Shown: positions 1 through 64,000 of the stretch, piece after piece
Layout of the letters: every line of letters starts with the position of its first letter
Numbering within the stretch: the first letter of the stretch is position 1
DNA from: Elusimicrobiota bacterium
GTDB lineage: Bacteria; Elusimicrobiota; UBA5214; JBBAAG01
Direction of reading: 5' to 3'
Assembly: GCA_041658405.1 (NCBI GenBank)
Contig: JBBAAG010000002.1
Location: 453-64,452 of the forward strand
DNA length: 64,000 nucleotides
Translations under genes and position numbers: made by a program
Notes under the pieces: model-generated
The model's input: only the letters and a program-made list of their open reading frames with translations
Databases searched by the model: none
What the model was told of the DNA's origin: nothing

Positions 1-1076
1 GTAGTACCAAGTTTATTGTGAAAGGTTTTGTTTAAAAAACATTGGGTGATTAATAATAGTTCTGAGATCATCAGCGCTATTCCCGCCATTGTGAGGTACA
101 TTCTGTGGTCAGATATGGCTTGGACAACAAATATGTGTAATACCGGAAAAATTGTTATGCCCGCAAATACTGCGCCAAAAAATATTAACCGGTCTTTTTT
201 TGCTATGTAATAAATAAAATATATTATTGCTGGGACTATAATAACTGACAAAATATTATTTAATGAATTAGATGGGTATATACACGCCAGTTTTGTGGGA
301 AGTATAATTTTTGAAAAGTATATGCTTAATTCATAAAAGGTTAAGCGTAAATCAAACAAGCGGTTCTGGACGTTCATCATCTCCCGGGACATTCCTAAAG
401 TTGTTATTGTAAATCCAGCCCAAGCCAGTGCGATTATGATAAACGGTATTTTATTGATTAACTGTTTAACCGCGAGTTTTCCTTCGCTATAAAAGTCTAT
501 CAAAACCAGCGCGAAGGGTATTGTAACAGCTAATGGTTTGGAGAGTAACGCTAATAAAAATAGTGTATAACAAAAAATGTGGTAGGCCCGGTTCCCTTCA
601 CGTTTTTGTGTTGAGTAGTAAATTAATGTCAGTAAATAAAATGTAGTGTATACCAAGTCATCCTGCCCGGCAATCCACGCGACGGGCTGTACCTGCAACG
701 GGTGTATCCCGAAAATGATACTTGTGAAAATAGCGAGAAAATAGTGTTTTGTAAGGACCATGGCAAAGATGAATATTAAAGCTGTATTCAACAGGTGCAG
801 TATAAGGCTTACTGCGTGATATCCCCGCGGATTTAACCCGAAGAACTTGTATTGCACGGCATAGAGTATGTATGTTATAGGCCTGTACTCGTAGTTGATC
901 GGGCTGGTGAATATGTGTTTAACAGAATTTAATGTTAAAGTTTGTATCGCCGGATTCTCTGTAACCAGTAAATTATCGTCAATATTCGTGAATTTATTGT
1001 TGAAGCTCGGATAAAATACAGCGGCGCATAATATTAGTATCAACGGTAAATAAAAAGCGTATTTGTTAATCATCAT
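1..1076 (-). CDS. PMT_2/GT39-like (TMTC-like) multi-pass membrane glycosyltransferase; N-terminal part only, C-terminus runs off the window start
   Basis: An open minus-strand frame runs from ATG at 1074-1076 to position 1 with no stop, so it is absent from the ORF track. Its N-terminus reads MMINKYAFYLPLILILCAAVFYPSFNNKFTNIDDNLLVTENPAIQ...YEYRPITYILYAVQYKFFGLNPRGYHAVSLILHLLN. This is typical of bacterial PMT/ArnT-fold (DUF1736/TMTC-like) proteins. Confidence 0.55.
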   Translation of the reverse strand, partial: MMINKYAFYLPLILILCAAVFYPSFNNKFTNIDDNLLVTENPAIQTLTLNSVKHIFTSPINYEYRPITYILYAVQYKFFGLNPRGYHAVSLILHLLNTALIFIFAMVLTKHYFLAIFTSIIFGIHPLQVQPVAWIAGQDDLVYTTFYLLTLIYYSTQKREGNRAYHIFCYTLFLLALLSKPLAVTIPFALVLIDFYSEGKLAVKQLINKIPFIIIALAWAGFTITTLGMSREMMNVQNRLFDLRLTFYELSIYFSKIILPTKLACIYPSNSLNNILSVIIVPAIIYFIYYIAKKDRLIFFGAVFAGITIFPVLHIFVVQAISDHRMYLTMAGIALMISELLLITQCFLNKTFHNKLGT

Positions 1077-1146
1077 ACTTTTTATTATATAATAAAGGCT
1101 GACAATTTGCACTTAACCTTGCGTTTGTGTTGTTAAGAAACCTGGG

Positions 1147-2748
1147 TTGTTGTCGTATCAAAGGTATAATATCGTGTATCACAACAAGAGTAACAACAGA
1201 ATGCTGTATCCGCCATTCATGCTTATAATGGCGTGTGTTGCTCGCTTGGTTGTCCTACTTGCGATAGTGGTGCCCTGCATACTCTTTTTTTTGACAGATT
1301 GGTTTATCCCCTGGGTAATATCTGTATGCCCGCCAATACAAAACATGGATTATGCGAAGCTATCCTCCGCAATTATGTTTTTCAAGGCCGTTCATACCCT
1401 GCCATATTTTTGGCTGGCATTATTCTCAACAATTACGGTGAGTTACATGTTTTCTTTATTTATCCGTACGGTATGGGAAAAGGCTGTTGTGTCTTCCGCG
1501 ATACTTGGATTGGTAGCGTTTCATGCATACCGGTTAACATTCGACGGCGGGATTGTGTATTTACTATTACTGATACTGATATTTTTCTTAGGGCGTAAGG
1601 TCAGCGAGATTGACTGGTCAGCTAACCGGTTTGATGTGTTAATGAGAGTTTTATTATTCATCCCGTTTTTTGTTGAACTATTTATTCCCTCGCTTCTGTT
1701 GTATTACTGCGAAACTGTTGATAATGCTGTAGTGAAAAAAGTTTGTGTTTCCGCGAAAAAACTGAAACTTGTAATGCTGCTCTCGCTGATAGGCGCAAAT
1801 GCCGTTATATTCACATTGTTTATGATTAAAAATGAGTACTCTAAAATTGTACCGGTGTATCCCGAAGTACAAAAACTTGCACCCGGGAATTTTTATTGTT
1901 TGGAACTGGACAAACAAAAGGAGCGTTTATATGCAAGTAAAACAGAGGCAAAAGTGTTGTACTCTTTTGACCTTAGAACTGAACCGTGTAAATATAACAA
2001 ACTGGTGCTATTGACGCTGGAGTTTCAGGACCTCAGGTTTAATCCTGAAAGAAACGAATTGTACCACTGCGACCGGTTGTATGAACGGGTAACAGTGGTA
2101 GATTCAAATACGCTAAAAGTTAAACGGGTGTCAGAAAGTGTAGTTACCGGCGGGGGTAGCGCGAGGGTGGCGTTCGATAACGCGTCACGGACTATACTGG
2201 CAACACGCGAGAATGATGATGCGTGGGCGCTTAGCCTTGATTCATTAACGCCAATCAGGAAGTTTGATAATTTCGGTGACCGTAACGAATGTATTGTTTA
2301 TGACAGTAAAAACAAGCGGTATGTACTCACGTATTTCGAAAAATATCCGTATATAAGGTTTGTTTATCCTGCAAATTGGAAGGTAGAAGAAATTAATGTG
2401 CCGATGTGTCAGGGCGGAATTACAATCTCTGACGAGTTAAACGAACTTTACCTTGCTTTACCGAAAAATAAAAAAGTGTATGTGTATGATCTACGGACAA
2501 TGAAATTTAAGCATAGGTTCAATGTTACTTTCGGAGTACGGCAATTGGCGTATGACAATATCCATAAGTTATTATTCGCACCAAGCGCGGTGTCGGGATA
2601 TATGGATATTATCGATGTTATCAACAAAAAACTTGTCCGCAGAGTGTATGCCGGCTATGCGTTGCGGGAGGTGTGTGTTTATCCGGAAAAACACTGGGTA
2701 TTTATTTCATCAAAGGAAGACGGGGTTGGGAGAATACAATATCAGTAG
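1147..2748 (+). CDS. hypothetical membrane protein with an N-terminal multi-TM region and a C-terminal soluble domain
   Basis: A 533-aa ORF. It has about five hydrophobic helices in the first 230 aa followed by a soluble domain. It is divergent from the PMT-like gene. An alternative start Met lies at 1201. Confidence 0.5.
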   Translation: MLSYQRYNIVYHNKSNNRMLYPPFMLIMACVARLVVLLAIVVPCILFFLTDWFIPWVISVCPPIQNMDYAKLSSAIMFFKAVHTLPYFWLALFSTITVSYMFSLFIRTVWEKAVVSSAILGLVAFHAYRLTFDGGIVYLLLLILIFFLGRKVSEIDWSANRFDVLMRVLLFIPFFVELFIPSLLLYYCETVDNAVVKKVCVSAKKLKLVMLLSLIGANAVIFTLFMIKNEYSKIVPVYPEVQKLAPGNFYCLELDKQKERLYASKTEAKVLYSFDLRTEPCKYNKLVLLTLEFQDLRFNPERNELYHCDRLYERVTVVDSNTLKVKRVSESVVTGGGSARVAFDNASRTILATRENDDAWALSLDSLTPIRKFDNFGDRNECIVYDSKNKRYVLTYFEKYPYIRFVYPANWKVEEINVPMCQGGITISDELNELYLALPKNKKVYVYDLRTMKFKHRFNVTFGVRQLAYDNIHKLLFAPSAVSGYMDIIDVINKKLVRRVYAGYALREVCVYPEKHWVFISSKEDGVGRIQYQ

Positions 2749-2751
2749 CCT

Positions 2752-3666
2752 CTATTGAATTTCAATAGTAAACTTTTCTACCATCTTTACCGGATGATAA
2801 GAAAGTTTTGCTTTTCTCAGTCCCGGGATTCCGAGGTCTTGCTCGCGGTTGATGTACTCATACTTACCCATGAGAGCGTGCTCACAAAAAAGGTTGTTCA
2901 ATGCCTGGTATATCCCGTGGAAGCCTTTTTCTGCTTTTTCTATGTGCACTATCGCGGTGGAGGGTTCTGTGGTTTCAGCAATGGTGAACCCCTGGATTTT
3001 ATCGTCAATCATTATTACTCCGCCAAAGAGGTGAAGTTCGTGAAAGTGTTTGAGCAGTTCTGCGGTACAAATGTTTTCGTAATGAAGCGAGAGGTTGTCT
3101 TCACATTTGCGTTCTTTACACCATTTTTGTTGTAATGCCAAACATTCGTCCAGCTGCGCTGCGGTTTCCAATGCGCGGTATTCGTATTTATAACGTTTCT
3201 TGAACTGTAACACAAAATTCTTTTTTGAGTGGTACTTCTGTCCCTCAAGGTTTGTCAGGCTTGATACAAGGTATATATAATCGTCGTTGTCACGGTCATC
3301 CGTGATGTTAAACTTCCCTGATTTACGGAGTTCATACGCTATGTCATTTGTTACTGTAACAATCTCGCCGTTTATCTTCTGCGATTTGTAGTAGTCCAGG
3401 CAGCGGGTATATATATCAACAATCTTTCCGTCTGCATTCTCCTTCGGGCCGATGGGGGAGAACATGAACCGTTCGTTTTCGATTGTGCAGTCAAGGCATA
3501 GGTAGCCGTTAAGCAGTGCGGTGTTGATTTTCAGGGTGTCACGGTAACCGTATAATATCCCAAGGGTCAACTCCGAAGGTTGGGGCTGGTATTTAAGCAG
3601 GTATGACAATACTTCGTCTTTCATCTCAAAACTTAACGGTATAAAATTAGGAAACTGCGGGATCAT
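2752..3666 (-). CDS. hypothetical protein, possibly DUF2156/acyltransferase-fold
   Basis: A 304-aa ORF packed tightly with the neighbouring minus-strand genes. The family assignment is from memory only. Confidence 0.4.
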   Translation of the reverse strand: MIPQFPNFIPLSFEMKDEVLSYLLKYQPQPSELTLGILYGYRDTLKINTALLNGYLCLDCTIENERFMFSPIGPKENADGKIVDIYTRCLDYYKSQKINGEIVTVTNDIAYELRKSGKFNITDDRDNDDYIYLVSSLTNLEGQKYHSKKNFVLQFKKRYKYEYRALETAAQLDECLALQQKWCKERKCEDNLSLHYENICTAELLKHFHELHLFGGVIMIDDKIQGFTIAETTEPSTAIVHIEKAEKGFHGIYQALNNLFCEHALMGKYEYINREQDLGIPGLRKAKLSYHPVKMVEKFTIEIQ

Positions 3667-3684
3667 TTATGCGTTCTTCAAATA

Positions 3685-3936
3685 CTATTTAATTTTCTTT
3701 GGTTTGCAGAGGTGTGACGCGTCAATCGCAGTGCGTCCGCAGCTGTTGCATATATATGCCAATTCTTTTACTTTATCATTGCATAGGTGGCGGATTGTCG
3801 GAATCATTGCACCGCACCAGTCACATTTTTCGGTATGTTTATCCGTAGGGACGCACATATGCCCGCCGTCTTTTGTTTTGCAATTACACGTAGGACATAC
3901 GTGTTTGTGGGTAGTATTAACTTTTTTTGTTGCCAT
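3685..3936 (-). CDS. small Cys/His-rich putative metal-binding protein
   Basis: An 83-aa ORF with about 13 Cys and 8 His arranged as repeated HxC and CxxC units (HVCPTCNC, HMC, CDWCG, HLC, CNSCG, HLC). It lies between blc and the upstream ORF with gaps of 18-25 bp. Confidence 0.45.
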   Translation of the reverse strand: MATKKVNTTHKHVCPTCNCKTKDGGHMCVPTDKHTEKCDWCGAMIPTIRHLCNDKVKELAYICNSCGRTAIDASHLCKPKKIK

Positions 3937-3960
3937 AAATTTACCAGGCCCTTCCTTAAT

Positions 3961-4497
3961 CTATTTTTCCGGATGTTCGGTTTTTTCTATTTTATTGAGA
4001 TCAAACCCTATGGTGGTTAGTTTGTTTAATATTTCAGTATACTTTAGTTCATCCATTTTGGGTGTACGGCTTAGGATCCACAAAAACCGGCGTTTGGGTT
4101 CGCTTACCACCGCGTATTCATAATCTTTGCCTAAATCAATTACCCAGTAATCCCCGGCGAACGGCCAGAAGAAGGTTACTTTAAGTTTTGTCGGGATATC
4201 CTTGTTAGGTATCCATGCAGTACCGGTGATTGAAGAAGGTTTCCCTGCTATTGAACCTTTATTAGCGCGGTTTACTACTTTTATTTTGCCGTTAGGTAAT
4301 AACGTATATTCTGCTGTTGCGGCGTAAAGATTTTTCTGGAAACTATTAGGGTATTTCGCAATTTCGTACCATAATCCCAGGTACCGCGAAAGTTCTAAAC
4401 TAGGGACGGTTTCTAACGGTTTAACTGTTGCGGATACTGCTAAAGTCGGTACCGTTAAAATAGAAAGTGCCAGTATCAACCTAATAGTTCTTAACAT
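3961..4497 (-). CDS. blc: bacterial lipocalin Blc (outer-membrane lipoprotein)
   Basis: Signal peptide, the lipocalin SCR1 motif YLGLWYEIAKYPNSFQ, and C-terminal GDYWVIDLGKDYEYAVVSEP...FLWILSRTP. Confidence 0.85.
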   Translation of the reverse strand: MLRTIRLILALSILTVPTLAVSATVKPLETVPSLELSRYLGLWYEIAKYPNSFQKNLYAATAEYTLLPNGKIKVVNRANKGSIAGKPSSITGTAWIPNKDIPTKLKVTFFWPFAGDYWVIDLGKDYEYAVVSEPKRRFLWILSRTPKMDELKYTEILNKLTTIGFDLNKIEKTEHPEK

Positions 4498-4610
4498 ATG
4501 CTTTATTTCTCCATTTCATTTTGTTTTCTTTATGTTCTATCATACAAGACTGTATTATACATACAATGCATCAATAAATCAAGAGGGACTATAGACAGGT
4601 TCTTTACACA

Positions 4611-4632
4611 AAAGTGTGCAAAGTGTGCAAAA
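4611..4632 (+). promoter_or_regulatory. tandem AGTGTGCAAA boxes upstream of M23 copy 1 (candidate operator/promoter element)
   Basis: AGTGTGCAA and AGTGTGCAAA lie directly in tandem and are followed by ACAGTTATTCT. The same boxes and ACAGTTATTCT recur upstream of copy 2. Confidence 0.35.
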
Positions 4633-4691
4633 ATTCGGGTATAGTATACAGTTATTCTAGGAGTTAAATGATATAATTAATCGACGCTAAA

Positions 4692-4705
4692 GTGAATATA
4701 TTCAC
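4692..4705. promoter_or_regulatory. perfect 14-bp palindrome GTGAATATATTCAC in the copy-1 leader
   Basis: Seen directly in the sequence. It has TGAAT..ATTCA half-sites and is absent from copy 2. Confidence 0.3.
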
Positions 4706-4789
4706 AGTTGCTCCATGTATGGCATAAATATTGCAACAATGGTTGTTCGAGAAACAAAAAGAAACTGGAAAGAAAGAAGGAGAAAGAAA

Positions 4790-5275
4790 ATGAAAAGTTT
4801 AAGAGTCGTTCTGGTAGCAGCCTTAGCATTAGCAATAGCAGCGCCGTCAGCGTTTGCATGGTATCTTTATTGGCCAACAAGCGGACGTATCAGCAGCGTA
4901 GTTGGCTGGAGAATCTGTCCTTTCCATGGCCGTGAATATCATCCCGGTACAGACATTGCAGCGCCCGGTGGACGCCGGATTGGTTCAATCGCAGCGGGTA
5001 GAGTTACTTCAGCGGGTTGGGCAGGCGGATACGGGAAATCAGTGAATATGAGCCACGCAAGCGGATATACAAGCCGGTATTCACATATGAGCTCAATCTC
5101 AACACGTCGCGGTGCATATCTTGCATCAAAAGGTAAAGTTGGTGCAGTAGGAACGACCGGCAGCAGCACTGGTAACCATCTTGATTTCGGGATCAAAAGA
5201 TATGGTTCAGTAAAGGCGCCGAGATGTTCTAAAGGGCAGTATAAAACAGCCGGAACAAGAATATATCTCCGGTAA
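4790..5275 (+). CDS. secreted M23-family (lysostaphin/LytM-like) peptidase, paralog 1
   Basis: AGGAGAAAGAAAATG RBS and a signal peptide MKSLRVVLVAALALAIAAPSAFA. M23 motifs HPGTD (HxxxD), SRYSHMS, and GSSTGNHLDFGI, where HLD replaces the canonical HxH. Confidence 0.75.
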   Translation: MKSLRVVLVAALALAIAAPSAFAWYLYWPTSGRISSVVGWRICPFHGREYHPGTDIAAPGGRRIGSIAAGRVTSAGWAGGYGKSVNMSHASGYTSRYSHMSSISTRRGAYLASKGKVGAVGTTGSSTGNHLDFGIKRYGSVKAPRCSKGQYKTAGTRIYLR

Positions 5276-5303
5276 TAAGATAGAATAAGTTAGTTAACGA
5301 AGG

Positions 5304-5340
5304 CTCCCTTGGTTGAAGAAACCAAGGGAGTTTTTGTTTG
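5304..5340 (+). terminator. rho-independent terminator
   Basis: Stem CTCCCTTGGTT / AACCAAGGGAG, loop GAAGAA, then TTTTTGTTTG. Confidence 0.7.
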
Positions 5341-5423
5341 TATAGCATTAAAGGTAGTTAAAGTAATTCAACAGTTGTATTGAAAATATGTATAGAGCAT
5401 ACTGTAGAATATCGTGCAATACA

Positions 5424-5459
5424 AGTGTGAAATAAGTGTGCAAATTACACAGTTATTCT
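5424..5459 (+). promoter_or_regulatory. AGTGTGaAAt / AGTGTGCAAA boxes plus ACAGTTATTCT upstream of M23 copy 2
   Basis: Counterpart of 4611-4659. The two boxes are spaced 11 nt apart. Confidence 0.35.
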
Positions 5460-5631
5460 GCTAAACCGACAAAACATTATTTTTAGCCATCACAATATTT
5501 GTATTGTAATATAATCAAAATAACGATAATTGCGGTATACCCCACCCACTCTTTTGTGTATTGGCACGAATATTGCAACAATGGTTGTTCGAGAAACAAA
5601 AAGAAACTGGAAAGAAAGAAGGAGAAAGAAA

Positions 5632-6111
5632 ATGAAAAGTTTAAAGATCGCCTTGGTAGCAGCGTTAGCATTAGCAGTAGCAGCGCCGTCAGCGTTTGCA
5701 TTATATTGGCCGGTGTCAGGACGTATCAGCAGCATAGTCGGCTGGAGAATCTGTCCTTTCCATGGCCGTGAATATCATCCTGGTACAGATGTCGCAGCGC
5801 CTAGCGGGCGGAGAATCGGTTCAATAGCGGCAGGAAGAGTAACATCAGCGGGTTGGAACGGCGGATACGGGAAATCAGTGAGTATGAGCCACTCAAGCGG
5901 GTATACAAGCCGGTATTCACATATGAGCTACATCTCAACACGCCGCGGTGCATATCTCTCAGCAAAAGGTAAAGTCGGTAATGTCGGAACGACAGGTAGC
6001 AGCACTGGTAACCATCTTGATTTCGGGATTAAGAGATATGGTTCAGTAAAGGCGCCGAAATGTTATAAAGGGCAGTATAAGACAGCCGGAACAACATTGT
6101 ATCTAAGATAA
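5632..6111 (+). CDS. secreted M23-family peptidase, paralog 2 (tandem duplicate)
   Basis: It has the same 65-nt leader, RBS, signal peptide and motifs as 4790-5275. The coding sequence is near-identical with scattered substitutions. Confidence 0.75.
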   Translation: MKSLKIALVAALALAVAAPSAFALYWPVSGRISSIVGWRICPFHGREYHPGTDVAAPSGRRIGSIAAGRVTSAGWNGGYGKSVSMSHSSGYTSRYSHMSYISTRRGAYLSAKGKVGNVGTTGSSTGNHLDFGIKRYGSVKAPKCYKGQYKTAGTTLYLR

Positions 6112-6144
6112 TAAATGCTTAAGTTGTTAAGAAGTTTTACAAGG

Positions 6145-6180
6145 CTCCCTTGGTTAAGAAAACCAAGGGAGTTTTGTTTG
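6145..6180 (+). terminator. rho-independent terminator (copy of 5304-5340)
   Basis: Same stem CTCCCTTGGTT/AACCAAGGGAG followed by a T-run. Confidence 0.7.
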
Positions 6181-6189
6181 CCAATATTT

Positions 6190-7128
6190 ATGTGGAGTAT
6201 GATTTTATCAGGTATATCATGGATTAACGCTGAAGATATGGGAAACGTAAACATTAAAAGTTATATTAAAAACGATACCATTCTATCCATAACAATAGAA
6301 TGTCCAAAGAAATATAATCAAAAAGAAGTTGTAATCTGCAACGGAGATAAAACTTTGTATTCTTCTAATTTCACAAAAATCAGCGGGACATCAACAGTTA
6401 TATCCGCAGAAATACCATATCCTGTGCGTTCACTAAAATACGAACCTCTGAAAGTGTACATTTCAAGCGCTTTAGCGGGAACAATAGATTATCTTAAGCT
6501 ACCCTATGAGTATGTAAATGCAAAACCTTTAAGGTACATCAAGAATATCCGCGAATTTGAGAAACAGGATGCTATAAATCCGCCGGAGGAAGGTTTAATA
6601 CTATTTCTTGGTAGTTCAAGCATTACCCGCTGGAAGAGTGTGTATGCTGATATGTCACCGTTAAAAGTTCTCAACCGCGGGTTTGGCGGATCACGGAGCG
6701 ATGACTTACTTCAGTATTTCAATCGCGTGGTTTTGCCGTATAACCCAAAAACTATTGTGTATTACGAAGGCGATAATGATATTGGCGGTGGAAAAACTCC
6801 GGAGCAGTTACTGAATAATTTTAATGAATTTGTTAACCTTACCCGCAAGCATATACCCGGGTGCAGTAAGATCTTTTTTGTTTCAATAAAACCAAGCCCG
6901 GTACGTGAAAAAACATGGCTTAACTCGCAAAAAGCTAATCAACTAATACTGGAGTATACAAAAACAACAGTGGATGTTGAGTTCATAGATATTACGGCTG
7001 TTATGTTTGATAAAAATGGGAAACTGCGTACGGATATTTTTGCTAAAGATAACTTGCATATGAATGAAAAAGGGTATGAACTCTGGGCCAGTATTATAAA
7101 ACAAAGGTTGTTGGGATTAAATAAGTAA
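6190..7128 (+). CDS. SGNH/GDSL-family hydrolase
   Basis: Block I LFLGSSSITRW, block II NRGFGGSRSDD, block III YYEGDNDI, block V DNLHMNEKGY. The start is placed after the terminator; the tracked ORF start at 6115 overlaps it. Confidence 0.7.
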   Translation: MWSMILSGISWINAEDMGNVNIKSYIKNDTILSITIECPKKYNQKEVVICNGDKTLYSSNFTKISGTSTVISAEIPYPVRSLKYEPLKVYISSALAGTIDYLKLPYEYVNAKPLRYIKNIREFEKQDAINPPEEGLILFLGSSSITRWKSVYADMSPLKVLNRGFGGSRSDDLLQYFNRVVLPYNPKTIVYYEGDNDIGGGKTPEQLLNNFNEFVNLTRKHIPGCSKIFFVSIKPSPVREKTWLNSQKANQLILEYTKTTVDVEFIDITAVMFDKNGKLRTDIFAKDNLHMNEKGYELWASIIKQRLLGLNK

Positions 7129-7189
7129 CCGGCTTCCCTGTTCCTGGTAATTAGAAATATTCCTGTAAAATTTTATATAATAAGATGTT

Positions 7190-8641
7190 ATGAAAAATAC
7201 ATTGGTTATCACGTATATATCTATCTGGATTCTTTTCTTCACATCCGGGATTTATTCTGAGGAAATGAAGTTTGACCTCAGTTCTGCGGTTAAGCTCGGG
7301 CTGAAAAAAAACAGGTCGGTACTGCTTTCCGTAAAAGATTCGTGGTTACAGGCGGAGATCTCGCATTTACAAACAAAAGCGCAGTATAAGCCGCAACTGA
7401 ATCTAACAGGTAATATTAAACGCGCATCAAGTTATGATGTCAGCAGTGCTATAACAAGTTATACCGAAGAAGGCGCTGAACCCAGTGATGCTACTACATC
7501 GGTCTCCGGTGATTCTGATAACATCGGGTTAGCGTTAACCCAACAATTCCCTATTCTACAAACCGGCGGGAAATTGTCTTTAAATTGTAACTATCTATAC
7601 GAAACACAATCTGACTACCCTAATACTTCACGGCTTGGCATGGAATTTACGCAACCACTTTCCCCAGGGCAGGTGTTAACCCAAAAAAGTGAGTGGAAAG
7701 ACGCAGAGGAAAGTTATTTTACTGCGGAGTTAAATTATAAATCATCACAGGAACAGTTGATCTACGATATTATCAATCAATACATAGGTTTAGTGAAAGC
7801 TGAGAAAGCGATTGAACGTATCCGGAAGTCTACTGATGCAGGGAAGTCGTTGTTGGATATCGCAAAACTAAGGCATCAAGCCGGTGAAATTGCGGAAATT
7901 GATATGTTAAACCTGGATATCCAGAATAAACTTGATGAGGATACGATTATCACGCAGGAACGCGCGTTAGCACAGCAGAGAGATGAGTTTGTCAAACTAC
8001 TTGGGTTGACAAAGGGAACTACAATTATGCTTGATCCGGAAATTAGCATCAAAACATACGAGGTGTCGTATAAAGACGCGCTGGAATTATCAAAGAAAAA
8101 CCGGGCGGAGTATAAACAACAAATATTGGGGATAGACGACGCGTTGGTGAACCTTAAACAAACAAAGTATAGTAATTGGCCTGATATGTCTCTTAACGCG
8201 AATTATTATCTTGAACAATTAAATACAGGCTGGACACCGCAATGGGAAGTTAATGCTGAGTTTACATTACCATTATACGCCGGCGGGATTTATAAACATA
8301 ATGTTAGAAAAGCGGAAAGCAGTTACAACCTTGTCCGGCAGTCGTTTGAAGAGTTTGAGGAAACTGTTGAACGCGAACTTGACGAAATATTTTCGCAGTT
8401 AGAAATTAATAAACGCAGGATTGAAGTATTAAAACAGGCACTTAAGGCATCCGAGGAAAGTTTGAAAGTTTCAGAGCTTAGGTTTAAGATGGGCATAATT
8501 TCGTATAACGATTATTCGCAGGATATGGAACGTTACAACCAGGCAGAACAGACTGTTACGGATACGGAACTTGAAATTGTAATGCTTCACGTACGCCTGC
8601 TAAAATCAGTGGGTAAATTGTTGGAAGTATATAGTAACTGA
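7190..8641 (+). CDS. TolC-like outer membrane efflux protein
   Basis: 483 aa with a signal peptide and an OEP-family two-repeat coiled-coil architecture. It is the first gene of the efflux operon. Confidence 0.65.
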   Translation: MKNTLVITYISIWILFFTSGIYSEEMKFDLSSAVKLGLKKNRSVLLSVKDSWLQAEISHLQTKAQYKPQLNLTGNIKRASSYDVSSAITSYTEEGAEPSDATTSVSGDSDNIGLALTQQFPILQTGGKLSLNCNYLYETQSDYPNTSRLGMEFTQPLSPGQVLTQKSEWKDAEESYFTAELNYKSSQEQLIYDIINQYIGLVKAEKAIERIRKSTDAGKSLLDIAKLRHQAGEIAEIDMLNLDIQNKLDEDTIITQERALAQQRDEFVKLLGLTKGTTIMLDPEISIKTYEVSYKDALELSKKNRAEYKQQILGIDDALVNLKQTKYSNWPDMSLNANYYLEQLNTGWTPQWEVNAEFTLPLYAGGIYKHNVRKAESSYNLVRQSFEEFEETVERELDEIFSQLEINKRRIEVLKQALKASEESLKVSELRFKMGIISYNDYSQDMERYNQAEQTVTDTELEIVMLHVRLLKSVGKLLEVYSN

Positions 8642-8672
8642 GTTATTGATTTGAGTATATGGAGAAAATAAA

Positions 8673-9788
8673 TTGATGAAAAACAGGAAAACGTTAATTA
8701 TTGTCGCCGCTGTACTGGCGGTATTATTTATTATCCGTGCGGTAGTGGTTAATATCAAACGCGCGGTGCCCGTACAGGTTACAACACCGGTCTTAGGAAG
8801 TATTACCGCTAAAGTCCGTGCAGCAGGAACGATTACTTCCCGGAAAGTGTTCAAAATAACAGCGCCGGTATCCGGGCAGCTACAGGACATACCCTCAGAA
8901 CTTAATACAGGGTCAAAGGTAAGCAAAAGCGCGGTACTCGCTATGATAAAACCTACGGAAGAAGAAATTTCAAATGCTGAGGAAGAACTTAAATCTGCCG
9001 AGATTAACCTCAAATTATCCCAACAAAAACTTGACCTCACAAAACAGTTGTTTGATATGAAAGCCGTAGCGCAACAGGAAGTTGTACAGGCGGAGATCGC
9101 GCTTATGCGTGAAGATTCTGCAGTACAAAAACTGCGTGCGCGCCTTACCGGTAAAAATGTTACTGTACCGTTTGACAGTGTTATCGTGAAAATGGGTATC
9201 AAAAACGGCGAGATAATTTCTGCCGGGTCAGAATTGTTTACTATAGCTGACATGAAAAACCTGATCTCCGTGCTTAACGTATCAGAGTCTGATATCTCAA
9301 AAATATTTGTTAAACAGCAGGTAGATATTATTGGGTCAGATTCAGAAAGTGTGCTTAAAGGTAAAGTTGAAAGTATCAGTATGGTTGCGCAGGATACCGG
9401 TGCGGATCAGGAACGCCGTGAACCTCCAAAATATGTGGTGCAGGTAACTATTGTTGTACCGGAACGCAACGAGTTACGGCTCGGGGGTAATGTCTGGGGT
9501 GAAGTCAAACTGGAAACTAAACCCAATGTTCTTAGTGTTCCCATGGAAGCTATATTATACGAAACCACGTCAGCAATCCCGCAGCCGTACCTTTATGTCA
9601 TGCGCAACGGTACCGCAAAAAAAGTTTTTGTTGAAACCGGGATAAACGATACAAAAAATGTTGAAATCTCCGCTGACCTAATGCCGAATGAGCAGATAAT
9701 CACCGTAGGTAATGTTAATATTAAAGATGGCAGCCGGGTGAGGTTGTTGACCCAACGTGAAATTGAGGAACAAATAGAACTTAAGTAA
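8673..9788 (+). CDS. efflux periplasmic adaptor (membrane fusion protein, HlyD/MacA-like)
   Basis: N-terminal TM anchor, a coiled-coil region, and C-terminal beta domains. It lies between the OEP and the permease. Confidence 0.7.
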   Translation: MMKNRKTLIIVAAVLAVLFIIRAVVVNIKRAVPVQVTTPVLGSITAKVRAAGTITSRKVFKITAPVSGQLQDIPSELNTGSKVSKSAVLAMIKPTEEEISNAEEELKSAEINLKLSQQKLDLTKQLFDMKAVAQQEVVQAEIALMREDSAVQKLRARLTGKNVTVPFDSVIVKMGIKNGEIISAGSELFTIADMKNLISVLNVSESDISKIFVKQQVDIIGSDSESVLKGKVESISMVAQDTGADQERREPPKYVVQVTIVVPERNELRLGGNVWGEVKLETKPNVLSVPMEAILYETTSAIPQPYLYVMRNGTAKKVFVETGINDTKNVEISADLMPNEQIITVGNVNIKDGSRVRLLTQREIEEQIELK

Positions 9789-10981
9789 TGAATATACTCG
9801 AAGTTTATCATGCAGGGATAGAAAACCTTTTATTAAACCGTATACGCAGTTTCTTGTCATTACTCGGTGTGATCATCGGTGTTGCGGGCGTTGTTGCGGT
9901 GGTGACTGTCGGGGACGGGGGTAAAGAAAAAATCCGTGAGTTCGTAAAACTTATGGGTACCGATACGTTTCGTATAGAATCGCTGGAATATATTACGGGT
10001 AAGCCGCAGAGTAAGTATAACCTTATCCGTATGACGGATGACGATTTTGGTGCGATAAAAAGGTATTGTTCCGCAGTTGCAGAGATCACAGAAGTAATAC
10101 CGTTAATATTGAGTGCTCCGGCGGATAATGTTGTAATTGAATGTTCAGGTGTTACACCGAGTTACCGCCAGATCGCGCATGCACGCGTGCTTGAGGGTAG
10201 GTTTATTAATGAAGTTGACCTACGTGAACGCCGCGCGGTGTGTGTATTGGAAGACAGCCCGTTATTAATAAAAACGTTAGGTAAAAACCCGCGGGTAGGT
10301 GAGTTTGTGACTTTTGGGATGGATAGGTTTGAAGTCATAGGAAAAGTTAAACGCCAGAGGCTTATCTTCGAACGCGAGAACGTAGTTGAACTTTTTGTTC
10401 CTCAAACCCTGGCAAATGATAGAACCGGGTATTCAATGTTTGGCGAAGTGTTTGTCCAGGCGGTTTCACAATCAGCGGTACCGCTTGCGATGAGGCAGGT
10501 ACGCGAGATGCTGAAATCGCGGTACGGCGGGCTGGAATATTTTCAGCCTATGGCACATAGCGCGTTATTGAAGGAAGGGTTGAAACAAATTAATTCATCA
10601 ACAATGGTGATGACTGGTATAGCGTTATTGTCACTTATTGTCGGGGGTATTGGTATTATGAATGTTATGCTGGTGACTGTGAAAGAACGCACCCGCGAGA
10701 TTGGCGTGCGTAAAGCTATCGGCGCGACAAGCAGGGATATATTGCTGCAATTCATACTTGAATCTTCTATTTTATGTATTATCGGCGGGCTCGCTGGAAT
10801 TATTTTCGGTATATTAGTATCGTTTTATATTGTTCCCTTCCTGGATGTGCCTTTTGTGATATCGATACGGTCAATCGCAGTGGGGTTTGTGTTCTCAGTT
10901 GTGGTAGGTATTTTCTCCGGGACATATCCTGCGGTACAGGCAAGTAAACTTCAGCCAGTAGAGGCGTTGCGTCATGAATGA
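9788..10981 (+). CDS. MacB/FtsX-like ABC transporter permease
   Basis: N-terminal TM, a periplasmic MacB_PCD-like domain, and a C-terminal FtsX 3-TM region (GGIGIMNVMLVTVKERTREIGVRKAIGA). Confidence 0.75.
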   Translation: MNILEVYHAGIENLLLNRIRSFLSLLGVIIGVAGVVAVVTVGDGGKEKIREFVKLMGTDTFRIESLEYITGKPQSKYNLIRMTDDDFGAIKRYCSAVAEITEVIPLILSAPADNVVIECSGVTPSYRQIAHARVLEGRFINEVDLRERRAVCVLEDSPLLIKTLGKNPRVGEFVTFGMDRFEVIGKVKRQRLIFERENVVELFVPQTLANDRTGYSMFGEVFVQAVSQSAVPLAMRQVREMLKSRYGGLEYFQPMAHSALLKEGLKQINSSTMVMTGIALLSLIVGGIGIMNVMLVTVKERTREIGVRKAIGATSRDILLQFILESSILCIIGGLAGIIFGILVSFYIVPFLDVPFVISIRSIAVGFVFSVVVGIFSGTYPAVQASKLQPVEALRHE

Positions 10982-11651
10982 TAATACGGTATTAAAAACT
11001 TGTGATATAAAAAAATCGTTTCAGCTTGGTAAACTGGTGATTGAAGTTCTACACGGGGTTAATATTGAAATCACCCGTGGCGAGATGGTGGCGTTAATGG
11101 GCCCTTCCGGTGCAGGGAAAACTACTTTACTTGGCATACTTGGCTGTCTTGACAAACCAACTGAGGGTAAGGTGTTGATTGAAGGGGTGGATGTAACTAA
11201 TTATAACGACTATGAACTTGCGCAGTTGAGAAATAAAAAAATAGGATTCGTATTTCAAACATTTAACCTCATACAATTTTATAACGCACGGTATAACGTA
11301 GAACTCCCGCTTTTTTATTCGGGTATTACACAGGAAGAACGCAGTGCACGGGCAATAACCGCGCTTGAGCGTGTAGGGTTAGAGCATCGCGTTAACCACC
11401 GCCCAAATGAACTTTCCGGAGGTGAACAACAGCGGGTAGCAATCGCACGGGCAATTATTAATACCCCGCCGATACTTATTGCGGATGAACCCACGGGTAA
11501 TCTGGATACGCATACGGGTGAGGAGATACTAAAAATATTTAATGCTTTGCATGAACAAGGGACTACTATTATACTGGTAACGCATAACGAAGAAATTGGT
11601 AAAGTCGCACAACGGATAATACGTTTACGTGATGGAAATTTGGTAAAATAG
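10974..11651 (+). CDS. ABC transporter ATP-binding protein (MacB/LolD-like)
   Basis: Walker [10 protein letters not shown], signature [14 protein letters not shown], Walker [13 protein letters not shown]. Confidence 0.85.
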
Positions 11652-11694
11652 ATATTCGAAGTATTTTTATCAGTAATAAGGAGTTTAGAGGGTT

Positions 11695-13278
11695 ATGGAA
11701 GAAAAAAAAGGGTTGTTTAATACAAAAACTGTTATTGCTATAGGGTGTATTGTCTTAGCTACGGGGCTTGTGTGGAGCGTAAGTTCAAAAAAAGTGTATT
11801 TACACAACGCTATTCTCGCATCTAATTCATCTCTGCCTTCACCTTCGGCCGAGGTGTTGAACCTCCAGGATTCATTCGCTGCAGTAGCGGAACACGTAAA
11901 ACCCGCGGTGGTAAATATTTCCACACTGCAGATAGTGGAACGCGAATTTCCGTCAGAATTCTATTTTGGGGATCCATTTGAAGATTTCTTTAATGACTTT
12001 TTTGGGGCACCGTACCCTCAGCAACGCAGGCAGCAGTATCCTAACCGCCAGCAGCAACAACGGCCGAGTGCAAAAAAGTATAAACGCCCCTCAGGTACCG
12101 GCAGCGGGGTTATCATTGATAAGGAAGGGTATATCCTCACGAATGAGCATGTTGTGCGGGATGCAAATGAAATTAAAGTTACCCTCGCGGGTGATGATTC
12201 AAAATCCTATACCGGCAAAGTTGTGGGTAAAGATGCCCGGACCGATCTTGCAATAATTAAAATTACGCGTCCCGGAGGGTTCCCATCAGTAACACTCGGT
12301 GATTCTGATAAAGTGCGGGTGGGTGACTGGGCAGTTGCTATCGGCAGCCCGTTTGGGTTGGAACAAACCGTTACTGCCGGTATAATCTCAGCTGTCCGGC
12401 AGTCGTTGGAGATTGAGAACAAGGAGTATAAAGACTTGTTCCAGACAGATGCTGCAATTAATCCTGGTAATTCCGGCGGCCCGCTGGTGAATATCCGTGG
12501 AGATGTTATTGGTATCAACACCGCGATTTATGCTCCGACCGGCGTATTTTCAGGGATAGGTTTTGCGATACCTATTAACCGTGCGAAAGAAGTTTTGGAT
12601 GACCTTATACATAAAGGCAAAGTTGTGCGCGGGTATATGGGTATCGGGATACAGGAAGTAAGCCCGGCTATACGTAAACAATTTGGCATCCCCGCGGATG
12701 CCGGTGTTTTGATAAATAATGTTATGCCGAATACACCGGCGGAGAAAGCCGGGATCCAGCGGGGCGATGTCATACTTAAGTATAACGGTAAAACTGTAAA
12801 GACCGCGCGTGAACTCCAGCAAGAGGTAGCCACTACAAATCCTAAGCAAAAAGTGCCGGTTGAACTTTTGCGTGATGGAAAAAAGGTTAATACCACAATC
12901 GAACTTATGGAAATGCCGAGTGAAGAAGAACTTGCCGGGCAGCAGAGCGATGAAAATACCGGGGATACCGGTAAGATTACCGGAGAAAAGTTTGTGTGGA
13001 AAGGTTTGACTGTTATTAATACCAGTAAAAAAATAGCGGAACAATATGGTTTACCGGCAGATATGCCCGGAGTGATAGTTATAGACGTTGAGCAGGGAAG
13101 CGCAGTGGATGATGTTGGCCTTGATGAAGGCGATCTTATTCTTTCAGTGAACCGTATGAAGGCCAGGAATATTAATGAATTTGAATCTGCTGTAAAAAAA
13201 GTTAATTTAACCGACGGTGTGGTGTTTGACATTAACCGACAGGGACAGTTATTATATATAAGTTATTCAGGTGAATAA
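11695..13278 (+). CDS. HtrA/DegP-family periplasmic serine protease with two PDZ domains
   Basis: Catalytic His in ILTNEHVV, Asp in TDLAIIKI, Ser in GNSGGPL. There are two PDZ-like regions. Confidence 0.85.
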   Translation: MEEKKGLFNTKTVIAIGCIVLATGLVWSVSSKKVYLHNAILASNSSLPSPSAEVLNLQDSFAAVAEHVKPAVVNISTLQIVEREFPSEFYFGDPFEDFFNDFFGAPYPQQRRQQYPNRQQQQRPSAKKYKRPSGTGSGVIIDKEGYILTNEHVVRDANEIKVTLAGDDSKSYTGKVVGKDARTDLAIIKITRPGGFPSVTLGDSDKVRVGDWAVAIGSPFGLEQTVTAGIISAVRQSLEIENKEYKDLFQTDAAINPGNSGGPLVNIRGDVIGINTAIYAPTGVFSGIGFAIPINRAKEVLDDLIHKGKVVRGYMGIGIQEVSPAIRKQFGIPADAGVLINNVMPNTPAEKAGIQRGDVILKYNGKTVKTARELQQEVATTNPKQKVPVELLRDGKKVNTTIELMEMPSEEELAGQQSDENTGDTGKITGEKFVWKGLTVINTSKKIAEQYGLPADMPGVIVIDVEQGSAVDDVGLDEGDLILSVNRMKARNINEFESAVKKVNLTDGVVFDINRQGQLLYISYSGE

Positions 13279-13315
13279 TGTTGTGTTAATACAGGGATAG
13301 GGGTGCAAAGAGTAT

Positions 13316-14227
13316 ATGCCAAAAGTATTGTTAGCTGATGACGACGCAGAAATCCTGGAATTACTGACGTACTCGTTTCAGATGGAAAACTATGAGGTGG
13401 TAACTGCGATTGACGGTGAGGAAGCAGTAAAAAAAGCTACCGCAGAACTGCCGGATCTTATTGTATTAGACGTAATGATGCCGCGGAAGACCGGGTTTGA
13501 AGCACTGGAACAGATACGCAGTTACCCTGCGACAATGCTGACTCCCGTGATTATGCTTACGTCAATGTCACAATTGAAAGACCGCCTTACCGGCATAAAA
13601 CTCGGTGCGGATGAGTATCTTCCAAAACCTATAGAACCTTATGAACTTATTGCCCGTGCGGAACGTTTGCTTGAACGCACAAAAGCCGCGTTAGCAATGA
13701 GCCCGTTAACAGGTTTACCGAGTAATGCTAATGCAGAGGCTGAGATAAAGAAACGGTTGGATGAAGCACACGAATTTGCGTTGGTGTACCTTGACCTTAA
13801 ACGTTTTGGCAGTTATAACAAAGTTTATGGTTATGAGATGGGAGACAATATTATCCGCCTTCTTGGGATAATAACGCGTTCCGCGGTGAAAGAAATTGGT
13901 TCTCCGACGGATATGGTTGCGCATCTCGGTAGCGATGATTTTATGATTATCACGACCACGCCTAACCTGCAGCCGTTATGTGAAACAATAGCGCAAAATT
14001 TTCAAAGCCTGTCCGGAACTTCGTACTCGAAGGAAGACCAGCAGAGAGGATATTTTATCCTAAGAACCGATGCGGGAACTCAGGAACAGATGCCGTTGAT
14101 AACGCTTGCCATAGGTGCAACGTTAATCCCAGCGGGGACAAAACATTTTGTTGAAGCTATTGATAAAGTAAAAAAGTGCTGGCAGGAAGCTAAACAAACC
14201 GTTCAGGATCATGTGGTTGTCAAGTAA
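13316..14227 (+). CDS. response regulator: REC plus a degenerate GGDEF domain (GSDDF)
   Basis: REC with DDD and a LDVMMP phospho-Asp. The GGDEF-like domain (LTGLP..., YLDLKRFGSYN) reads HLGSDDF in place of RxGGDEF. Confidence 0.7.
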   Translation: MPKVLLADDDAEILELLTYSFQMENYEVVTAIDGEEAVKKATAELPDLIVLDVMMPRKTGFEALEQIRSYPATMLTPVIMLTSMSQLKDRLTGIKLGADEYLPKPIEPYELIARAERLLERTKAALAMSPLTGLPSNANAEAEIKKRLDEAHEFALVYLDLKRFGSYNKVYGYEMGDNIIRLLGIITRSAVKEIGSPTDMVAHLGSDDFMIITTTPNLQPLCETIAQNFQSLSGTSYSKEDQQRGYFILRTDAGTQEQMPLITLAIGATLIPAGTKHFVEAIDKVKKCWQEAKQTVQDHVVVK

Positions 14228-16001
14228 ACATCAGCATTAATACGTAACCGATAACAGCTATAGCGCCTAAACTAGTGAAGAAAGTTGTCCAGGAAAAACC
14301 TTTAGGCTTAGTATCCTTACTTTTTGTGAATTTTTTATCCTCACCTGTTTTTGTTGTGTCTGATGCCTGAACTGTTGCCGTGCTGAATTCAATCCCGGGT
14401 TTAAGGGCTTCAATTTTTTGGCCTGAAGCCGCGCTGTAGGATTTTGTTATATTACGTATGATCTTAGTTTCATTACCTGCTCCATCCCGGGTGATAAAGC
14501 TTAATACGTGCTTACCGTCAGGTAATAACCTGGCGGTTTCAAACCGTCCTTCATAATCGTGATTTACTAAGTTACCGTTTAATCTTAATTCTGCGCCTTT
14601 CTCCATCCGTCCTTTTATATACAAAAATTCGTCTTTAATCACAGCATTATCTGCCGGCGCATCAATCTCCAGCATCGGAGGTTTAGTGTCAATTATGTAC
14701 GCCTGAGGCATACCAAAGTCACTTTCGAATCCTACAGCGTCAACCACAGCTGCACGCCAGTAATACTTACCGTCGGGTAAAGCGCGTTTGAGGTCAACAT
14801 TTTTGCCTAGTTCTCCTACCTCATCAACTATGGTATTCAAAAACTTTTCATCGGTAGCGATTTGCAGCCGGTATTCTTTTAAACTGATATTCCGCGAAAG
14901 AAGATTAGTTTTTTGCCCGGCCTGTACAGGCTGAGGTACCGTGGGTTGCTGTGGTTGTTTTTCCTGTTGCTGTTGAACCGCTGATTTATCTGGTTGTATA
15001 ATAACATTACTCTTTATGCTTTGTTGAGTGCTTACATTTTTGCCATTAGTTAAATCAGGCTGCTGCTGCGGTGTTCCTGATGGATTGTAAACAAACTCGT
15101 TTTCTTTCGGCATCTCCAATACAATTTGTCCGGCATCCATTTTCATTTTTGGGGCAAGCTGCTGCGGTACGGATGTAAATTCATCAGGGAAACGTGCGTC
15201 ATACTTTATCTGCCCGGTAGTCATTGTCATTAAAGGAGGCAGCGCTACCGGCATAGACGGTGCCTGCATATATTTAACTTCAGTACCAAACCCTTCCGGC
15301 AAAGTTATGGTCTTGCCTTGTGCCGTAACTTCAGCTTCGCCTTTATAAACTGCCACTAGAGTTGTATTATCTGCTTTCACTTTTGTGCGGATATCCGGGA
15401 TTACGCCTCCTTTTGCCGTGATCTTTGGTAATATAACAGTTGATTTTGTCATTACCTTAGAACGTCCCGTCCGTATTTCACCGAGGACAAGTTCAATTTC
15501 TTCACGTTTAATTTCCGGGCGGAGAATTACCATTGAGTTTTCGTTTATTTTTAATATTTCACCGCTATAAAACTTTATCTGTCCATACGAACCCATACCG
15601 GTCTTCACACCGTCTTCGTTATACAATGCGGCGTTCAACGGCGCTTTGTTCCAGGTTACCGCGTTTTTTTTGCGGTATTGCACATTATTTATTAAATTAA
15701 CAAGAAAAGCTGCACGCAAGTTTTCTTTTATTAACAATATAGGTACGCGGATTCTCATGCCGGGTAGGACAGTGTTAGGGTCGTTAGCCGGGAAGTTTTT
15801 GTTGTACCTAAGGATTTCGTTCCATTTAGTAGGGTCTTTGAGGTAATAGTTTGCTACACTCCATAACGTTTCACCGGGCTTGATTACGATATCCTGAAAA
15901 ATAGTGTCTTCCCCCGGTGCGGAAATGACTGCGGGAATACAAAATAGTGATAATATTATGAGGATTACAGCAGAATTAATAATTTTATGCTGTAACATCA
16001 T
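14220..16001 (-). CDS. LysM-domain protein with a Q/P-rich linker and C-terminal TM anchor
   Basis: Signal peptide, a LysM motif (DIVIKPGETLWSVANYYLKDPTKWNEILRYN), and a C-terminal hydrophobic helix. It overlaps the upstream histidine kinase gene by 4 bp. Confidence 0.6.
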   Translation of the reverse strand: MMLQHKIINSAVILIILSLFCIPAVISAPGEDTIFQDIVIKPGETLWSVANYYLKDPTKWNEILRYNKNFPANDPNTVLPGMRIRVPILLIKENLRAAFLVNLINNVQYRKKNAVTWNKAPLNAALYNEDGVKTGMGSYGQIKFYSGEILKINENSMVILRPEIKREEIELVLGEIRTGRSKVMTKSTVILPKITAKGGVIPDIRTKVKADNTTLVAVYKGEAEVTAQGKTITLPEGFGTEVKYMQAPSMPVALPPLMTMTTGQIKYDARFPDEFTSVPQQLAPKMKMDAGQIVLEMPKENEFVYNPSGTPQQQPDLTNGKNVSTQQSIKSNVIIQPDKSAVQQQQEKQPQQPTVPQPVQAGQKTNLLSRNISLKEYRLQIATDEKFLNTIVDEVGELGKNVDLKRALPDGKYYWRAAVVDAVGFESDFGMPQAYIIDTKPPMLEIDAPADNAVIKDEFLYIKGRMEKGAELRLNGNLVNHDYEGRFETARLLPDGKHVLSFITRDGAGNETKIIRNITKSYSAASGQKIEALKPGIEFSTATVQASDTTKTGEDKKFTKSKDTKPKGFSWTTFFTSLGAIAVIGYVLMLMFT

Positions 16002-18250
16002 TCTTTATCCTTGTTTGCATTCAGAATAACGACCTCGCTTTTATCATTCAATCCTATATTTTTAGGGATAGTAAATTTGAATGTTGATCCTTCTCCTACC
16101 TTGGACTCAACCCATATTTTCCCGCGGTGTCCCTCCACTGCATAACGGCAGACGGTAAGCCCGATACCCGTACCGCCCCGAGCTTGTTTACCCGGTACTT
16201 GCTGAAACTTTTCAAATATTTTATCTAATGCATCTTCGGGTATACCTTCACCGGTGTCACGGATCCAGCATAGGATTTGCTCAGGTTCGTCTACTATGCC
16301 TAATTCAATCTCGCCATCCTGCGGGGTGAATTTAACAGCGTTACCGACAAGATTTATAAATACGCGTTCGATTAAGTCGCCGTCGCACATAAAAGCGTTC
16401 ATTGTTTCCGGGACCGTCAGTATCAACTTAATTCCTCTGCGGTCGGCTAACGGGCGCTGGATTTCAATCACGCGTTCGCTTATCTCACGGATGTTATGTG
16501 TAGACAGTTCAATCTTCATTTTCCCGGATTCCATCTTTGCAACGTCAAGTATGTCGTTTATCATAGTCAGTAACCGTGACGATGCGCGGTCCATTGTCTG
16601 TAACATCTTCAACTGTTGTTCTGTCACCGGGCCGCCTACGCCGTCCAATAAAAACTTTAGGAACCCGCGGATTGATGTCATAGGATTACGGAGGTCATGC
16701 GTTATGGAATGCACAAAATCGTCTTTCATTTGTTCAATTTCTTTTTCCAGGGTAATATCATGGAATACCTGTAACAATCCAAGGTCGGAACCGGTCAGTG
16801 TGCGGATGTCTTGTCCCTGAAGTTGATAATACAGTGTCCTGGTTTCTTTTGGCAGCTTGATTTCTGTGATGTACGACTCATGTTTTCCTTCCAATAACGG
16901 TTCTACCTGTAGTCTAAGCTCGTTGTTAAGGTAGTTAATAAACTTTTTGCCTTCCCACCCTGTGTCTTCGATACCAAAAATATCTTTTGCCCGTTTATTT
17001 ACCAGAATAATTTTGCCGCTATGGTCTGTTAGAACAATTCCTTCCGCAATGGAAAACACAATGGCTTCTGTCTTAGCTTTCTCAGCAAGCAGTTTATCTA
17101 ATTGCATATCCGCATATTCTTTTAACCGGTTAACCATCAGATTAAACGTATTCGCTAGGTCGGCTAGTTCGTCTTTTGTCCCGATTTGTACTTGATGAGT
17201 AAAATCACCGGCCGCAACTTTACGTGCGCCCTTGATAAGTTCAAATACGGGACTGCTTAACCCGCGGGCGGTGAGGAACGCAACGATTGAGGCGGATAAT
17301 AGCGCCAGGATAAACCATAAATACGCGCGATTACGCATCTGGATCACCGCAGCAAAAGCTTCATTCCTGGATTGCTGCACCATAACTGCCCAGCGAAGGC
17401 CATGGGTTTCTGTCATTGCGTATGCACCAACAACGTCGGTGCCTTTGAGGTCTTTAAACTCGCCACTGCGGGTAACGACTGCGATCCGTGATGCTGAAAC
17501 AGTTCCGGTACTTACGTTTTGAGTGGCGGACATATCCGTCACAAGTTTTTGTATGATATTCATACCACGTAACGATTGACGGGAATACATTATTTTTTCG
17601 TCCGGGTGTATCAGCGCACAGCCTTGGTCGTCAGTAACAAATACATACCCTGTCTGCCCTAGGTTTACCCTGTCACGTATAGTTAATACTTTGTTCCATA
17701 AGTTCTCAAGCGAGCTTGTGACATATATATAATGCTGTCCTGTAAACGGGATAACTACGTCGATTACCGGGATCGTGCTTTTAAAATGCACGGTTCCCAC
17801 CTGCGCTTTCTTTGTGCGTTTTGCGCGGATAAATGCCGGGTCATTCAAATAATTCTCAAGTTTTGGTTTTTTTATGATATCTGGGTTATATGCTTTTATG
17901 ATCTCGTCACCTTGTTCATCAACAAGCGCGGTATTGACAATATCGGGGTTGGAGTCAACAAACGCTACAAGCCGTGATTGGCGTTCATCCCATGTGATCC
18001 CGGGTTGCTGCTGGGTTAGAAGAATGAAATTCAGTTTTGTGAACAGGTTGTCTATATCCTGACGGATATTATCCGCAACAGTACTTGCAACCTGGATGTA
18101 TAACTCAAGCGTTACTGTCTGAACACTCGTACGGTTGATGTTTATCAGCTGCATACCGGTGAAAACTAACGGTATGATTGTGACAAGTATCATTATTACT
18201 GCAATTTTAGGGAAAAGTTTTAGTCTTATATCTTTCCCGAAAAGTTTCAT
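15998..18250 (-). CDS. sensor histidine kinase (periplasmic sensor, HAMP, PAS, HisKA, HATPase_c)
   Basis: H-box HDLRNPMTSIRGF, N box, and G1/G2 (IRDTGEGIP, GGTGIGL). Two TM segments flank an extracytoplasmic domain of about 270 aa. Confidence 0.85.
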   Translation of the reverse strand: MKLFGKDIRLKLFPKIAVIMILVTIIPLVFTGMQLININRTSVQTVTLELYIQVASTVADNIRQDIDNLFTKLNFILLTQQQPGITWDERQSRLVAFVDSNPDIVNTALVDEQGDEIIKAYNPDIIKKPKLENYLNDPAFIRAKRTKKAQVGTVHFKSTIPVIDVVIPFTGQHYIYVTSSLENLWNKVLTIRDRVNLGQTGYVFVTDDQGCALIHPDEKIMYSRQSLRGMNIIQKLVTDMSATQNVSTGTVSASRIAVVTRSGEFKDLKGTDVVGAYAMTETHGLRWAVMVQQSRNEAFAAVIQMRNRAYLWFILALLSASIVAFLTARGLSSPVFELIKGARKVAAGDFTHQVQIGTKDELADLANTFNLMVNRLKEYADMQLDKLLAEKAKTEAIVFSIAEGIVLTDHSGKIILVNKRAKDIFGIEDTGWEGKKFINYLNNELRLQVEPLLEGKHESYITEIKLPKETRTLYYQLQGQDIRTLTGSDLGLLQVFHDITLEKEIEQMKDDFVHSITHDLRNPMTSIRGFLKFLLDGVGGPVTEQQLKMLQTMDRASSRLLTMINDILDVAKMESGKMKIELSTHNIREISERVIEIQRPLADRRGIKLILTVPETMNAFMCDGDLIERVFINLVGNAVKFTPQDGEIELGIVDEPEQILCWIRDTGEGIPEDALDKIFEKFQQVPGKQARGGTGIGLTVCRYAVEGHRGKIWVESKVGEGSTFKFTIPKNIGLNDKSEVVILNANKDKE

Positions 18251-18429
18251 TTATTATTTTTCCCTATGTTTTCAAATTAATGTTGTTGCTTGCACCTAAA
18301 AAAATTGTAGATATATATCAATATTAAGTCAACTGTTAATGTATTCACAATATCAATGTTCATTTAGTATACTTTACAAAGGAATGTTGTGAGTTGATAA
18401 AAATGAAGGTATACAGTAAGGTTTAATAA

Positions 18430-18795
18430 ATGAAAACTATACTAATCGCTGATGATGACCGTTTGATTGTTGAAACATTAAACGCAATATTGACAGAAGC
18501 AGGGTACAATATTATTACTGCGTATGACGGTGAAGAAGCGTTATCTAAGATTATTAAACACACACCAGGCCTTGTTATACTGGACATAAACATGCCGAAG
18601 ATGAACGGTTACGATGTTATCACAGAAATAAAGAATCGCGTGGTGCCTATGCCCAAAACTATTATTTTGACGGTACGGGATACTATGCCGGAACAGGCGC
18701 TTGGAACAATTATTGGTGCTGATCTTTACCTCACTAAACCATTTAAAAACGCGGAACTCCGCGATAAAGTGCAGCAGTTATTGCCAAATGACTAA
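18430..18795 (+). CDS. single-domain CheY-like response regulator
   Basis: DDD, LDINMP and a conserved Lys in TKP. There is no output domain. Confidence 0.8.
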   Translation: MKTILIADDDRLIVETLNAILTEAGYNIITAYDGEEALSKIIKHTPGLVILDINMPKMNGYDVITEIKNRVVPMPKTIILTVRDTMPEQALGTIIGADLYLTKPFKNAELRDKVQQLLPND

Positions 18796-19798
18796 CCTCA
18801 AAACAAAAATTAAGTTATGGCTGACATACGACGCTAAATCCGCATATCCTATTCCTCCGGAGAACGCAGAGGATCTTTATGCTGAATTTGACAGCGATGT
18901 TACAATAGGATACGTTTCATCCGCAATTACACGTAATGGTTATCAACTAACAAAAGTAGGGAATTATACGCAGTTAATGAAGTATCTTCGGAAATATGAT
19001 ACTTCCAACGTTTTAGTGTTCAACCTGTGTGAATGCCTGTATGGCCGAGGGAGGGAAGCTCTGGTCCCGGCTTTATTGGATCATTATAACGTAAAGTATA
19101 TCGGCAGTGATCCTGTCACCATGTGTACCACACTGGATAAAGTTACTGCAAAAAAGGTTGTTGCGTACCACGGGATTAAAACCCCTGATTTTTGTGAGAT
19201 AAATACTATGAATGATTCCGAACGCTGTGCATTAAAGTTTCCGGTAATCCTTAAACTGCGGTGTGAAGGTACTTCCAAGGGCATAGATACCGGTTCTGTT
19301 GTATACACCCGCAGTGCATTGGTTAAACGTACACGTGAACTTATGCGCCGTTATCCCGGTACGCAGATGATAGCGGAAAAATTTCTTACCGGTATGGAGT
19401 TTACCGTTGGAGTGACGGGTAATGCTGTGCCGGAAGCGTTACCGCCTGTACAGGTGATTATCGACGGGAAAAGTGTTTTGGGTGATAAGGTTTATACTTA
19501 TGACATGGTAGCAAACCCCGGGGTTGATTACCTGTGCCCGGTTAAGGCTGGGCCTAAGTTATTGCACAAACTTAGTGTTATGGCAATAGATGCGTATAAA
19601 GCGTTGGAATGCCGTGATTTCGGGCGGATAGATATACGTACTGACTTTGAGGGCGTACCGTATTTTTTGGAATGTAATCCCTTACCGTCACTCACGGAAA
19701 ACGATATCTGGCCGCTGGCGGCTGAAGCAGCGGGGATGAGTTATGACAAGATTATCGGTAAAATTATCCGTTTAGCTGAACTTCGGTATGGATTATGA
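18788..19798 (+). CDS. ATP-grasp enzyme of the D-alanine--D-alanine ligase (Ddl) family
   Basis: C-terminal ATP-grasp motifs (EKFLTGMEFTVGV, FGRIDIRTDFEGVPYFLECNPLPSL). The start overlaps the response-regulator stop by 8 bp. Confidence 0.65.
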   Translation: MTNLKTKIKLWLTYDAKSAYPIPPENAEDLYAEFDSDVTIGYVSSAITRNGYQLTKVGNYTQLMKYLRKYDTSNVLVFNLCECLYGRGREALVPALLDHYNVKYIGSDPVTMCTTLDKVTAKKVVAYHGIKTPDFCEINTMNDSERCALKFPVILKLRCEGTSKGIDTGSVVYTRSALVKRTRELMRRYPGTQMIAEKFLTGMEFTVGVTGNAVPEALPPVQVIIDGKSVLGDKVYTYDMVANPGVDYLCPVKAGPKLLHKLSVMAIDAYKALECRDFGRIDIRTDFEGVPYFLECNPLPSLTENDIWPLAAEAAGMSYDKIIGKIIRLAELRYGL

Positions 19799-19922
19799 TG
19801 ATAATGATAAAGTATTTGAATTGGGAATAAGTATTGGTGTATAATAGCGGTTGAATTGAGCTATTCGCTACAGTAAACTTTAAATAGTGTCAACATAAAC
19901 GTTAAAAGGAGAAAAAGTTGTT

Positions 19923-20513
19923 ATGAAAAAGTTGTTAGTAACATTCCTGGCGGTAACGGTTGCTTTAGTATTGTATTCATGCGATAAGAAAGTAAACGCA
20001 CCCGCAGCGCCGGAACAGCCGAAGGTAGAACAACCCTCAACACCGTCAGTAAGTACGGTGGTTGAAAAAAAACTGGGTACAGAGTTAGGCAAAGCGCCGG
20101 AATATGAAGTAACGCTTCTTGATGGCAGTAAACTTTCATCCAAGAGTTTGGCAGGTAAAATTGTAGTTATCGACTTCTGGGCAACCTGGTGCGGCCCGTG
20201 CCGTATGGAAATCCCGTGGTTTATTAACTTATATAAAAAGTACAAAGATCAAAATGTTGTTATCCTGGGAATTTCGCTTGACCGCGCAGGGAAGACGGTA
20301 GTAGAAAAGTTTTGTAAAGATACCAGCGTTAATTATCCTATAGCAATTGATGAGAACCAGGTCGTTACCAACGCATTCGGCAAAATATTCGGTCAAATAA
20401 GCGGGATACCAACAACGTTTGTTATCGACCAGGCGGGTATGGTAAGAAGTAAACACGTAGGGGTAACACAGGAAGCTCAGTTTGATTCCGAAATCAGCGC
20501 GTTGTTAAAATAA
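19923..20513 (+). CDS. TlpA/ResA-like thiol-disulfide oxidoreductase lipoprotein
   Basis: Lipoprotein signal (LVLYSC) and a thioredoxin fold with WCGPC. Confidence 0.75.
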   Translation: MKKLLVTFLAVTVALVLYSCDKKVNAPAAPEQPKVEQPSTPSVSTVVEKKLGTELGKAPEYEVTLLDGSKLSSKSLAGKIVVIDFWATWCGPCRMEIPWFINLYKKYKDQNVVILGISLDRAGKTVVEKFCKDTSVNYPIAIDENQVVTNAFGKIFGQISGIPTTFVIDQAGMVRSKHVGVTQEAQFDSEISALLK

Positions 20514-20529
20514 GAAATCAGAAAATACT

Positions 20530-21660
20530 TTGAACCGCAATATTTGGTTGATTATAGTATTAAGTTTAACACTGTTTTCCTGTGGGGCAAAAGTTGAATG
20601 GTTGAAGATGGAAGAAGAACGCATTAATCCCACAAGCCTGGTTACTCCGGAGGACGCGCCGTTATTTGCTGATGATATGGATCTCGTGTCGTTAAAGGAA
20701 GCTGCTGAACATAATACCTCATTACTTCGCAGCGGGCGTATCGCCGGTGGAGTTAAATTCGGGGATGATAATTACCAGTCTACAGATATCGCAGAATCTG
20801 TCAATCTTTTAATACAAATATTTGAGAAAACACAGGATTCCGGGGAACGCGATAAGTTGATCAAACAGAAGTTTAATATTTACCGTTCAGCCGGGCGTGA
20901 TGGTAAAGGCGGGATGTTGTTTACGGGATACTACACCCCGACCTACCGCGGTAGTTTTGTTAAAACTGATGTTTATAAATATCCTTTATACAGCAAACCA
21001 TCGGATGTTGCAACACGTAATCCGTATTATACCCGCGGCGAAATTGACGGCCAGGGTGTTCTCAACGGTAAAGGCTTGGAAGTTGCGTGGATGGAGAACG
21101 ATCTGGACCGTTTTTTCCTGCAGGTACAAGGTTCCGGCGTGCTTGCGCAGGAAAATGGTAAAGGTATCATGGTGACTTACGGAGGGACAAACGGGCATGA
21201 GTACGTAAGTATAGGTAAGGTATTGATAAACGAGAAAAAAATTCCGGAAGCTGAAGTTTCAATGCAAAGCATCCGTGAATATCTAACAAAACATCCTGAG
21301 GATATCCGTCATGTATTTGATCAGAATCAAAGATACATATTTTTTGAAGCAAATGAAATCCCTACTGCCGCAGATGTGCAGAACGCGCTAACACCGGGAC
21401 GGTCAGTAGCGGCTGACCTTCAGTTCTTCCCCAAGGGTTTACTCGCATTTTTGAAGACCGAACGCCCGGAAGTTAATGACAAAAACGAACTTACGCAGTG
21501 GAAACCGTTCTCGCGGTTTGTTTTTGTGCAGGATACAGGTTCGGCAATTAAAAGTCCCGGGCGGATAGATATCTACTGGGGTGCGTCAAGGTACGCGGAA
21601 GTTGCTGCGGGTAATCTCAAACACCCGGGTGAACTATATTTCCTGGTTAAGAAACCCTGA
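20530..21660 (+). CDS. mltA: membrane-bound lytic murein transglycosylase A
   Basis: Lipoprotein signal and MltA motifs FTGYYTP, LQVQGSG, RSVAADLQFFPKG, and the 3D-domain VFVQDTGSAIKSPGRIDIYWG. Confidence 0.75.
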   Translation: MNRNIWLIIVLSLTLFSCGAKVEWLKMEEERINPTSLVTPEDAPLFADDMDLVSLKEAAEHNTSLLRSGRIAGGVKFGDDNYQSTDIAESVNLLIQIFEKTQDSGERDKLIKQKFNIYRSAGRDGKGGMLFTGYYTPTYRGSFVKTDVYKYPLYSKPSDVATRNPYYTRGEIDGQGVLNGKGLEVAWMENDLDRFFLQVQGSGVLAQENGKGIMVTYGGTNGHEYVSIGKVLINEKKIPEAEVSMQSIREYLTKHPEDIRHVFDQNQRYIFFEANEIPTAADVQNALTPGRSVAADLQFFPKGLLAFLKTERPEVNDKNELTQWKPFSRFVFVQDTGSAIKSPGRIDIYWGASRYAEVAAGNLKHPGELYFLVKKP

Positions 21661-21677
21661 TAGTTCCAACTTAAATA

Positions 21678-22499
21678 TTACGTTCCGACCCGTACATCAC
21701 TGGTTAATTGTTTTAACAACGCAATTACTGATAGTACTGCGAGGTAGCTGGTCTTAGGATTATCCGGTGAAGGTATATTGTGAGTATGAGTTGTTATATC
21801 TCCGAATTCGCCGCTAATACATATTTCATGGGAGTTAATCTTGGTATCCGGATCAGCTACTATTTTTACTCTTGGCAAGTACCGGAACTCTGTCGCTGCA
21901 GCAAGTACTGCTGCGACGTTTATGTTGACCGGGAAACTTTTTGCTGCTTCATAAACAGTACCGCTGAATATGCATTTCGGGCTAGTGAGTTTAGATAAAT
22001 CAATTTTATGTTTCAAAACATACGGTGCGGAAGCTAAACTTGCAGGGCTTTTTGTGGTGGTAAGCATAAGGTTCTTGATTCCGCATACCGCCGCGGCTTT
22101 CACAGCGTCAACCCCGGCAATTGCTCCGGAAGGTAAGTGAAGTTTAACACCCTGTGCTTTGTATTTCTCAATAATTCGTTTGTTTAATAATAAACCGTTG
22201 ATGCTGATGCATATAGTAGGCGTCCTGTATTTTAACGCTGCCTGCGCGACTACCGGCACTGCTGCGGGTGATGCGCATTCAAGTACGAGATCACAAATGT
22301 GTACCGCTGAATCTATGCTTTTACATATTTTAATTCCTGGTACAGCCAGGCCTGCTGCCTGTTCCGGATTTATGTCGTACACTGCCGCGAGTTTGATCCC
22401 CGGCACTTTGCCGGTGATTATACTCTTAACCACCTGACGTCCGATATTACCGCAACCGATGATTGATAGTTTAGTAATAGTTTTGTTTATTTTGTCCAT
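21678..22499 (-). CDS. nadX: L-aspartate dehydrogenase
   Basis: N-terminal Rossmann motif GCGNIGRQV and a length of about 270 aa. It sits near nadA. Confidence 0.6.
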   Translation of the reverse strand: MDKINKTITKLSIIGCGNIGRQVVKSIITGKVPGIKLAAVYDINPEQAAGLAVPGIKICKSIDSAVHICDLVLECASPAAVPVVAQAALKYRTPTICISINGLLLNKRIIEKYKAQGVKLHLPSGAIAGVDAVKAAAVCGIKNLMLTTTKSPASLASAPYVLKHKIDLSKLTSPKCIFSGTVYEAAKSFPVNINVAAVLAAATEFRYLPRVKIVADPDTKINSHEICISGEFGDITTHTHNIPSPDNPKTSYLAVLSVIALLKQLTSDVRVGT

Positions 22500-25400
22500 A
22501 CTTCACTTTCTGATAATTTGAGTATAACATCTTTACCGGTAACTACGCGTAGCTTACAGCTGTCAGTCATTACTGCCGGGAATGTAATTGTTTTCTTGAG
22601 TACATCGCGTGAATAGTTTGTGAACGTATTATCTACAGTCACCTGTCCTGCTGAATTCCAGCCGGCAGGGCTGCTACTATTTTTTGCCAGTACTTCAAGT
22701 TCATCAATTTTTCCTTGATAATATAATACTACTTTGTTGACTTCAAATGTTTTAGGGAAACGGTACTCAATTTCTATAACCGGTACTGGTGTTGACCATG
22801 ATACAATCCAGTCGTTAAGTTTTGTAATACCCGCGTCAACATCGCCTGCCGTAGGAGCTGCGCGGCGGTTTGTGAGTTTACCGTCAGAAAATGTTAACCA
22901 CCCGTCTTTTTGCTGTATTGTGGTATCTTTGATTAGATCAGGCGTAACAGAATACTTATACATCCCGCCGGGAGTATATTTAGAAGTATTTGTGAATGCA
23001 GGCTTGTTAGAATCCCAAAAAATGTAGTTATTGGTCAGGCATACGCCATCCGGGGGTAAGTGTTGCGGTAGTGTGTACTTCGGAAGTTTAAATCTCCAAA
23101 TATCATGTCCTGTTGTTATCCCAACTTTTGCGCATAATAAATTAAACAGTTCTTTCCACGCAGTATCCGTAATATTTTTTTGTGTTAACGGGTTAAACCC
23201 GAACATCCATACAGTACCTTTCCCAAAACTGTGGGTAATAACCGCGGCGCTATTGTTTTTGTAAACAGCAACGGTTTGTGTATTATTATCATTTGGTAAT
23301 AACTCATATCCGCGTTCATTAACACTTAACTCTTTGTTATTAAACACCTTGAAGTTAACAGTTTCAGTATTGACCCCAGGTAGTTTATTCCCAAGTTTAC
23401 AACCAAATAACTGTGTGTAGTCTATTTGAGTGTCATCACCCAGAGGGTCGTACATAAACGCTTCCGGGTCAAATACCACAAGTGTTCCGCCGCTGCGGAC
23501 ATAATCCTGGATTTTTTGTACAACCTCCCTGCGTTCATATTTTGCGTAGGGGACAATAATTGTTTTGTAACTATTAAGGTTAATATCACCGCGGGTAATT
23601 TGGTTATCATCGATAAACTTAAACCATGCGCGGCATACCGGGCCGAGGAAAGTGTAGATCCATTCAACTTCGGAACTAAACGTTACGCCCTGTGACTGGT
23701 ACGCGTCACAGGAGTATAATACCGCTGTATCACAAGTGTTAGGGAATTGTAGTTTGTTAATCTCAGCCGCACGCTGTGCGGTCTGCATTACTACCTCGTT
23801 TTGTACAGGTGAACCAAACCGCAGAGTGTATGTCCCACCGGTTTTGGCAACAACCCCGATGGTATCTTTTAAGTACAAATGTATCCCGGTACCGCCGTTG
23901 CGGTACACCTGGCTAAAATATTCACGGATTTCCTCTACAGTAAATGTACTTGCATAATTTTCTACGTGGCAGCACGGCCAGGTTTCTTTGCCCGTGAGGT
24001 CTGCTACGAGTTTTGTTAAGAACCCGAACTCGCACCGCGAGGAGTTTAAACTCGGGTATAATTGCGTGGTCATAACATCAAAATATTTTGTCCAGTACCC
24101 GAAATTGAAAGGTTTATGCGTAGATATAGGGTCCCATGAAACTATTTTTGTTTCCGGGGCAATGCTTTTTACAATATCAAGTACGCGTTGTTGCCTCACA
24201 AAATATTTGTCGAGTATCCATCGGTAGGTCGCGACCCAGCGTTGCCGTGCGGGGTCCTTTATATTTATGGGTAAACCGTATTTCCCGGCACCATACTTAT
24301 TCATAATTTCAGTATTTACTTCACGGATAAACGCATAGGTGTCTTTCATCACTTCAAAGTATTTTATCAAGCGGGTAATTGCCTGTTCAATTTCTTCATC
24401 TCCTGAGTATATGCCCCAGATGACATCCTCGTTCTCTTTCAACGTTTTCTCTAAATCCGAGTAGTATGACTCCAGCCCTTCCGGGGATAAATTAGAAGTT
24501 CCCGCACTATCAGGTAACCGAGGGACATTCAAGGGGACACGTTTAGGAGACGGGTATAATAAACATTTTAACCCTTTTTCTTTTAGCGTATCGCGTATAC
24601 CGCGCAGAGCTGCGGATTGTGATATCGGTAACAACTTGTTATTCTTCAGAATATCAAACGAGTCAGCGTAAATGTAGTCCATACCGTACTGCATACACAT
24701 TGGGGGTAATGCCGGGCTGGTATCATGGAACCAGTAAATCGCGCCGTTTTGTGCCAGCCCAACGGTATTAGTACTTAAAAGTTCGGTATACAATTCATCG
24801 TATACCTGGAACACCCGCGGGGTGGGGGATTTTATTGGTAGCCGGCTTTCATACGAAGTTATCCCGGATGTATAAGAAAATACCGCTTCTGTTCCGCCAT
24901 CAATATCCGCAGGATAAAATAGTTTAAGCGCCTCTCCTTTATTATTCTGTGTATCAGCAGTTTTTGATGATAAAAATATTGTATTTCCTGTAGTATCAAC
25001 AATTTTTACTGCACAGGAAAAGTTGTTGCTGCCGGATTCAGGAAATGAGATCCTGAAATTGTTATACTCCACAGGCTGTGTAAGCCCGCGGAGTACTGCT
25101 CCGCGGGAATAAATGGCTGGTATATCGATATCTTTATTCTTCCCGGTTAATAATACCTCGCCATATTTTTCCATGTCCATTACCTGCCCGATAATCCCAG
25201 GCCAGTTTGTCACAGCCTTACCCGCGCGGGGATAGTTTCTGCCGATAAATAGGTTATAAACTTCACCGGGTTGAGGCGTGGTGTTCATTGACGTAAACGG
25301 AATACGCAGTTCCATGTACCACAGGCTTTTTGCGATAACCGTTTTTATTTCTGCTCCGGAATCCCATGTAATATCTTTCCCACCGGCAATAATTTGTTCG

Positions 25401-25813
25401 TCATAAATTATTCCGCGGGTGTTAATAATAATATGGTACGCACATTTTTTGCCGTTAGATGGGTCAATCATTAGTTCTATACTATCATCACCCCAAACTC
25501 GTCCGTCACGCGCGGTAGTTTTACATATAATTTTTGAAGTATCCTCATCAGCGCAGATTAAACCAAAGTACAGGTTGGTACTGTCATAAACAGCATAGGC
25601 GGTGGTATGGATAGCTAACGGCGTTTTACTCGCGATATGTGATTTAAACCCGGTAAATACTGATGCGGCCTGCCATTCTTCCGGCCTGATTTTGCCGTCG
25701 AGTATAATTGTATTATCTTCTACCTGTGTAAGAATAGGAAAACCGTGTTTTGCAGCAGAAGCCGTACTGAATAATAGGGATAAAAATATAAATGATATTG
25801 GTATTAGTTTCAT
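22487..25813 (-). CDS. secreted protein with an N-terminal CBM9/DOMON-like domain and a GH42-like (beta-galactosidase trimerisation-type) C-terminal region
   Basis: 1108 aa with a signal peptide. CBM9-like N-terminus (ILDGKIRPEEWQAAS...LYFGLICAD...DDSIELMIDP), KYGAGKYGLP, GGTLVVFDPEAF. It is a paralog of 38159-40777. Confidence 0.55.
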   Translation of the reverse strand: MKLIPISFIFLSLLFSTASAAKHGFPILTQVEDNTIILDGKIRPEEWQAASVFTGFKSHIASKTPLAIHTTAYAVYDSTNLYFGLICADEDTSKIICKTTARDGRVWGDDSIELMIDPSNGKKCAYHIIINTRGIIYDEQIIAGGKDITWDSGAEIKTVIAKSLWYMELRIPFTSMNTTPQPGEVYNLFIGRNYPRAGKAVTNWPGIIGQVMDMEKYGEVLLTGKNKDIDIPAIYSRGAVLRGLTQPVEYNNFRISFPESGSNNFSCAVKIVDTTGNTIFLSSKTADTQNNKGEALKLFYPADIDGGTEAVFSYTSGITSYESRLPIKSPTPRVFQVYDELYTELLSTNTVGLAQNGAIYWFHDTSPALPPMCMQYGMDYIYADSFDILKNNKLLPISQSAALRGIRDTLKEKGLKCLLYPSPKRVPLNVPRLPDSAGTSNLSPEGLESYYSDLEKTLKENEDVIWGIYSGDEEIEQAITRLIKYFEVMKDTYAFIREVNTEIMNKYGAGKYGLPINIKDPARQRWVATYRWILDKYFVRQQRVLDIVKSIAPETKIVSWDPISTHKPFNFGYWTKYFDVMTTQLYPSLNSSRCEFGFLTKLVADLTGKETWPCCHVENYASTFTVEEIREYFSQVYRNGGTGIHLYLKDTIGVVAKTGGTYTLRFGSPVQNEVVMQTAQRAAEINKLQFPNTCDTAVLYSCDAYQSQGVTFSSEVEWIYTFLGPVCRAWFKFIDDNQITRGDINLNSYKTIIVPYAKYERREVVQKIQDYVRSGGTLVVFDPEAFMYDPLGDDTQIDYTQLFGCKLGNKLPGVNTETVNFKVFNNKELSVNERGYELLPNDNNTQTVAVYKNNSAAVITHSFGKGTVWMFGFNPLTQKNITDTAWKELFNLLCAKVGITTGHDIWRFKLPKYTLPQHLPPDGVCLTNNYIFWDSNKPAFTNTSKYTPGGMYKYSVTPDLIKDTTIQQKDGWLTFSDGKLTNRRAAPTAGDVDAGITKLNDWIVSWSTPVPVIEIEYRFPKTFEVNKVVLYYQGKIDELEVLAKNSSSPAGWNSAGQVTVDNTFTNYSRDVLKKTITFPAVMTDSCKLRVVTGKDVILKLSESEVWTK

Positions 25814-26730
25814 ACAATATCAAGCATACGCTGGATTGCCTGTTTTGCGCGGAGGCGGATAACTTCAGGTACATGAACCTCATATTTATTTTCAGCTAAG
25901 CTTTCCTTAATTTTTTCTAAGGTAACCCTTTTCATGTTCGGGCATACAAGTTTTGGGCTGGCAACAAAAAACTGTTTATTCGGATTTTGTTTCTGTAAAC
26001 GGTATAACATCCCGTATTCCGTACCGATAATAATTTTTGTTACTGCAAGTTCGGGTACATGTTTGAACATCCCGCCGGTTGAGAAAACGTAATCCGCTAA
26101 TGCCAATACCTCAGGGCTGCATTCGGGATGCGCCATAAATATGGCATCCGGATGCGCTTCCTGCGCGGCAATAACATCTTCTTTAGTAAGTTTCGCGTGG
26201 GTCGGGCAAAAACCGTCCCAAAGGATAAGTTCTTTCGTTGTGAATGACGATACATAACGTCCCAGGTTTTTGTCCGGTGCAAAGATAACTTTTTCTTCTT
26301 TTAACGCGTTAACTACGTGCACGGCATTTGATGATGTGCAGCAAACATCGGCTTCCGCTTTTACTTCAGCGGAAGAGTTTACATACACAACTACTGCAGC
26401 ATCGGGATGTTCGGACTTTAGTTTACGTAATTGATCCGCATCAATTTGTTCCGCTAACGGGCATCCTGCTGCCAGGTCGGGTATTAAGACGTGGCGGTTA
26501 GGATTAAGGACCGCAGCGGTTTCCGCCATAAAACGTACCCCGCAAAAAACTATGGTTTCCGCATCAGTTCTTGCGGCGGTCCTTGCAAGTTCCAGTGAGT
26601 CGCCCAGAATATCCGCAATTTCCTGTACTTCTTCAATCTGATAATTATGCGCTATAATAATTGCATGCCGTTCTTTTTGTAACGCGCGTATCTGTTTTAC
26701 TAACTCCTGTTTTTCGCTTAATGGATTCAT
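25810..26730 (-). CDS. nadA: quinolinate synthase
   Basis: IIAHNYQ, CGVRFMAETA, and the length fit NadA. Confidence 0.85.
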   Translation of the reverse strand: MNPLSEKQELVKQIRALQKERHAIIIAHNYQIEEVQEIADILGDSLELARTAARTDAETIVFCGVRFMAETAAVLNPNRHVLIPDLAAGCPLAEQIDADQLRKLKSEHPDAAVVVYVNSSAEVKAEADVCCTSSNAVHVVNALKEEKVIFAPDKNLGRYVSSFTTKELILWDGFCPTHAKLTKEDVIAAQEAHPDAIFMAHPECSPEVLALADYVFSTGGMFKHVPELAVTKIIIGTEYGMLYRLQKQNPNKQFFVASPKLVCPNMKRVTLEKIKESLAENKYEVHVPEVIRLRAKQAIQRMLDIV

Positions 26731-26845
26731 CTTATTGTTTTACAACTCCTCATTAATTACACAACCAACCCGTTTAATAATTACACTTATAAACTATATG
26801 CGGTATAGTATATCAAACCTTTCATTAATACGATTATTATGAAAG

Positions 26846-27691
26846 TTATTTTATGTACAGATTGTCAATCAACCTTGTGTTGCCATACCATACGGCTAAC
26901 AATATTACTACAGGTAATTTAATATTTTTAACTTCTTCCAAAGTATCCGGAGCGCAGATACTAATATAATCAATTTTAGAAGGATTGCTTTTATTGATAA
27001 TACTGCGTATTGCACTCAAAACTGTTTTAGCAAACCGGATTTTTTTGTTTACTACCAACTTTCTTGCGGTATTAAGTGCACAGGATAATGCTAATGACTT
27101 TAAACGCTGTTCTTTTGATAGATAGGCGTTTCTTGAACTTTTAGCAAGGCCGTCATGTTCGCGTATAATCGGGCATTCAACAATACTTACGGCTAAGTTA
27201 AGATCCTGTACCATACGTTTGACCACGCGTATCTGCTGAAAATCTTTTAACCCGAAATATGCGCGGGTGGGGTTTGTTAGGTTGAAAAGTTTTAATACTA
27301 TTGTTGCAACTCCGCGGAAATGGCCGGGCCGGAATTTGCCGCAGAGAAGGTTGTCAATTTTTTCAATATTAACATAGGTTTTGTATCCTTCGGGATACAT
27401 CTCGTTAGGTACCGGCGTGAAAATGTAATCCACCCCGATACTGCGGCATAATGCCGCGTCTTTTTTCAGCATACGCGGGTAACGCAGGTAATCTTCATTC
27501 GGCCCGAATTGCGCGGGGTTAACAAAGATTGTTACTATAACAACATCATTTTCCTTCCGTGCGCGGGTTATCAACGCTGCGTGGCCGTCATGCAAAGCGC
27601 CCATTGTGGGTATAACACCGATTGTTTTTCCGGTGGAAGCCAACCGGCGTGAAATGTTCTGTATCTCGCGGCAGGTGCGGAGTATCTTCAT
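26846..27691 (-). CDS. panC: pantoate--beta-alanine ligase
   Basis: PTMGALHDGH and the VTIFVNPAQF motifs. Confidence 0.85.
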   Translation of the reverse strand: MKILRTCREIQNISRRLASTGKTIGVIPTMGALHDGHAALITRARKENDVVIVTIFVNPAQFGPNEDYLRYPRMLKKDAALCRSIGVDYIFTPVPNEMYPEGYKTYVNIEKIDNLLCGKFRPGHFRGVATIVLKLFNLTNPTRAYFGLKDFQQIRVVKRMVQDLNLAVSIVECPIIREHDGLAKSSRNAYLSKEQRLKSLALSCALNTARKLVVNKKIRFAKTVLSAIRSIINKSNPSKIDYISICAPDTLEEVKNIKLPVVILLAVWYGNTRLIDNLYIK

Positions 27692-28188
27692 GTATTTTCA
27701 ACCCCGTACTTCACAACCTTTTGTGTTTTATCAGGTATTTGTAATAACTCATTAATATCCTTCCCTGTTATAGGATGAACAAACTGTGGTTCAATTTCCC
27801 CAAGGGGTACTAAAACAAACCGGCGTGATACCGCGCCGGGGTGCGGGATAATAAGGTTCTCGTCTTCCACCTGTAGGTTGTCATAAAACAAAATGTCGAT
27901 ATCAATCATCCTTGGGCCCCAATGCTGGCTCCGCAAACGGCCAAGCCTTACTTCAATTGCTTGACATAACTTCAGTAACCTCTGCGGTGCGTGTAATGAA
28001 GATATTTTTATGACAATATTAAGAAACGCAGGTTGTAACAATACCTTCCCTACGGGCGAAGTTTCGTATACTGACGATTGTTTTAGTATAGAAATCCCGC
28101 GGGTATTGCTCAACGCTTGTACTGCGGCAATAATATTTTTATCGCGATAACCAAGGTTTGACCCCAGGCTTAGATAAATTTCATGCAT
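27688..28188 (-). CDS. folK: 6-hydroxymethyl-7,8-dihydropterin pyrophosphokinase (HPPK)
   Basis: YLSLGSNLG, YETSPVG, GPRMIDIDIL. Confidence 0.8.
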   Translation of the reverse strand: MHEIYLSLGSNLGYRDKNIIAAVQALSNTRGISILKQSSVYETSPVGKVLLQPAFLNIVIKISSLHAPQRLLKLCQAIEVRLGRLRSQHWGPRMIDIDILFYDNLQVEDENLIIPHPGAVSRRFVLVPLGEIEPQFVHPITGKDINELLQIPDKTQKVVKYGVENT

Positions 28189-28190
28189 AT

Positions 28191-29360
28191 TTAGAGTTTA
28201 ATCTCGGACATACGTTTTAATGCTTCCATAATTTTTTCTATCGGTACAGTTAATGCGAAGCGTACATACCCTTCACCGCTGGGCCCGAACCCAACACCCG
28301 GTGTGCAAACAATCCCGGCATCATCCAAGAGTTTTCCGACAAACGCTGCGGAACTATAGTTTCTTGGGCATTTACACCACACATAAAACGTTGCCATCGG
28401 CAGTTTAGCTGACCACCCAAGGCCATTAAGGCCTTTTATAAAAATGTCACGGCGTTCACGGTATGTTTTCCGCATTTCAGTGACACAGGTTTGGTCAGAT
28501 GATAAAGCCGCTACCCCTGCTTCCTGAACAGCATTGAATACACCGGAGTCGTAGTTATCCTTAACTTTTGCAAGCCCGGCAACTAAATCCTTATTCCCGC
28601 AAACCCATCCTATCCTCCAGCCTGTCATATTATAAGTTTTGGATAATGAATGAAACTCAATTGCAACATCCTTAGCTCCGGGTACCTGAAAAATACTGCC
28701 GGGCTTGTTATCTTCATCGTAATACATTTCGGAGTACGCATTATCTGAAGCAATGATGATCCCGTGTTTTTTTGCCAGTGCCACAACTTTTTCGTAGAAC
28801 GCCATTGGCGCCACTGCGCCGGTCGGGTTGTTTGGATAGTTAATCCAAATAAGTTTTACGCGTTTAAGAGTGTTTAACGGTATAGCGTCGAGGTTGGGGA
28901 GGTAATTATTTTCTTCCTTCAACGGCATAAAGTATATTTTTCCGCCGGCAAATATTGTGCCGGATTGATACACAGGATACGCGGGTTCCGGGATAAGTAC
29001 TGTATCGTCCGGATTGATAAACGCTAACGGAAAATGGCCGATAGCTTCTTTTGACCCGATAACCGCGTGTACTTCCGTCATTGGGTCCATGTTAATACCA
29101 AACCGTTGCTGCATCCATTGTGAAGCGGTTTCACGGAAAAGTTTTAACCCCGCACCAAACGGGTACTGGTGGTGTTCCGGTTTTTCTACCGCAATTTTTA
29201 TGGCGTCAATAATATGTTTTGGCGTAGGGAGGTCGGGATCGCCAATACCTAAACTGATAATTTTAATCCCGCGCGCGAGTGCCGCTTTTTTTTTGCGGTC
29301 AATTTCCGCGAAAAGGTATGGGGGTAACTGCCCAAGTCTTTTGTTGAATTCAATACTCAT
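28191..29360 (-). CDS. dapL: LL-diaminopimelate aminotransferase (DapL-type class I aminotransferase)
   Basis: PPYLFAEID, ISLGIGDPDLPTP, NNPTG, SLSKTYNMTGWRIG. It is clustered with dapB, dapA, dapF and lysA. Confidence 0.6.
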   Translation of the reverse strand: MSIEFNKRLGQLPPYLFAEIDRKKKAALARGIKIISLGIGDPDLPTPKHIIDAIKIAVEKPEHHQYPFGAGLKLFRETASQWMQQRFGINMDPMTEVHAVIGSKEAIGHFPLAFINPDDTVLIPEPAYPVYQSGTIFAGGKIYFMPLKEENNYLPNLDAIPLNTLKRVKLIWINYPNNPTGAVAPMAFYEKVVALAKKHGIIIASDNAYSEMYYDEDNKPGSIFQVPGAKDVAIEFHSLSKTYNMTGWRIGWVCGNKDLVAGLAKVKDNYDSGVFNAVQEAGVAALSSDQTCVTEMRKTYRERRDIFIKGLNGLGWSAKLPMATFYVWCKCPRNYSSAAFVGKLLDDAGIVCTPGVGFGPSGEGYVRFALTVPIEKIMEALKRMSEIKL

Positions 29361-29379
29361 AACAATGTTTTTTATACTC

Positions 29380-29739
29380 CTACTCTTTCTTTTTTATCGT
29401 TAATAAATACCGTATCCTGAACATAACATAAACCAAAAAAAACAGTATAGCAAGTGCAATCGTATTTACGGTTAACCCTTCAAATATTTCGGGATAATCC
29501 TTAAACGTTTTTGCAGTGAAGGTAATATCCGTTAAAGCTTGTAATTTAGGGAATATTCCGCCGGTATAAACCAGGATTGTCCATAGTAGCCAGTAGAGTA
29601 CGGTGAGTACGGTCATCACAATGATAATCATCGCTCCTAAGTGTACCGGATCGTATTGCGGTACAGTTGGATCATCATTTTCTGTAAACTGGTTATTCAG
29701 GTACTGCTGAATTTTTTCAAGCCACTTACTATTTATCAT
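29380..29739 (-). CDS. small membrane protein, 2 TM helices
   Basis: A 119-aa ORF wedged between dapB and dapL at operon-like spacing. Confidence 0.45.
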   Translation of the reverse strand: MINSKWLEKIQQYLNNQFTENDDPTVPQYDPVHLGAMIIIVMTVLTVLYWLLWTILVYTGGIFPKLQALTDITFTAKTFKDYPEIFEGLTVNTIALAILFFLVYVMFRIRYLLTIKKKE

Positions 29740-29744
29740 TATTC

Positions 29745-30527
29745 TTACTTCAACCCCAAAACGTCTTGCATATCATATAATCCCGCAGGTTTTGAGGTAA
29801 GCCATTTCGCGGCGTATACCGCGCCGGAAGCAAACGCGTTACGGCTATGCGCGCGATGCGTTATCTCTACGCGTTCCCCTGCCCCAACGAACATAATCGT
29901 GTGGTCCCCAACGATATCGCCTCCGCGAACCGCGTGGACGCCGATCTCAGTTTTTTTTCTCGCCCCAACCAAGCCTTCACGGCCATAGACCGCGTCAGCC
30001 TTGAGGTCGCGGTTGAGCGTATCAGCAATAATCTCTGCAAACCGCGCAGCAGTACCAGACGGCGCGTCCTTCTTTTGGTTGTGATGCGCTTCAATAATTT
30101 CTACGTCGTAACCCTCAAGTTTTTGCGCAACTTCGCGTATGGTTTTGAATAAAATGTTCACTCCGATACTCATATTTGGCGCATGAACCACCGCGATTTT
30201 TGCGCTTGCAGTTTTTACCGCCAAGAGCTGGTCCGGGTTCAACCCGGTCGTGCCGATAACAATTGGTTTGCCAAGTTTCATAGCGGTTTCCGCGTGTTCT
30301 ACTGACGCTGTGGGGGATGAAAAGTCGATCACAACGCCGCTTTTGGCAAACGCTGCGTCAATGTTATCCGTAATTTTTACTGCGGTGCCGATAACCGTGT
30401 TTCCAACCGCCGGGCTGGCAGATGCTTCCACCGCGCCGACAATCGTAAATTCTTTGTCCGCAACGGCTAACGCGAGTATCCGAGTGCCCATCCGCCCCGC
30501 TGCGCCGCATACTGTTAAACTTATCAT
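29745..30527 (-). CDS. dapB: 4-hydroxy-tetrahydrodipicolinate reductase
   Basis: VCGAAGRMG Rossmann motif and a C-terminal DapB domain. Confidence 0.85.
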   Translation of the reverse strand: MISLTVCGAAGRMGTRILALAVADKEFTIVGAVEASASPAVGNTVIGTAVKITDNIDAAFAKSGVVIDFSSPTASVEHAETAMKLGKPIVIGTTGLNPDQLLAVKTASAKIAVVHAPNMSIGVNILFKTIREVAQKLEGYDVEIIEAHHNQKKDAPSGTAARFAEIIADTLNRDLKADAVYGREGLVGARKKTEIGVHAVRGGDIVGDHTIMFVGAGERVEITHRAHSRNAFASGAVYAAKWLTSKPAGLYDMQDVLGLK

Positions 30528-30586
30528 AATCGTAAACTCCTCATAAATCTATTAGTTATTGTCAATACCCAATGCCTATAATAATA

Positions 30587-30700
30587 CTATTTTTCCACAT
30601 ATCTCTCAAAATACTTTCTTACCTCAGTATTTGTAAAATGTACATAACATCCCTTCAAACCTCTTGAAAGCGAGGTTCTATAAATGTTTTTAATATACTG
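30587..30700 (-). pseudogene. C-terminal remnant of a second DUF2075-family gene
   Basis: The minus-strand translation is YIKNIYRTSLSRGLKGCYVHFTNTEVRKYFERYVEK*. This aligns to the last 36 residues of the intact DUF2075 protein (IIKNTYKTLMTRGTKGCYVYFTDKETEEYFMSRIGK*) at about 50% identity, including KGCYV.FT. A stop lies immediately upstream. Confidence 0.6.
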
Positions 30701-30809
30701 TTAAAATTTATTTACTTTTTGAAGTGTTGGATCTTTTGTTTCATTTATAGCAACCTTTAAAACAACGGTTGATATATATGACTTTTTGTTTGTATCTATT
30801 TGGGGTATA

Positions 30810-32660
30810 TTATTTACCAATTCTCGACATAAAATACTCTTCCGTTTCTTTATCCGTAAAATACACGTAACACCCCTTCGTCCCCCGAGTCATGAGCGTT
30901 TTATAAGTATTTTTGATAATGTTGCCTGCAACTTCCTTCGCTTTCTCAAGATTATCTTCTAGCATCTTCCTGTACCCATTTAACGATTTATCCGTCCTCG
31001 CCCGGTTCGAAGGTACAGTCACAATCTCACCGTCACGGCATAACAAGTCTGGTCCGACAATAACACCGATATAATCAAGTTCCAACCCCTGGCACGTGTG
31101 TATACATCCCGCTTCTGTAACAGACTGAGGGTCGATTATCCATTTGTTCCCGTAACTTTTAAAATTCCATTTTATCTTAAAATCCCATCCTGGTATAACG
31201 ATATCATACGCATCGGGATCCTTAGCACTTACCCAGTTCCAACAGTATCCCGCTACGATACGCGCTTTATTGTTAATCTGATTTTTCTCAAATATCATAT
31301 CTCTTAGCTCCACTGGGCTTTTCATCACACGAAAGTCGTATTCTTGACGAGACAAATACATATTCGCTGTTGGCCGTTTCTGCAAAGTATTATCCAGCCA
31401 TGCAAGGTATCCATCGGAACCGTTACACCTGAACTGCGAGGGTAGATCCATCTTAATCACCACTGCACCCAACTTTTTGGCCCAACACACTATTTCGTCA
31501 GTATCCCCAATATCTTTCAATGTAACCTTCTGATCTTCGTCTAAGAAGAATACGCACGTCCTAGCAGCATTGATTAACTCCTTTACCTGGTTTTCTCCTG
31601 AATTCTGAAACATCCCACTTCGTTCGTTCAACCTATGCGCTTCATCTACGATCAGACAATCGAAAACATTTGTGGCACAGTCAACAAACTTACCTGAACC
31701 ACAAAAAAGGTTAGCAATCCTTGTCTTCTTCATAGTCCCCGTGAGTTTCACTTCGTACACCGTCCGCGGAGCGGAATTTTTTGTAACATACCTCGCGTTG
31801 TACTGTTTCTGGGTAGAAGCAACTAATAAATTCACAGCTACGACTGACTTACCGGTACCTGCGCCACCGTTGACAATCAACACTTGTTTTTTTCCGTTAC
31901 GTATCATTTCTAACACGGTTTCGTACACTAACTTCTGTTCGTCTATCAGTACAAACTCTTTATTCCCTTTCATCAGAGAAGCCAACGAGTCTGCTAAGTT
32001 TTTTGACGGTTTTATCCGCCCGCTTTCGATGAGGAAAATACATTCAGACTTGTCTCCATATTTTACGAACTGTTTTATAAACTCCCTGAGTTTTATCGCA
32101 TCGTTTTTAAGGAATACAGGCGCTTTCGATAAATGTTCCTGATAAAAAGAGTTGGTGATAACGTCATCTGGTATGTAGTTGTGTAGGTACGAACAGGGTT
32201 TCAATGAGATGCTGTAATCTAGCACCGCTTCGTTATAATCTTCTAGCAATGCAGCGTACGACCAGGCCTGGTAGCTCGGGTGTTGGCATTCATGCATACC
32301 GCCATTAACAAACGTTTTGACAACTGCATCCTGTTGAGTTAGTTTAGCGGACTCCCATTGTTTGAGTTCAATTATGATCAAATGGGGTGCGTTTTTGGTA
32401 TCCTGCCCGCTGATGATAAAGTCTATCCTCCTTGAAGAAGACGGTATGACATACTCTATCGCTACTCCACAATCCGTTGGAATATCAGGATCGCTAAGCA
32501 CGGTTTCCATGTACCGCAAAGAGTTTTGATACGCTCTAATTTCTGCAGGGGAATAACCCGATACATGTTTTAATTTAAGAGAATTCACTACTTTATCTGT
32601 GAGAGTATTATTTAAAACATCATTCGAAAACTCTGTTTTTGTTGCCGTATAAATAATCAT
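30810..32660 (-). CDS. DUF2075-family protein: N-terminal PD-(D/E)xK nuclease-like domain plus P-loop/DEAH helicase-like ATPase
   Basis: RIDFIISG...IIELKQWE (D...ExK), Walker A GGAGTGKS, motif II DCLIVDEAHRL. 616 aa. Confidence 0.7.
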   Translation of the reverse strand: MIIYTATKTEFSNDVLNNTLTDKVVNSLKLKHVSGYSPAEIRAYQNSLRYMETVLSDPDIPTDCGVAIEYVIPSSSRRIDFIISGQDTKNAPHLIIIELKQWESAKLTQQDAVVKTFVNGGMHECQHPSYQAWSYAALLEDYNEAVLDYSISLKPCSYLHNYIPDDVITNSFYQEHLSKAPVFLKNDAIKLREFIKQFVKYGDKSECIFLIESGRIKPSKNLADSLASLMKGNKEFVLIDEQKLVYETVLEMIRNGKKQVLIVNGGAGTGKSVVAVNLLVASTQKQYNARYVTKNSAPRTVYEVKLTGTMKKTRIANLFCGSGKFVDCATNVFDCLIVDEAHRLNERSGMFQNSGENQVKELINAARTCVFFLDEDQKVTLKDIGDTDEIVCWAKKLGAVVIKMDLPSQFRCNGSDGYLAWLDNTLQKRPTANMYLSRQEYDFRVMKSPVELRDMIFEKNQINNKARIVAGYCWNWVSAKDPDAYDIVIPGWDFKIKWNFKSYGNKWIIDPQSVTEAGCIHTCQGLELDYIGVIVGPDLLCRDGEIVTVPSNRARTDKSLNGYRKMLEDNLEKAKEVAGNIIKNTYKTLMTRGTKGCYVYFTDKETEEYFMSRIGK

Positions 32661-32671
32661 TATAATCCCCT

Positions 32672-33016
32672 CTATAGCTGCGTATATTTTGTATGTTTCC
32701 CTTTTGATTTCCGAACAGGATACTTTGTTTGATTCTTTTTAAGTTTTTTTGCCAAGGCTATCAAGATATCAATTTTAAGATCATGACTCATCAACAATAC
32801 CCAATACAGAACATCAGCCAGTTCATCCCCTATTGCATCTTTGTGTTGTATTACGTATTTCTCAATCTCTTCATTATTTTTCCATTGAAAATGTTCAAGA
32901 ACTTCAGTTGCCTCAAGAACAAGCGACAACGCAACGTCTTTTGGATTATGAAACTGTTTCCAATCACGTTTTGTACGGAATTCAATAATTTTCTTAGTGA
33001 TACTTTTTAGATTCAT
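32672..33016 (-). CDS. MazG-like nucleotide pyrophosphohydrolase (small all-alpha NTP-PPase)
   Basis: 114 aa with EATEVLEHF and DELADVLYWVLLMSHDL motifs. Its stop is 11 bp before the DUF2075 start. Confidence 0.65.
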   Translation of the reverse strand: MNLKSITKKIIEFRTKRDWKQFHNPKDVALSLVLEATEVLEHFQWKNNEEIEKYVIQHKDAIGDELADVLYWVLLMSHDLKIDILIALAKKLKKNQTKYPVRKSKGKHTKYTQL

Positions 33017-33125
33017 AGTTCCCGTGTCTAAAAAACACTGTTTATCGCATCAGTGAAAGCACAGGAATTTGTCAGACGAATAGGAGTAAGGACTTTTATC
33101 GTTCGAAGATTTAATCGTAACTCGA

Positions 33126-35090
33126 CTAATTACTTTTGTTCAACATGTCTTTTGCTATCTTATATTCTTTTTTAAAATCTATCCCAATATCCAAGTTGGG
33201 GTCTATTGTTTGAAACGCTACATACATAAACGCTAATAATTGTAAGCCCGAAAATTCTTTGTCAGGGATGCTTGTTAAATGATATTTTTTCTCGGTATCC
33301 AAAGGATCAATTCCTTGAGTCCCGATTTTGGCTATCTCAAATCCGGCTTTTGTGATTTCTTCATTGGATTTGTCTTGAAAGTATTGTAATGCAGAAAGAC
33401 AATACATTACTGTAGCCATGTGTTTAGGAGATTGTTCAGAAAAAGAGACGTTATTCTTTGGATTAGTTTTTTCAACCGAGTCAATGAAAGTTAATGAAGC
33501 AGGATAGTTTTTACGATATTCGTCTTCCGAAACTATAGAAAAATAGGATGCTAAATTCAATTTCTTCGCCCAATTGTTTATCAATTCGTATTCCATTGCG
33601 GGCCTATGCATATCCTTGTTTTTGAAATATTCTTTGTAAAGTTCGTTTGATATGCGTAATTGTTGTTGCGTAGGATTAAATTTATAGATCAAATCAATAC
33701 CAAATAATTCTTTAAATTGCAGCGCGTTTACGATATTCAATATTTTGCTGGCATCAGTGACCAATGGAGGTATGATTTCTGCGGCTCTTGTGTCTGTTAC
33801 TGCCTTTATTCCTTCAGAAATTAAATTGTGTAACGACAAAAATTGATACGGCCTTAAATCCGGATGAGTATTGTATAGATAATTCTCAATAAATAAATCG
33901 ATAGGCGTGTTAAAGATTTGCCGGTTTATTCCATCAAACAAAGCCGAAATAAAGTCAGATATGTTTTTGTCATTAAGCCCTTGTTGATTTAATCCATTAA
34001 TTGTTTTTTCTGTCGAAACAATAAATGCTTTCTTGTGTTCATTAGTGGAGATGAAAAGTTTATTTGCCCCCACCTTTCGTGCTTCAAGGTTAAAATATAG
34101 ATGAACCAGTTCATGCATCACGAGATGCTCGACAGCGGGATAATCGTTTTTATAACGTATTACATGCGAACCCTTATTATAATTTTCAGCGATCTCTATT
34201 TTTGCAGCAGTTGGGATAGAAGCGTCTTCAACAATTTCAATTGGTTTATTCGATTGCTCTTCAAGGATTGATCTATACTGACGAAATATTTCTTTTCCAT
34301 CAATATGTCCAATATACTTAGTTGCAGTTTCCTGAGCAAGCGTTAGGATGTGGTTGAATAACTGGTTGCTACTACATGTAGGGGGGGGGGAATTTGTCAT
34401 GCTTTGAATAGCAAAATCAAACGCCTTCAAATAATCTTTTTTTATATCGTTTATTAAACCTAATGCAAAAGTTGTATGCGGATACTTTGGGTCAATCTCA
34501 TATGCCATCTCAAAATATTTTATTGCTTGTTCAATTTTTCCGGACTGCATAAGATTTGCGCCCAGATTATTGATAGCAATATTATCCCGAGGATTTATCT
34601 TAATTGCCTGGTCATAATATTTGGTCGCAGATGTAATATCGTTTTTATGTTTTGAAAGAATGTTGCCCATCATGATAAGTGCAAAACAATTTTTAGGATC
34701 CCATTTTAAAGCGTCTATTAAACAATTCAATGCTTCTTCTGAATTCCCTTCATCGGAATATATTTGTCCTAACACCCTGTGATACTCTGAATTTGCTGGA
34801 TTTGTTTCTATTAGTTTCATTAAGATTGGTTTAGCATCTCTGAATCTTCTTTTTTCACACAAGCTTATCACTGTGTCAAAATCTTTTTTCTGCGTAGCTA
34901 TTAAATTAATATCAATCGAAATTGAAACAATATTTTTAATTTCATCAATTTCAACTTTAGGTTTATATGGGCCAAAAGTGTAATAACTAATCAACTCTTT
35001 CCTCAACTTATCAATATTACTACCGTCCATCACTTTGGTTTTCGGAAAAAGCTCAAACAAAAAATTGTCTAGTTTGTGAATAATAATCAT
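33126..35090 (-). CDS. TPR-repeat protein with a central HExxH (zincin-like) motif
   Basis: 654 aa with about 5 TPR repeats N-terminally and HLVMHELVHLYF. An in-frame C10 tract encodes SPPP. Confidence 0.6.
   Translation of the reverse strand: MIIIHKLDNFLFELFPKTKVMDGSNIDKLRKELISYYTFGPYKPKVEIDEIKNIVSISIDINLIATQKKDFDTVISLCEKRRFRDAKPILMKLIETNPANSEYHRVLGQIYSDEGNSEEALNCLIDALKWDPKNCFALIMMGNILSKHKNDITSATKYYDQAIKINPRDNIAINNLGANLMQSGKIEQAIKYFEMAYEIDPKYPHTTFALGLINDIKKDYLKAFDFAIQSMTNSPPPTCSSNQLFNHILTLAQETATKYIGHIDGKEIFRQYRSILEEQSNKPIEIVEDASIPTAAKIEIAENYNKGSHVIRYKNDYPAVEHLVMHELVHLYFNLEARKVGANKLFISTNEHKKAFIVSTEKTINGLNQQGLNDKNISDFISALFDGINRQIFNTPIDLFIENYLYNTHPDLRPYQFLSLHNLISEGIKAVTDTRAAEIIPPLVTDASKILNIVNALQFKELFGIDLIYKFNPTQQQLRISNELYKEYFKNKDMHRPAMEYELINNWAKKLNLASYFSIVSEDEYRKNYPASLTFIDSVEKTNPKNNVSFSEQSPKHMATVMYCLSALQYFQDKSNEEITKAGFEIAKIGTQGIDPLDTEKKYHLTSIPDKEFSGLQLLAFMYVAFQTIDPNLDIGIDFKKEYKIAKDMLNKSN
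34381..34390. repeat. G10 homopolymer; C10 on the coding strand of the TPR-HExxH gene
   Basis: Counted directly. It encodes S-P-P-P in frame. Confidence 0.8.
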
Positions 35091-35101
35091 TTTTTATTAT
35101 A

Positions 35102-35509
35102 AATTTCTTTCAAAACATTTTCTTTAACACAATTTATTATACATTATCGCTTCACATCGGGACAATACTGGTGTTTATCCGTAACAAGCCGAAAGACCGG
35201 AAAAATACAATATTGTTTATCAACGCAGCGGAGTGTTACGAGTCCGTGAAAAACCAAAACAAGCTGCGGGACGAGGATAACACAAAAATTGTTTAAGTAT
35301 TTGAGGAAAACAAAAACGTGGACCGTTTCGCGCGGGTCGTGGAATTAGACTAAATCCGGGGTAACGAGTATAACCTCAACATCAGCCGGTACGTGGATAT
35401 TACTGAACCGGAACCGGTCGTTGACGTAAAGGACGCGCTTGCGAAACTGCGCGAACTTGAGAAACAACGCGATGCCGCTGAGAAGAAAATGAACGAGTAC
35501 TTGAAATAG
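35102..35509 (+). pseudogene. hsdM: hsdM (type I R-M methyltransferase) 3' remnant with two in-frame stops
   Basis: A single frame reads ...IFFNTIYYTLSLHIGTILVFIRNKPKDRKNTILFINAAECYESVKNQNKLRDEDNTKIV* VFEENKNVDRFARVVELD* IRGNEYNLNISRYVDITEPEPVVDVKDALAKLRELEKQRDAAEKKMNEYLK*. This matches the conserved HsdM C-terminus (LFYNTGI..ILV..KNK, VLFIDAS, NQN.L.DE.I.KIV, YNLNISRYVD). TAA stops lie at 35294 and 35351. The 5' roughly 350 codons are missing. Confidence 0.7.
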
Positions 35510-35609
35510 CTGGGGTATGACTAGGATAATAAAACTTGACAAAATAAAGGAAAGTGGTAATAATATATACTGATACATCTAAAATGGATGTGTGAGTATA
35601 TAATTAGAT

Positions 35610-36203
35610 ATGAAAAATATTGATATAGATAAGCCTTTAGTAATGTTAGGAGTGTTGCTTGAAGCCAATAATACGGTATCGCCCATTAACTTGGTGGTAT
35701 GCGGCGGTGCGGCGCTTATTATTACTGGTACGATAACCCAGAGGGTGGTTACAAAAGATGTGGATGTTATTGCAATAATTTCAAACAATTTAGTTGATAT
35801 TATAGAATGCGCAAAATTACCGGAAGCCGTAATTGATGCAAAAGACAAAGTAGCGGCTAACTTGGGGTTAGATACTGATTGGTTGAATACACAGTTTTCA
35901 CATATAGTCAAAGACGGGTTACCGAAAGGGTTCGAATCAAGGTTGATCCCAAAAAAATACGGTAAGTCTTTGACAGTGTATTTTGTTGGCAGGGAAGACC
36001 AAATATGTTTCAAATTACTTGCAGCTGCGGATTCTAAACTAACTAAACATTTTGATGATTTACAGGAGTTGAAGCCCACAGCAGTAGAAATTCAAAACGC
36101 TGTTGACTGGATACTCGGACACGAATCAAGAATAAATTATAAATATGATATTAAATACATTGTAAGAAGGCTAGGATATGAAACAATCGCTGATAGAATT
36201 TAA
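35610..36203 (+). CDS. minimal nucleotidyltransferase-fold protein, AbiEii/DUF1814-like
   Basis: LVVCGGAALIITGTITQRVVTKDVDVIAII is a GG...DxD NTase signature, close to AbiEii GGTAL...S.DIDF. 197 aa. Confidence 0.55.
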   Translation: MKNIDIDKPLVMLGVLLEANNTVSPINLVVCGGAALIITGTITQRVVTKDVDVIAIISNNLVDIIECAKLPEAVIDAKDKVAANLGLDTDWLNTQFSHIVKDGLPKGFESRLIPKKYGKSLTVYFVGREDQICFKLLAAADSKLTKHFDDLQELKPTAVEIQNAVDWILGHESRINYKYDIKYIVRRLGYETIADRI

Positions 36204-37203
36204 AACAGCGTATATCTATAAAATTACCAACATCCTCTGGCGGCAATGGACGGCACTCGGGGTTCCCGGTACTATTGATGTTGAAGATAAAGGGGTTGTG
36301 GATCCAGAAGCGTTGATCCCCGCAACCTGCCTGTTTGGCCGTTACGACAGCCGGTTGTTTGACGAAATGTTGAACTGGCTGTACATTAACGGTAAAGTTG
36401 TCAATATCCAGAGATTGAAAAACATTATTGCAAAAGAAATGTTTGTAAACGCGGATATTATTCCGGCAATCGCCGAGTTTTTGAATACTACGAGTAAGTA
36501 CCGGTTCTTGAAGTGGAAAAAAATACTGCCTGCTGCCAATAATGTTACGGACAAAAAAAACTTTTTTTATTTCCGCGATGGGAACGCTATGGAACAGTTT
36601 GGCCCGGCTGACGCGATATTCGAAAAGTACGGATACCTGCGCGGGCCGGTGAAGTTGAGAGAGCACACTTTGCCGGTATATTATCGGTACGGCAGCGATG
36701 TTATATTCAAACTTCGCGCGTTATTCGGGGTACGTACTCGCGCGGACATTGTTTTGTACTTATTAACACACGAGTACGCGCATCCCAGGGAAATCGCGCG
36801 AGATTTGTATTACGCTCCTAAGTCGGTACAGGATATTCTTATCGAAATGTCGAATTCCGGGCTCGTTAATATGCGGCCGGAAGGAAAAGAAAAACAGTAT
36901 TTCCTTGATAAAACCAGATGGCATGAATTCCTGAAACTACACGATAGGCATGTGGAGTGGATAACCTGGCCGGCAGTGTTCCGCGCATTAGAGATTATAT
37001 GGTTAAAAATCAGCGGGGAGAAAGCCGACGGGTATAGCAAATTGTTATTATCGTCGGTACTACGTGAGGTTATGGATGAAGTGAAATATAAAATTGAAGC
37101 CGCTGGGATTAACAATGTTTTGACGAATCCCAAGTTTTATCTTGGGGAACAGTACGTGGATGTTTTTTTCGCGGATATGAACAGGTTGTTTGAGAAATTA
37201 TGA
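36178..37203 (+). CDS. 341-aa protein with a predicted winged-helix DNA-binding domain, partner of the NTase
   Basis: RADIVLYLLTHEYAHPREIARDLYYAPKSVQDILIEMSNSGLVNMRPEGKEKQYFL looks like a wHTH. Its start overlaps the NTase gene by 26 bp, and its stop overlaps the next ORF by 4 bp. Confidence 0.5.
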   Translation: MKQSLIEFKTAYIYKITNILWRQWTALGVPGTIDVEDKGVVDPEALIPATCLFGRYDSRLFDEMLNWLYINGKVVNIQRLKNIIAKEMFVNADIIPAIAEFLNTTSKYRFLKWKKILPAANNVTDKKNFFYFRDGNAMEQFGPADAIFEKYGYLRGPVKLREHTLPVYYRYGSDVIFKLRALFGVRTRADIVLYLLTHEYAHPREIARDLYYAPKSVQDILIEMSNSGLVNMRPEGKEKQYFLDKTRWHEFLKLHDRHVEWITWPAVFRALEIIWLKISGEKADGYSKLLLSSVLREVMDEVKYKIEAAGINNVLTNPKFYLGEQYVDVFFADMNRLFEKL

Positions 37204-37439
37204 AACTAAAAACTTTTAATACTAGTCATAAAACAAAGAAAACGCCGGCCGGGGAAATCCCAGTGGACTGGGGAACTATTGAACTAAATAAAATAGTGAA
37301 TATAGAAAAGGGTAAAGTTCCAGAATTGATTGAACAACCCGAATGGATGTTTCGTACAGCCAACGGGTATAGTTACGACGAGCTCGAAGCGTTAGCCACA
37401 AAAATTATGGACTTAGCCCGTACGCGGCTCGGGAATTGA
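37200..37439 (+). pseudogene. hsdS: hsdS (type I R-M specificity subunit) remnant, 79 codons
   Basis: ...EIPVDWGTIELNKIVNIEKGK matches the HsdS N-terminal TRD start (P.GW....L.EI....G). It is far too short for a functional two-TRD HsdS. Confidence 0.5.
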
Positions 37440-38155
37440 AAATGGATGAAAAAAGTGTGGTAACGTTTGGTAGCCAAAATATTGAGTTTGGCATCATCCG
37501 CAGCGCCCGGCGAACCATAAGCATCATTGTCGACCCTTACCTTGGCGTCTACCTCCGGGTACCGCGATATATTGGGTTGCCCAAAATCCAGCAAATCGTG
37601 AAAACAAAAGCTAAATGGATTTCTGATAAGATGGAATACATAAACAAGCTTGGCGAGATGCCGAAGAAGAAAGAGTTTGTTTCCGGCGAAGCGTTTTCGT
37701 ACCTCAACCGCCAGTATCGTTTATTGGTAGAAGAGTCAAACATAAATGAAGTGTTTTTTTTGGGTAACTATATCGTTGTAGAAACTACACATATAAACCA
37801 TCCGCGGTTAATCCGTGTGTTAATAGAAGAGTTTTACAAACAAAAAGCGCGGAAAGTGTTGGTGCGGCGAGTAGAGATTTATTGTAAGAAACTCAACCTC
37901 CCGCTCCCGCCGTTGACTGTAGCGAATCAAACCAAGAAATGGGGTAGTTGTAACAGTAAGGGGCATATACGCATAAACTGGCGGATAGTAATGGCGCCAA
38001 TAGTGCTTGTAGACTATATTTCAGCCCACGAGTTGTGTCATGTGATACAAAAGAATCATTCTACAGAGTTTTGGAAACTACTCGGCAGTATTATGCCGGA
38101 CTACGACACCCGCCGTGAACGGTTGCGTAGAGAAGGGTATAAATACTTTTTCTAA
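37436..38155 (+). CDS. DUF45/YgjP-like (M48/SprT-like) metal-dependent hydrolase
   Basis: WGSCNSKGHIRINWRIVMAP...YISAHELCHVIQKNHSTEFW carries WGSC and HExxH...NHS motifs. The family is commonly linked to type I R-M loci. Confidence 0.7.
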   Translation: MKMDEKSVVTFGSQNIEFGIIRSARRTISIIVDPYLGVYLRVPRYIGLPKIQQIVKTKAKWISDKMEYINKLGEMPKKKEFVSGEAFSYLNRQYRLLVEESNINEVFFLGNYIVVETTHINHPRLIRVLIEEFYKQKARKVLVRRVEIYCKKLNLPLPPLTVANQTKKWGSCNSKGHIRINWRIVMAPIVLVDYISAHELCHVIQKNHSTEFWKLLGSIMPDYDTRRERLRREGYKYFF

Positions 38156-38158
38156 ATT

Positions 38159-40777
38159 CTATTTTTTTGCGATATCCGGCAGCATAAACCGCCAGATCGG
38201 CAAGTTAAACTGTTCCCCGGCCGATATCTCAAGTTCTTTAATAACATCTTCCCAGCCGGGTACACCGCGGATTGACTGCGGGGAGAAAGGATTCGCTGCG
38301 AAGTACACAACTTTTCCTTTTCCAAACCCGCGAATCACCACACCAGGATTACCGTCGGATAACGTTGCCGCTACCGTCGCTTTCGGGTCTACCACTTTTA
38401 CGGTTACTGCTGTGTTGGTCCATCCGGTAGAACGGCGTTGGGGTTTGTATAACACAAACTTCTGCCCGGCTTTCATCGATTTCAACGCATCCGTCCCCGT
38501 GCCTACCAACGCATCACTCAGGTTCTCGTCCCCGACTTGCACGCCAAAAAGTTCTTCCTGATACTTCGCGAGGCTCGTTCCGTCCGGCGCTAGGGTAAAC
38601 GCTTTCGAATCCCCGACAACCAGTGTCCCGCCTGCCGAAGTCCAGTCGCGTAAACGTTTGACCACTTCTTCCCGCTGCAGCCACGCGTAAGGAACATAGA
38701 TAATTTTGTAGTCCTCAAGTTTATCCGCGCCATCCAATATTTTATCGTCGGCAATAAACCGGAACCACACGCCAAGTTTTTCGCCTAACCACGCATAAAT
38801 TGTGTAAAGTTCGTCTGCGTAGATCGAGTTAACTTCGCTGAGATTGGTGTCCTGGGATACAAAAATTGCGGTTGATGTTTTCTCAGGAAACTTAATTTTC
38901 TTCATCGTGGTAACAGTTTTTGATACGTGCTTCATCATTTCCCATCGCGGCGGGTCGGTTACCATCGGCGCGTCCGACGCGTAGTATTCTATGCATACCG
39001 CACCGGTCTTCATACACTGGCTTGCCCATTCGCGGATATCTTCCGGCAACGGTTTGTACCCGTCATAAAAAAATGCTTGCATAATAGTCCATACCGGCTT
39101 CCCACCGATATCGTTCAAAAATTTTGTGCCGAACCCGTGGTTATAAATCCCGCGGCCACGGGTACGCCCATGCGCTTCATCCGCCGATGTGGTGTACGGA
39201 TCGCATAACGCGAGGTCCATTGTTTGCGCCATTTTCCAGTAATCGTACATAGACAACCCGCCCATAAACCAGTAGTCGCAGGGTTGCCATAACGCTGTGG
39301 GGTCGATGGATTTCAGCGCGTCTCTCATCCGTATACGCGATTCTACAAATTTATCACTTGCCCAGCGGTTATATGCCAGCCAACTTAACAGCGTGTCAGT
39401 ATCTGGTTTGGTTGTAACAAATTTTGTTCCCTTAGCGACATTAGCTCCTTTTATTGATGGTACTGGGATACCGTATTTTCCGTAGCCATACTTTTCTTTG
39501 ACTTCCACCTGCGCGTTTATCCAAAACGGTATGATATCGATAAATTCAGGCCCTGCCGGGCTTAAAGTCGGCTCGTCCACTCCGCGGTAAACATATACTG
39601 CGCCAGTTTCTTTGTGGGTAGTAACAATATTTTTCAGTGCTTCAATTACGACGTCAACATAAACAGGATCCGCGAGGAATAGGCGTTTTCTCCCTCCAGC
39701 AGCTGGATGTATTACAGGCGAACCTTTCTTTTCTGCAACTGCCGCAACAGGTGAGGTTTCTACCATAAGCCATGATTTGGCATTATACTTTTTGCGGTAC
39801 TCATTGAAAATCGCGCTTGACCCGTGAGGGATCAGCATTCCGCATTCCACTTGTTGGTCAAGGTATGACCGTAAATGTTTTTCGTATGCTTTAGGATCTT
39901 TTTTAAACTGTTCCTGCATATACTGCGGCAATTGTGCGGTGCGTATGTCGTGGTTCCACGACGCGCAAGCGTAGTTTCCCGGTTCGTTGTACAACACTTC
40001 ATCAAAAACCGGACGGTCGCGTTTGACCCCGTAGTTCGTTGGTTCCATATCGCCGTAATCCAGGCGTTCAATATAGTTGTGTTTAAACGATAATGTGGCG
40101 AATCGTTCCGGCTGGTTAAACTTCCCGCGGATGGGAGACCATGTGCTTTGTTCCATAGAATTAGGTACCTGCCGGGTAAAGTTTATGCGGTACTCGTCGT
40201 TAATACCGCCAAAATCGGTGAACGGCATTACAAAGTCGGCTGTCCAAAAGGTTTTATCTATCTTTGTAGAAGTCTTAAAATTACCCTTCCACTTTTCATC
40301 CGATGTTTTCCCGGTTTGGTCTTCAGTAACAACTTCGTGGTTCACATAAACAACGTTTTTGGTGTTTAATACCCAATGAAATGATTCCAGCGGTGAGGGT
40401 GATAAAAATACTTCTACACAATCATCTTTCCAGACATTACTCCCGTTAATTGTTACCGTCGCTTCAATTTTTCTGGGTTCTGGTTCTTCGCATTTGAACT
40501 GAACAAACAACGCGTTATCGTCGTAGGTTACCCTTACTTCAGTCTGCCGTACTGCAAGGTTACCGCTGCCGTTATTAAGATAAAATCCTGTTATTGGTAC
40601 AATTTTATTCCAGTCCGCCTTTTGTCCTTTAGCCAGTTTTGTTATTCCTGTTTTATTAACAACCACGGCATCCGCTTTCTTCACTGCGATAGCTGTTTCC
40701 GCAAATAAGTGTGTTATCTGTGGATATAACAGTGCTGACGTAGCTGCAATAACAACAACGCGTATTAATTTGTTCAT
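38159..40777 (-). CDS. secreted CBM9/DOMON-like + GH42-like protein, paralog of 22487-25813
   Basis: 872 aa with a signal peptide. CBM9-like N-terminus (WNKIVPITGF...LFVQFKCEEPEP...DDCVEVFLSP), KYGYGKYGIP, GGTLVVGDSKAF. Confidence 0.55.
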   Translation of the reverse strand: MNKLIRVVVIAATSALLYPQITHLFAETAIAVKKADAVVVNKTGITKLAKGQKADWNKIVPITGFYLNNGSGNLAVRQTEVRVTYDDNALFVQFKCEEPEPRKIEATVTINGSNVWKDDCVEVFLSPSPLESFHWVLNTKNVVYVNHEVVTEDQTGKTSDEKWKGNFKTSTKIDKTFWTADFVMPFTDFGGINDEYRINFTRQVPNSMEQSTWSPIRGKFNQPERFATLSFKHNYIERLDYGDMEPTNYGVKRDRPVFDEVLYNEPGNYACASWNHDIRTAQLPQYMQEQFKKDPKAYEKHLRSYLDQQVECGMLIPHGSSAIFNEYRKKYNAKSWLMVETSPVAAVAEKKGSPVIHPAAGGRKRLFLADPVYVDVVIEALKNIVTTHKETGAVYVYRGVDEPTLSPAGPEFIDIIPFWINAQVEVKEKYGYGKYGIPVPSIKGANVAKGTKFVTTKPDTDTLLSWLAYNRWASDKFVESRIRMRDALKSIDPTALWQPCDYWFMGGLSMYDYWKMAQTMDLALCDPYTTSADEAHGRTRGRGIYNHGFGTKFLNDIGGKPVWTIMQAFFYDGYKPLPEDIREWASQCMKTGAVCIEYYASDAPMVTDPPRWEMMKHVSKTVTTMKKIKFPEKTSTAIFVSQDTNLSEVNSIYADELYTIYAWLGEKLGVWFRFIADDKILDGADKLEDYKIIYVPYAWLQREEVVKRLRDWTSAGGTLVVGDSKAFTLAPDGTSLAKYQEELFGVQVGDENLSDALVGTGTDALKSMKAGQKFVLYKPQRRSTGWTNTAVTVKVVDPKATVAATLSDGNPGVVIRGFGKGKVVYFAANPFSPQSIRGVPGWEDVIKELEISAGEQFNLPIWRFMLPDIAKK

Positions 40778-40800
40778 TCAAACGGTTCTCCATTAATGAT

Positions 40801-41679
40801 TTATTTAAGTAATCCGTAGGCCGACATTTCTTTTCTTAACTTTTCTTTATTTGCATCATCCATCGGCGCTAATGGCAACCGCAGTTCGTCACTGCATAAG
40901 CCCATTATCCCCGCTGCGGTTTTTATCGGGATAGGGTTAGTTTCGATAAACAATGTTTTTATCAGTGTAAACGCTTTTAAATGTAACGCCTGTGCGGTTT
41001 TTAGGTCGCCCTTGAGGTACGCAGCGCACATGTCATGTACATCTTTAGGCGCAATGTTTGCCAGTACAGAGATCACGCCGTACCCGCCGACGGACATTAT
41101 CGGCAGCGTTAATGAATCATCACCGGATAATACCGGTATTTTATCACCGAATTGTTTAACTAGTTCCGATGTTTGGTCGACATTACCCGACGCTTCTTTC
41201 ACACCGACAACTAAACCTGTTTCTTTCGCTACTTTTATAATAGTATCCGGCAGCATGTTAACACCTGTCCGGCCAGGGATGTTATAGATTACCATAGGAA
41301 TATTAACATCCTTCGCTACTTTTTTGAAATGCAGGACCAATCCTTTTTGTGTGGGTTTATTGTAATACGGTACAACCAGTAGGACAGCATCCGCTCCAAC
41401 TTTTTTCGCGTACTCTGACATCTCAATAGTTTCAGTTGTGGAATTCGCGCCGGTACCTGCGATTACAGGTACGCGTTTTTTTGCCTGTTCCACTACAACT
41501 TCTATCACGCGTTCATGTTCTTCATACGATAATGTCGGTGACTCGCCTGTTGTCCCGCAGGGGACCAGGCCGTTGGTACCGTTCTTTATCTGAAACTCCA
41601 CAAGTTCACGTAATTTTTCTTCATCCACCTTATTGTTTTTAAACGGTGTTACAAGCGCAACAAAGGATCCTTTTAACAT
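40801..41679 (-). CDS. dapA: 4-hydroxy-tetrahydrodipicolinate synthase
   Basis: VALVTPF, GTTGESPTLS, and the length fit DapA. Confidence 0.85.
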   Translation of the reverse strand: MLKGSFVALVTPFKNNKVDEEKLRELVEFQIKNGTNGLVPCGTTGESPTLSYEEHERVIEVVVEQAKKRVPVIAGTGANSTTETIEMSEYAKKVGADAVLLVVPYYNKPTQKGLVLHFKKVAKDVNIPMVIYNIPGRTGVNMLPDTIIKVAKETGLVVGVKEASGNVDQTSELVKQFGDKIPVLSGDDSLTLPIMSVGGYGVISVLANIAPKDVHDMCAAYLKGDLKTAQALHLKAFTLIKTLFIETNPIPIKTAAGIMGLCSDELRLPLAPMDDANKEKLRKEMSAYGLLK

Positions 41680-41719
41680 TTTTTAATACTCCTTCTCTTT
41701 TGTGTTAGAACAATATTAT

Positions 41720-42559
41720 CTAAATTTTTATCTCGCCGGTAAACGATGTCTGGACTTTACCGGTGAGATATACCAACCCTAATTTATCTAAATTATACTT
41801 TACCTTCAACTTTTCACCGCTGCTTGTGATAACCGTTACCGGGGGTTCAACTTTGTTTAATACCCCGGAAATAATTGCCGCAGCGGTTGAGCCGGTCCCG
41901 CAAGCTAAAGTTTCAGCTTCCACCCCGCGTTCATATGTACGCACGCTTATTGTATGCCCGTCTTCTATCTGCACAAAATTGACGTTAGTCCCGGCTGGAG
42001 AAAATTTTTTGTGGTATCGTACCAGTCTCCCGAGGCCGTTGACGTTAACCTTCTGAAGTTGTGTGGTATATATTACCGCATGCGGGACGCCGGTATTAAC
42101 AAAATACGCGGTGTACCTCCGCCCGCCAGCTATGATTTCAAGCCCGAGTTTAATACCATGCGGGTCGGTAAGTTTTACTTCCACCCACTGGCTATCAATC
42201 ACGCGTCCTTCAATAGTCCCGGCTTTTGTTTCAAACGCTGTTGTCGTACCGATAATACTGTTTTCATATGCGTATCTTACGATACACCGTGCGCCGTTAC
42301 CGCACATTTCAGCTTCACTGCCATCGGAGTTAAATATGCGCATCTTGAAATCCAGTATCGCGCTTTTCTCAACAACCAGTACTCCATCCGCGCCGATACC
42401 GGTCTTACGGTTGCATAACCGCACAGTTAATTTAGCGAGGTTCTTATACTTACCCCGGCGGTTATCAAATACAACAAAGTCGTTGCCGGTACCTTGCATC
42501 TTCCAAAAATGTAGGACTTTAGCGTTACTCATGTTCTTGTACAAACTCCTGTTTTCCAA
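41720..42559 (-). CDS. dapF: diaminopimelate epimerase
   Basis: FWKMQGTGNDFVVFDN and two catalytic Cys regions (CGNGARC, CGTGSTA). Confidence 0.85.
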   Translation of the reverse strand: MENRSLYKNMSNAKVLHFWKMQGTGNDFVVFDNRRGKYKNLAKLTVRLCNRKTGIGADGVLVVEKSAILDFKMRIFNSDGSEAEMCGNGARCIVRYAYENSIIGTTTAFETKAGTIEGRVIDSQWVEVKLTDPHGIKLGLEIIAGGRRYTAYFVNTGVPHAVIYTTQLQKVNVNGLGRLVRYHKKFSPAGTNVNFVQIEDGHTISVRTYERGVEAETLACGTGSTAAAIISGVLNKVEPPVTVITSSGEKLKVKYNLDKLGLVYLTGKVQTSFTGEIKI

Positions 42560-42571
42560 GCGTTAACTTTA

Positions 42572-43828
42572 TTAAACAATTTTTGAAAATATATCGTTTA
42601 CAGTCTCGCGTTTACGGATAAGTTTCCATTTACTGCCTGTAACCATAACTTCTGCCGCACGGGGACGCGCGTTGTAGTTTGATGACATCATAAACCCGTA
42701 TGCCCCGGCATTACCCACAGCGACTGCTGTTCCGGAAGCGAGAAACGGCAACATCCTGTCCTTACCGAGATAATCACTGGTTTCGCATACCGGCCCAACG
42801 ATATCAACCATAACCTTTTTTCCATTACTTTTTTTAACGGGTACAATTTCGTGGTACGCATCATATAACGCAGGACGTATGAGGTCGCACATACCGCTGT
42901 CAACAATCAAGAAATTTTTGTGTACCGACTTTTTGCCGTATAATACGGATGTCACCAAAATCCCGCTGTTCCCAACGATATACCGTCCCGGTTCAAGTAT
43001 CAGTGTGAGCCCGGGAATATCTTTGAATTTCGAAGCATAAACCTGTGCCAGTGCCGAAGGTACCGGCGGTGTTTCGTTATCATACCGTATCCCCAACCCG
43101 CCTCCGAGGTCAATATAGCGTATGTCAAACCCCATTGAGCATAGTTTGCGGTAAAGCATCTCAGCTTTCTCCGCGACAAGCTTGAATGGCCCAAGTTCGG
43201 TTATCTGCGACCCTATATGCAAATGAATACCTGCTACATCCAAATTCCTTTTCTTCCCTGCCAGGCGGTATGCGTCAAGTATTGAGGGATAAGAAATCCC
43301 GAACTTAGTTTCATTCTTTCCTGTGGTGATATGTTTATGTGTATGAGCGTCAACGTTGGGGTTAAACCTGAACCCCACCTTTGCGCGTAACCCTATCCGT
43401 CCGGCAATACGGTCAATATGTTCCATCTCAGCTATGGATTCCATATTAAACAGTAACACCCCGGACCTTAACGCGTACACAATCTCGTCATCGCGTTTAC
43501 CCACACCGGCATAAACAGTGCGGGTACCCGGTACGCCTGACTTCAACGCTGCGTATAGTTCACCGCCCGAAGTTATATCAGCACCTGCGTTTTTTGCGGC
43601 TAACTTTTTTACCAGATGAATATTATTATTCGCCTTTAATGCGTAACACACCAGGGTGTTCACAGCCTTAAATGCAGAAGAAAATGTTATATAATTTTCT
43701 TCCAGTTGCTTACCGCTGTAGATAAACACAGGTGTACCGATCTTGGCGATAATACTTTTCACCGGGACATCTTCAACGTATAAATCAGCACCTTGATAAT
43801 TAATGTTTCTGTTATTGTCATTAATCAT
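42572..43828 (-). CDS. lysA: diaminopimelate decarboxylase
   Basis: The PLP-binding YALKAN motif, GGGLGIRY, and a fold-III decarboxylase C-terminus. Confidence 0.85.
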   Translation of the reverse strand: MINDNNRNINYQGADLYVEDVPVKSIIAKIGTPVFIYSGKQLEENYITFSSAFKAVNTLVCYALKANNNIHLVKKLAAKNAGADITSGGELYAALKSGVPGTRTVYAGVGKRDDEIVYALRSGVLLFNMESIAEMEHIDRIAGRIGLRAKVGFRFNPNVDAHTHKHITTGKNETKFGISYPSILDAYRLAGKKRNLDVAGIHLHIGSQITELGPFKLVAEKAEMLYRKLCSMGFDIRYIDLGGGLGIRYDNETPPVPSALAQVYASKFKDIPGLTLILEPGRYIVGNSGILVTSVLYGKKSVHKNFLIVDSGMCDLIRPALYDAYHEIVPVKKSNGKKVMVDIVGPVCETSDYLGKDRMLPFLASGTAVAVGNAGAYGFMMSSNYNARPRAAEVMVTGSKWKLIRKRETVNDIFSKIV

Positions 43829-43849
43829 AACTACAAAAAAACCCTTTCC

Positions 43850-44836
43850 TTACTTTCCTTCAATCCGTTCTATCACCATTGTGGCATACTGTTTTATCCA
43901 CGTACTGGCACTACCTTTCGATAATTCCCGCGCTAAAGATACTGCCGTATCATAATCCGCTGTACGATAATACGTTAATGCCAGCATCAACCTCGCGGCA
44001 GTGCTGGCAGGCTTTAATTCTAACACTTTTTTGAAGTCCGCACATGCATTACCAAAAAAATTATTTTTGTATGCTATCAACCCGCGCCGGAAGTATGCTT
44101 CCTCAATCCCCGCAGCAGAGGGGGTTGATGCTATCACCATTGACAGTATTTCGTTACTTTTATCATATTCTCTATTATGATAATAACACTGAGCCAGGGA
44201 ATACTTGTATTTAAGGTTTGAGTCTAAGGAAATAGCCTTTCTTAGTGCGGTTATTGAACGTGGATGGTCACCAGTGAGAGAATAAGCTTCACCCAGTAAA
44301 GCATAAGCGTCGCAGGTATTCAATAATTCCGTTGCGTGGATGAGGTATACCAGCGCATCCTCATACCTCTGCCCTTCAAGTAATATTTTCCCAAGCATAA
44401 AGTTTGCGTTGCCATTCTTTTTTTGTGATTTCACCGTGCGGGTAAGCCATTTATTCGCGTCTTCCGGTAAGCCTGCGGAATAGTATGCTAAACCCAGTTT
44501 TTCCCAGTATACACAGTTTTTATCATCGAATTCCACGGCTCTTGCGTATCTTTCAATTGCGAGGTCATACTTTTCTATTGTGCAATACATATCACCCAGT
44601 GCTGAGAGTAAGACGCCTTTTTTCTTCCTGCTTTTCGTTATATTAATGTTTTGGTTACAGTATTCTATTAATTTGGCATACTGTTTTTGTGAGAGCATTT
44701 CATTCAACGCGGTCTCCACAGGGTCGGCTAATTTAAAGATAATCTTTACTTTATTCTCAGCATTTATTACCCCCGGATTTTGGGTATTGAATACTATAAG
44801 TACAAAAAAAACGTAGCCCAGCCGTATAATCTTCAT
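43850..44836 (-). CDS. TPR-repeat lipoprotein/secreted protein
   Basis: Signal peptide and multiple TPR-like repeats. It overlaps the patatin gene by 4 bp. Confidence 0.55.
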   Translation of the reverse strand: MKIIRLGYVFFVLIVFNTQNPGVINAENKVKIIFKLADPVETALNEMLSQKQYAKLIEYCNQNINITKSRKKKGVLLSALGDMYCTIEKYDLAIERYARAVEFDDKNCVYWEKLGLAYYSAGLPEDANKWLTRTVKSQKKNGNANFMLGKILLEGQRYEDALVYLIHATELLNTCDAYALLGEAYSLTGDHPRSITALRKAISLDSNLKYKYSLAQCYYHNREYDKSNEILSMVIASTPSAAGIEEAYFRRGLIAYKNNFFGNACADFKKVLELKPASTAARLMLALTYYRTADYDTAVSLARELSKGSASTWIKQYATMVIERIEGK

Positions 44837-45813
44837 CTTACCAGTTCTTTCTTAAATGTACGGTCCATTATCACAGCTTTTACCTTCGGCATCATTTCCC
44901 GTGCGGCACGCATACCGGACTCTATACATTCCTTCCCGCGCCAAAGTTCTACCATTGTTACATCCCCGACATTAGGGATGAGGACGACATCAGCGTAGGA
45001 CATTTGCTGTTGCAGCAATAACCCGCCTTGTATAGATATTGATTGGTTTAAGACAAGCAGGACGTTATTAACGTTGTTCTTAGAAAAATCGCCTTCCACA
45101 GATACTGCAATAACAACATCCGCGCCAAGCGCACGGGCAATATCCGTAGGTAAATTATTCACAATCCCGCCGTCAATCAACATCCTGTGGCGGTAATTAA
45201 CCGGCTGGAATACGCCGGGTATTGTTGCGGATGCGCGCGTTGCTATCGCAACTTTGCCTTCCCTGAAAATTATGCGTTCACCGGTCTGCAGGTCAGTTGC
45301 TACACACGCGAATTTTTTGTTGAGCTCATCAAATGTTTTATCCCCGATATGTTGTTGAAGAAATATTTCCATACGTTTTGTTGATAATAACCGCTGCCCT
45401 AAGAGTAGTTCAACTACCGTAGACGGGCCGATATTGGTAAGGTTTGTCCACCCGATATCATCCGCCATGCGTTCAAGTTTTTCTATAGGATACCCGCTGG
45501 AATACAGCGCTCCGGCTAGTGAGCCAACACTTGTTCCCGTAACTATGTCTACCGGCACATTTTCCTGTTCAAAAACCTTGAGTACGCCTATATGCGCAAG
45601 CCCGCGTGCACCGCCCCCCCCGAGAGTGAGCCCGACTTTTATTCTTTGTTCTACGGGTAAGGTCGTTACTTCATGCCATATAAAATCGCGAAGGATATTT
45701 TCTTCATCCATAGCATAAGCAATACCCGCCGTCCCGCCTGATAGCAATAAAAGGAGGGATAAAATATAACCGTATAAAGCAGTAACAAATATTTTGTTGT
45801 TATACCAGCTCAT
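44833..45813 (-). CDS. patatin-like phospholipase
   Basis: GGGGARGLAHIGVL oxyanion motif, GTSVGS (GxSxG), and a DGG catalytic Asp. Confidence 0.8.
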   Translation of the reverse strand: MSWYNNKIFVTALYGYILSLLLLLSGGTAGIAYAMDEENILRDFIWHEVTTLPVEQRIKVGLTLGGGGARGLAHIGVLKVFEQENVPVDIVTGTSVGSLAGALYSSGYPIEKLERMADDIGWTNLTNIGPSTVVELLLGQRLLSTKRMEIFLQQHIGDKTFDELNKKFACVATDLQTGERIIFREGKVAIATRASATIPGVFQPVNYRHRMLIDGGIVNNLPTDIARALGADVVIAVSVEGDFSKNNVNNVLLVLNQSISIQGGLLLQQQMSYADVVLIPNVGDVTMVELWRGKECIESGMRAAREMMPKVKAVIMDRTFKKELVR

Positions 45814-47144
45814 TCGACAATACTTTTACCCATGGACTGTTCAAGCTTCGCCCGTGCGGCCATTGCGTCGGTGATAGCTTGAAAATATTTATCTTGTGAA
45901 GTTAAGAGGTCAAGTTGTGATTGTATAAACTGTATTAATTGAGTATCAGCTCCCGCTAATTTTGTGGTTAATGCATCCACGACTTTCTGTTGTTCTTTCA
46001 CTGCGGTATCACGGATATTAACATCGTTCTGGCGGTATGCCATAACATTATACGCTGCACGGACGTCGTATTCAACCAGGTTTTCGTATTCACCCCGGCG
46101 TAACCGCCCTTTTTCTGCGTTAATTTCAACCTGCCGTTGCCGTATATTACCAGCCCAGCCGTCGAATACCGGTAGGTTGATGTTTACCGTGGCGTTCCAG
46201 TTTTTTTCCGGGAATGGGAAAACATCGCCTGCAATTTCGTAGTTGAACCCAAAAAATATTGTGGGATACTTATGAGCAACCGCAAGGTTAATGGATACCG
46301 CATCAATATCTTCCTGAGCGCGTATCTGTTTTAACTCCGGGCGGTAACGGAATGCCCAGGCAAGGCATTTGCTGATCTCAACATCTACGGGTTTATACTT
46401 CAGATTTTCATCCAAAATATAATCATTTGCGAGATCCAGCCCGGCAGTGTGGTTAAGTTTTAACTTTCCCGCACGGAAGTCCTGTTCCGCACGGTAATAC
46501 ATGCTCCGTAGTTCTGAGAGTAACACCTGTGCACGGGAAAGGTCTTCATTCCCGGCATTCCTGAGTTTTGATGTGTAGTCCGCAATACTTTTTTCAATTA
46601 CCGTCAATGCCTGGCGGTAACGTTTTATGCGTAATGAGTGGTACACTGTTTGGTAATAGCCTTGCTTAATATCATACGCAACGATATCTTTTAACTGCGC
46701 CAACTGGTTCCTCATACGGTCAAGGCTTGCCTTAGCTGTGAGCAATGTCCCTAGATGCCGTCCTGCACTATAAATATCCTGGTATACCGATATCCGGGTG
46801 GAATAATAATCACTGGCTTCAGGTTCCGGTTTAAGGTTTGGCGGTAAAAAGGTTGACCCGAAATTAGGGGGTAGTAAAAACATTTGTTTTGCGTCGTAAC
46901 GCGAAAAATTGAAGTTTAATTCCGCACGGGGATATATTAACGCACCGGCTTCATAAACCTTTTGTTCTGCAATATCCACATCTTTCTGCACAATTTTTAT
47001 ATCAGTATTATTGATCAACCCCAGGCGGACACAGGTGTTGATATCTATAAATCTATCATTGTTCTCAACAGGGTATGCATTGACACAAAAAAGTGTTAGC
47101 AGCGATATTACGGGTATAAAACGTATAGGCGAAATAAAGCTCAT
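45810..47144 (-). CDS. TolC-like outer membrane protein (OEP family)
   Basis: 444 aa with a signal peptide and the two-repeat OEP architecture. It overlaps argH and the patatin gene by 4 bp each. Confidence 0.55.
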   Translation of the reverse strand: MSFISPIRFIPVISLLTLFCVNAYPVENNDRFIDINTCVRLGLINNTDIKIVQKDVDIAEQKVYEAGALIYPRAELNFNFSRYDAKQMFLLPPNFGSTFLPPNLKPEPEASDYYSTRISVYQDIYSAGRHLGTLLTAKASLDRMRNQLAQLKDIVAYDIKQGYYQTVYHSLRIKRYRQALTVIEKSIADYTSKLRNAGNEDLSRAQVLLSELRSMYYRAEQDFRAGKLKLNHTAGLDLANDYILDENLKYKPVDVEISKCLAWAFRYRPELKQIRAQEDIDAVSINLAVAHKYPTIFFGFNYEIAGDVFPFPEKNWNATVNINLPVFDGWAGNIRQRQVEINAEKGRLRRGEYENLVEYDVRAAYNVMAYRQNDVNIRDTAVKEQQKVVDALTTKLAGADTQLIQFIQSQLDLLTSQDKYFQAITDAMAARAKLEQSMGKSIVE

Positions 47145-48484
47145 TTTGTTAGTTCTTTAAGTTCCGTGATTTGATGGCGGACAGATTTTGTTGATGTCCC
47201 GCCATAAGTATTCCTGCGGTTGACCATCGTGTTTAATTCAATAAACTTCTTTAACTTTTTATTGTATGCCGGGAGTAATGTTTTGTATTCCTCATCCGTA
47301 AGTTCCGTGATACGGCATCCTTTTTTTATGCAGGAATCCACGAGTTTACGCGCATACCCGTGTGCCTGGCGGAATGGTATCCCCTGCCCAACAAGGAAGT
47401 CCGCAAGGTCAGTTGCTTCAATAAACCCGTTCCCGCATGCTGCACGCATTTTTTGTGGGTAAGTTTTCATACTGCCTATAACGCCTTGCATAACGGATAA
47501 ACTGTCCTTAACGGTTGTGTATGTATTAAATAAACACGTTTTGTCATCCTGGAGGTCACGGTTATAAGACAACGGTAATCCTTTCATCAATGATAACATA
47601 GCAGTGAGGTTTCCTATAACCAGTGCAGTTTTTCCGCGGATAAGTTCCAGGTGGTCAGGGTTACGTTTTTGCGGCATTATTGATGACCCGGTGGTATACT
47701 GTTCCCCGATAGATACGTACCCGTACTGGGGTGACATCCAGATAATAATATCTTCAGCCATACGTGAAAGCGTTACCATCAACATAGCTCCGGCAGAAAG
47801 GTATTCTGTAATAAAATCACGGCTACTGACGGTATCTATAGAATTATGAGTAACCTGCGAAAACCCGAGTGCATGCGCTACGGCTTTACGGTCAAGCGGA
47901 TACGTTGTCCCGGCAAGCGCAGCAGCGCCTAACGGTGATTCATCTAAATGGTAAAGGCATTGGTAATACCTTGTTTTATCGCGTTCAAGCATCCACGCAT
48001 ACGCAAGTACGTGATGCGCAAAAAGGATTGCCTGTGCGGGTTGTAGATGCGTTACCCCCGGCATTATGATCCCAATATTATTTTCAGCAAGCGTAATTAT
48101 ACGTTTTTGCAGGTTAGTAATAAGTTCAATACATTCAAAAACAGCGTCTCTAGTGAAGAGTTTCATGTCAAGTACTACCTGATCATTCCGGCTGCGGCCT
48201 GTGTGCATCTTACCCCCAACGGGGCCAATGATTTGGATCAAGCGTTTTTCTACTGCCATATGTATATCCTCATCATACCGCCCGAAGGTTGAGGGTGAGG
48301 TTCCTATTTCTTTCAATATTTTGAATAACCCGGCAACAATTATGTTTACTTCCCCGGGTTTCAATACTTTTTGTTTACCCAGCATCTTTACATGCGCGAT
48401 TGAACCCGCAACATCGTATGCTGCAAGGAAACTATCTTCTGCTTTCACAAATGTTTGTGTTACATCCCCCTGTTTATTCTTCAT
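47141..48484 (-). CDS. argH: argininosuccinate lyase
   Basis: TGRSRNDQV, GSSIMPQKRNPD fumarate-lyase signature. Confidence 0.85.
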   Translation of the reverse strand: MKNKQGDVTQTFVKAEDSFLAAYDVAGSIAHVKMLGKQKVLKPGEVNIIVAGLFKILKEIGTSPSTFGRYDEDIHMAVEKRLIQIIGPVGGKMHTGRSRNDQVVLDMKLFTRDAVFECIELITNLQKRIITLAENNIGIIMPGVTHLQPAQAILFAHHVLAYAWMLERDKTRYYQCLYHLDESPLGAAALAGTTYPLDRKAVAHALGFSQVTHNSIDTVSSRDFITEYLSAGAMLMVTLSRMAEDIIIWMSPQYGYVSIGEQYTTGSSIMPQKRNPDHLELIRGKTALVIGNLTAMLSLMKGLPLSYNRDLQDDKTCLFNTYTTVKDSLSVMQGVIGSMKTYPQKMRAACGNGFIEATDLADFLVGQGIPFRQAHGYARKLVDSCIKKGCRITELTDEEYKTLLPAYNKKLKKFIELNTMVNRRNTYGGTSTKSVRHQITELKELTK

Positions 48485-49689
48485 TTCATAAACCTCTTTT
48501 GCGCAGCCTTACGCGTGGGTAATCCAAAAAGTTTGATAAACCCTTCCGCATCTTTCTGGTTATACACATCTTCTTCCTCGAATGTTGCAAGTTTTGCGGA
48601 GTACAGAGAGTCCGCGGATTCACGGGCAAGTATTTTGGTATTGCCTTTATAGAGTTCCATAGTAATAGTACCGTTAACAGATTCCTGGGTGTAATTAATA
48701 AACTTATCCAGGGCTAACCTCAACGGGGTAAACCACTGGCCGTTGTAGATAAGTTCCGCGTATTTTTGGGATAACCCGAGTTTATAATGCCAGGTTTCAC
48801 GGTCAAGCGTTATTGATTCAAGATCAAAATGCGCGGTATGGAGCAACGTCAACCCCGGGCTTTCGTATACACCCCGCGACTTTATCCCGACTAACCGGTT
48901 CTCTACGACATCCACGCGCCCTACGGCGTTACGTCCCGCTATTTTGTTTAGTACCGACATCAACACTGCGGGGGTTAACTTTTTACCGTTAACTTTCACA
49001 GGGATGCCACGGGTGAAGGTTATACTAACAACTTCCGGCTTATTTGGCGCAGTCTTGGGGGATAACGTTAACTTAAACATATCATCCTTCGGTGCGTTCT
49101 TGAGGTCTTCCAAAACACCGCCTTCAAAACTTATATGCCCAAGGTTTTCGTCGGATGAATAAGGTTTCTCCCGGGTGATCGGGATTTTGATATTATACTT
49201 TTCAGCGTACTCAATTTCTTCAGTCCGTGACTTAATATCCCAGTCACGCCAGGGAGCTATAATCTTTGCTTTCGGCATAAGTGTTGAGAATGCCATATCA
49301 AACCGTACCTGGTCATTACCTTTGCCGGTTGCACCGTGAGCCAAGGCATCTGCGTTTTCTTTTTTTGCGATTTCCACCATCTTCGCTGCGATAATCGGGC
49401 GGGCAAGCGAGGTGCCCAGGAGATAGCGTTGTTCGTATACAGCATTGGCTTTTACTGCGGGGTATATGTAGTCCGTAACAAACTCATCCCGGGCGTCAAT
49501 ATAGTAAAACTTAGCAGCACCGGCGGTACGCGCGTTTTTTGCAAGCTGTGAGCGGGTACCGACATTACCAACTTCAACGGTTACCGCGATGATATCGCTT
49601 CCATACTTTTGTTTCAGCCAATGCACGATCACCGATGTGTCCAGTCCACCGGAGTATGCTAACACTATTTTTTTTGGATTACTACCCAT
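48481..49689 (-). CDS. argG: argininosuccinate synthase
   Basis: AYSGGLDTS PP-loop and a C-terminal ArgG domain. Confidence 0.85.
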   Translation of the reverse strand: MGSNPKKIVLAYSGGLDTSVIVHWLKQKYGSDIIAVTVEVGNVGTRSQLAKNARTAGAAKFYYIDARDEFVTDYIYPAVKANAVYEQRYLLGTSLARPIIAAKMVEIAKKENADALAHGATGKGNDQVRFDMAFSTLMPKAKIIAPWRDWDIKSRTEEIEYAEKYNIKIPITREKPYSSDENLGHISFEGGVLEDLKNAPKDDMFKLTLSPKTAPNKPEVVSITFTRGIPVKVNGKKLTPAVLMSVLNKIAGRNAVGRVDVVENRLVGIKSRGVYESPGLTLLHTAHFDLESITLDRETWHYKLGLSQKYAELIYNGQWFTPLRLALDKFINYTQESVNGTITMELYKGNTKILARESADSLYSAKLATFEEEDVYNQKDAEGFIKLFGLPTRKAAQKRFMK

Positions 49690-49719
49690 GGTTAATTTGT
49701 CCCTTCCTACATTAAAAAC

Positions 49720-49753
49720 TTGTTATAACAATAAAGTGTATTGTATTACAATA
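49720..49753. promoter_or_regulatory. tandem palindromes TTGTTATAACAA and TATTGTAtTACAATA upstream of argG
   Basis: Both palindromes are seen directly in the sequence, 30-65 nt upstream of the argG start codon. Confidence 0.3.
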
Positions 49754-49946
49754 AGAGACGGGAAGTCAATTTAGTACTGAAGTGGAGTTTCACCAAAAAT
49801 ATCTTTGTATTCAACTTCTTATACAAAAAAACAGGGAAATGGGGAAACTACACAGTACTAGAATCCGTGTAAATTCAACCATAGTCAAAAACACGCGTGA
49901 TTTTATTTGACTACTATCCAAAACACTTGGTATATTTTTTACCATT

Positions 49947-51062
49947 ATGAAAAGATATCTTAATAAGCAAGTAATTGACGACCTCGGAAAAAAGATGGTA
50001 TTCCTCGGCGGGCCCAGGCAAGTGGGGAAAACCACGTTAGCGTTACAAGTTTTGGCTAACAAACGCGGATACCTTAACTGGGACATTCCTGAACACCGCG
50101 AACTGATATTGAAGAACGAACTTCCGGTTGTTGAAATGTACGCGTTTGACGAAATACACAAGTACCGCCAGTGGCGCAATTATTTAAAAGGGTTGTACGA
50201 CTCCCAGGTTGTGAACGGGGCAAAGAAGATTTTAGTCATCGGCAGCGCGCGGTTGGATTTTTACCGATACAGCGGCGATTCTTTACAAGGACGCTACCAC
50301 TTTCTGAGGTTACATCCGCTATCCATAGCGGAGCTTGGGATTACCAGCCAGAAAGATTTTATGTCGTTGCTTACGCTTGGCGGGTTTCCTGAACCTTTTC
50401 TTGCGGGAACAAAAGTCGATGCGGCCCGATGGTCTCGCGAATACCGCACACGGTTAATACGCGAAGACTTATCGTCGTTGGAACGCGTACAGGATATTGG
50501 TACGCTGGAACTTCTTGTCATACGATTACCCCAACTTGTTGGAAGCCCATTATCGCTTAACGCTTTACGCGAAGACTTGCAGGTAAGCCACAAAACGTTG
50601 ACACAATGGATGGACATCCTTGAACGGTTATATGCTGTATTCCGGCTCGCGCCGTTTGGCGCGCCGCGAATACGCGCAGTGAAAAAAGAACGTAAACATT
50701 ACCATCTTGACTGGACGCTCGTAAAAGATATACCGAAACGGTTTGAAAACATGGTAGCTGTGCATTTACTGAAATGGGTAAACTTTTTGGAAGACACGCG
50801 CGGAGAAAACACGGAACTCCGGTACTTCCGCGATACGGAAGGCAACGAAGTGGACTTCGTGGTCGTTACCGACGGCCAGCCGGTAATGTTTGTCGAAGCC
50901 AAATGGGATGACACCGAAGTTAGCAAAACATTGGTGTACCTCAAACGCAAATTCCCGCAGGCAGAAGCATGGCAAATACATGCAGCTGGAATAAAAGATT
51001 TTCAAACCCGGGACGGAATCCGTGTCGCGCAGGCTGGAACGTTGCTGTATAAACTTGTGTAA
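49947..51062 (+). CDS. AAA-family ATPase with a C-terminal DUF4143-type domain
   Basis: Walker A GGPRQVGKTT and the AAA_14 + DUF4143 architecture. Confidence 0.7.
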   Translation: MKRYLNKQVIDDLGKKMVFLGGPRQVGKTTLALQVLANKRGYLNWDIPEHRELILKNELPVVEMYAFDEIHKYRQWRNYLKGLYDSQVVNGAKKILVIGSARLDFYRYSGDSLQGRYHFLRLHPLSIAELGITSQKDFMSLLTLGGFPEPFLAGTKVDAARWSREYRTRLIREDLSSLERVQDIGTLELLVIRLPQLVGSPLSLNALREDLQVSHKTLTQWMDILERLYAVFRLAPFGAPRIRAVKKERKHYHLDWTLVKDIPKRFENMVAVHLLKWVNFLEDTRGENTELRYFRDTEGNEVDFVVVTDGQPVMFVEAKWDDTEVSKTLVYLKRKFPQAEAWQIHAAGIKDFQTRDGIRVAQAGTLLYKLV

Positions 51063-51194
51063 CATCATGATTTTTTTCTATTATCTTTCTTGTGGTTTTA
51101 GAAGCCTGTCCGTTATTTACCCGACATTGCTTTTGTGTTGTTATACAATATATTTTCGGAAGTAATGAACATTTTTGCGTAAAACGGTGTCAAT

Positions 51195-51782
51195 ATGTAT
51201 AGAGACAGACAGGATGGTGTGTTGGATAGTGGTGGGCAGGATAACTCAGCATTAATAACCGAAATCACGGGGTTTATCAAAGACGTGTATAACCTCGCGT
51301 ATAAGCTCATAGGTAACCGTTACGACGCGGAGGATCTTACACAGGACACACTGATGCAAGCCTGTAAAAAGTGCGGCAGTATAAAAGACCGTACAAAGAT
51401 AAGGCAGTGGCTGCATAAAATTACAGTTAACTTGTACAAAAACCGTGTGCGGTATGAGATTGTGAAAAAGTTTAGGATGATGGTCCCGCTGGACTTGTTT
51501 ACGGACAACGAGGATAAGTATGTGAGTAAACAGTTGATGCCTGTAGAACAAACGTTTGAAAAGGATGTTGAGACTAAAGACGTGGTACACCGCGCGCTCG
51601 CGCAGATGAAGCCAGACGAACGTATCCTCATTGTCCTCTGTGATATCGAACGGTACACCATGGGTGACGCAGCAAAAATGCTCGGCCTCTCTCGAGGTAC
51701 AGTGCAGCCGCGGGTACATTCCGCACGGGAAAGTTTTCGTAAAATCGTTCTCTGTGAAGAAGCAAAGAGCGAGGTAAAATAA
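51195..51782 (+). CDS. ECF-type RNA polymerase sigma factor
   Basis: Region 2 (AEDLTQDTLMQA...WLHKITVNLYKNRVR) and region 4 (ILIVLCDIERYTMGDAAKMLGLSRGTV). Confidence 0.8.
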   Translation: MYRDRQDGVLDSGGQDNSALITEITGFIKDVYNLAYKLIGNRYDAEDLTQDTLMQACKKCGSIKDRTKIRQWLHKITVNLYKNRVRYEIVKKFRMMVPLDLFTDNEDKYVSKQLMPVEQTFEKDVETKDVVHRALAQMKPDERILIVLCDIERYTMGDAAKMLGLSRGTVQPRVHSARESFRKIVLCEEAKSEVK

Positions 51783-51788
51783 GTTTTT

Positions 51789-52970
51789 ATGGACAAAAAT
51801 ATTATGTGCGCAAAAAAGTATAAGAAACTCATATCGTGGTATATCGACGGTGAGATAATCCTGGCGCAACAGCGTGAAGTGGAAGCTCATATCGCCACGT
51901 GTACTGAATGTAAAGAGTACATGGAACAACTACGTAAAATGAAAGATATGCTAAGTATTACCGCGGTTGCAACACCTCGCGCGGGGTATGAGGATAGGCT
52001 TAAGCGATTGATAACCAAACGTTTTGATACTTCTGCCGTTGCCAGAAAGGGAAAACGCGTACCGTTTCAACTGTTCCCGCACGGTATTATTGCAGGCGCA
52101 ACGGTATGCGCGGCGATACTGTTTATATACTCTAAACTACTATACATCCCGCAGCGTTCGCGGATAACTCCGCAAATCGTGAATAAAACGGATGTTGCGC
52201 AAATAAACAAACAACCCGTGGCGGTGTCTACCGGAAAACAGGAACACGTAGTATACCGCGTGGATACTGTTGCAGAAACGCTGCCCGTACCAACGATACC
52301 AGTAAATATTGCAAATGCGCGTAAGGATACGCAGAAAGTAACGACAAGTTTACGTTTACAGGATAATTATAATACTGGGATTACAACGGGCATACATACG
52401 GAAACGGTTGCGGTACCGTTAGCGTCGGAAATAGAGAAAAAAGTTTCGCCGTCAATACCGCCGGACAAAATGGTTGAATACGCGCCAATCGTAAGGTCGT
52501 TGGTAGATAAAGGTATGGGCGAACAAACCGCTGCGCGTACCGTCAAGGACGCGGTTACTCACGGGTACAACGCGGAACAGCTTGGGTGTATCGTTAACAC
52601 ACCGGCGAAAAACGTGGATGTAAAATCTGCGTTAGCGAAGGGTAAACAACAACCACAAAAGTTTGAGTATATAGAAACCGCACCGAACCCATTTACGCCG
52701 AACAACGACGGGGTGAACGATACCGCGCACTTTCATTATCGCGGAGCAACTACTGATGCAGACAGCGTAACACCGGCAACAACAGAAAATAAACTCCGGA
52801 TCTACACAATTCCCGGACGGTTAGTGCGAACCGCTAATATCTTCGCAGGAACCGTTCCTGCCTGGGATGGGACTGACGACACGAGCAATCTTCTAGACGG
52901 CGGGATTTACGTTTTTGTCCTTACCGTTGGGGAAAACACAGTACGCGGTACTGTAATCCTTGCAAAATAA
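51789..52970 (+). CDS. anti-sigma factor (zf-HC2, single TM) with a C-terminal CHU_C/T9SS type-B-like domain
   Basis: N-terminal HIATCTECKEYM, a TM helix at about residues 95-115, and C-terminal NPFTPNNDGVND...IYTIPGRLV...WDGTDDTSNLLDGGIYVFVL. Confidence 0.65.
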   Translation: MDKNIMCAKKYKKLISWYIDGEIILAQQREVEAHIATCTECKEYMEQLRKMKDMLSITAVATPRAGYEDRLKRLITKRFDTSAVARKGKRVPFQLFPHGIIAGATVCAAILFIYSKLLYIPQRSRITPQIVNKTDVAQINKQPVAVSTGKQEHVVYRVDTVAETLPVPTIPVNIANARKDTQKVTTSLRLQDNYNTGITTGIHTETVAVPLASEIEKKVSPSIPPDKMVEYAPIVRSLVDKGMGEQTAARTVKDAVTHGYNAEQLGCIVNTPAKNVDVKSALAKGKQQPQKFEYIETAPNPFTPNNDGVNDTAHFHYRGATTDADSVTPATTENKLRIYTIPGRLVRTANIFAGTVPAWDGTDDTSNLLDGGIYVFVLTVGENTVRGTVILAK

Positions 52971-52984
52971 ATTAGTTAATAAAT

Positions 52985-53371
52985 TTGTACAAAAATATGT
53001 TTTCCGGTGTCATAGTAAATAGAGGATCATCAAAGATGACGGAAAACGTTAAGGACACGATTGTAAAACAACTCTGCGCAATGTTGTCCCGCCACGGGTG
53101 GTATTACGAACTCGCGGATAAAGATTCTACAAACAACGACGCGGATATCCTGTCGACCAACGGGCGGGATTTGTATATGAAAGTAGTAACAAATCCCGAA
53201 AAGACGGATGTAGAATTGTGTATAGATAACGGGGTGAACATGTTCGTTGTTACAGATACATCATTAAAAAGCCTTCTAACCGATAAAGTTTATGCGGTCA
53301 ACCCAAAAATTCCGGTACTTTTACCTGATGAAGCCGAACCGTACGTAGTTAAATACAAAAAACAGGAGTAG
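52985..53371 (+). CDS. hypothetical protein
   Basis: A 128-aa ORF between the anti-sigma and regulator genes with no recognisable motifs. Confidence 0.4.
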   Translation: MYKNMFSGVIVNRGSSKMTENVKDTIVKQLCAMLSRHGWYYELADKDSTNNDADILSTNGRDLYMKVVTNPEKTDVELCIDNGVNMFVVTDTSLKSLLTDKVYAVNPKIPVLLPDEAEPYVVKYKKQE

Positions 53372-53380
53372 CTGTACAGG

Positions 53381-54085
53381 ATGCAATCTAAGGTGTTGCT
53401 CGTTAACACTAACATAAAAGAAATAGAAAAGTATACCGAACTATTTCTGCGGAACGGCTGTTACTGCGCAGTAGCGTTTACCGGAGCAGAAGCGATCCGC
53501 AAACTCATACGGATGCGCTACGATATTATCTTACTAAACCACGCGTTAGCGGACACAAACGCCCCGGCGGTGGTGTCCGTGATGAATAAACAAAACTTAC
53601 GCGGCGAGGCCGTTGTCATTGTTCTGGGTAATTTTAGGGATAAAAAGTATCGTGAACGGTTGTACAACATGGGCGTAACGGACTATATCACGAAACCTGT
53701 GAGTGAAGAGGAAATCGTTGCGGTACTATGCCACCGTATGAAAACTGTTCGTGAGGAAAAGAAAACTGTAAGGTTATTCAAAGAGTCCGGGACTGCGCAG
53801 ATATGTAAAAAAACGGTTCAATTAACGAGTCAAGAGTTTAGGCTGCTAGAACTTTTCGATCGCTACCCGGGTTATATCCTAGCCCGCGAGGTGATACTCA
53901 AACATTTGTATCCAAACGACAATGTGTTCCTGTCGGACGAGTCCCGCGCATTGGATATGAAAGTAATGCGGTTACGTCAAAAGATTGGTGATGACCATGG
54001 AAAAATAATCGAGGCCGTGTATGGGAACGGATACAGATATGCCCCGGATAACATCGACGTGAAAATGTATACGGGGGGGGGGTAG
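53381..54085 (+). CDS. atypical OmpR-family regulator (pseudo-receiver + winged-helix trans_reg_C)
   Basis: The receiver-like N-terminus lacks the acidic pocket (LLVNTN) and has the phospho-site Asp replaced (IILLNHALAD). The C-terminal OmpR-type wHTH reads LTSQEFRLLELF...ALDMKVMRLRQKIGD. The ORF ends in ...YTGGG*, encoded by a G10 tract. Confidence 0.65.
   Translation: MQSKVLLVNTNIKEIEKYTELFLRNGCYCAVAFTGAEAIRKLIRMRYDIILLNHALADTNAPAVVSVMNKQNLRGEAVVIVLGNFRDKKYRERLYNMGVTDYITKPVSEEEIVAVLCHRMKTVREEKKTVRLFKESGTAQICKKTVQLTSQEFRLLELFDRYPGYILAREVILKHLYPNDNVFLSDESRALDMKVMRLRQKIGDDHGKIIEAVYGNGYRYAPDNIDVKMYTGGG
54073..54082. repeat. G10 homopolymer at the 3' end of the OmpR-like regulator gene
   Basis: Counted directly. 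It encodes the terminal GGG plus part of Thr, immediately before TAG. Confidence 0.8.
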
Positions 54086-54187
54086 ATAATATATATAGTT
54101 TGCGTTGTTACAATTCTGTTACAAATTTGTTAGGTATGTAACATTGCTTTTCCGCCAAGAAGTTGTTATTAATTCTTGTCATAAGGT

Positions 54188-55927
54188 ATGAAAACAATAT
54201 TTGACCATGATAAGATAAATATCGCAGTGTTTCAACCACTGTTTTTTCATGAAATTGGGGAAACAATGAACGATATATTGCTGAAGAACGGGTACTTATC
54301 AAGCTTATCTAACAACGTTCAAGACGATTGCGTAAATATTGTATTGGGTTCTGTAAATAAAGGCAGCACCGAGAGAAAACGTAACGCGGTTAATATCATG
54401 TATAATATGGAGCAATTCCCGTCATTAGAAGAAACTAACGCACACACCCAGCAAAACTACGCAAGATTTAAAGATATTATAAATTCTTACGATTATATAT
54501 TAGATTCAGATCAATCAAACGTTGAGTTTTTAAAGCATAACGGTTTTCAAAACGCGTATTACGCGCCTATAGGGTACCATCCGAGGTTTGAGGTGGGTTT
54601 GTCAGAAACTCCAGAAACGCTCGACCTGTTATTCCTTGGTGTGCTTTCGGGCCGCAGGATGAAAATCTTGGAGAAACTATACAAAAAGTATGATGGGTTA
54701 GCGTTATTCAACGTGTTTGGTGAAGAGCGCGCAAAAAAAGTGATGTCCGCTAAAATTAATCTTAATCTTCATTTTGATGACAACCGCCGGTACTTTGAAT
54801 CGCATCGTATCATAATGTTAATGCTGTGCAACAAAAGATTTGTGTTATCCGAACCGGTAGAAAATTGTGCGCCATTGATCAAAGATGAACATTTTGTTGT
54901 TACGGATCAGGACAACCTTGATTCTGTCATAGGATATTACCTAAAAAATGAGATTGAACGCCGCCAAATCGGATGTTCAGGGTATGAGTATGTAAAATCC
55001 CACTTGCGGTTCTCAGACACCTTTATGACCGCATTTGATGAACTTGGGAAAAGTCATAAACAGGTATTCAGCGTACCGACACAAAACCGTAAAACTTGTG
55101 CGGTGTACCGCGTATTCAACGAAGAAGACTATATTGAACACTCTCTGAAGTCTATATATAACCACGTAGATAATATAGTAGTATTTCTTGGAAACAAACC
55201 TTGGAACGGCGAGGCGGTAAAACCCGATCGTACGGAAGAAATCATTGTCAATTATCCGGACATCCAAAACAAGATCGTGGTAGTGAAATATGATGCCGGA
55301 AGTATAAATGCCGCGCATCCATACTCCGGGGAAGTGAAGCTTAGCAATACCGCGCTGAACATAATCCGTAAATACTTTCCCGAAATGGGATATGTATTAT
55401 TAATTGATGGGGATGAGGTGTATGAAGAGAAACATATAACCAATCTATTAAAGTATGCGTATACAAATACAGAAGATGTATCCTTTTATTCCCGGTGGTA
55501 TACATACTGGAAAACACCGGGATTTAGGATAGATCCTATGGAACCGTATTCTCCGCTAGTATTGTTTAAACCTAACAGTGAAACCTTATTTACCGGCCCG
55601 AGAGTTATTAATGATAAGGAGCGGGAGAGAAACATTCTAAATCCCGAGGATGTTTTAGTACACCATTTCTCTTACGCGAAACCGGACGACAAAATCCGGC
55701 AAAAAATACTGTCATTCTCTCATTGTAGAGAAATAGTGGACGGTTGGTATGAAAACGTGTGGAGAAAATGGGACGAGGATAATACGCTCACAAACCTTCA
55801 TCCCACTCATCCGGAGTGTTATAAACACGTGGTAGAGGTCGATATAAAAAATATCCCGGTATTTATGGCTGACCATCCTTTGATAAATACCGACCCTTAT
55901 GTATATCTTGGAAAAGGGGAAAAATAG
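54188..55927 (+). CDS. two-domain putative glycosyltransferase
   Basis: 579 aa. It has a GT1-like (DUF3880-type) segment followed by a GT-A-like segment (CAVYRVFNEEDYIEHSLKSI..., LLIDGDEVYEE). Confidence 0.5.
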   Translation: MKTIFDHDKINIAVFQPLFFHEIGETMNDILLKNGYLSSLSNNVQDDCVNIVLGSVNKGSTERKRNAVNIMYNMEQFPSLEETNAHTQQNYARFKDIINSYDYILDSDQSNVEFLKHNGFQNAYYAPIGYHPRFEVGLSETPETLDLLFLGVLSGRRMKILEKLYKKYDGLALFNVFGEERAKKVMSAKINLNLHFDDNRRYFESHRIIMLMLCNKRFVLSEPVENCAPLIKDEHFVVTDQDNLDSVIGYYLKNEIERRQIGCSGYEYVKSHLRFSDTFMTAFDELGKSHKQVFSVPTQNRKTCAVYRVFNEEDYIEHSLKSIYNHVDNIVVFLGNKPWNGEAVKPDRTEEIIVNYPDIQNKIVVVKYDAGSINAAHPYSGEVKLSNTALNIIRKYFPEMGYVLLIDGDEVYEEKHITNLLKYAYTNTEDVSFYSRWYTYWKTPGFRIDPMEPYSPLVLFKPNSETLFTGPRVINDKERERNILNPEDVLVHHFSYAKPDDKIRQKILSFSHCREIVDGWYENVWRKWDEDNTLTNLHPTHPECYKHVVEVDIKNIPVFMADHPLINTDPYVYLGKGEK

Positions 55928-55930
55928 AAA

Positions 55931-56602
55931 ATGCCAAAAGTTGCGATCTTGATACCGTCATACGACTCGCAGTTACATGTGGACATTGTCTATCGTCTGG
56001 TAGAACTCAGCCGTAACGGCTATGAAATTATCAATGTAAACGGTTATGCGAATATTATTGAAGCCAGGAATAACTGTATATATCGTATGATGACGAGGGA
56101 AAAAGAAAGTAACACGCGGTACGACTATTTCATGTTTATAGACTCAGACATCGTGTTCGATACCCGCTATATAGACAAAATGCTCGCACAAGACAAATCG
56201 GTAGTTACGGGATTGTATTTCACAAAAAACGGCGGGCATAAACCGTTAGCGGGTTATTGGGGCAGCATGAATGAAACCGGGCAACTGATGTATCTTTCGA
56301 AAAAGGAAGTGTTGTCAAAAATGTTGGTAGAAATAGACTGGTGCGGGCTCGGGTTCACGATGTTCAAACGTGACGTTTTGGATAATATTCAATACCCTTG
56401 GGTAGAAGCAAAGATTATTGAGCTCAAACAACCGGTAAATACCGGTGTGTTCACGCTTAGCCAAGAAATATTGTCCGAAGATTTATCTTTCATAAAAAAG
56501 ATGGGAGATAACGGAGTAAAACTGTACTGCGATACAGAGCTGTTCTGTGAACACATAGGTATCCAGTATTTCGGGTTGAAACAGTATTTAGAAAATAACT
56601 AA
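55931..56602 (+). CDS. putative GT-A fold glycosyltransferase
   Basis: VAILIPSYD N-terminus and DSD (FIDSDIVFD) motifs. Confidence 0.5.
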   Translation: MPKVAILIPSYDSQLHVDIVYRLVELSRNGYEIINVNGYANIIEARNNCIYRMMTREKESNTRYDYFMFIDSDIVFDTRYIDKMLAQDKSVVTGLYFTKNGGHKPLAGYWGSMNETGQLMYLSKKEVLSKMLVEIDWCGLGFTMFKRDVLDNIQYPWVEAKIIELKQPVNTGVFTLSQEILSEDLSFIKKMGDNGVKLYCDTELFCEHIGIQYFGLKQYLENN

Positions 56603-56618
56603 TGGAGGTAATGTATTT

Positions 56619-57677
56619 ATGGCAGTAACTTTGTATTTAGAAGGCGGGGAATGGGACTCCGGGCATCTGAAACTCGGATCAAACCATTTATGGGTAGATG
56701 CTAACGGTAAGCTAAGGATAAAAACAAGTACACCCAGTAAAGATTTTGACGGGGAAGCATTAAATACACCATTTGATCGCAGCCAGTGTGTGCCTAAATT
56801 GGCGTATCAACTAGGATATGAATTCAAGTCTAGAAAAAACGTTACAGTTGGTGTCGGTAATCCTCAGTTTGGAATGGCGTTTGACGGGGAAAATATCTGG
56901 TATTCAATACCAACTACAAATAGCCTTCACAAAATAGATATTTCTACCAATAGTATAGTAGGAACTGTTTGTGTAGGTGAAGATCCAATGAGAATGGTTT
57001 ATGACGGGCAATATATTTGGGTATGTAATTATAACACTTCCTATATCTCCAAAGTACAAGACGGAACTCCTCCTACAGAAATTGCGACCGTTAGTGTTGG
57101 GGGAGCTCCTAGGTTCATAGAATTTGATGGCACCTATATTTGGGTATCATGTCAAGACGGTGATGCATTATATATTGCTAAAGTAAACGCTTCAACAGGA
57201 CAATTAGTATCCACAATATATACTGGCGGGTCGCCTACAGGATTGATATTTGATGGAAACTATATTTGGGCAACAAATTATCAAGCAAATCGTGTTATTA
57301 AAATCAATCCTAGTGACGATTCAATACTTGCGACAATTACTATGGGCGGAGATCCTGTTGATGCCGCATTTGACGGTAGTTATATATGGGTGTCCCATGG
57401 GAATACACATAAGAAATTATGGAAAATAGATCCAGTAAGTAACGTTGTCATAACGAGTATTAATATTGATAATCGATTAGAAGATATCTGTTTTGACGGG
57501 CAGTATTTATGGGTAGCAAATACAAGCAATCAAGCAGTAACAAAAATTGATGTTGATCGAAACGATATTATTGCTACCTTTTGTGTTGGAGATAATCCAT
57601 ATCAAATAGCATTTGATGGGCATAGCATGTGGATTTCCGGTGGTGTTGGTAACAACATTTCGAAAATACTTAGATGA
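56619..57677 (+). CDS. 7-bladed beta-propeller protein (YVTN-type repeats, FDGxYIWV motif)
   Basis: Seven repeats of about 42 aa, each with FDG.(Y/N)IW(V/A) then K(I/V)(D/N). Confidence 0.6.
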   Translation: MAVTLYLEGGEWDSGHLKLGSNHLWVDANGKLRIKTSTPSKDFDGEALNTPFDRSQCVPKLAYQLGYEFKSRKNVTVGVGNPQFGMAFDGENIWYSIPTTNSLHKIDISTNSIVGTVCVGEDPMRMVYDGQYIWVCNYNTSYISKVQDGTPPTEIATVSVGGAPRFIEFDGTYIWVSCQDGDALYIAKVNASTGQLVSTIYTGGSPTGLIFDGNYIWATNYQANRVIKINPSDDSILATITMGGDPVDAAFDGSYIWVSHGNTHKKLWKIDPVSNVVITSINIDNRLEDICFDGQYLWVANTSNQAVTKIDVDRNDIIATFCVGDNPYQIAFDGHSMWISGGVGNNISKILR

Positions 57678-58741
57678 TTTCTTTTTGTATTATTGTAAAA
57701 AACGAAGAAAAGTATTTAGAGCGGTGTTTGGATAGCATTAAAACACTATCGGACGATATAATTATTGTTGACACCGGTTCTACCGACAACACCAAACAAA
57801 TCGCGGCGAAATACACCGACAATATCTACGATTTTGTATGGACTAACAACTTCGCCGATGCGCGGAATTATTCTATCAGTAAAGCCACTGGCGACTGGAT
57901 CATGTGGTTAGACGCGGATAACTATTTTGACCCCGAGCAAGCGGAGAAACTTAAACGTATCATGAAAAACCCGCATGTTATACGTAACGACGTAATAAAC
58001 GTGGCGATCCGCGATTTGAACTCAAAGATTGTATGGTCGGTCCCGAAAATATTCCGTAACAACGTTGGTATTAGGTTCAAAAATCCAATACACGAAACGC
58101 TTGATTATAAAGGCAAAAATATTGTTGCCGTAGATGTATATTTAAACCACGACCGTCCAGGTGCTGTAGACCGCGAGGAACGGTACTTCAAAATGTTACA
58201 GGAACAGTACGCGGTGGATAAAGACGACGTGTCAACAAACTTCTATCTCGCAAGTTACAATCTTAGGAGAAAGAACCATGATACTGCTGCTATGCATTAC
58301 CAAAACATGTTAAAAAGCGCGGAAATGCAAAAAGAAGCGTTTACCGGCCTGAGCCGGATAAGTTATTACAAAAAGAACTATACGGACGCGCTTGAATACG
58401 CGTATAAGTCGTTGATGCTGGATAACTCGTACCCCGATATTTATGTGTTGATCGCGAATATTTATGACGAACTTGGGCAAAAACTTAACGCTATCACAGC
58501 GAACAAAATAGCGTTACGGTTGGACAAGAATTTTAGCACAAATACCATTACCAACGAAGAAGCGTACAACTACGTACCGTGGGTCAACCTCGCGAAACTG
58601 TACGTTGACATTATGGCAATCGACCGCGCGATTGAGAGTTATAATGAAGCGTTAAAGTACGCGGATACCCAAGAAAAGAAAAATATAGTACTGAAAAATC
58701 TTGAGCTAATAAAAACCAATTTTAAGAAACTGGAAGTATAG
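57674..58741 (+). CDS. family-2 glycosyltransferase with C-terminal TPR repeats
   Basis: ISFCIIVKNEEKYLERCLDSI, IIVDTGSTD, WLDADNYF (DxD). The C-terminal half is TPR-like. Confidence 0.65.
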   Translation: MISFCIIVKNEEKYLERCLDSIKTLSDDIIIVDTGSTDNTKQIAAKYTDNIYDFVWTNNFADARNYSISKATGDWIMWLDADNYFDPEQAEKLKRIMKNPHVIRNDVINVAIRDLNSKIVWSVPKIFRNNVGIRFKNPIHETLDYKGKNIVAVDVYLNHDRPGAVDREERYFKMLQEQYAVDKDDVSTNFYLASYNLRRKNHDTAAMHYQNMLKSAEMQKEAFTGLSRISYYKKNYTDALEYAYKSLMLDNSYPDIYVLIANIYDELGQKLNAITANKIALRLDKNFSTNTITNEEAYNYVPWVNLAKLYVDIMAIDRAIESYNEALKYADTQEKKNIVLKNLELIKTNFKKLEV

Positions 58742-58773
58742 AAAACTAAGAAAGGTTAAGGAGGAAATGTTTT

Positions 58774-59436
58774 ATGTCAAACAAAGTTGGGATAGGGACG
58801 GAAACGCCGTTAAGTCAACTGGATGTCAACGGTTCTGTAGCAATCGGTACGTATGCCGGTGCTAATGCGGGTCCGAGTAATGGTATGATAGTTAGTGGGA
58901 ATGTTGGTGTCGGAACAAACAATCCCGTAGAAAAATTGCAGGTTGCGGGAAATATAAAGATTACCGGTTACAAAAATCTGTACTTTATCGACGGGGGGTA
59001 TACACATGCAATAGGGCAATACCAAGAAGCTTCAGATTGGCTAGCCTTTGGCTCGGCAAAATTTCGATGGTTTGGAGGCCCTGATTTTTCATCTGATCAG
59101 GTAATAGCGTATATGGATAGCAACTCTTTTGTGTTAAGTCAAAGTTTGTCGGTAAAACAATCCGCTACGTTTAATTATGATAAAGGCAACTATGATTTTA
59201 ATGTTAAAGGTGATAACGATGATAATTTGATATTTGCAGACGCAAGTGCTGATAAGGTCGGGATTGGGACGAGTTCACCAGATGGGAAACTAGATATAAA
59301 TGGTTCATTGGTTTTGAGAACAGCATCTACACCCAGTAATCCGCCTAGTGGTACTGTTGTATTGTGGTTTGATGGAACAGATCTAAAAGCAAAAAATAGT
59401 AGCGGAGATACAAAGGTAATTGCTGATTGGTCATAA
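58774..59436 (+). CDS. phage tail-fibre-like protein (VGIGTxxP..LDVNG repeats)
   Basis: KVGIGTETPLSQLDVNGSVAIG, VGVGTNNPVEKLQVAGNIKI, KVGIGTSSPDGKLDINGSLVL. There is no signal peptide. Confidence 0.5.
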   Translation: MSNKVGIGTETPLSQLDVNGSVAIGTYAGANAGPSNGMIVSGNVGVGTNNPVEKLQVAGNIKITGYKNLYFIDGGYTHAIGQYQEASDWLAFGSAKFRWFGGPDFSSDQVIAYMDSNSFVLSQSLSVKQSATFNYDKGNYDFNVKGDNDDNLIFADASADKVGIGTSSPDGKLDINGSLVLRTASTPSNPPSGTVVLWFDGTDLKAKNSSGDTKVIADWS

Positions 59437-59556
59437 CAATTCATATGTTTTTGTAATTTCATAAGATATTGTTTAATATTCTTTGAACATTTTAGTAAAA
59501 TTAAGTGTCTGTCTATATGAGAGCGTAAAGGTTTGCAATCATATGGGGGGGTACTT

Positions 59557-62250
59557 ATGAGACATGTAATATTGGCACTTATAACACTAATGTGTTCAGT
59601 TCAATTATGTAATAGTGAAAAATGGGAAATAAATGATATAGTTGCAGCTGATCCACAATCAAGTATCTCAATGAATATTGATTTAAATGATGAACTTAGT
59701 TTTGCTTATATAGACAAAATTACTCATCAAATGAAAGTATTAAATGAACAAAATAATATTTGGCAAAATATTTATGATGATACAAGTACAATAACCCCTC
59801 ATATTAGTGTTAAGCTAGATTCTTTTTTACTCCCACATATACTATACCTGAAAAAATTTAGCGACACAAGTTATGAGTTATATTATTCTTCATTTAATGG
59901 AACAGCATGGTTTCAAAATTTTATTACATCAGGTAATTTTAGTTCAAACACTTTACAAGCACTAGATTTGGATACTAATAATCGTCCACACATAATATAC
60001 GAAGATGAAATTTCATCAAAATTAGTTTATGTGTTTCAGAGTACAAATTCATGGGAATTTAGGAATGTTTCAAAATTCCAATCTGGTGGTTCATGTATAA
60101 AAGTTGATTCACATGGAATTACACATATTTGTTATACAACAGGTGGAAATCTGTATTACGTGAAGTACTTCGATGGAGTATTTCAGAGTAGTAATTCAAT
60201 TTCTGGCACATTCACAGATGTACAGAATTGTTCTTTGATCCTAGATATTAATGATAATCCGCATATTTGTTTCAATAGTCGAAACGGTCTTATTTATACA
60301 ACAAATATTAACAACAATTGGAGTTATCAAGTGGTAAACACAATTCCAGATAGCGGATATTATTCAAACATCTGCATTGATAAACAACAAAGAATTCTTA
60401 TATCTTACTGTATATTAGGCATGAAAAATAGTCTTTATTATGCAACTTTAAATAATAGTTCATGGATTAATCAATTTATTGATTCAATAAATATTATGCC
60501 GTCAATTGTGTCGGATTCCTTTAATCTTCCAATTATTGGGTATTATAATGAGGGTATAATAAAATATGCACGATACGATGCTTTTTCTCCTTCTAAAATT
60601 GAAAATATTTATAGTAATATTATTGAAAAGCCCGGGGAAGCTTTATTATTATGGATCTCTCCTGGGGATGATGGTACGACGAGCACACTCGCGAATGCAA
60701 AGTACAGGATAGATTATTCCACGTATTCTGGCTACCAATTTTCTACTTCTACTTACAGGATCGAAATCCCAACTACGACGCCAAACCAAATGGCACAAGC
60801 ATACACCCTTACCGGGTTGACCGGCGGGACGACGTATTACTTCGCGATGTACACAATTGACAATGCTGACAATATCTCAGAACTTTCGAACACCACAACA
60901 AGTTATGTAAAATCTTTGGTACTTGACCATTACGAAGTATCAATACCCACAACGCCCGTCACTACCGGCACAAGTTTTTCTATAACAGTTACTGCGAAGA
61001 ACAACGAAAACGATACGTTGCCCAATTACACCGGCGCAGTCGCGCTCCAACCTGTTCTTGCGTCGAACGATACACAATCCGGTAGCGGGGTGTTAGGCGT
61101 TGTCCAAGCAACGCTAGTCAACGGTACGGTAACGATTGCCAACCAAACCTACACAAAAGCTGAGAATATCAAACTCAAAGTTACCGACGCGGATGGAAAG
61201 ACAGGTGTTAGCAACCAGTTGACGGTTACTGCGAGCAGTTATGGCGCGTACATGACGTTAACCGCGAACCCGCAGGCTGCGATCAACGGGCAAACAGTGA
61301 CGCTTACAATAGATGCTAAAGACTATTATGGTAACGCTGTAGTAAACATCCCGTTAACGATGGAAGTAATCACCGGCGCTGGCGTGTTTGGAACAACCAC
61401 AACATATACTGACACTACCGGCCGGGGAACATCAACGTTTGTTCCATCATTATCCGGTACCGGAGAGTGTGTCCTGCGCGTAACGAGTCTGGGGTTGGCT
61501 TCCGTAGAGGTGAGGTTGTATGTATCAGTTTTAATCGTCGCGTCGGACGGCGGAGTAGTCATCGCGTCGGACGATCCTAAGACACTGATACGTATCCCAC
61601 CGTGGTTGTTGAAAACTGACTCAGAGGTAAATATTAAACGCAAGACCGACACTTCGGCTGGTGAAGGGCAGGAAGTGGAAGTTGTAGCGAAAGAGCGTGG
61701 AACGGGGAATGATATCACCGACCTTGACGGTACGGTTGAGCTAACAGTAGGCTACCAAGTTGATTCTAACGGTAAGGTTACGAATACTGACGTCGTGGAA
61801 TCCGACGCTGCGTCCGTTCTGGCTTTGTATTACCATGACGGCGTGCAATGGCAAAAACTTGATGGGAGTACAGTAGATACTGCGAACAAAACGGTGACAG
61901 TGAAAACGTCGCACCTGAGTCGGTATGCGTTACGCAGCAGCGGTACCGCAGCGCGGTCCACGAGTTTCCGGTTTACCGGCATCGGCCCGAACCCGTTCAC
62001 CCCGAACCCTGACGGTATATACGACCGCGTGTATTTTTATTATGAGAACCCCGAGAATAAAGACATTGAGGTGAGGATATACAAGCTTACCGGTGCGCTG
62101 GTACGTGTGATCACAGCAACCTCCGGTGTTGTGCCGTACTGGGACGGGCGGAACACAACCGGCGATATGATGGACGGCGGGGTGTATTTATATGGACTAA
62201 AAGTGGGGGGGAACGCGGTGGTTAAAGGGACGGTGGTGTTGGGGAAATGA
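59557..62250 (+). CDS. large secreted Ig-like repeat protein with a T9SS type-B (CHU_C) C-terminal domain
   Basis: Signal peptide MRHVILALITLMCSVQLCNS and Ig-like repeats. The C-terminus reads NPFTPNPDGIYD...IYKLTGALV...WDGRNTTGDMMDGGVYLYGL. The start is placed at the Met after the G-rich RBS; the tracked ORF uses TTG at 59533. Confidence 0.7.
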   Translation: MRHVILALITLMCSVQLCNSEKWEINDIVAADPQSSISMNIDLNDELSFAYIDKITHQMKVLNEQNNIWQNIYDDTSTITPHISVKLDSFLLPHILYLKKFSDTSYELYYSSFNGTAWFQNFITSGNFSSNTLQALDLDTNNRPHIIYEDEISSKLVYVFQSTNSWEFRNVSKFQSGGSCIKVDSHGITHICYTTGGNLYYVKYFDGVFQSSNSISGTFTDVQNCSLILDINDNPHICFNSRNGLIYTTNINNNWSYQVVNTIPDSGYYSNICIDKQQRILISYCILGMKNSLYYATLNNSSWINQFIDSINIMPSIVSDSFNLPIIGYYNEGIIKYARYDAFSPSKIENIYSNIIEKPGEALLLWISPGDDGTTSTLANAKYRIDYSTYSGYQFSTSTYRIEIPTTTPNQMAQAYTLTGLTGGTTYYFAMYTIDNADNISELSNTTTSYVKSLVLDHYEVSIPTTPVTTGTSFSITVTAKNNENDTLPNYTGAVALQPVLASNDTQSGSGVLGVVQATLVNGTVTIANQTYTKAENIKLKVTDADGKTGVSNQLTVTASSYGAYMTLTANPQAAINGQTVTLTIDAKDYYGNAVVNIPLTMEVITGAGVFGTTTTYTDTTGRGTSTFVPSLSGTGECVLRVTSLGLASVEVRLYVSVLIVASDGGVVIASDDPKTLIRIPPWLLKTDSEVNIKRKTDTSAGEGQEVEVVAKERGTGNDITDLDGTVELTVGYQVDSNGKVTNTDVVESDAASVLALYYHDGVQWQKLDGSTVDTANKTVTVKTSHLSRYALRSSGTAARSTSFRFTGIGPNPFTPNPDGIYDRVYFYYENPENKDIEVRIYKLTGALVRVITATSGVVPYWDGRNTTGDMMDGGVYLYGLKVGGNAVVKGTVVLGK

Positions 62251-63287
62251 GTATGATTATGTCGACGGTATATACCGCTCACTCAATAATCGTTTCGCAG
62301 ACGAAACGATTGAAAGCGTTCGCGGCATATATCGTCGACAAACAATTAATAATTTTATTTTTAGTATTGTTATTTACCCCATTACAAAACGGGGAGTGCG
62401 CGTTTGTGTATACGGACTACAGTGCGCGGGGGCTCGGGATGAACGGCGCGATCTGCACGGTTACCGGCGTTACCGCCGACACTGCGGGTGTGTATTACAA
62501 TCCGGCGTTAACCGCAATCAGCGGGGGGAACGAGAACACCTCGCGTCCCCGGGTGAGTATGTCGTACGAATCGTTGTATCCTGGCGTGATGGACAGTTTA
62601 TGGTTAGGTACGCTGGTGTACACGCATCCGGTGAACCGCATAGTGGGAACGTTTGGCGTGAACTACCTCCAGTTTGGTTCGAGTTTGTATAGCGAACAAG
62701 TTGCGGGACTTACCTATGCGCGGGAAATGCTATATTTTGAACCGTTAAAACTGGGTGTTACAGTGAAAACATTAACGAAAAGTTATGGGCAGACAGGGTA
62801 TACCAACCGCGACCCTACGTTTGCCAACGCAATGACCGCTACGGGTGTAAGCTACGACGTAGGGCTGACCTACGCAACACCGTTATCTGGCCTTGTGGCA
62901 GGCGCGTCTGCGCGTAACGTAGATCGTCCGAATATTAAGCTGGTGAAACGCGACATTGTTCCTGCGGAGTACCGCGTAGGTCTGGGCTACCAAATGGAAA
63001 CAGTATCGACCGAACTTGTGTATTATTGCACGACCTCTGCGGGTACGGACGCTGCGTTGTTGCTGGGCAGCGAATGGTGGATATTAAGAAACGTGTTTGC
63101 TTTCCGCGCAGGCTGCGGGTATGGCGTAAGCGAGTACAAGTCTGTATCTTTTGGGTTGAGTTACCGGTTTAGCATCCCCGGGATGAAAACGTTTATTACA
63201 CTCGATTACGGGTACGGCTATCAGTTCAACGGTGCGATGGATAATACCGTTGGGAACAACCTCGCGACGTTAAACATACAGTTTTGA
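62247..63287 (+). CDS. PorP/SprF-family T9SS outer-membrane beta-barrel
   Basis: N-terminal YTDYSARGLGMNGAICTV...GVYYNPALTAISGG resembles the PorP/SprF start (QFSQYM.N...NPA). It is rich in alternating aromatics and ends with an aromatic C-terminus. It overlaps the cargo gene by 4 bp. Confidence 0.6.
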   Translation: MSMIMSTVYTAHSIIVSQTKRLKAFAAYIVDKQLIILFLVLLFTPLQNGECAFVYTDYSARGLGMNGAICTVTGVTADTAGVYYNPALTAISGGNENTSRPRVSMSYESLYPGVMDSLWLGTLVYTHPVNRIVGTFGVNYLQFGSSLYSEQVAGLTYAREMLYFEPLKLGVTVKTLTKSYGQTGYTNRDPTFANAMTATGVSYDVGLTYATPLSGLVAGASARNVDRPNIKLVKRDIVPAEYRVGLGYQMETVSTELVYYCTTSAGTDAALLLGSEWWILRNVFAFRAGCGYGVSEYKSVSFGLSYRFSIPGMKTFITLDYGYGYQFNGAMDNTVGNNLATLNIQF

Positions 63288-63343
63288 TACAGCGTCAACC
63301 AAGAACCGAAGCGCTTATTTCCTTCACTCTATGATTCCGTTTT

Positions 63344-63460
63344 AACACAGGCACAGCAGCTCCGCTGGCCGCCCCGATTGTGTCGGGGCTTATGATTTCG
63401 CTCCGTGCAAGGGAAGTCGCGAAATATAAACCATCGTTACTGCTGTGCCTGTGTTTTGTC
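63344..63460. other. structured intergenic element: 16-bp perfect inverted repeat enclosing two hairpins, followed by a T-run
   Basis: AACACAGGCACAGCAG (63344-63359) pairs with CTGCTGTGCCTGTGTT (63440-63455). Inside are GCCCCGA-ttgtg-TCGGGGC and ATTTCGC-...-GCGAAAT. It is followed by GTGTTTTGTC. Confidence 0.5.
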
Positions 63461-63690
63461 GAATATCACGTTTAAAAGTTTTTTTCAGGTCGGAATCGAA
63501 AGCCGTTCAGAAAACAAGCGCTCCGGGTTGTTTTTATCTCGACAGCGTTGATGTTGTTACTAATATTTGATAAAATATTTATTAATATAGAATTGGATTC
63601 AAGTTGGTTTTTTTGAAAGGATGGGTTGGTGCGATGGATGGGTTATCGATCTCAGTTGCTAAAAACAGTTCAATTTATGGAAGTGATGAA

Positions 63691-63915
63691 ATGAAAAACG
63701 TAACGGCTGTGTATGAGAAACGCGGGAAGTATTATGTTGGATATATAAAAGAACTTCCCGGTGTAAACACGCAAGGTAGAACCCTGCAAGAAACGAAGAA
63801 GAATATTAAAGAAGCGCTGATGTTGATACGTAAAACTGAAAAACAGCTAAAAGATGAATGTATAAAACCAATAAAGACATTCACGCAACGTATTGCAATC
63901 CGCGCTTCAAAATGA
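63691..63915 (+). CDS. hicB: HicB-family antitoxin
   Basis: MKNVTAVYEKRGKYYVGYIKELPGVNTQGRTLQETKKNIKEAL is a HicB_N-like fold. The tracked ORF starts at a TTG at 63604; the Met at 63691 fits the family better. Confidence 0.6.
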   Translation: MKNVTAVYEKRGKYYVGYIKELPGVNTQGRTLQETKKNIKEALMLIRKTEKQLKDECIKPIKTFTQRIAIRASK

Positions 63916-64000
63916 AAACTAAAGAGTTTATACGTTACCTTTCTTTGCACAACTGTGTTTTATTCAGACAAGGGAAGAAACATTCAGTATTCATAAATCT
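63912..64000 (+). CDS. hicA: HicA-family mRNA interferase toxin; N-terminal part, runs off the window end
   Basis: MKTKEFIRYLSLHNCVLFRQGKKHSVFIN matches the HicA N-terminus (MK.KE....L...G....RQ.GSH....). Its ATG overlaps the hicB stop (ATGA). Confidence 0.6.
   Translation, partial: MKTKEFIRYLSLHNCVLFRQGKKHSVFIN

Follow-up and report, generated by a model that had tools for sequence, protein, structure and literature searches.

The region at positions 30528-38158 of the window (the 64,000-nucleotide stretch of DNA of an uncultured Elusimicrobiota bacterium, analysed as a whole) lies between dapB and a CBM9/GH42-like gene and contains six intact open reading frames and three gene remnants (Table 1). 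It is proposed, with fairly good confidence, that this region is a mosaic phage-defence island without mobility genes of its own, set inside an ancestrally contiguous lysA-dapF-dapA-dapB-dapL operon, and that its TPR-zincin, MazG and DUF2075 genes constitute one antiphage unit. The island is of an ordinary kind; its novelty is the intact three-gene core cassette, which we did not find described as a system, DUF2075 and MazG not being found mentioned together in the searchable literature. An earlier note on this DNA had placed dapB, dapL, dapA-dapF-lysA and the CBM9 gene correctly and had rightly taken the region for an accessory or defence region, given its Nhi-like nuclease-helicase, type I restriction-modification (R-M) debris, YgjP and nucleotidyltransferase (NTase)/winged-helix (wHTH) pair. 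Its gene content was essentially as claimed there, except that the "NTase pair" is one NTase and one wHTH protein and that a ninth element, the DUF2075 3' stub, had been missed.

Table 1. Coordinates of the island's genes and remnants and of the flanking genes.
Feature	Position	Strand	Remarks
dapL	28191-29360	-	left flank
dapB	29745..30527	-	left flank, native; TIGR00036 E=5.9e-87
3' stub of second, divergent DUF2075 gene (pseudogene)	30587..30700	-	in dapB-SLFN616 spacer; six-frame reading, Pfam
PD-(D/E)xK nuclease + DUF2075/SLFN-g3 SF1 helicase, 616 aa (SLFN616)	30810..32660	-	third operon gene; Pfam PF09848 E=6.5e-100
MazG-like all-alpha NTP pyrophosphohydrolase, DCTPP1 homologue, 114 aa	32672..33016	-	second operon gene; PF12643 E=3.7e-16
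TPR + zincin-like (HxxxHExxH) protein, 654 aa	33126..35090	-	first operon gene
hsdM pseudogene, C-terminal ~119 codons	35153..35509	+	internal stops 35294, 35351; six-frame reading; N6_Mtase positions 226-306 of 311, E=4.1e-19
DUF6036 nucleotidyltransferase, 197 aa	35610..36203	+	PF19502 E=3.1e-10; GG...DxD motif intact
341-aa protein, weak winged-helix region (residues ~181-252)	36178..37203	+	26-bp overlap with NTase gene
Probable hsdS stub, 79 aa	37200..37439	+	PADLOC Specificity_I E=7.1e-5, residues 3-50
YgjP-like (DUF45, "SprT family") metallopeptidase, 239 aa, intact	37436..38155	+	PF01863 E=3.8e-55, full domain
CBM9/GH42M-like protein, 872 aa	38159..40777	-	right border; Pfam CBM9_1 + Glyco_hydro_42M
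dapA	40801..41679	-	ancestral upstream neighbour of dapB; TIGR00674 E=3.4e-114
dapA, dapF, lysA	40801-43828	-	

The earlier note had listed the three leftmost intact genes among eight genes or gene remnants; they are no random assortment but form one minus-strand operon, running from 35090 to 30810 with spacers of 109 bp and 11 bp, whose parts co-occur across phyla and whose products all retain their catalytic residues. Contexts were sampled at about 20 loci, picked by homology and not at random. MazG accompanies the TPR-zincin in nine of the nine complete contexts sampled, from Nitrospirota, Bacteroidota and plasmids (the window, L163/164, L165/166, L167, L168-171, L173, L174, L184 and L185). 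Different genes can take the next place: an NmeDI_C REase-like gene in four contexts (in L162, one of these, the contig stops ahead of any MazG), an McrB/McrC-like one in three, and DUF2075 in the window, L182/183 and L184; these nucleases come without a methylase. L182/183 is an orthologous triad, its TPR-zincin and DUF2075 proteins being 42% and 59% identical to those of the window. When DUF2075 was the starting point, MazG directly preceded it in all five contexts (the window, L175-177, L178, L181 and L182/183); among four MazG-sampled Bacillota plasmid contexts it did so in two, and a third has a DUF2075-like helicase next to MazG. Genes for R-M, GmrSD-HNH, Shedu SduA_C, Mrr, NERD, DndB, SIR2 and PLD proteins neighbour these loci. 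The window MazG is 71% identical to the DUF2075-preceding MazG of L178 and 35-45% identical to the TPR-linked clade; by sequence it is a member of the DUF2075-linked clade and not of the TPR-linked one. The triad is thus a recombinant that joins parts of two pairs, and it is not assured that all three genes are functionally coupled.

From these associations and from the proteins themselves we infer a defence function and a division of labour in which the TPR-zincin, MazG and nuclease-helicase would act as one antiphage unit. The nuclease-helicase is the candidate effector, which may degrade invading DNA as Nhi does, because of its architecture and its intact catalytic motifs; the family-invariant residues are E69, D80, E98-x-K100, the Walker A motif G265-K271 and the DEAH box at 339-342. 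To call it modification-dependent would be a guess, because it has no recognisable modified-base reader domain. MazG retains the invariant residues E35, E38, E65 and D68, and a full-length match (E=1.4e-29) links its family profile to the DCTPP1/RS21-C6 structures (6sqw, 2a3q). Because of this homology, and because MazG always travels with methylase-less nucleases, the enzyme might hydrolyse dCTP or 5-modified dCTP, a tentative assignment that we hold with rather less than even confidence. Such an activity could starve phages that build their DNA from modified cytosine nucleotides, or it could prevent salvaged modified dCTP from entering host DNA, so that the methylase-less nuclease spares self. 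The TPR-zincin, built of 5-6 TPRs and a helical domain of ~410 aa, would be a sensor or regulatory protease, as suggested by its invariant HExxH, by a weak CapP-like fold signal and by an Xre HTH gene that lies directly upstream in the Bacteroidota loci and is absent in the window. "Protease" is a label taken solely from the motif, because the C-domain has no significant fold match.

It may be asked whether the cassette is antiviral at all. It could instead be a DNA-damage and nucleotide-pool housekeeping module, comprising a dCTP-pool sanitiser and a repair helicase-nuclease under proteolytic SOS-like control, that merely adjoins R-M debris. The DUF2075 family is very conserved, with more than 8000 homologues and 58-65% identity across phyla, and S24 domains of the LexA/UmuD type are present in many of its members (LexA-like in roughly one in four of the top homologues); such conservation is unusual for a defence gene and, together with the S24 domains, is just as compatible with a part in DNA damage or repair. 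MazG is moreover homologous to DCTPP1, a mammalian house-cleaning enzyme, and UvrC is encoded near the module in L178. Against this, the distribution is patchy, with no homologue near dapB in 160 genomes, the genes occur on plasmids, the constant neighbours are genes of the R-M, GmrSD, Shedu, Mrr, NERD and McrBC kinds, McrBC-like and REase-like nucleases can take the effector's place, and proteins combining a nuclease with DUF2075 are proven antiphage. We therefore regard a housekeeping module as unlikely, though the most credible of the alternatives, and keep to the antiphage reading.

Beside this operon lies a second layer, a wrecked type I R-M operon with an intact NTase/wHTH pair embedded in it. 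It comprises the hsdM pseudogene, the probable hsdS stub (for which Pfam gave no match) and ygjP, and hsdR is absent from the island; plasmid homologues of YgjP flank a type I hsdR (L179, L180). The best promoter-like site of the region (35536-35564, 11/12) precedes the DUF6036 gene. The NTase has no match in plasmids or PDB, and the 341-aa protein none in Pfam, PDB or plasmids; what matches it has, ArsR-like, Csa3 and CARF-wHTH, are weak (E ~1e-3). The pair probably constitutes a module of the toxin-antitoxin or abortive-infection-like kind. A search of the island with PADLOC, named in the earlier note together with DefenseFinder, gave partial matches to Nhi, AbiO and PDC-S41 and the Specificity_I match of Table 1, and no model recognised a complete system.

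The third layer is the stub next to dapB. Translated, it shares 51% identity with the final 35 aa encoded by the intact DUF2075 gene (E=7e-11), and it matches positions 318-353 of 354 of the Pfam SLFN-g3_helicase model at 23.1 bits, below the cut-off of 24. The DNA of the stub is only 56% identical to the 3' end of the intact gene, so it is not a recent duplicate of that gene. Such a divergent stub at this position suggests that the site once carried an earlier cassette of this family, which has since been replaced; a promoter scan placed a promoter-like site for dapB inside it (30609-30581). Serial replacement is consistent with the three remnants, among which is this divergent earlier DUF2075 allele, but is not proved by them.

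In base composition the island is likewise uneven. The earlier note's AT-rich island holds overall (GC 0.383 vs 0.427 in the rest of the window, a value matched by only 0.7% of non-overlapping 7.6-kb windows, all of them in the glycosyltransferase cluster at 53-61 kb), but the deviance is limited to the central half, 32.4-36.2 kb. No 3.8-kb stretch of the window has a GC below the 0.350 found there, and nowhere in the window is tetranucleotide usage more deviant; the GC of SLFN616 (0.415) and of 36.2-38.2 kb (0.433) is like that of the flanks. A mosaic with several truncated genes could also be left by a decayed integrative mobile element that has lost its integrase and att sites, in place of the recombinational hotspot that the earlier note favoured, and mobile partners are seen elsewhere, namely a serine recombinase beside a TPR-zincin fragment on one IMG/VR contig (L172) and DDE transposase fragments near the module on a Hymenobacter plasmid. 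Domain, tRNA and repeat searches nevertheless bore out the earlier note in finding no integrase, tRNA or obvious direct repeats: no island protein has an integrase domain, no transposase lies in or beside the island, there is no tRNA or Rfam match within it, and candidate bounding repeats are chance-level matches of 14-34 nt. One border falls no more than 3 bp from the stop codon of the CBM9 gene and the other inside the older DUF2075 stub, a pattern that resembles gene-by-gene replacement rather than site-specific integration, and we give the integrative-element origin slightly less credence than the housekeeping role.

Measured against the ancestral gene order, the block as a whole is an insertion. 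Of 120 informative loci, 52 have dapA directly upstream of dapB, including all four Elusimicrobia loci found (L002, L009, L030 and L032) and loci of many other phyla; dapL, folK and panC follow downstream in the same order as in the window flanks, which are syntenic with L002, L009 and L032. The dapA-dapB gap in these 52 distant genomes has a median of 68 bp and a maximum of 1362 bp, against 10,273 bp in the window, which marks the region as inserted. Since the CBM9/GH42-like gene also stands between dapA and dapB, it is part of a lineage-specific interruption of 10.3 kb, even though its composition looks native (GC 0.467, typical codon score); a paralogue lies at 22487-25813. The earlier note had thus correctly seen that the lysine-biosynthesis genes are split, the ancestral lysA-dapF-dapA-dapB-dapL string being interrupted, but the CBM9 gene it counted with the native operon belongs to the insert. 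It had also envisaged relatives in which dapB abuts a CBM9/dapA operon: dapA does abut dapB in the distant loci, but no CBM9/GH42M homologue, nor any island gene, occurs near dapB in the 160 dapB loci. Outside the same organism, no DapB above ~60% identity was present in the collections searched. The dapB-dapL and lysA-dapF-dapA blocks might alternatively have come close to each other secondarily or been rearranged apart, with the intervening genes as old residents, because dapA is absent upstream in 68 of the 120 loci (Nitrospirota, many Proteobacteria), so that the linkage is not universal, and half of the island has native-like GC; the adjacency kept in all recovered Elusimicrobia loci and in many other phyla, and the pseudogenes and composition step that argue for recent flux, make this improbable. 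An assembly chimera, conceivable for a MAG or metagenome contig, is most improbable of all, as an identical DapB occurs on three contigs from different assemblies (the longest 129,875 bp; two of the three flagged with mostly the same neighbouring proteins), the protein is found in four sources and coding density is unbroken across both borders.

The closest known systems compare with the island as follows. The order hsdM ... hsdS ... ygjP, in which hsdM and hsdS enclose cargo, is similar to that of the plasmid type I R-M loci L179 and L180, but the window copy is non-functional, with 119 codons of hsdM bearing two stops, a 79-aa hsdS and no hsdR. CapH/CapP, ImmR/ImmA and DdrO/IrrE are switches of an Xre repressor and an M78 metallopeptidase that induce defence or SOS-like operons; the TPR-zincin is far larger (654 aa), has no Pfam M78 match or significant fold match, and lacks the HTH partner in the window and in the Nitrospirota loci. 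With the dNTP-depleting defences (dCTP deaminase, dGTPase and MazG-like PUA-Calcineurin-HAD variants) the cassette shares a nucleotide-hydrolysing enzyme in a defence context, and a MazG-like domain has been predicted elsewhere as an NTP-targeting effector; the window MazG is instead a stand-alone protein of ~110 aa without a sensor domain, always paired with a nuclease, whose target might be bulk dCTP or a modified species. SauUSI, a Type IV enzyme, is linked to a MutT/Nudix gene in at least 60 genomes (nuclease-pyrophosphohydrolase coupling also in PMC7641849 Fig. 9), and at other loci the MazG/TPR pair stands ahead of true McrBC-type genes. Both arrangements genetically couple a methylase-less nuclease to a small (d)NTP pyrophosphohydrolase, whereas the window hydrolase has the all-alpha MazG/DCTPP1 fold and not the Nudix fold, the nuclease is of another family and a TPR-zincin gene is added. 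Nhi (S. epidermidis SERP2475) and the Nhi-like proteins (Millman et al. 2022), single-protein defences shown by experiment to be antiphage, share the architecture of the window protein, a PD-(D/E)xK nuclease at the N-terminus and a DUF2075/SF1 helicase behind it, with all catalytic motifs conserved. The PADLOC matches of the window protein are partial (~1e-11 to 1e-12), and the Nhi and AbiO models cover only its P-loop region (E ~1e-12), with no full-length sequence match; and whereas Nhi is described as acting alone, the nuclease-helicase here has a MazG-like gene directly upstream, as in each DUF2075-sampled context, often together with a TPR-zincin.

The stretch between dapB and the CBM9/GH42M-like gene holds six intact open reading frames and three remnants, flanked by minus-strand housekeeping genes that were assigned by NCBIfam equivalog models and Pfam. 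The accessory or defence island that the earlier note had placed at 30528-38158 is real, and its defence reading is largely right: where at least two clustered defence genes or systems mark such an island, four kinds of element are found within 7.6 kb, namely an Nhi-like nuclease-helicase, type I restriction-modification (R-M) remnants, a YgjP protein of the R-M-linked type and a nucleotidyltransferase (NTase)/winged-helix (wHTH) pair. The eight genes or remnants counted from the first look were all recovered, and one that had been missed is added, the 3' stub of a second DUF2075 gene. At the protein level this stub is 51% identical (E=7e-11) to the end of the intact nuclease-helicase gene (SLFN616), and the DNA identity is only 56%, so it is the stub of a different allele and not a recent duplicate. 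With one earlier DUF2075 allele reduced to a stub and the R-M operon decapitated, genes at this site seem to have been replaced repeatedly. Calling with PADLOC and DefenseFinder-style models recognised no complete system and gave partial matches only, to Nhi, AbiO, PDC-S41 and Specificity_I; NCBIfam and PHROGs searches added nothing specific. Domain, tRNA and repeat searches bore out the initial impression that no integrase, tRNA or obvious direct repeats bound the island; these searches thus gave none of the usual signs of an integrative island or prophage remnant. There was also no Rfam match. By itself the island is ordinary, a patch of defence genes set among housekeeping genes of one operon in a phylum that is poorly sampled.

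Features of the island and its surroundings in the window
Feature	Coordinates	Strand	State or remark
CBM9/GH42M-like paralogue, 1108 aa	22487-25813	-	
Left flank: nadA, panC, folK, dapL, 119-aa membrane protein, dapB	25810-30527	-	
119-aa predicted membrane protein	29380-29739	-	between dapB and dapL
dapB	29745-30527	-	
Second DUF2075 gene, last ~37 codons	30587-30700	-	newly found; spacer beside dapB
PD-(D/E)xK + DUF2075/SLFN-g3 helicase, 616 aa	30810-32660	-	intact
MazG-like, 114 aa	32672-33016	-	intact
TPR + HExxH protein, 654 aa	33126-35090	-	intact
hsdM remnant, C-terminal ~119 codons	35153-35509	+	internal stops 35294, 35351; N6_Mtase positions 226-306 of 311, E=4e-19
Promoter-like site	35536-35564		11 of 12
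DUF6036 nucleotidyltransferase, 197 aa	35610-36203	+	intact
341-aa protein	36178-37203	+	intact; weak winged-helix signals only
HsdS-like stub, 79 aa	37200-37439		PADLOC Specificity_I, E=7e-5
YgjP/DUF45 metallopeptidase, 239 aa	37436-38155	+	intact
Right flank: CBM9/GH42M-like gene, dapA, dapF, lysA	38159-43828	-	
CBM9/GH42M-like paralogue, 872 aa	38159-40777	-	
Glycosyltransferase/surface-protein cluster	53000-61000		

In 52 of the 120 dapB loci whose upstream sequence is long enough, dapA is the immediate upstream neighbour on the same strand; among them are all Elusimicrobia loci (L002, L009, L030 and L032, homologous loci from other genomes), in which dapL, folK and panC follow downstream as in the window. 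The gap between dapA and dapB in those 52 loci has a median of 68 bp and a maximum of 1362 bp, against 10,273 bp here, and no homologue of the island genes or of the CBM9 gene occurs near dapB in 160 loci; conserved adjacency, the long gap and the absence of these genes elsewhere together indicate that the lysine operon is interrupted in this genome. The proposed split of the lysine genes is therefore upheld, with its extent corrected from about 7.6 kb to 10.3 kb, since the CBM9/GH42-like gene is part of the interruption. This gene is native-like in composition and has a paralogue similarly placed after nadA; the two proteins are 23-28% identical, and both genes are found where a string of biosynthetic genes ends on its 3' side, behind nadA in the first case and behind dapA in the second. 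The small membrane protein gene next to dapB has a counterpart at the same position in the Elusimicrobia MAG locus L032 (39% identity). The nearest DapB relatives reach 59% identity among 185,579 species genomes and 55% in JGI metagenomes; in a collection of 5.8 billion proteins the best identity among the matches listed was 60%, one higher-scoring match on a 2.4-kb contig carrying no stated identity, and an identical sequence came only from the same organism. Three contigs, the longest of 129,875 bp, carry the identical DapB, with (mostly) the same neighbours in the same arrangement.

An AT-rich composition had been claimed for the whole island, and it holds for the central half only. Genes outside the island have a mean GC of 0.433 ± 0.033 (n=47); MazG (0.330), the TPR protein gene (0.333) and the DUF6036 gene (0.365) lie 2-3 SD below this, but no such deficit is seen in SLFN616 (0.415), YgjP (0.429) or the wHTH gene (0.436), although codon scores are about 2 SD low in SLFN616 and YgjP. 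The island as a whole averages 0.383 versus 0.427, and nowhere else in the window are AT content and tetranucleotide deviation as high as in its 32.4-36.2 kb core. Equally low values occur in 0.7% of the non-overlapping 7.6-kb windows, every one in the cluster at 53-61 kb, the only other stretch as AT-rich, which carries genes for glycosyltransferases, for a beta-propeller protein and for a Big_1/CHU_C surface protein of 905 aa with a T9SS signal, and is probably a variable surface-polysaccharide cluster. dapB has the highest GC of all window genes (0.525, with a GC3 of 0.54), markedly above its neighbours (0.36-0.45). The rise in GC from MazG (0.33) to the nuclease-helicase (0.415) was considered as a recombination seam, a reading that was dropped: the MazG-DUF2075 pair of locus L178 has an equal offset (0.333 and 0.405), and the step in the window is thus intrinsic to the pair.

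What remains in the right half of the island is a defunct type I R-M operon that carries live cargo. No hsdR reading frame or match was found in the island by ORF and Pfam search, hsdM is reduced to 119 C-terminal codons with two stops and hsdS to 79 aa, so that no intact type I system is present; the hsdM tail is followed by the DUF6036 NTase, the wHTH protein, the hsdS stub and YgjP, and plasmid homologues of YgjP adjoin type I hsdR (L179, L180). Of the promoter-like sites in the region, the best lies directly past the hsdM stop and ahead of the NTase gene. The NTase (DUF6036, E=3e-10) keeps the GG...DxD motif and is not AbiEii; its partner, which falls into no recognisable family, gives only weak wHTH signals of about 1e-3 and none for HEPN, neither protein has a match among plasmids or PDB sequences, and the gene order is opposite to that of AbiE. 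By analogy only, the pair may be an embedded toxin-antitoxin or abortive-infection-like module. At locus L185 (3946-4694, minus strand), too, a gene for the TPR-HExxH protein (TPR-zincin) has a divergent neighbour, a DUF6036/AbiEii-like NTase whose partner is 69 aa long. The idea that the NTase belongs to a TPR system was dropped, the two NTases having only the catalytic motif in common, and judging from their sequences the shared position is probably a coincidence.

The left half forms one operon (TPR-zincin, MazG, SLFN616), and its parts are found together across phyla. SLFN616 carries a PD-(D/E)xK nuclease in which E69, D80 and E98-x-K100 are invariant among 16 homologues, and an SF1 helicase (PF09848, E=6.5e-100, positions 1-354 of 354) with invariant Walker A GxGTGKS and DEAH motifs. 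As in Type IV enzymes, the nuclease has no cognate methyltransferase, the sole methyltransferase sequence being the hsdM pseudogene; Pfam finds no modified-base reader domain in it. In each of the five contexts sampled by DUF2075 (window, L175-177, L178, L181 and L182/183), the gene immediately upstream of DUF2075 is MazG-like. Where TPR-zincin is absent, the genes further upstream differ, being a DndB-like gene and one for a 179-aa protein in L175 (4017-5644), and in L178 (3846-5627) genes for a 348-aa protein and for an HNH protein of 231 aa whose N-terminal domain is unassigned; such genes may serve as alternative sensor modules. An SRA-like reader domain guessed in the 231-aa protein was abandoned, Pfam supporting HNH only. 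The neighbours of the DUF2075/TPR/MazG loci include NgoPII R-M with Vsr, DndB, GmrSD_N-HNH, Shedu SduA_C, Mrr, NERD, SIR2 and PLD, and these surroundings are typical defence islands. Among the DUF2075 homologues closest to SLFN616, about one in four (proteins P0242-P0339, ~795 aa; loci L175 6001-8388 and L184 7296-9503) end in a Peptidase_S24 (LexA/UmuD-like) domain, which suggests that control by self-cleavage, triggered by RecA or DNA damage, may take the place of TPR-zincin. The main rival explanation, that the operon is a DNA-damage or pool-sanitation module, draws on these S24 fusions and on the high conservation of the DUF2075 family (more than 8000 matches, 58-65% identity across phyla).

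The MazG-like protein scores 59.6 bits against PF12643 (cut-off 27), and its metal site E-x-x-E ... E-x-x-D (E35, E38, E65, D68) is invariant. Over its full length (positions 4-109 of 109) the family profile matches the DCTPP1/RS21-C6 structures 6sqw and 2a3q with E=1.4e-29. DCTPP1 hydrolyses dCTP with a preference for 5-modified dCTPs. The window MazG shares 71% identity with its DUF2075-linked homologue in L178 but only 35-45% with the TPR-linked ones, and the window triad is therefore best described as TPR-zincin joined to a MazG-DUF2075 pair. Matches on plasmids come mostly from the Bacillus cereus group (74/91). DUF2075 is directly downstream in two of the four Bacillota plasmid contexts sampled by MazG and a DUF2075-like helicase is adjacent in a third, alongside type I R-M, HNH or DUF3578/MutT genes. 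Other small genes precede MazG-DUF2075 on the Priestia plasmid NZ_CP083270 (L188, 3349-7255) and the B. cereus plasmid NZ_CP045607 (L189, 3572-7160), those for MutT and a DUF3578 protein in one and for an HNH endonuclease and a hypothetical protein in the other; the L188 pair adjoins type I R-M.

Homologues of TPR-zincin in Nitrospirota and Bacteroidota are ~655 aa long and 46-52% identical, with H322, H326, E327 and H330 of the HExxH zinc motif invariant in 37 sequences; the C-terminal domain represents an uncharacterised zincin-like family of ~410 aa with ~1500 clusters at 50% identity. A MazG-like gene of ~110 aa shares its operon in 9/9 complete contexts, namely the window, Nitrospirae L163/164, Ferruginibacter L165/166, L167, L168-171, the Hymenobacter plasmid L173, the Marivirga plasmid L174, where the copy is decayed, and Saprospiraceae L184 and L185. 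What follows varies: an NmeDI_C REase-like protein in L162, L163, L167 and L185, McrB-like AAA_5 and McrC-like proteins (PADLOC candidate PDC-M26A/B) in L165, L168 and L173, and a DUF2075 protein in the window, L182/183 and L184. L182/183 is an orthologous triad, its TPR-zincin 42% and its DUF2075 protein 59% identical to those of the window. The single IMG/VR match to TPR-zincin, partial, at a contig end and beside a serine recombinase, was set aside as uninformative.

We tentatively raise the possibility that [Xre HTH]-TPR-zincin-DCTPP1-like MazG is a conserved, undescribed cassette riding on interchangeable methylase-less nucleases (DUF2075/Nhi-like, McrBC-like and NmeDI_C-like) in Bacteroidota, Nitrospirota, Elusimicrobiota and plasmids, which would couple hydrolysis of (modified) dCTP and proteolytic sensing to restriction in a new multi-gene defence family. 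In the most likely working model of the window operon, the nuclease-helicase would be the effector attacking invading DNA and TPR-zincin a sensor or regulator; MazG, with its predicted dCTP preference, would either remove (modified) dCTP species that phages need, or prevent salvaged modified dCTP from entering host DNA, which would protect self from the methylase-less nuclease. If the cassette reading is true, 'single-gene' Nhi-like defences would normally work with a nucleotide-pool partner. A functional operon would mean that Nhi-like proteins, so far tested as single genes, have an unrecognised partner, and would provide a modified-nucleotide-pool arm for restricting modified phage DNA or self-protection for methylase-less nucleases; the three genes also make a construct that can be tested directly. 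As a lead, the recurrent TPR-zincin/MazG/nuclease cassette is of modest novelty. A literature search, outside which most subscription journals lay, found no paper tying DUF2075 to MazG, MazG or TPR to McrBC, or dCTP pyrophosphatase to host defence.

Among known systems, SLFN616 shares with Nhi and Nhi-like proteins the architecture of an N-terminal PD-(D/E)xK nuclease and a DUF2075 helicase, for which phage protection by an 'Nhi-like' protein has been demonstrated; the curated PADLOC models of Nhi and AbiO match it only over residues 233-385, the P-loop region (E=7e-12 and 4e-12), and not at full length. With M78 (ImmA/IrrE/CapP) regulatory metallopeptidases TPR-zincin has the HExxH zinc motif in common. 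M78 proteins are accompanied by an adjacent gene for an Xre-family HTH substrate, which is present in the TPR-zincin loci L165, L166, L168-171 and L184 but absent from the window, where only the hsdM pseudogene lies upstream. The MazG system predicted by DefensePredictor consists of MazG, a MazG-C kinase and NMAD/UDG, and is distinct from the window cassette. The Type IV enzyme SauUSI provides a precedent, being widely linked to a MutT-type pyrophosphohydrolase, and what it has in common with the window is the pairing of a nuclease with a pyrophosphohydrolase gene.

Follow-up and report, generated by a model that had tools for sequence, protein, structure and literature searches.

What does a MazG-like gene do directly ahead of a gene for a DUF2075 nuclease-helicase, and do the two genes form a defence module? 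The question is raised by a locus in a 64,000-nucleotide stretch of an Elusimicrobiota genome (the window), for which a preliminary description had proposed a candidate two-gene defence system, in a pairing that it did not know under any name.

The gene pair and its predicted products

Both genes lie on the minus strand. The first (32672..33016) encodes the 114-aa MazG-like protein and the second (30810..32660) the 616-aa DUF2075 protein; these open reading frames, and the 11-bp junction between them (32661..32671), are as previously described. From the MazG-like stop codon to the DUF2075 start codon the sequence reads TAG-AGGGGATTATA-ATG, such that a GAGGGG run resembling a Shine-Dalgarno sequence overlaps the stop codon, and the two genes are likely to be translationally coupled. 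Elsewhere, the MazG alignment ends no more than 16 nt before the DUF2075 start (an overlap or gap of at most about 12 bp) in 44 of 68 adjacent pairs. A scan for promoters and terminators at the locus performed no better than on shuffled sequences. The motifs noted earlier as EATEVLE, DELADVL, D...ExK, GGAGTGKS and DEAH are all present in the translations, as EATEVLE, IGDELADV, D80 with E98-x-K100, GGAGTGKS and DEAH.

The profile searches proposed in the preliminary description placed both proteins in the expected families. The 114-aa protein matches the Pfam MazG-like family PF12643 (3.7e-16; 59.6 bits against a gathering threshold of 27) and, at 2e-5, PF03819. Structures of mouse and human DCTPP1 (6sqw/2a3q) match it over its full length (E 1.8e-18), and there are weak matches to dUTPases of the dimeric, all-alpha superfamily. 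The metal ligands E35, E38, E65 and D68 (ExxE ... ExxD) align with the corresponding, identical residues of DCTPP1 and, like the C-terminal KYP...G...KY motif, show 100% conservation among 61 paired copies. Judged by its sequence, the protein belongs to the all-alpha NTP pyrophosphohydrolases of DCTPP1/RS21-C6 type and has its metal ligands intact. Homologues of DCTPP1 hydrolyse dCTP.

The 616-aa protein matches PF09848 (DUF2075) at 6.5e-100 over aa 258-603. Its first 235 residues (31956..32660, minus strand) comprise a PD-(D/E)xK-like nuclease core (D80, E98, K100) and a helical linker, and aa 236-616 (30810..31955) form the DUF2075, or SLFN group-3, SF1B helicase region, with the Walker A motif at 31845-31868 and DEAH at 31635-31646. 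The nuclease residues, Walker A and DEAH are invariant. A search of PDB sequences with the DUF2075 profile returned nothing at E<=0.01. Using a full-length AF2 model (pLDDT 87.9), the top Foldseek matches were human SLFN11 (1.4e-10), RecD2, RecD, Dna2, SLFN14, Upf1 and Dda, and the N-terminus matched restriction-endonuclease folds. We conclude that the protein is an N-terminal PD-(D/E)xK-like nuclease joined to a DUF2075 SF1B helicase. With their catalytic residues conserved, both enzymes of the pair look active.

Locus context and linkage across genomes

The pair sits within a low-GC insertion of about 7.6 kb between the dapA-side block and dapB, together with an HsdS fragment, a YgjP-like gene, a DUF6036 nucleotidyltransferase with a wHTH protein, and a TPR-HExxH protein. 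No methyltransferase was found among the scanned island genes, the HsdS fragment being the only trace of a modification system, and neither tRNA genes nor flanking repeats were found at the island ends. The earlier placement of the pair inside a defence island thus holds in part: there is a low-GC insertion in the dap cluster, but it is short and decayed, and PADLOC detected no intact known defence system near the pair in the window. That observation, with the fact that PADLOC calls neither gene, counts against a defence reading. The degraded second DUF2075 copy reported downstream is likewise present, but only as a 3' remnant, about 60 codons long and containing an in-frame stop (~30587-30787, minus strand; translation ...QYIKNIYRTSLSRGLKGCYVHFTNTEVRKYFER). 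Its clean part of 29 aa is 59% identical to residues 582-610 (tblastn), and alignments to other family members extend to as many as 62 aa; intact tandem DUF2075 pairs occur at two other loci. Upstream of the pair lies a gene for a 654-aa protein with Pfam TPR families and a HELxH motif at aa 326-330 (33126..35090, minus strand). Homologues of this optional third gene, some fragmentary, lie directly upstream of MazG-DUF2075 at 8 of 80 loci. A full-length homologue is found in PP438423 (41% identity), and HELxH is invariant in the five near-full-length homologues aligned.

Our search for conserved linkage used orthologous DUF2075 loci (55-59% identity) from 80 species-representative genomes, drawn from Methanobacterium and at least 11 bacterial phyla. 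Sixty-eight of the 80 loci, spread over at least 11 bacterial phyla, have a MazG-like gene immediately upstream on the same strand. In two loci RadC lies between the two genes, in one the MazG-like gene precedes a tandem DUF2075 pair, and in one it is directly downstream of DUF2075; for the Methanobacterium locus, the upstream DNA needed for a call is missing. Six loci are clearly solo, and there the upstream genes are divergently transcribed. In the reciprocal search, from MazG, a DUF2075-family gene (GIY-YIG-DUF2075 fusions included) follows at once or after one intervening gene in 42 of 63 informative metagenome loci. Co-occurrence in other genomes, on which the preliminary description had staked its reading, is therefore clear in both directions, and chance adjacency of two unrelated genes is already refuted by these counts and their spread over phyla; we give it practically no weight. 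To the extent that sequence can speak to function, the cross-phylum linkage supports the candidate two-gene module. The linkage also reaches distant relatives, with DUF2075 directly following a MazG-like gene in Priestia (39% identity), in Halalkalicoccus (46%) and in a Microcystis-associated record; on a B. cereus plasmid (23% identity) the order is a PRA-PH-type NTP-PPase, an HNH gene, then DUF2075. A DNA search of 5,426 E. coli genomes with the Citrobacter pair gave no match.

The partner is not strictly required, since six of the 80 DUF2075 genes are solo and the S24-fused variants of about 795 aa that we examined also lack MazG. We had considered Peptidase_S24 as an N-terminal replacement for MazG in those variants, and rejected the idea because their sequence places S24 at the C-terminus. 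S24 and MazG coexist in one GIY-YIG variant. Trees of the two proteins are moderately congruent, at a mirror-tree correlation (r = 0.39) that does not tell physical interaction from co-inheritance. Sequence conservation of both proteins is strong (median pairwise identity about 58% and 45%), unusually so for defence genes, which counts against a defence reading.

At other MazG-side loci, small HNH, NOV_C or NmeDI_C nucleases lie downstream, and some MazG-like copies adjoin Vsr or metabolic genes such as that for UPRTase. Linkage to the small nucleases is partial, two of three checked relatives being without MazG. In the PDB, only their HNH part found matches, to McrA and TagI. A profile search gave no Pfam annotation for their N-domain in the best 120 of 157 relatives; an attempt to assign this domain to the EVE/PUA type yielded a single EVE match, below threshold (0.013).

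The nearest neighbours of the pairs vary widely (120 proteins carry 124 Pfam families) and are of the kind found in defence islands, the commonest being RhuM-Fic (PADLOC PDC-S05), HNH_2 (PDC-S23), nSTAND3 and a DUF3427-PLD-helicase. A scan of 185,579 species genomes found at least 599 confirmed relatives of the DUF2075 gene and, among the matches listed, the pair is especially common in Bacteroidota, Desulfobacterota, Pseudomonadota and the genome-reduced CPR/Patescibacteria. Signs of mobility include identities of about 55-60% regardless of phylum among the matches listed, carriage on archaeal and Bacillota plasmids, the insertion into the dap cluster with its dip in GC content, and the remnant of a second copy.

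Known systems and rival explanations

PADLOC calls neither gene as a known system. The 114-aa protein has no PADLOC match, including to the dCTP deaminase and dGTPase depletion systems, and the 616-aa protein matches Nhi (7.3e-12) and AbiO (3.9e-12) not over its full length but within the P-loop region, aa 233-385; a further match, to PDC-S41, covers mainly its C-terminal part. No paper that we found mentions DUF2075, or Nhi-like, together with MazG, and we found the pairing described nowhere, in keeping with its earlier designation as an unnamed system. The closest parallels are Nhi (S. epidermidis SERP2475) and Nhi-like (Millman et al. 2022), single-gene systems in which a protein with a nuclease and DUF2075 defends against phages. 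The comparison with Nhi-style fusions made in the preliminary description is borne out by Pfam and fold matches, which give the same architecture, an N-terminal PD-(D/E)xK-type nuclease followed by a DUF2075 SF1B helicase. Unlike the single-gene Nhi, the family described here shares an operon with a DCTPP1-like gene, which comes first, in about 85% of loci. The group III Schlafens SLFN11 and SLFN14 share the PF09848 helicase domain, and no PDB entry matches the whole model better than SLFN11, but the AlbA_2-type Slfn-core RNase domain is absent here, its place at the N-terminus being taken by a restriction-endonuclease fold. We know of no functional pairing of human SLFN11 or SLFN14 with DCTPP1. 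In Hachiman (HamA nuclease and HamB helicase) and Shedu the comparison differs on two counts: here nuclease and helicase are in one chain, with a helicase of the SF1B DUF2075 family, and the second gene encodes an NTP pyrophosphohydrolase. Like type IV restriction systems (McrBC and the McaZI-type DUF3427-DUF3883), the pair has no cognate methyltransferase and, in a minority of loci, its relatives adjoin or couple to McrB-N (MrcB_N) or DUF3427 readers; the two proteins of the window, however, have no recognisable modification reader.

The layout of the pair, with a small upstream gene closely linked to a larger, potentially toxic one (the 11-bp junction here, and the 44 of 68 tight pairs elsewhere), recalls type II toxin-antitoxin loci. 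The nuclease-helicase might be self-toxic and silenced by the MazG-like enzyme, for example through destruction of an activating or fuelling nucleotide, until a phage tips the balance towards abortive infection. Overlapping or near-overlapping junctions in most loci agree with this, as does the LexA/UmuD-like self-cleaving S24 domain that, at the C-terminus of some variants, replaces or supplements the partner and hints at a regulated, dangerous effector. E. coli MazG, moreover, is encoded within the mazEF operon and modulates mazEF. Against a toxin-antitoxin arrangement, a strict requirement for the partner is disfavoured by at least six solo DUF2075 genes among the 80, the trees are only moderately congruent, and the same MazG-like subfamily precedes unrelated nucleases, a pattern that a pool-level helper fits better than a specific antitoxin; we consider this explanation unlikely. 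Quite unlikely, in our judgement, is that the MazG-like enzyme is itself the effector, starving phages of dCTP or other dNTPs, with the nuclease-helicase as sensor or second layer. Nucleotide-depleting defences such as dCTP deaminase and dGTPase do exist, and the concept of manipulating the dNTP pool is shared with these and with the dCTPase gp56 of phage T4. The homology to DCTPP1, whose family hydrolyses dCTP, would suit depletion, and DefensePredictor has the MazG NTP-PPase among its predicted, unvalidated defence domains. However, a 114-aa enzyme without a regulatory domain would drain the host pool constitutively, no domain that would couple sensor to enzyme is visible, and PADLOC shows no relation to known depletion systems. 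The enzyme family is unrelated to those of the deaminase and dGTPase systems, and the enzyme here goes together with a nuclease gene.

Were the MazG-like enzyme a sanitiser of the nucleotide pool, working with a nuclease-helicase of DNA repair or replication restart, this would account for the conservation of both proteins, for the abundance of the pair in reduced CPR/Patescibacteria genomes among the matches listed, for MazG-like copies beside UPRTase-type genes or Vsr, and for the position next to dapB in the window. Such a housekeeping role is hard to reconcile with a patchy distribution at similar identity across phyla, plasmid-borne copies, the lack of conserved synteny beyond the pair, defence-island-type neighbours, and insertion into the dap cluster, where genes nearby have decayed; we think it improbable. 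A function for mobile elements rather than hosts, in plasmid or phage maintenance, anti-restriction or superinfection exclusion, appears more improbable still. MazG genes are common in phages, and copies of the pair are known from plasmids and from a 22-kb record that was deposited as Microcystis phage Mwe-JY31, but a pattern scan with the DUF2075 alignment over 2.9 million IMG/VR viral contigs yielded 34 pattern matches of which none was confirmed, and only four of 50,697 phage records match, three of them distantly; by contrast, confirmed relatives in species genomes number at least 599.

A proposed role in defence and its wider meaning

We propose that the pair is a strong candidate for a variant of anti-phage defence that has yet to be described, and we consider it moderately probable that it is a horizontally mobile two-gene module against foreign DNA, most likely that of phages, in which an Nhi-like effector acts with a dNTP-pool enzyme and, optionally, a TPR-HExxH third protein. 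Powered by ATP, the DUF2075 SF1B motor would translocate along foreign DNA that is invading or replicating, or unwind it, and would feed it to its own N-terminal PD-(D/E)xK nuclease, and the co-translated DCTPP1-type partner would act as a dNTP pyrophosphohydrolase on the nucleotide pool rather than on DNA. Our preferred inference is that the partner hydrolyses non-canonical triphosphates, probably of the 5-substituted dCTP type. It might thereby rob phages of the modified precursors with which they protect their DNA against nucleases, or it might keep salvaged modified nucleotides out of the host chromosome, preventing self-attack.

Some neighbours of the pair point towards modified cytosine. 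A gene for an McrB-N (MrcB_N) reader overlaps MazG by 4 bp in Priestia, and MrcB_N genes occur as extra genes at two of the loci, adjoining the pair in one of them, from Smithella; DUF3427 enzymes lie beside the pair at three loci, and a DUF2075 NTPase next to McaZI, and hence an association with DUF3427, has already been noted (PMC6765204). Since reader genes are found with the pair in only about 5% of loci and none is part of the DUF2075 protein, the modified-cytosine idea rests mainly on the homology to DCTPP1. Pfam detected no modified-base reader domain (SRA, EVE/PUA, McrB-N or DUF3427) in the two proteins of the pair or in the TPR protein.

A broader and rather doubtful reading is that the DCTPP1-type enzyme is a portable helper placed before unrelated nucleases (PD-(D/E)xK-DUF2075, GIY-YIG-DUF2075, HNH, NOV_C and NmeDI_C), with pool sanitation serving restriction as its self-immunity or shield-stripping arm. 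Destruction of phage-type modified dCTPs would leave phage DNA cleavable, or would keep salvaged modified bases from marking the host chromosome as a target. If so, pool sanitation would replace the methyltransferase logic of classical restriction-modification, and would offer a hint that the animal lineages of DCTPP1 and of SLFN11-type helicases had an ancestral link in function.

If the mobile two-gene module does defend cells, it would be a widespread system, with at least 599 DUF2075 relatives in 185,579 species genomes, that current tools do not call, and its all-alpha NTP pyrophosphohydrolase would be a new type of component in nuclease-helicase immunity. It would also offer a handle on how hosts respond to hypermodification of phage DNA, or to self-damage from salvaged modified nucleotides. 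Since SLFN11 and DCTPP1 are human relatives with antiviral or genome-guarding roles, the bacterial mechanism could suggest testable ideas for eukaryotes.

The gene pair and its two proteins

The 114-aa MazG-like ORF (32672..33016, minus strand) and the 616-aa DUF2075 ORF that follows it (30810..32660, minus strand) are exactly as the preliminary description had them, 11 bp apart, with a GAGGGG Shine-Dalgarno-like run overlapping the stop codon of the first gene. Translation also bore out the motifs EATEVLE, IGDELADV, D80, E98-x-K100, GGAGTGKS and DEAH, and the proposed Pfam searches assign the 114-aa protein to MazG-like PF12643 (3.7e-16) and residues 258-603 of the 616-aa protein to PF09848 (6.5e-100), a family once called DUF2075 and now named SLFN-g3_helicase. 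The 616-aa protein is 100% identical to an annotated protein of an Elusimicrobiota MAG.

The whole 114-aa protein aligns with mouse and human DCTPP1/RS21-C6 (PDB 6sqw, 2a3q; E 1.8e-18), and the alignment takes in all four acidic metal ligands as well as the KYP...KY tail at the C-terminus. Because these ligands (E35, E38, E65 and D68) are 100% conserved in 61 MazG-like copies adjoining a DUF2075 gene, the protein appears to be an enzyme under selection and not a degenerate adaptor. The AlphaFold model of the full-length 616-aa protein is confident (pLDDT 87.9); human SLFN11 heads its PDB matches (1.4e-10), followed by RecD2, RecD, Dna2, SLFN14, Upf1 and Dda, which identifies the motor as SF1B-type. 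In all, 1,621 clusters (50% identity) match its nuclease-like N-domain; among the matches listed, the domain starts at or near the N-terminus, and near-full-length matches are ~620-650 or ~790-815 aa long.

DUF2075 variants of ~795 aa (P0002-P0006 and others) have a LexA/UmuD-like Peptidase_S24 domain at the C-terminus, which in P0006 contains, as read from the sequence, an AACG cleavage-like site, a GRSMEP serine motif and a VKKY lysine. The presence of such domains in some variants suggests that an S24-fused effector could be under RecA*/DNA-damage control, which would fit a conflict system. We did not find an upstream MazG gene in the three P0006 contigs examined (L082-L084; the S24-fused gene is at 5511-7892 in L082). 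Genes for an OLD-family ATPase and an AAA_11/12 helicase lie near S24-fused variants.

Linkage of MazG-like and nuclease genes

In a scan covering a single genome for each GTDB species, at least 599 DUF2075 relatives were confirmed (of 600 pattern matches listed), and we examined the loci of the best 80 of these, which all share 53-59% identity with the window protein. The best 80 represent Bacteroidota, Pseudomonadota (beta, gamma and zeta, excluding alpha), Desulfobacterota, Patescibacteria/CPR, Elusimicrobiota, Verrucomicrobiota, Nitrospirota, Acidobacteriota, Planctomycetota, Bdellovibrionota, Marinimicrobia and one Methanobacterium MAG. A MazG-like gene is directly upstream on the same strand in 68 of these best 80 loci, strongly indicating that the pairing, which had been put forward from a single locus, is real; in 44 of the 68 adjacent pairs the genes overlap or are separated by no more than ~12 bp. 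Two of the remaining 12 loci lack upstream DNA, two have RadC/JAB between MazG and DUF2075, one has MazG before tandem DUF2075 genes, one has a MazG-like gene directly downstream, and six are truly solo. The linkage also holds in more distant relatives, on a Priestia plasmid (39% identity), on a haloarchaeal Halalkalicoccus plasmid (46%) and in a Microcystis-associated 22-kb record. It extends to a B. cereus plasmid (23%), where the gene for a different, PRA-PH-type all-alpha NTP-PPase is followed by an HNH gene and then DUF2075. A RadC-like JAB gene (~228 aa) stands between MazG-like and DUF2075 in CPR/Patescibacteria, giving a three-gene operon (loci L032, L080, L087-L089, L106 and L109).

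Seen from the MazG side, 63 of the 80 closest metagenome MazG-like genes (60-75% identity) could be read for 900 bp or more downstream. The next gene encodes a PD-(D/E)xK-DUF2075 protein in 26 of these (13 close, 13 at 30-41% identity) and a DUF2075 helicase with a GIY-YIG-like N-terminus in 14; RadC intervenes before DUF2075 in two. The sole GIY-YIG-type gene scanned (L091, 3222-5261), preceded by a MazG-like gene, also encodes a C-terminal Peptidase_S24 domain. The other 21 are followed by non-DUF2075 genes, including Vsr, PIF1 helicase and UPRTase genes and about eight encoding small proteins (323-372 aa) in which a Pfam-unannotated N-domain is joined to an HNH (McrA-like), NOV_C or Hjc/NmeDI_C-type nuclease. 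The DCTPP1-like gene thus behaves as a portable opening gene of nuclease operons, and its chief partner is DUF2075.

The small nucleases directly after MazG-like genes (L101, L104, L110, L118, L148, L160 and L170) are of two kinds. L104, L110, L118 and L160 have a common N-domain (motif WG...W.KM..GD...Y) fused to HNH, NOV_C or a C-terminal region with no assignment, and a profile search recovered homologues that also bear NmeDI_C; in L101, L148 and L170 the N-domain is another one and the C-terminus weakly matches the Hjc type. The small-nuclease N-domains gave one sub-threshold EVE match (0.013), and may possibly represent a new reader domain of restriction enzymes.

Genomic setting

An insertion of ~7.6 kb that carries the pair breaks up a cluster for lysine biosynthesis (lysA-dapF-dapA-...-[island]-dapB), with GC down to 0.34-0.36 across part of the insertion. 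The insertion also holds a 79-aa type I R-M specificity-subunit (HsdS) fragment (37200-37439, plus strand; PADLOC Specificity_I, 7e-5) followed by a YgjP-like metallopeptidase gene (37436-38155, plus), together what is left of a decayed type I R-M operon. Also in the insertion, a DUF6036 nucleotidyltransferase gene (35610-36203, plus) overlaps by 26 bp a gene (36178-37203, plus) whose 341-aa product includes a region weakly resembling wHTH/ArsR; these may form a toxin-antitoxin-like or regulatory pair. The term "defence island" is only partly apt, because the remainder of the insertion is decayed or uncharacterised; a mobile insertion with defence-gene debris is the more accurate description. 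Two paralogous CBM9_1 + Glyco_hydro_42M proteins, of 872 aa (38159-40777, minus) and 1108 aa (22487-25813, minus), flank it on both sides within a dap/pan/nad gene block.

What had been described as a degraded second DUF2075 copy is indeed present directly past the DUF2075 stop codon, as a decayed 3' end alone: ~60 codons with an in-frame stop (~30587-30787, minus). Given that tandem DUF2075 genes are found intact in two other loci (L055 and L171), this remnant represents either a tandem paralogue that decayed or the scar left when one cassette replaced another. A 654-aa TPR protein (33126-35090, minus), also encoded in the insertion, has repeats at residues ~70-240 and a HELxH motif (326-330) that is invariant in the homologues aligned. 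Homologues lie directly upstream of MazG-DUF2075 in eight of the best 80 of at least 599 relatives, and a full-length one (41% identity) is found in PP438423. The TPR protein is thus possibly an optional accessory third component; our guess is a sensor or peptidase.

Neighbours outside the pair are not conserved, with 124 Pfam families over the 120 nearest neighbours. The commonest are RhuM-Fic (PADLOC PDC-S05; seven), an HNH_2 endonuclease (PDC-S23; seven), an nSTAND3 NTPase (four), a DUF3427-PLD-helicase enzyme (three), RadC (three) and a second DUF2075 (two), gene types usual in defence islands. At a Hymenobacter plasmid locus the pair is accompanied by genes for a restriction endonuclease and a methyltransferase and by DUF4747; on the Priestia plasmid, a restriction endonuclease gene precedes the pair and type I R-M genes come after it. 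Viral collections contain almost no members of the DUF2075 family, with no confirmed relatives in IMG/VR and matches in four of 50,697 phage records. PP438423.1, which was deposited under the name "Microcystis phage Mwe-JY31" (22 kb, all features annotated as hypothetical), has a complete TPR-MazG-DUF2075 block; it is doubtful that this is a true phage genome.

Proposed function and alternatives

Among related proteins, enzymes of the DCTPP1 type are dCTP hydrolases with a preference for 5-substituted dCTPs, and nuclease+DUF2075 proteins (Nhi, Nhi-like) give single-gene protection against phages. On these grounds we infer that the 616-aa protein would be the effector, its ATP-driven SF1B motor handing foreign DNA to its own PD-(D/E)xK nuclease, and that the 114-aa enzyme would work on the nucleotide pool. 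It could destroy phage-made modified dCTP, such that phage DNA remains cleavable, or keep salvaged modified nucleotides out of host DNA, preventing self-attack.

We considered that MazG might instead hold a toxic effector in check, as in toxin-antitoxin systems. That the same enzyme subfamily stands before several unrelated nucleases favours a general helper working on the pool over a regulator acting through specific protein-protein contacts. Further alternatives are that MazG is itself the effector and depletes dNTPs, that the two genes form a housekeeping pair for repair, and that the function belongs to the mobile elements themselves; chance adjacency of the two genes was ruled out.

Modified cytosines are weakly indicated as a theme of the pair by the DCTPP1 homology, an McrB-N protein, DUF3427 neighbours and the McrA-like HNH partners that follow MazG-like genes. 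McrB-N is a 5mC-reader; on the Priestia plasmid (L178, 1548-2615), a 355-aa McrB-N-type protein (PF12102 MrcB_N, 1.5e-51) is encoded with a 4-bp overlap with MazG, and a NUDIX gene is upstream. In Smithella (L040), the stretch just past the pair encodes homologues of this reader and of the B. cereus HNH_4 protein (~7940-9049 and 9649-10638). Such an arrangement looks like an extended four-gene variant. DUF3427 modification-dependent enzymes adjoin the pair in three loci, and a comparable neighbourhood has been recorded for McaZI (PMC6765204).

The 616-aa protein functionally resembles Nhi and Nhi-like proteins but is not a member by sequence, matching the Nhi and AbiO profiles partially and in the P-loop region only; moreover, those proteins act as single genes, whereas here there is a second, MazG-like gene. 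It has the helicase domain of Schlafen group III but lacks the RNase core, and the pair has no reader domain that would place it among type IV enzymes. We found no paper co-mentioning DUF2075 (or Nhi-like) and MazG; the closest statement comes from DefensePredictor, where MazG NTP-PPase appears as a defence domain by prediction, not by validation. The pair is well supported as a conserved module and is a plausible, unproven candidate defence system, in which the role of the pyrophosphohydrolase is an interesting question.

Follow-up and report, generated by a model that had tools for sequence, protein, structure and literature searches.

The window, i.e., the whole stretch of 64,000 nucleotides of Elusimicrobiota DNA that was analysed, carries at positions 35111–38155 the relic of a type I restriction-modification (R-M) operon in which two intact genes are embedded, all on the forward strand. 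The relic begins with an hsdM pseudogene (35111–35524), which comprises the last ~125 codons of the gene and corresponds to about aa 375–505 of an intact HsdM. It is followed by a gene for a DUF6036 nucleotidyltransferase (NTase; 35610–36203), a gene for a 341-aa winged-helix (wHTH) partner (36178–37203), a chimeric ORF of 79 codons (37200–37439), and a ygjP-like (DUF45) metallohydrolase gene (37436–38155).

The identity of the hsdM remnant was established by several searches. It matches positions 226–306 of 311 of Pfam N6_Mtase (E-value, 4.5e-19), positions 412–512 of 515 of the TIGR00497 hsdM model (E-value, 6e-16; 58 bits against a cut-off of 242.75), the PADLOC MTase_I model (E-value, 3e-23), and an HsdM-tail profile (E-value, 6.9e-34), while tblastn with the HsdM of the related locus L085 aligned aa 352–504 of 505 at 55% identity (E-value, 1.5e-43). 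Convincing similarity starts at about 35111 (QNIFFNT); a BLAST extension of the match upstream to 35042 was found to be unconvincing. The frame is interrupted by TAA stops at 35294–35296 and 35351–35353, and the TAG at 35507–35509 is probably a third premature stop, since it replaces a conserved Glu and the similarity (LGY) runs on to 35518; the ancestral stop codon was probably that at 35522–35524. No N-terminal HsdM sequence was found anywhere in the 64-kb window. These matches, together with the two located TAA stops, bear out the preliminary description of this DNA, in which 35102–35509 had been read as an HsdM C-terminal frame with two in-frame TAA stops and no N-terminal methyltransferase domain; the similarity to HsdM on which that reading was made to depend is present in both the N6_Mtase and the tblastn results.

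The NTase gene encodes a protein of 197 aa, which matches PF19502 with 40.5 bits (cut-off, 23.6). The pol-beta-type motif hG[GS]x9-13Dh[DE]h is present as G32-G33 ... D50-V-D52, residues that hardly or never vary among 66 homologues, and the C-terminal helical lobe is conserved as well (R128, D130, K135, D141, H147, and D150). The best solved-structure matches of the NTase model (pLDDT 88) include the MenT1 toxin (8an5/8an4; E-value, 0.03–0.1), 5uvd, and AbiEi (6y8q); that to MenT1 is weak (Foldseek E-value, 0.03–0.3; TM, 0.41–0.44), and there is no match at E ≤ 0.001. A search of solved-structure sequences with the NTase profile gave 5uvd (E-value, 0.003) and nothing else, and the corresponding single-protein search returned nothing for either the NTase or its partner. 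No match was obtained with Pfam AbiEii/DUF1814 (PF08843) at E ≤ 0.1 or with the PADLOC AbiE models. Motifs I and II are present, and a K135...D141...H147..D150 pattern appears to resemble the C-terminal motifs of DUF1814. A literature search on DUF6036 retrieved no paper. The NTase deviates at 5 of 43 conserved columns; decay was rejected as the cause, since other Elusimicrobia copies are similar in this respect (6 deviations in L030, 5 in L038, and 3 in L017), which points to a lineage trait.

The partner gene overlaps the NTase gene by 26 nt. Its product consists of an N-terminal helical domain (aa 1–170), in which W21, W24, D42, R55, R59, D62, R79, and other residues are invariant in the alignment, a central ArsR/MarR-type winged helix (~aa 185–250), and a C-terminal helical domain. 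The protein belongs to no Pfam family above cut-off and has only weak HTH matches. In its structure model (pLDDT 91, pTM 0.90), only the winged helix matches PDB structures, and the profile search gave ArsR-type HTHs exclusively. Neither the N-terminal wHTH nor the AbiEi_1/2/3/4 domain of AbiEi-type antitoxins was found, no AbiEi family was matched in Pfam or PADLOC, and the 50 best structural matches of the partner do not include 6y8q. Relatives amount to 2418 protein cluster representatives at E ≤ 1e-3; fused long forms carry SLFN AlbA_2, DUF5677, or nothing recognisable, and HsdS fusions were sought among these forms and none was found. The partner deviates at 1 of 50 conserved columns. Both reading frames are uninterrupted, in agreement with the earlier claim of an intact two-gene cargo, and, judged from their sequences, both proteins appear intact.

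A promoter-like site, TTGACA-17 nt-AATAAT (35536–35564, + strand), precedes the start codon of the NTase gene by ~45 nt. It is a consensus match only and represents the best sigma-70-type match in 34900–38400 (11 of 12 positions). Between its -10 box and the NTase ATG, an imperfect palindrome occupies 35564–35602, with 16-nt arms (35564–35579 and 35587–35602) that are 88% complementary and separated by a 7-nt spacer. This palindrome is a candidate operator for the wHTH partner or, alternatively, may form a hairpin in the 5'-UTR. In 19 of 60 related loci, compared to 3 expected, the 110 nt before the NTase start contain a palindrome beyond shuffled expectation (p ≤ 0.05); these palindromes usually lie within 20 nt of the start, and their sequences are partly common to related loci.

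The start codon of the chimeric ORF overlaps the stop codon of the wHTH gene (ATGA). Codons 1 to ~49 (37200–37346) represent the 5' end of hsdS: with a profile of HsdS N-termini, residues 1–45 scored top among the 1062 open frames of the window (E-value, 1.5e-16), and the PADLOC Specificity_I model was matched with an E-value of 7e-5. Codons ~54–79 (37359–37436) represent the last ~26 codons of hsdR, and the deletion junction falls at ~37347–37358. The ygjP-like gene that follows is intact (start TTG 37436 or ATG 37442), and its product matches positions 1–206 of 207 of PF01863 (E-value, 3.8e-55; 187.6 bits against a cut-off of 26). WGSC, HELCH, and NHS are visible in the translation, the second of which conforms to the HExxH metal site, so that its earlier assignment as a DUF45/YgjP-like hydrolase with these motifs holds over the full length of the family. 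In L002, L009, L064, L074, L076, L085, and L086, ygjP lies directly 3' of hsdR, and its start codon overlaps or adjoins that gene's stop codon. Operons of this type I family usually end with ygjP, and in P0185, YgjP is naturally fused to the C-terminal domain of HsdR. The gene described here shares the full-length Pfam match, the HExxH motif, and the position at the hsdR 3' end with known YgjP/DUF45 genes beside hsdR, except that hsdR is represented by 26 codons and ygjP is now presumably read from the cargo transcript.

The 79-codon ORF had been described as an hsdS stub, with no hsdR present. Its HsdS-like start is confirmed by the HsdS-head profile, whereas the second half of the description has to be revised. 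If the ORF were a truncated hsdS followed by unrelated sequence, with hsdR lost separately and completely, it would be understandable that HsdS models match only residues 1–49 and that the similarity to HsdR covers no more than about 26 residues. This explanation is very improbable in the face of the HsdR searches. When all six frames of the window were searched with the HsdR tails from the two YgjP neighbourhoods nearest to this one (L085 and L086), the sole significant match was 37359–37430 (E-value, 3e-7; the next, 0.1), in which 16 of 24 residues are identical and which ends two residues before the stop codon in both proteins. The full-length HsdR of L085 matches the window only at the chimera (E-value, 5e-5), an independent profile built from nine other HsdR tails places the chimera first among the 1062 frames, and the stop codon of the chimera overlaps the start of ygjP in the manner seen in intact operons. 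Since an hsdS head and an hsdR tail are joined in frame within one ORF, it is likely that one deletion fused the two genes. As extra partial hsdS copies are common in type I loci (PMC7394358) and the window derives from a MAG, a silent or phase-variable arrangement with a spare hsdS cassette, or a metagenome-bin assembly artefact, was also considered instead of decay, and appears extremely improbable. The 64-kb window contains no intact hsdM, hsdS, or hsdR, no further hsd similarity or extra hsdS, and no inverted repeats by which the stub would be linked to a second copy of hsdS. At least three contigs with the same arrangement are on record, the protein is recorded in four public sources, and 375 missing hsdM codons together with ~1400 missing hsdS/hsdR codons are impossible to produce by base-calling errors.

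The 35111–38155 stretch is therefore best described as the relic of a type I operon of the order (half-hsdS)-hsdM-[NTase-wHTH]-hsdS-hsdR-ygjP. The order M-NTase-wHTH-S(-R-Y) is found in 14 loci, the operon being intact through ygjP in L002, L009, L064, L074, L076, L028, L063, and others, and some intact relatives have a half-hsdS ahead of hsdM. The gene order of these relatives supports the preliminary reading of a decayed locus with an intact cargo between its M and S remnants. Type I operons with embedded genes, such as E. coli prr and the intact family (L002, L009, L064, and L074), share this order and the families of the remnants; common to the latter are the HsdM C-terminus, the HsdS N-terminus (SRKTKKTxxGEIPVDW head), the HsdR C-terminus, and the terminal ygjP. 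In contrast to the prr locus, M, S, and R are all non-functional here, and the embedded genes, which lie between hsdM and hsdS, code for an NTase and a wHTH protein rather than an anticodon nuclease. A full-length HsdM with AdoMet-binding and catalytic (NPPF/Y) motifs, an HsdS with two target-recognition domains and central and C-terminal regions, and a complete HsdR with nuclease, SF2 motor, and C-terminal domains are all absent from the locus; Pfam Methylase_S gave no match. None of the methylase, specificity, and restriction functions can remain there, and the loss of R-M function claimed earlier follows from the reduction of all three proteins to fragments.

Two deletions would account for this arrangement. 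The left one would have removed everything upstream of hsdM codon ~375 and placed what was left of the gene next to a TPR/MazG/helicase block of unrelated genes on the opposite strand, after which the hsdM tail would have gained its three stop codons. The right one, of at least 4.2 kb (elsewhere estimated as at least 4 kb), would have extended from hsdS codon ~50 to ~26 codons before the hsdR end; being in frame by chance, it would have created the 79-codon ORF and kept the original overlap with the ygjP start. The surviving chain NTase-wHTH-(chimera)-ygjP, in which the starts and stops of successive genes overlap, would probably be transcribed from the module's own promoter (35536–35564) under control of the putative palindromic operator (35564–35602). 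No flanking direct repeats or tRNA genes that could mark mobile-element boundaries were found. The divergence of the HsdM tail is unsuitable for dating the decay, as its 36–48% identity to relatives falls within the range of an intact divergent subfamily such as L074. An intact hsdRMS at the same chromosomal position in relatives, which the preliminary description had proposed to look for, was not encountered: a metagenome scan with DapA found no intact operon at this site in a close relative, the nearest DapA relatives available being only 54–68% identical and most having dapA directly beside dapB, and the few with something between the two genes have no R-M genes there.

The NTase-wHTH pair is an autonomous and widespread module that usually occurs alone. 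At least 500 genome loci encode a relative; the two genes occur together in 83 of 85 wHTH gene copies (84 loci), and the 26-nt overlap is present in all three gene-called loci. Of 82 distinct loci, about three quarters are free of R-M genes for 10 kb around the pair, and the immediate neighbours of these R-M-free pairs are heterogeneous. In ~17% of the sampled loci, the pair lies exactly between the hsdM and hsdS genes of a single type I family, and at least six other loci have R-M remnants around it. Only an hsdM 3' remnant is kept in L010, L050, L053, and L056, with a different breakpoint in each; L011 keeps an hsdS stub, as probably does L057, where the contig ends 192 nt after the wHTH gene. 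Carriage of the pair by plasmids or phages is unsupported: there was no match in 72,556 plasmids, one distant match in IMG/VR, no PHROG, and no viral structure match. Neither protein is known to PADLOC or PHROGs. The designation "cargo" stands as far as the two intact ORFs are concerned; as a module that is alone in most genomes, the pair is not a passive passenger. Relic, two deletions, hsdS::hsdR chimera, and autonomy of the pair are jointly proposed with good confidence.

MenT/AbiEii NTases act as toxins by blocking the charging of tRNAs (PMC7450476, PMC10435456), and DUF1814 toxins share four conserved motifs, of which motif IV is specific to the family (PMC7450476). The MenAT/AbiE systems (MenT1-4 of M. 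tuberculosis; AbiEi/AbiEii of S. agalactiae; PMC7450476, PMC10435456) likewise consist of two overlapping genes, encode an NTase of ~200 aa with GG...DxD, a helical C-terminal lobe, and a probably common pol-beta fold beside a winged-helix partner, and occur, like the present pair, in defence-rich neighbourhoods; MenT1 is the best, although weak, solved-structure match of the NTase (TM about 0.42). However, the NTase belongs to DUF6036 and not to DUF1814 as MenT/AbiEii do, with no AbiEii match, and it is encoded first in the pair. The 341-aa partner matches no AbiEi, MenA, or COG5340-type family, its wHTH is central rather than N-terminal as in AbiEi, and its N- and C-terminal domains gave no match among solved structures. 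For a toxin-antitoxin role speak the MenT1 chains on top of the NTase structure matches and the presence of the catalytic GG...DxD; against it speak the weakness of that match, the lack of AbiEii/DUF1814 or AbiEi matches, the order of the genes, which is the reverse of that in AbiE and MenAT, and a partner far larger than typical antitoxins, of which only the wHTH resembles solved structures.

It is possible, and is suggested here tentatively, that the pair is a MenT/AbiE-like toxin-antitoxin or abortive-infection module that has outlived its host operon. The DUF6036 NTase would then arrest growth, perhaps through the addition of nucleotides to the 3' ends of tRNAs, while the wHTH protein would neutralise it and repress the operon at the palindrome. 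Loss of the pair would be harmful, so that erosion of the surrounding R-M genes by deletion would halt where the pair begins; as an addictive pair would survive the repeated decay of its host operon, it would still be flanked by tails of hsdM and heads of hsdS in several phyla. An accessory role in R-M, either as an expression controller or as a second-line effector that fires on R-M inhibition, as PrrC does with EcoprrI, would make the pair an orphan that is being lost here. The prr locus of E. coli (hsdM-hsdS-prrC-hsdR), a type I operon that contains prrC, offers an analogy, and such a role would fit both the exact placement of the pair in one type I family, with hsdM on one side and hsdS on the other, and the abutting or overlapping wHTH stop and hsdS start. 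It is nevertheless unlikely, given that most loci have no R-M genes nearby and that their neighbours vary, that L085, the nearest relative of the lost R-M system, is without the pair and has other cargo in another slot, and that both proteins in the present locus have retained almost all residues conserved in their families.

As a further dead R-M system, the relic is ordinary in itself, but its anatomy is unusually readable. The breakpoints of R-M decay in at least six other genomes differ, yet the loss ends in each case at the edge of this two-gene module, and the gene pair, large as it is, is found in none of the defence or toxin-antitoxin catalogues searched, its partner protein being without a Pfam family. 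The pair may constitute an undescribed toxin-antitoxin or abortive-infection family with MenT/AbiE-like chemistry, a new partner architecture, and a reversed gene order, which would be addictive and would have a preference for nesting between the hsdM and hsdS genes of a single type I R-M family. If true, it would represent a new branch of the MenT/AbiE nucleotidyltransferase toxins and provide a concrete case of an addictive module that shapes the erosion of defence islands.

At window positions 35102–35509 (plus strand), a single frame translates as ...GTILVFIRNKPKDRKNTILFINAAECYESVKNQNKLRDEDNTKIV-stop-VFEENKNVDRFARVVELD-stop-IRGNEYNLNISRYVDITEPEP... and resembles the C-terminal part of HsdM only. 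It covers positions 226–306 of the 311 in Pfam N6_Mtase (E-value, 4.5 × 10−19) and 412–512 of the 515 in TIGR00497, and eleven type I methyltransferase models of PADLOC also match it (best E-value, 3 × 10−23). The closest HsdM found, that of comparison locus L085, is 55% identical to the remnant (E-value, 1.5 × 10−43), the alignment being strongest over the final ~70 residues. The search thus bore out the preliminary description of this frame as an HsdM C-terminus with two TAA stops (35294–35296 and 35351–35353) and no N-terminal part. Convincing similarity begins at about 35111; a BLAST extension of the match up to 35042 was rejected as not credible. Since the TAG at 35507–35509 occupies the position of a Glu in relatives, and the alignment (LGY) runs on to 35518, this codon, too, is probably a premature stop, the third in the frame; the ancestral end, at about 35524, lies five codons further on. 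No further HsdM-like sequence was found elsewhere in the 64-kb window.

The 79-codon ORF downstream, previously taken for an hsdS stub, deserves that name for codons 1 to about 49, but not for its final ~26 codons. A profile made from the N-terminal 60 residues of twelve HsdS sequences, all from related operons, matched ORF residues 1–45 (E-value, 1.5 × 10−16), the best score among 1062 open frames in the window, and the likeness is visible by eye (MKLKTFNTSHKTKKTPAGEIPVDWG in the window, compared with, e.g., MPTPNLQASRKTKKTTAGDIPVDWG in locus L015). The remainder does not derive from HsdS. Among YgjP relatives whose gene context could be used, the closest two (database proteins P0139 and P0141, 47–49% identical) are each encoded immediately 3′ of hsdR, and the HsdR proteins beside them end in ...RADGYQFDEIETMIAKIMDLARARLVK-stop and ...RAKGYQFDEIETLTAKIMDLARVRLVR-stop, respectively, while the window ORF ends in ...RTANGYSYDELEALATKIMDLARTRLGN-stop, with 16 of 24 residues identical and in register with the stop codon. 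When the 60-residue tails of these two HsdR proteins were compared with the six frames of the window, 37359–37430 was matched with E-values of 3 × 10−7 and 4.5 × 10−7 (next, 0.1–0.4), and the full-length 993-aa HsdR of L085 had no window match outside this region. The ORF also came first with another profile, built from nine HsdR tails that are more distant (E-value, 0.066). In addition, the overlap of the hsdR stop and ygjP start seen in intact operons is also present at the ORF/ygjP boundary. Based on the HsdS-head match, the HsdR-tail match and the kept overlap, the ORF is a chimera in which hsdS codons 1 to about 49 continue in frame into the final ~26 codons of hsdR, with the junction at about 37347–37358. 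It was produced by one deletion of at least ~4.2 kb, an estimate that sums ~370 hsdS codons and ~970–1040 hsdR codons and would rise if other genes had intervened.

Relatives of the 341-aa winged-helix (wHTH) protein encoded at 36178–37203 turned up in at least 500 loci when one genome was scanned for each species; 80 of these were kept and, together with four found otherwise, make up the 84 loci compared here. In locus L002, genes for a half-size HsdS (197 aa), HsdM (498 aa), a DUF6036-like protein (215 aa), a 337-aa homologue of the wHTH protein (42% identity), HsdS (417 aa), HsdR (1064 aa) and YgjP (246 aa) follow one another in one direction, and this embedded order is found in 14 of the 84 loci. 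The relic is such an operon after loss of all that lay 5′ of hsdM codon ~375 and of the stretch from hsdS codon ~50 to about 26 codons before the hsdR end. The earlier view of a decayed type I restriction-modification (R-M) locus with an intact two-gene cargo between M and S remnants agrees with this order; all R-M function has been lost. The half-size HsdS gene (~197 aa, one TRD) lies 5′ of hsdM in intact relatives, besides the full downstream hsdS (7269–7862 in L002, 7266–7871 in L009, and eight further loci). L085, which is most closely related to the lost R-M system, has another cargo in another slot (3625–5566, between hsdS and hsdR), where a SMODS-like protein of 362 aa and a protein of 278 aa are encoded, and has Prok-E2/ThiF/TCAD9/BubE genes 3′ of ygjP.

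The final gene was correctly recognised as YgjP-like: it encodes a full-length protein (PF01863, 187.6 bits) with WGSC, HELCH (HExxH) and NHS motifs. Intact in the window, ygjP is the regular last gene of this type I operon family. In one database protein (P0185, 377 aa), the HsdR C-terminal domain (PF11867) is joined to a YgjP-like domain, a fusion that hints at a functional link of YgjP to the HsdR C-terminus.

The relic, part of an Elusimicrobiota metagenome-assembled genome and found in identical arrangement on three contigs, sits within a 10.3-kb insert (30528–40800) separating dapB (29745–30527, minus strand) from dapA (40801–41679, minus strand). In ~60 distant relatives lysA-dapF-dapA-dapB-aminotransferase are contiguous, with a dapA-dapB gap of 10–150 nt. 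Neither flanking repeats nor tRNA genes were found at the insert ends; G+C is 0.29–0.45 over the left and middle of the insert vs. 0.45–0.53 in the flanks. From left to right, the insert holds three minus-strand genes, the plus-strand relic and a minus-strand gene for a CBM9/GH42M protein. The first three (within 30810–35090), co-oriented and adjoining the relic, encode a Schlafen-group-3/DUF2075 helicase with a PADLOC AbiO/Nhi-like match (E-value, 4 × 10−12), a MazG-like pyrophosphatase and a 654-aa TPR protein, and may form another defence unit; the hsdM remnant is the upstream region of the TPR gene. In a distant relative (L089, 12997–13506), dapB is directly followed by an ORF of 170 aa whose GGG...DLD motif is NTase-like.

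The 197-aa cargo protein (35610–36203) is a DUF6036 nucleotidyltransferase (NTase; PF19502 above cut-off) that shows G32-G33...D50-x-D52, the pol-beta signature, and whose helical lobe is conserved (R128, D130, K135, D141, H147, D150, E160, W167). Its AlphaFold model (pLDDT 88) has no strong PDB match; the top matches are weak (E-values, 0.03–0.4; TM, 0.35–0.44) and are to the MenT1 toxin of M. tuberculosis (8an5, 8an4, 8rr5), followed by the fungal NTase-like protein 5uvd, also found by the sequence profile (E-value, 0.003), and AbiEi (6y8q). MenT and AbiEii are NTase toxins of the DUF1814 family, which transfer nucleotides to the acceptor end of tRNAs (PMC7450476, PMC10435456), whereas the window NTase belongs to DUF6036 and is not matched by the DUF1814 Pfam model. 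The 341-aa protein, modelled with high confidence (pLDDT 91, pTM 0.90), begins with a helical domain in which numerous Trp, Arg and Asp residues are invariant, has a winged helix of ArsR/MarR type in its centre (about aa 185–250) and ends in a second helical domain. Solved structures resemble it in the winged helix only, and it has no family in Pfam, PADLOC or PHROG. Both window proteins retain nearly all family-conserved residues: the 341-aa protein departs from its homologues at one of 50 conserved columns, the NTase at five of 43. Among residues conserved in at least 94% of its homologues, the window NTase differs at Q44 (R), F96 (P), E172 (D) and R174 (S). Since the copies in other Elusimicrobia show comparable numbers of deviations, these changes look like a lineage trait and not like decay.

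The region's best promoter-like site, TTGACA-17-AATAAT (35536–35564; 11 of 12 sigma-70-like positions), separates the hsdM remnant from the start of the NTase gene and is followed by a palindrome with 16-nt arms (35564–35602). The surviving genes form an overlapping chain behind this promoter-like site (NTase, wHTH, chimera, ygjP), and ygjP is probably read through from the cargo transcript. Palindromes beyond shuffled expectation occur within 110 nt 5′ of the NTase start in 19 of 60 loci (3 expected), usually stopping 0–20 nt ahead of the start codon, and are partly common to related loci, e.g., TGCTATTTAT...ATAAATAGCA in several Verrucomicrobiota and Acidobacteriota. Such a layout is as would be expected of an operator for a dimeric winged-helix autorepressor, and the palindromes are candidates for that role.

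The NTase adjoins the wHTH gene in 83 of the 85 wHTH gene copies of the 84 loci, with a 26-nt overlap in the three gene-called loci, and the 341-aa family profile matches 2418 cluster representatives (50% identity) at E ≤ 10−3 (638 at E ≤ 10−30). Long members (P0253, P0202, P0322, P0328; 641–1738 aa) include one with Schlafen AlbA_2 and one with DUF5677, the other extensions being without a Pfam match. On a Verrucomicrobiia contig (L029, 5112–8487), two pairs lie tail to tail. Pairs without an R-M gene within 10 kb have heterogeneous immediate neighbours, among them housekeeping genes and, here and there, genes for defence (AAA_14/DUF4143 (PDC-S01), AbiEi, pAgo, Pycsar cyclase, IetA, AbiD). 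In L010, L050, L053 and L056, only an hsdM 3′ remnant is left, directly upstream of the pair, with breakpoints that all differ (about HsdM residue 430, 474, 353 and 425, respectively). A 22-codon hsdS head persists after the pair in L011, and L057 retains an hsdS-like head, possibly of a longer hsdS, as the contig ends 192 nt past the wHTH gene. These remnants make the window one of at least seven independent cases, among 82 distinct loci, in which R-M genes eroded and the pair remained.

The main rival explanation, in which the pair depends on the R-M system as an accessory, much as PrrC does, is unlikely, as R-M neighbours are absent from most pairs: in about three quarters of the loci no R-M gene lies within 10 kb. 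The NTase-wHTH cargo is an autonomous module, tentatively a MenT/AbiE-like toxin-antitoxin or abortive-infection system. The NTase would be its effector, and the wHTH protein would act as both NTase neutraliser and operon repressor. If the toxin-antitoxin reading is true, deletions would spare the pair because of addiction to it. A decayed R-M operon is in itself ordinary; what this one adds is a readable deletion history, and it draws attention to a large, unstudied gene pair, NTase-wHTH, which is found nested within type I operons and outlasts their decay.
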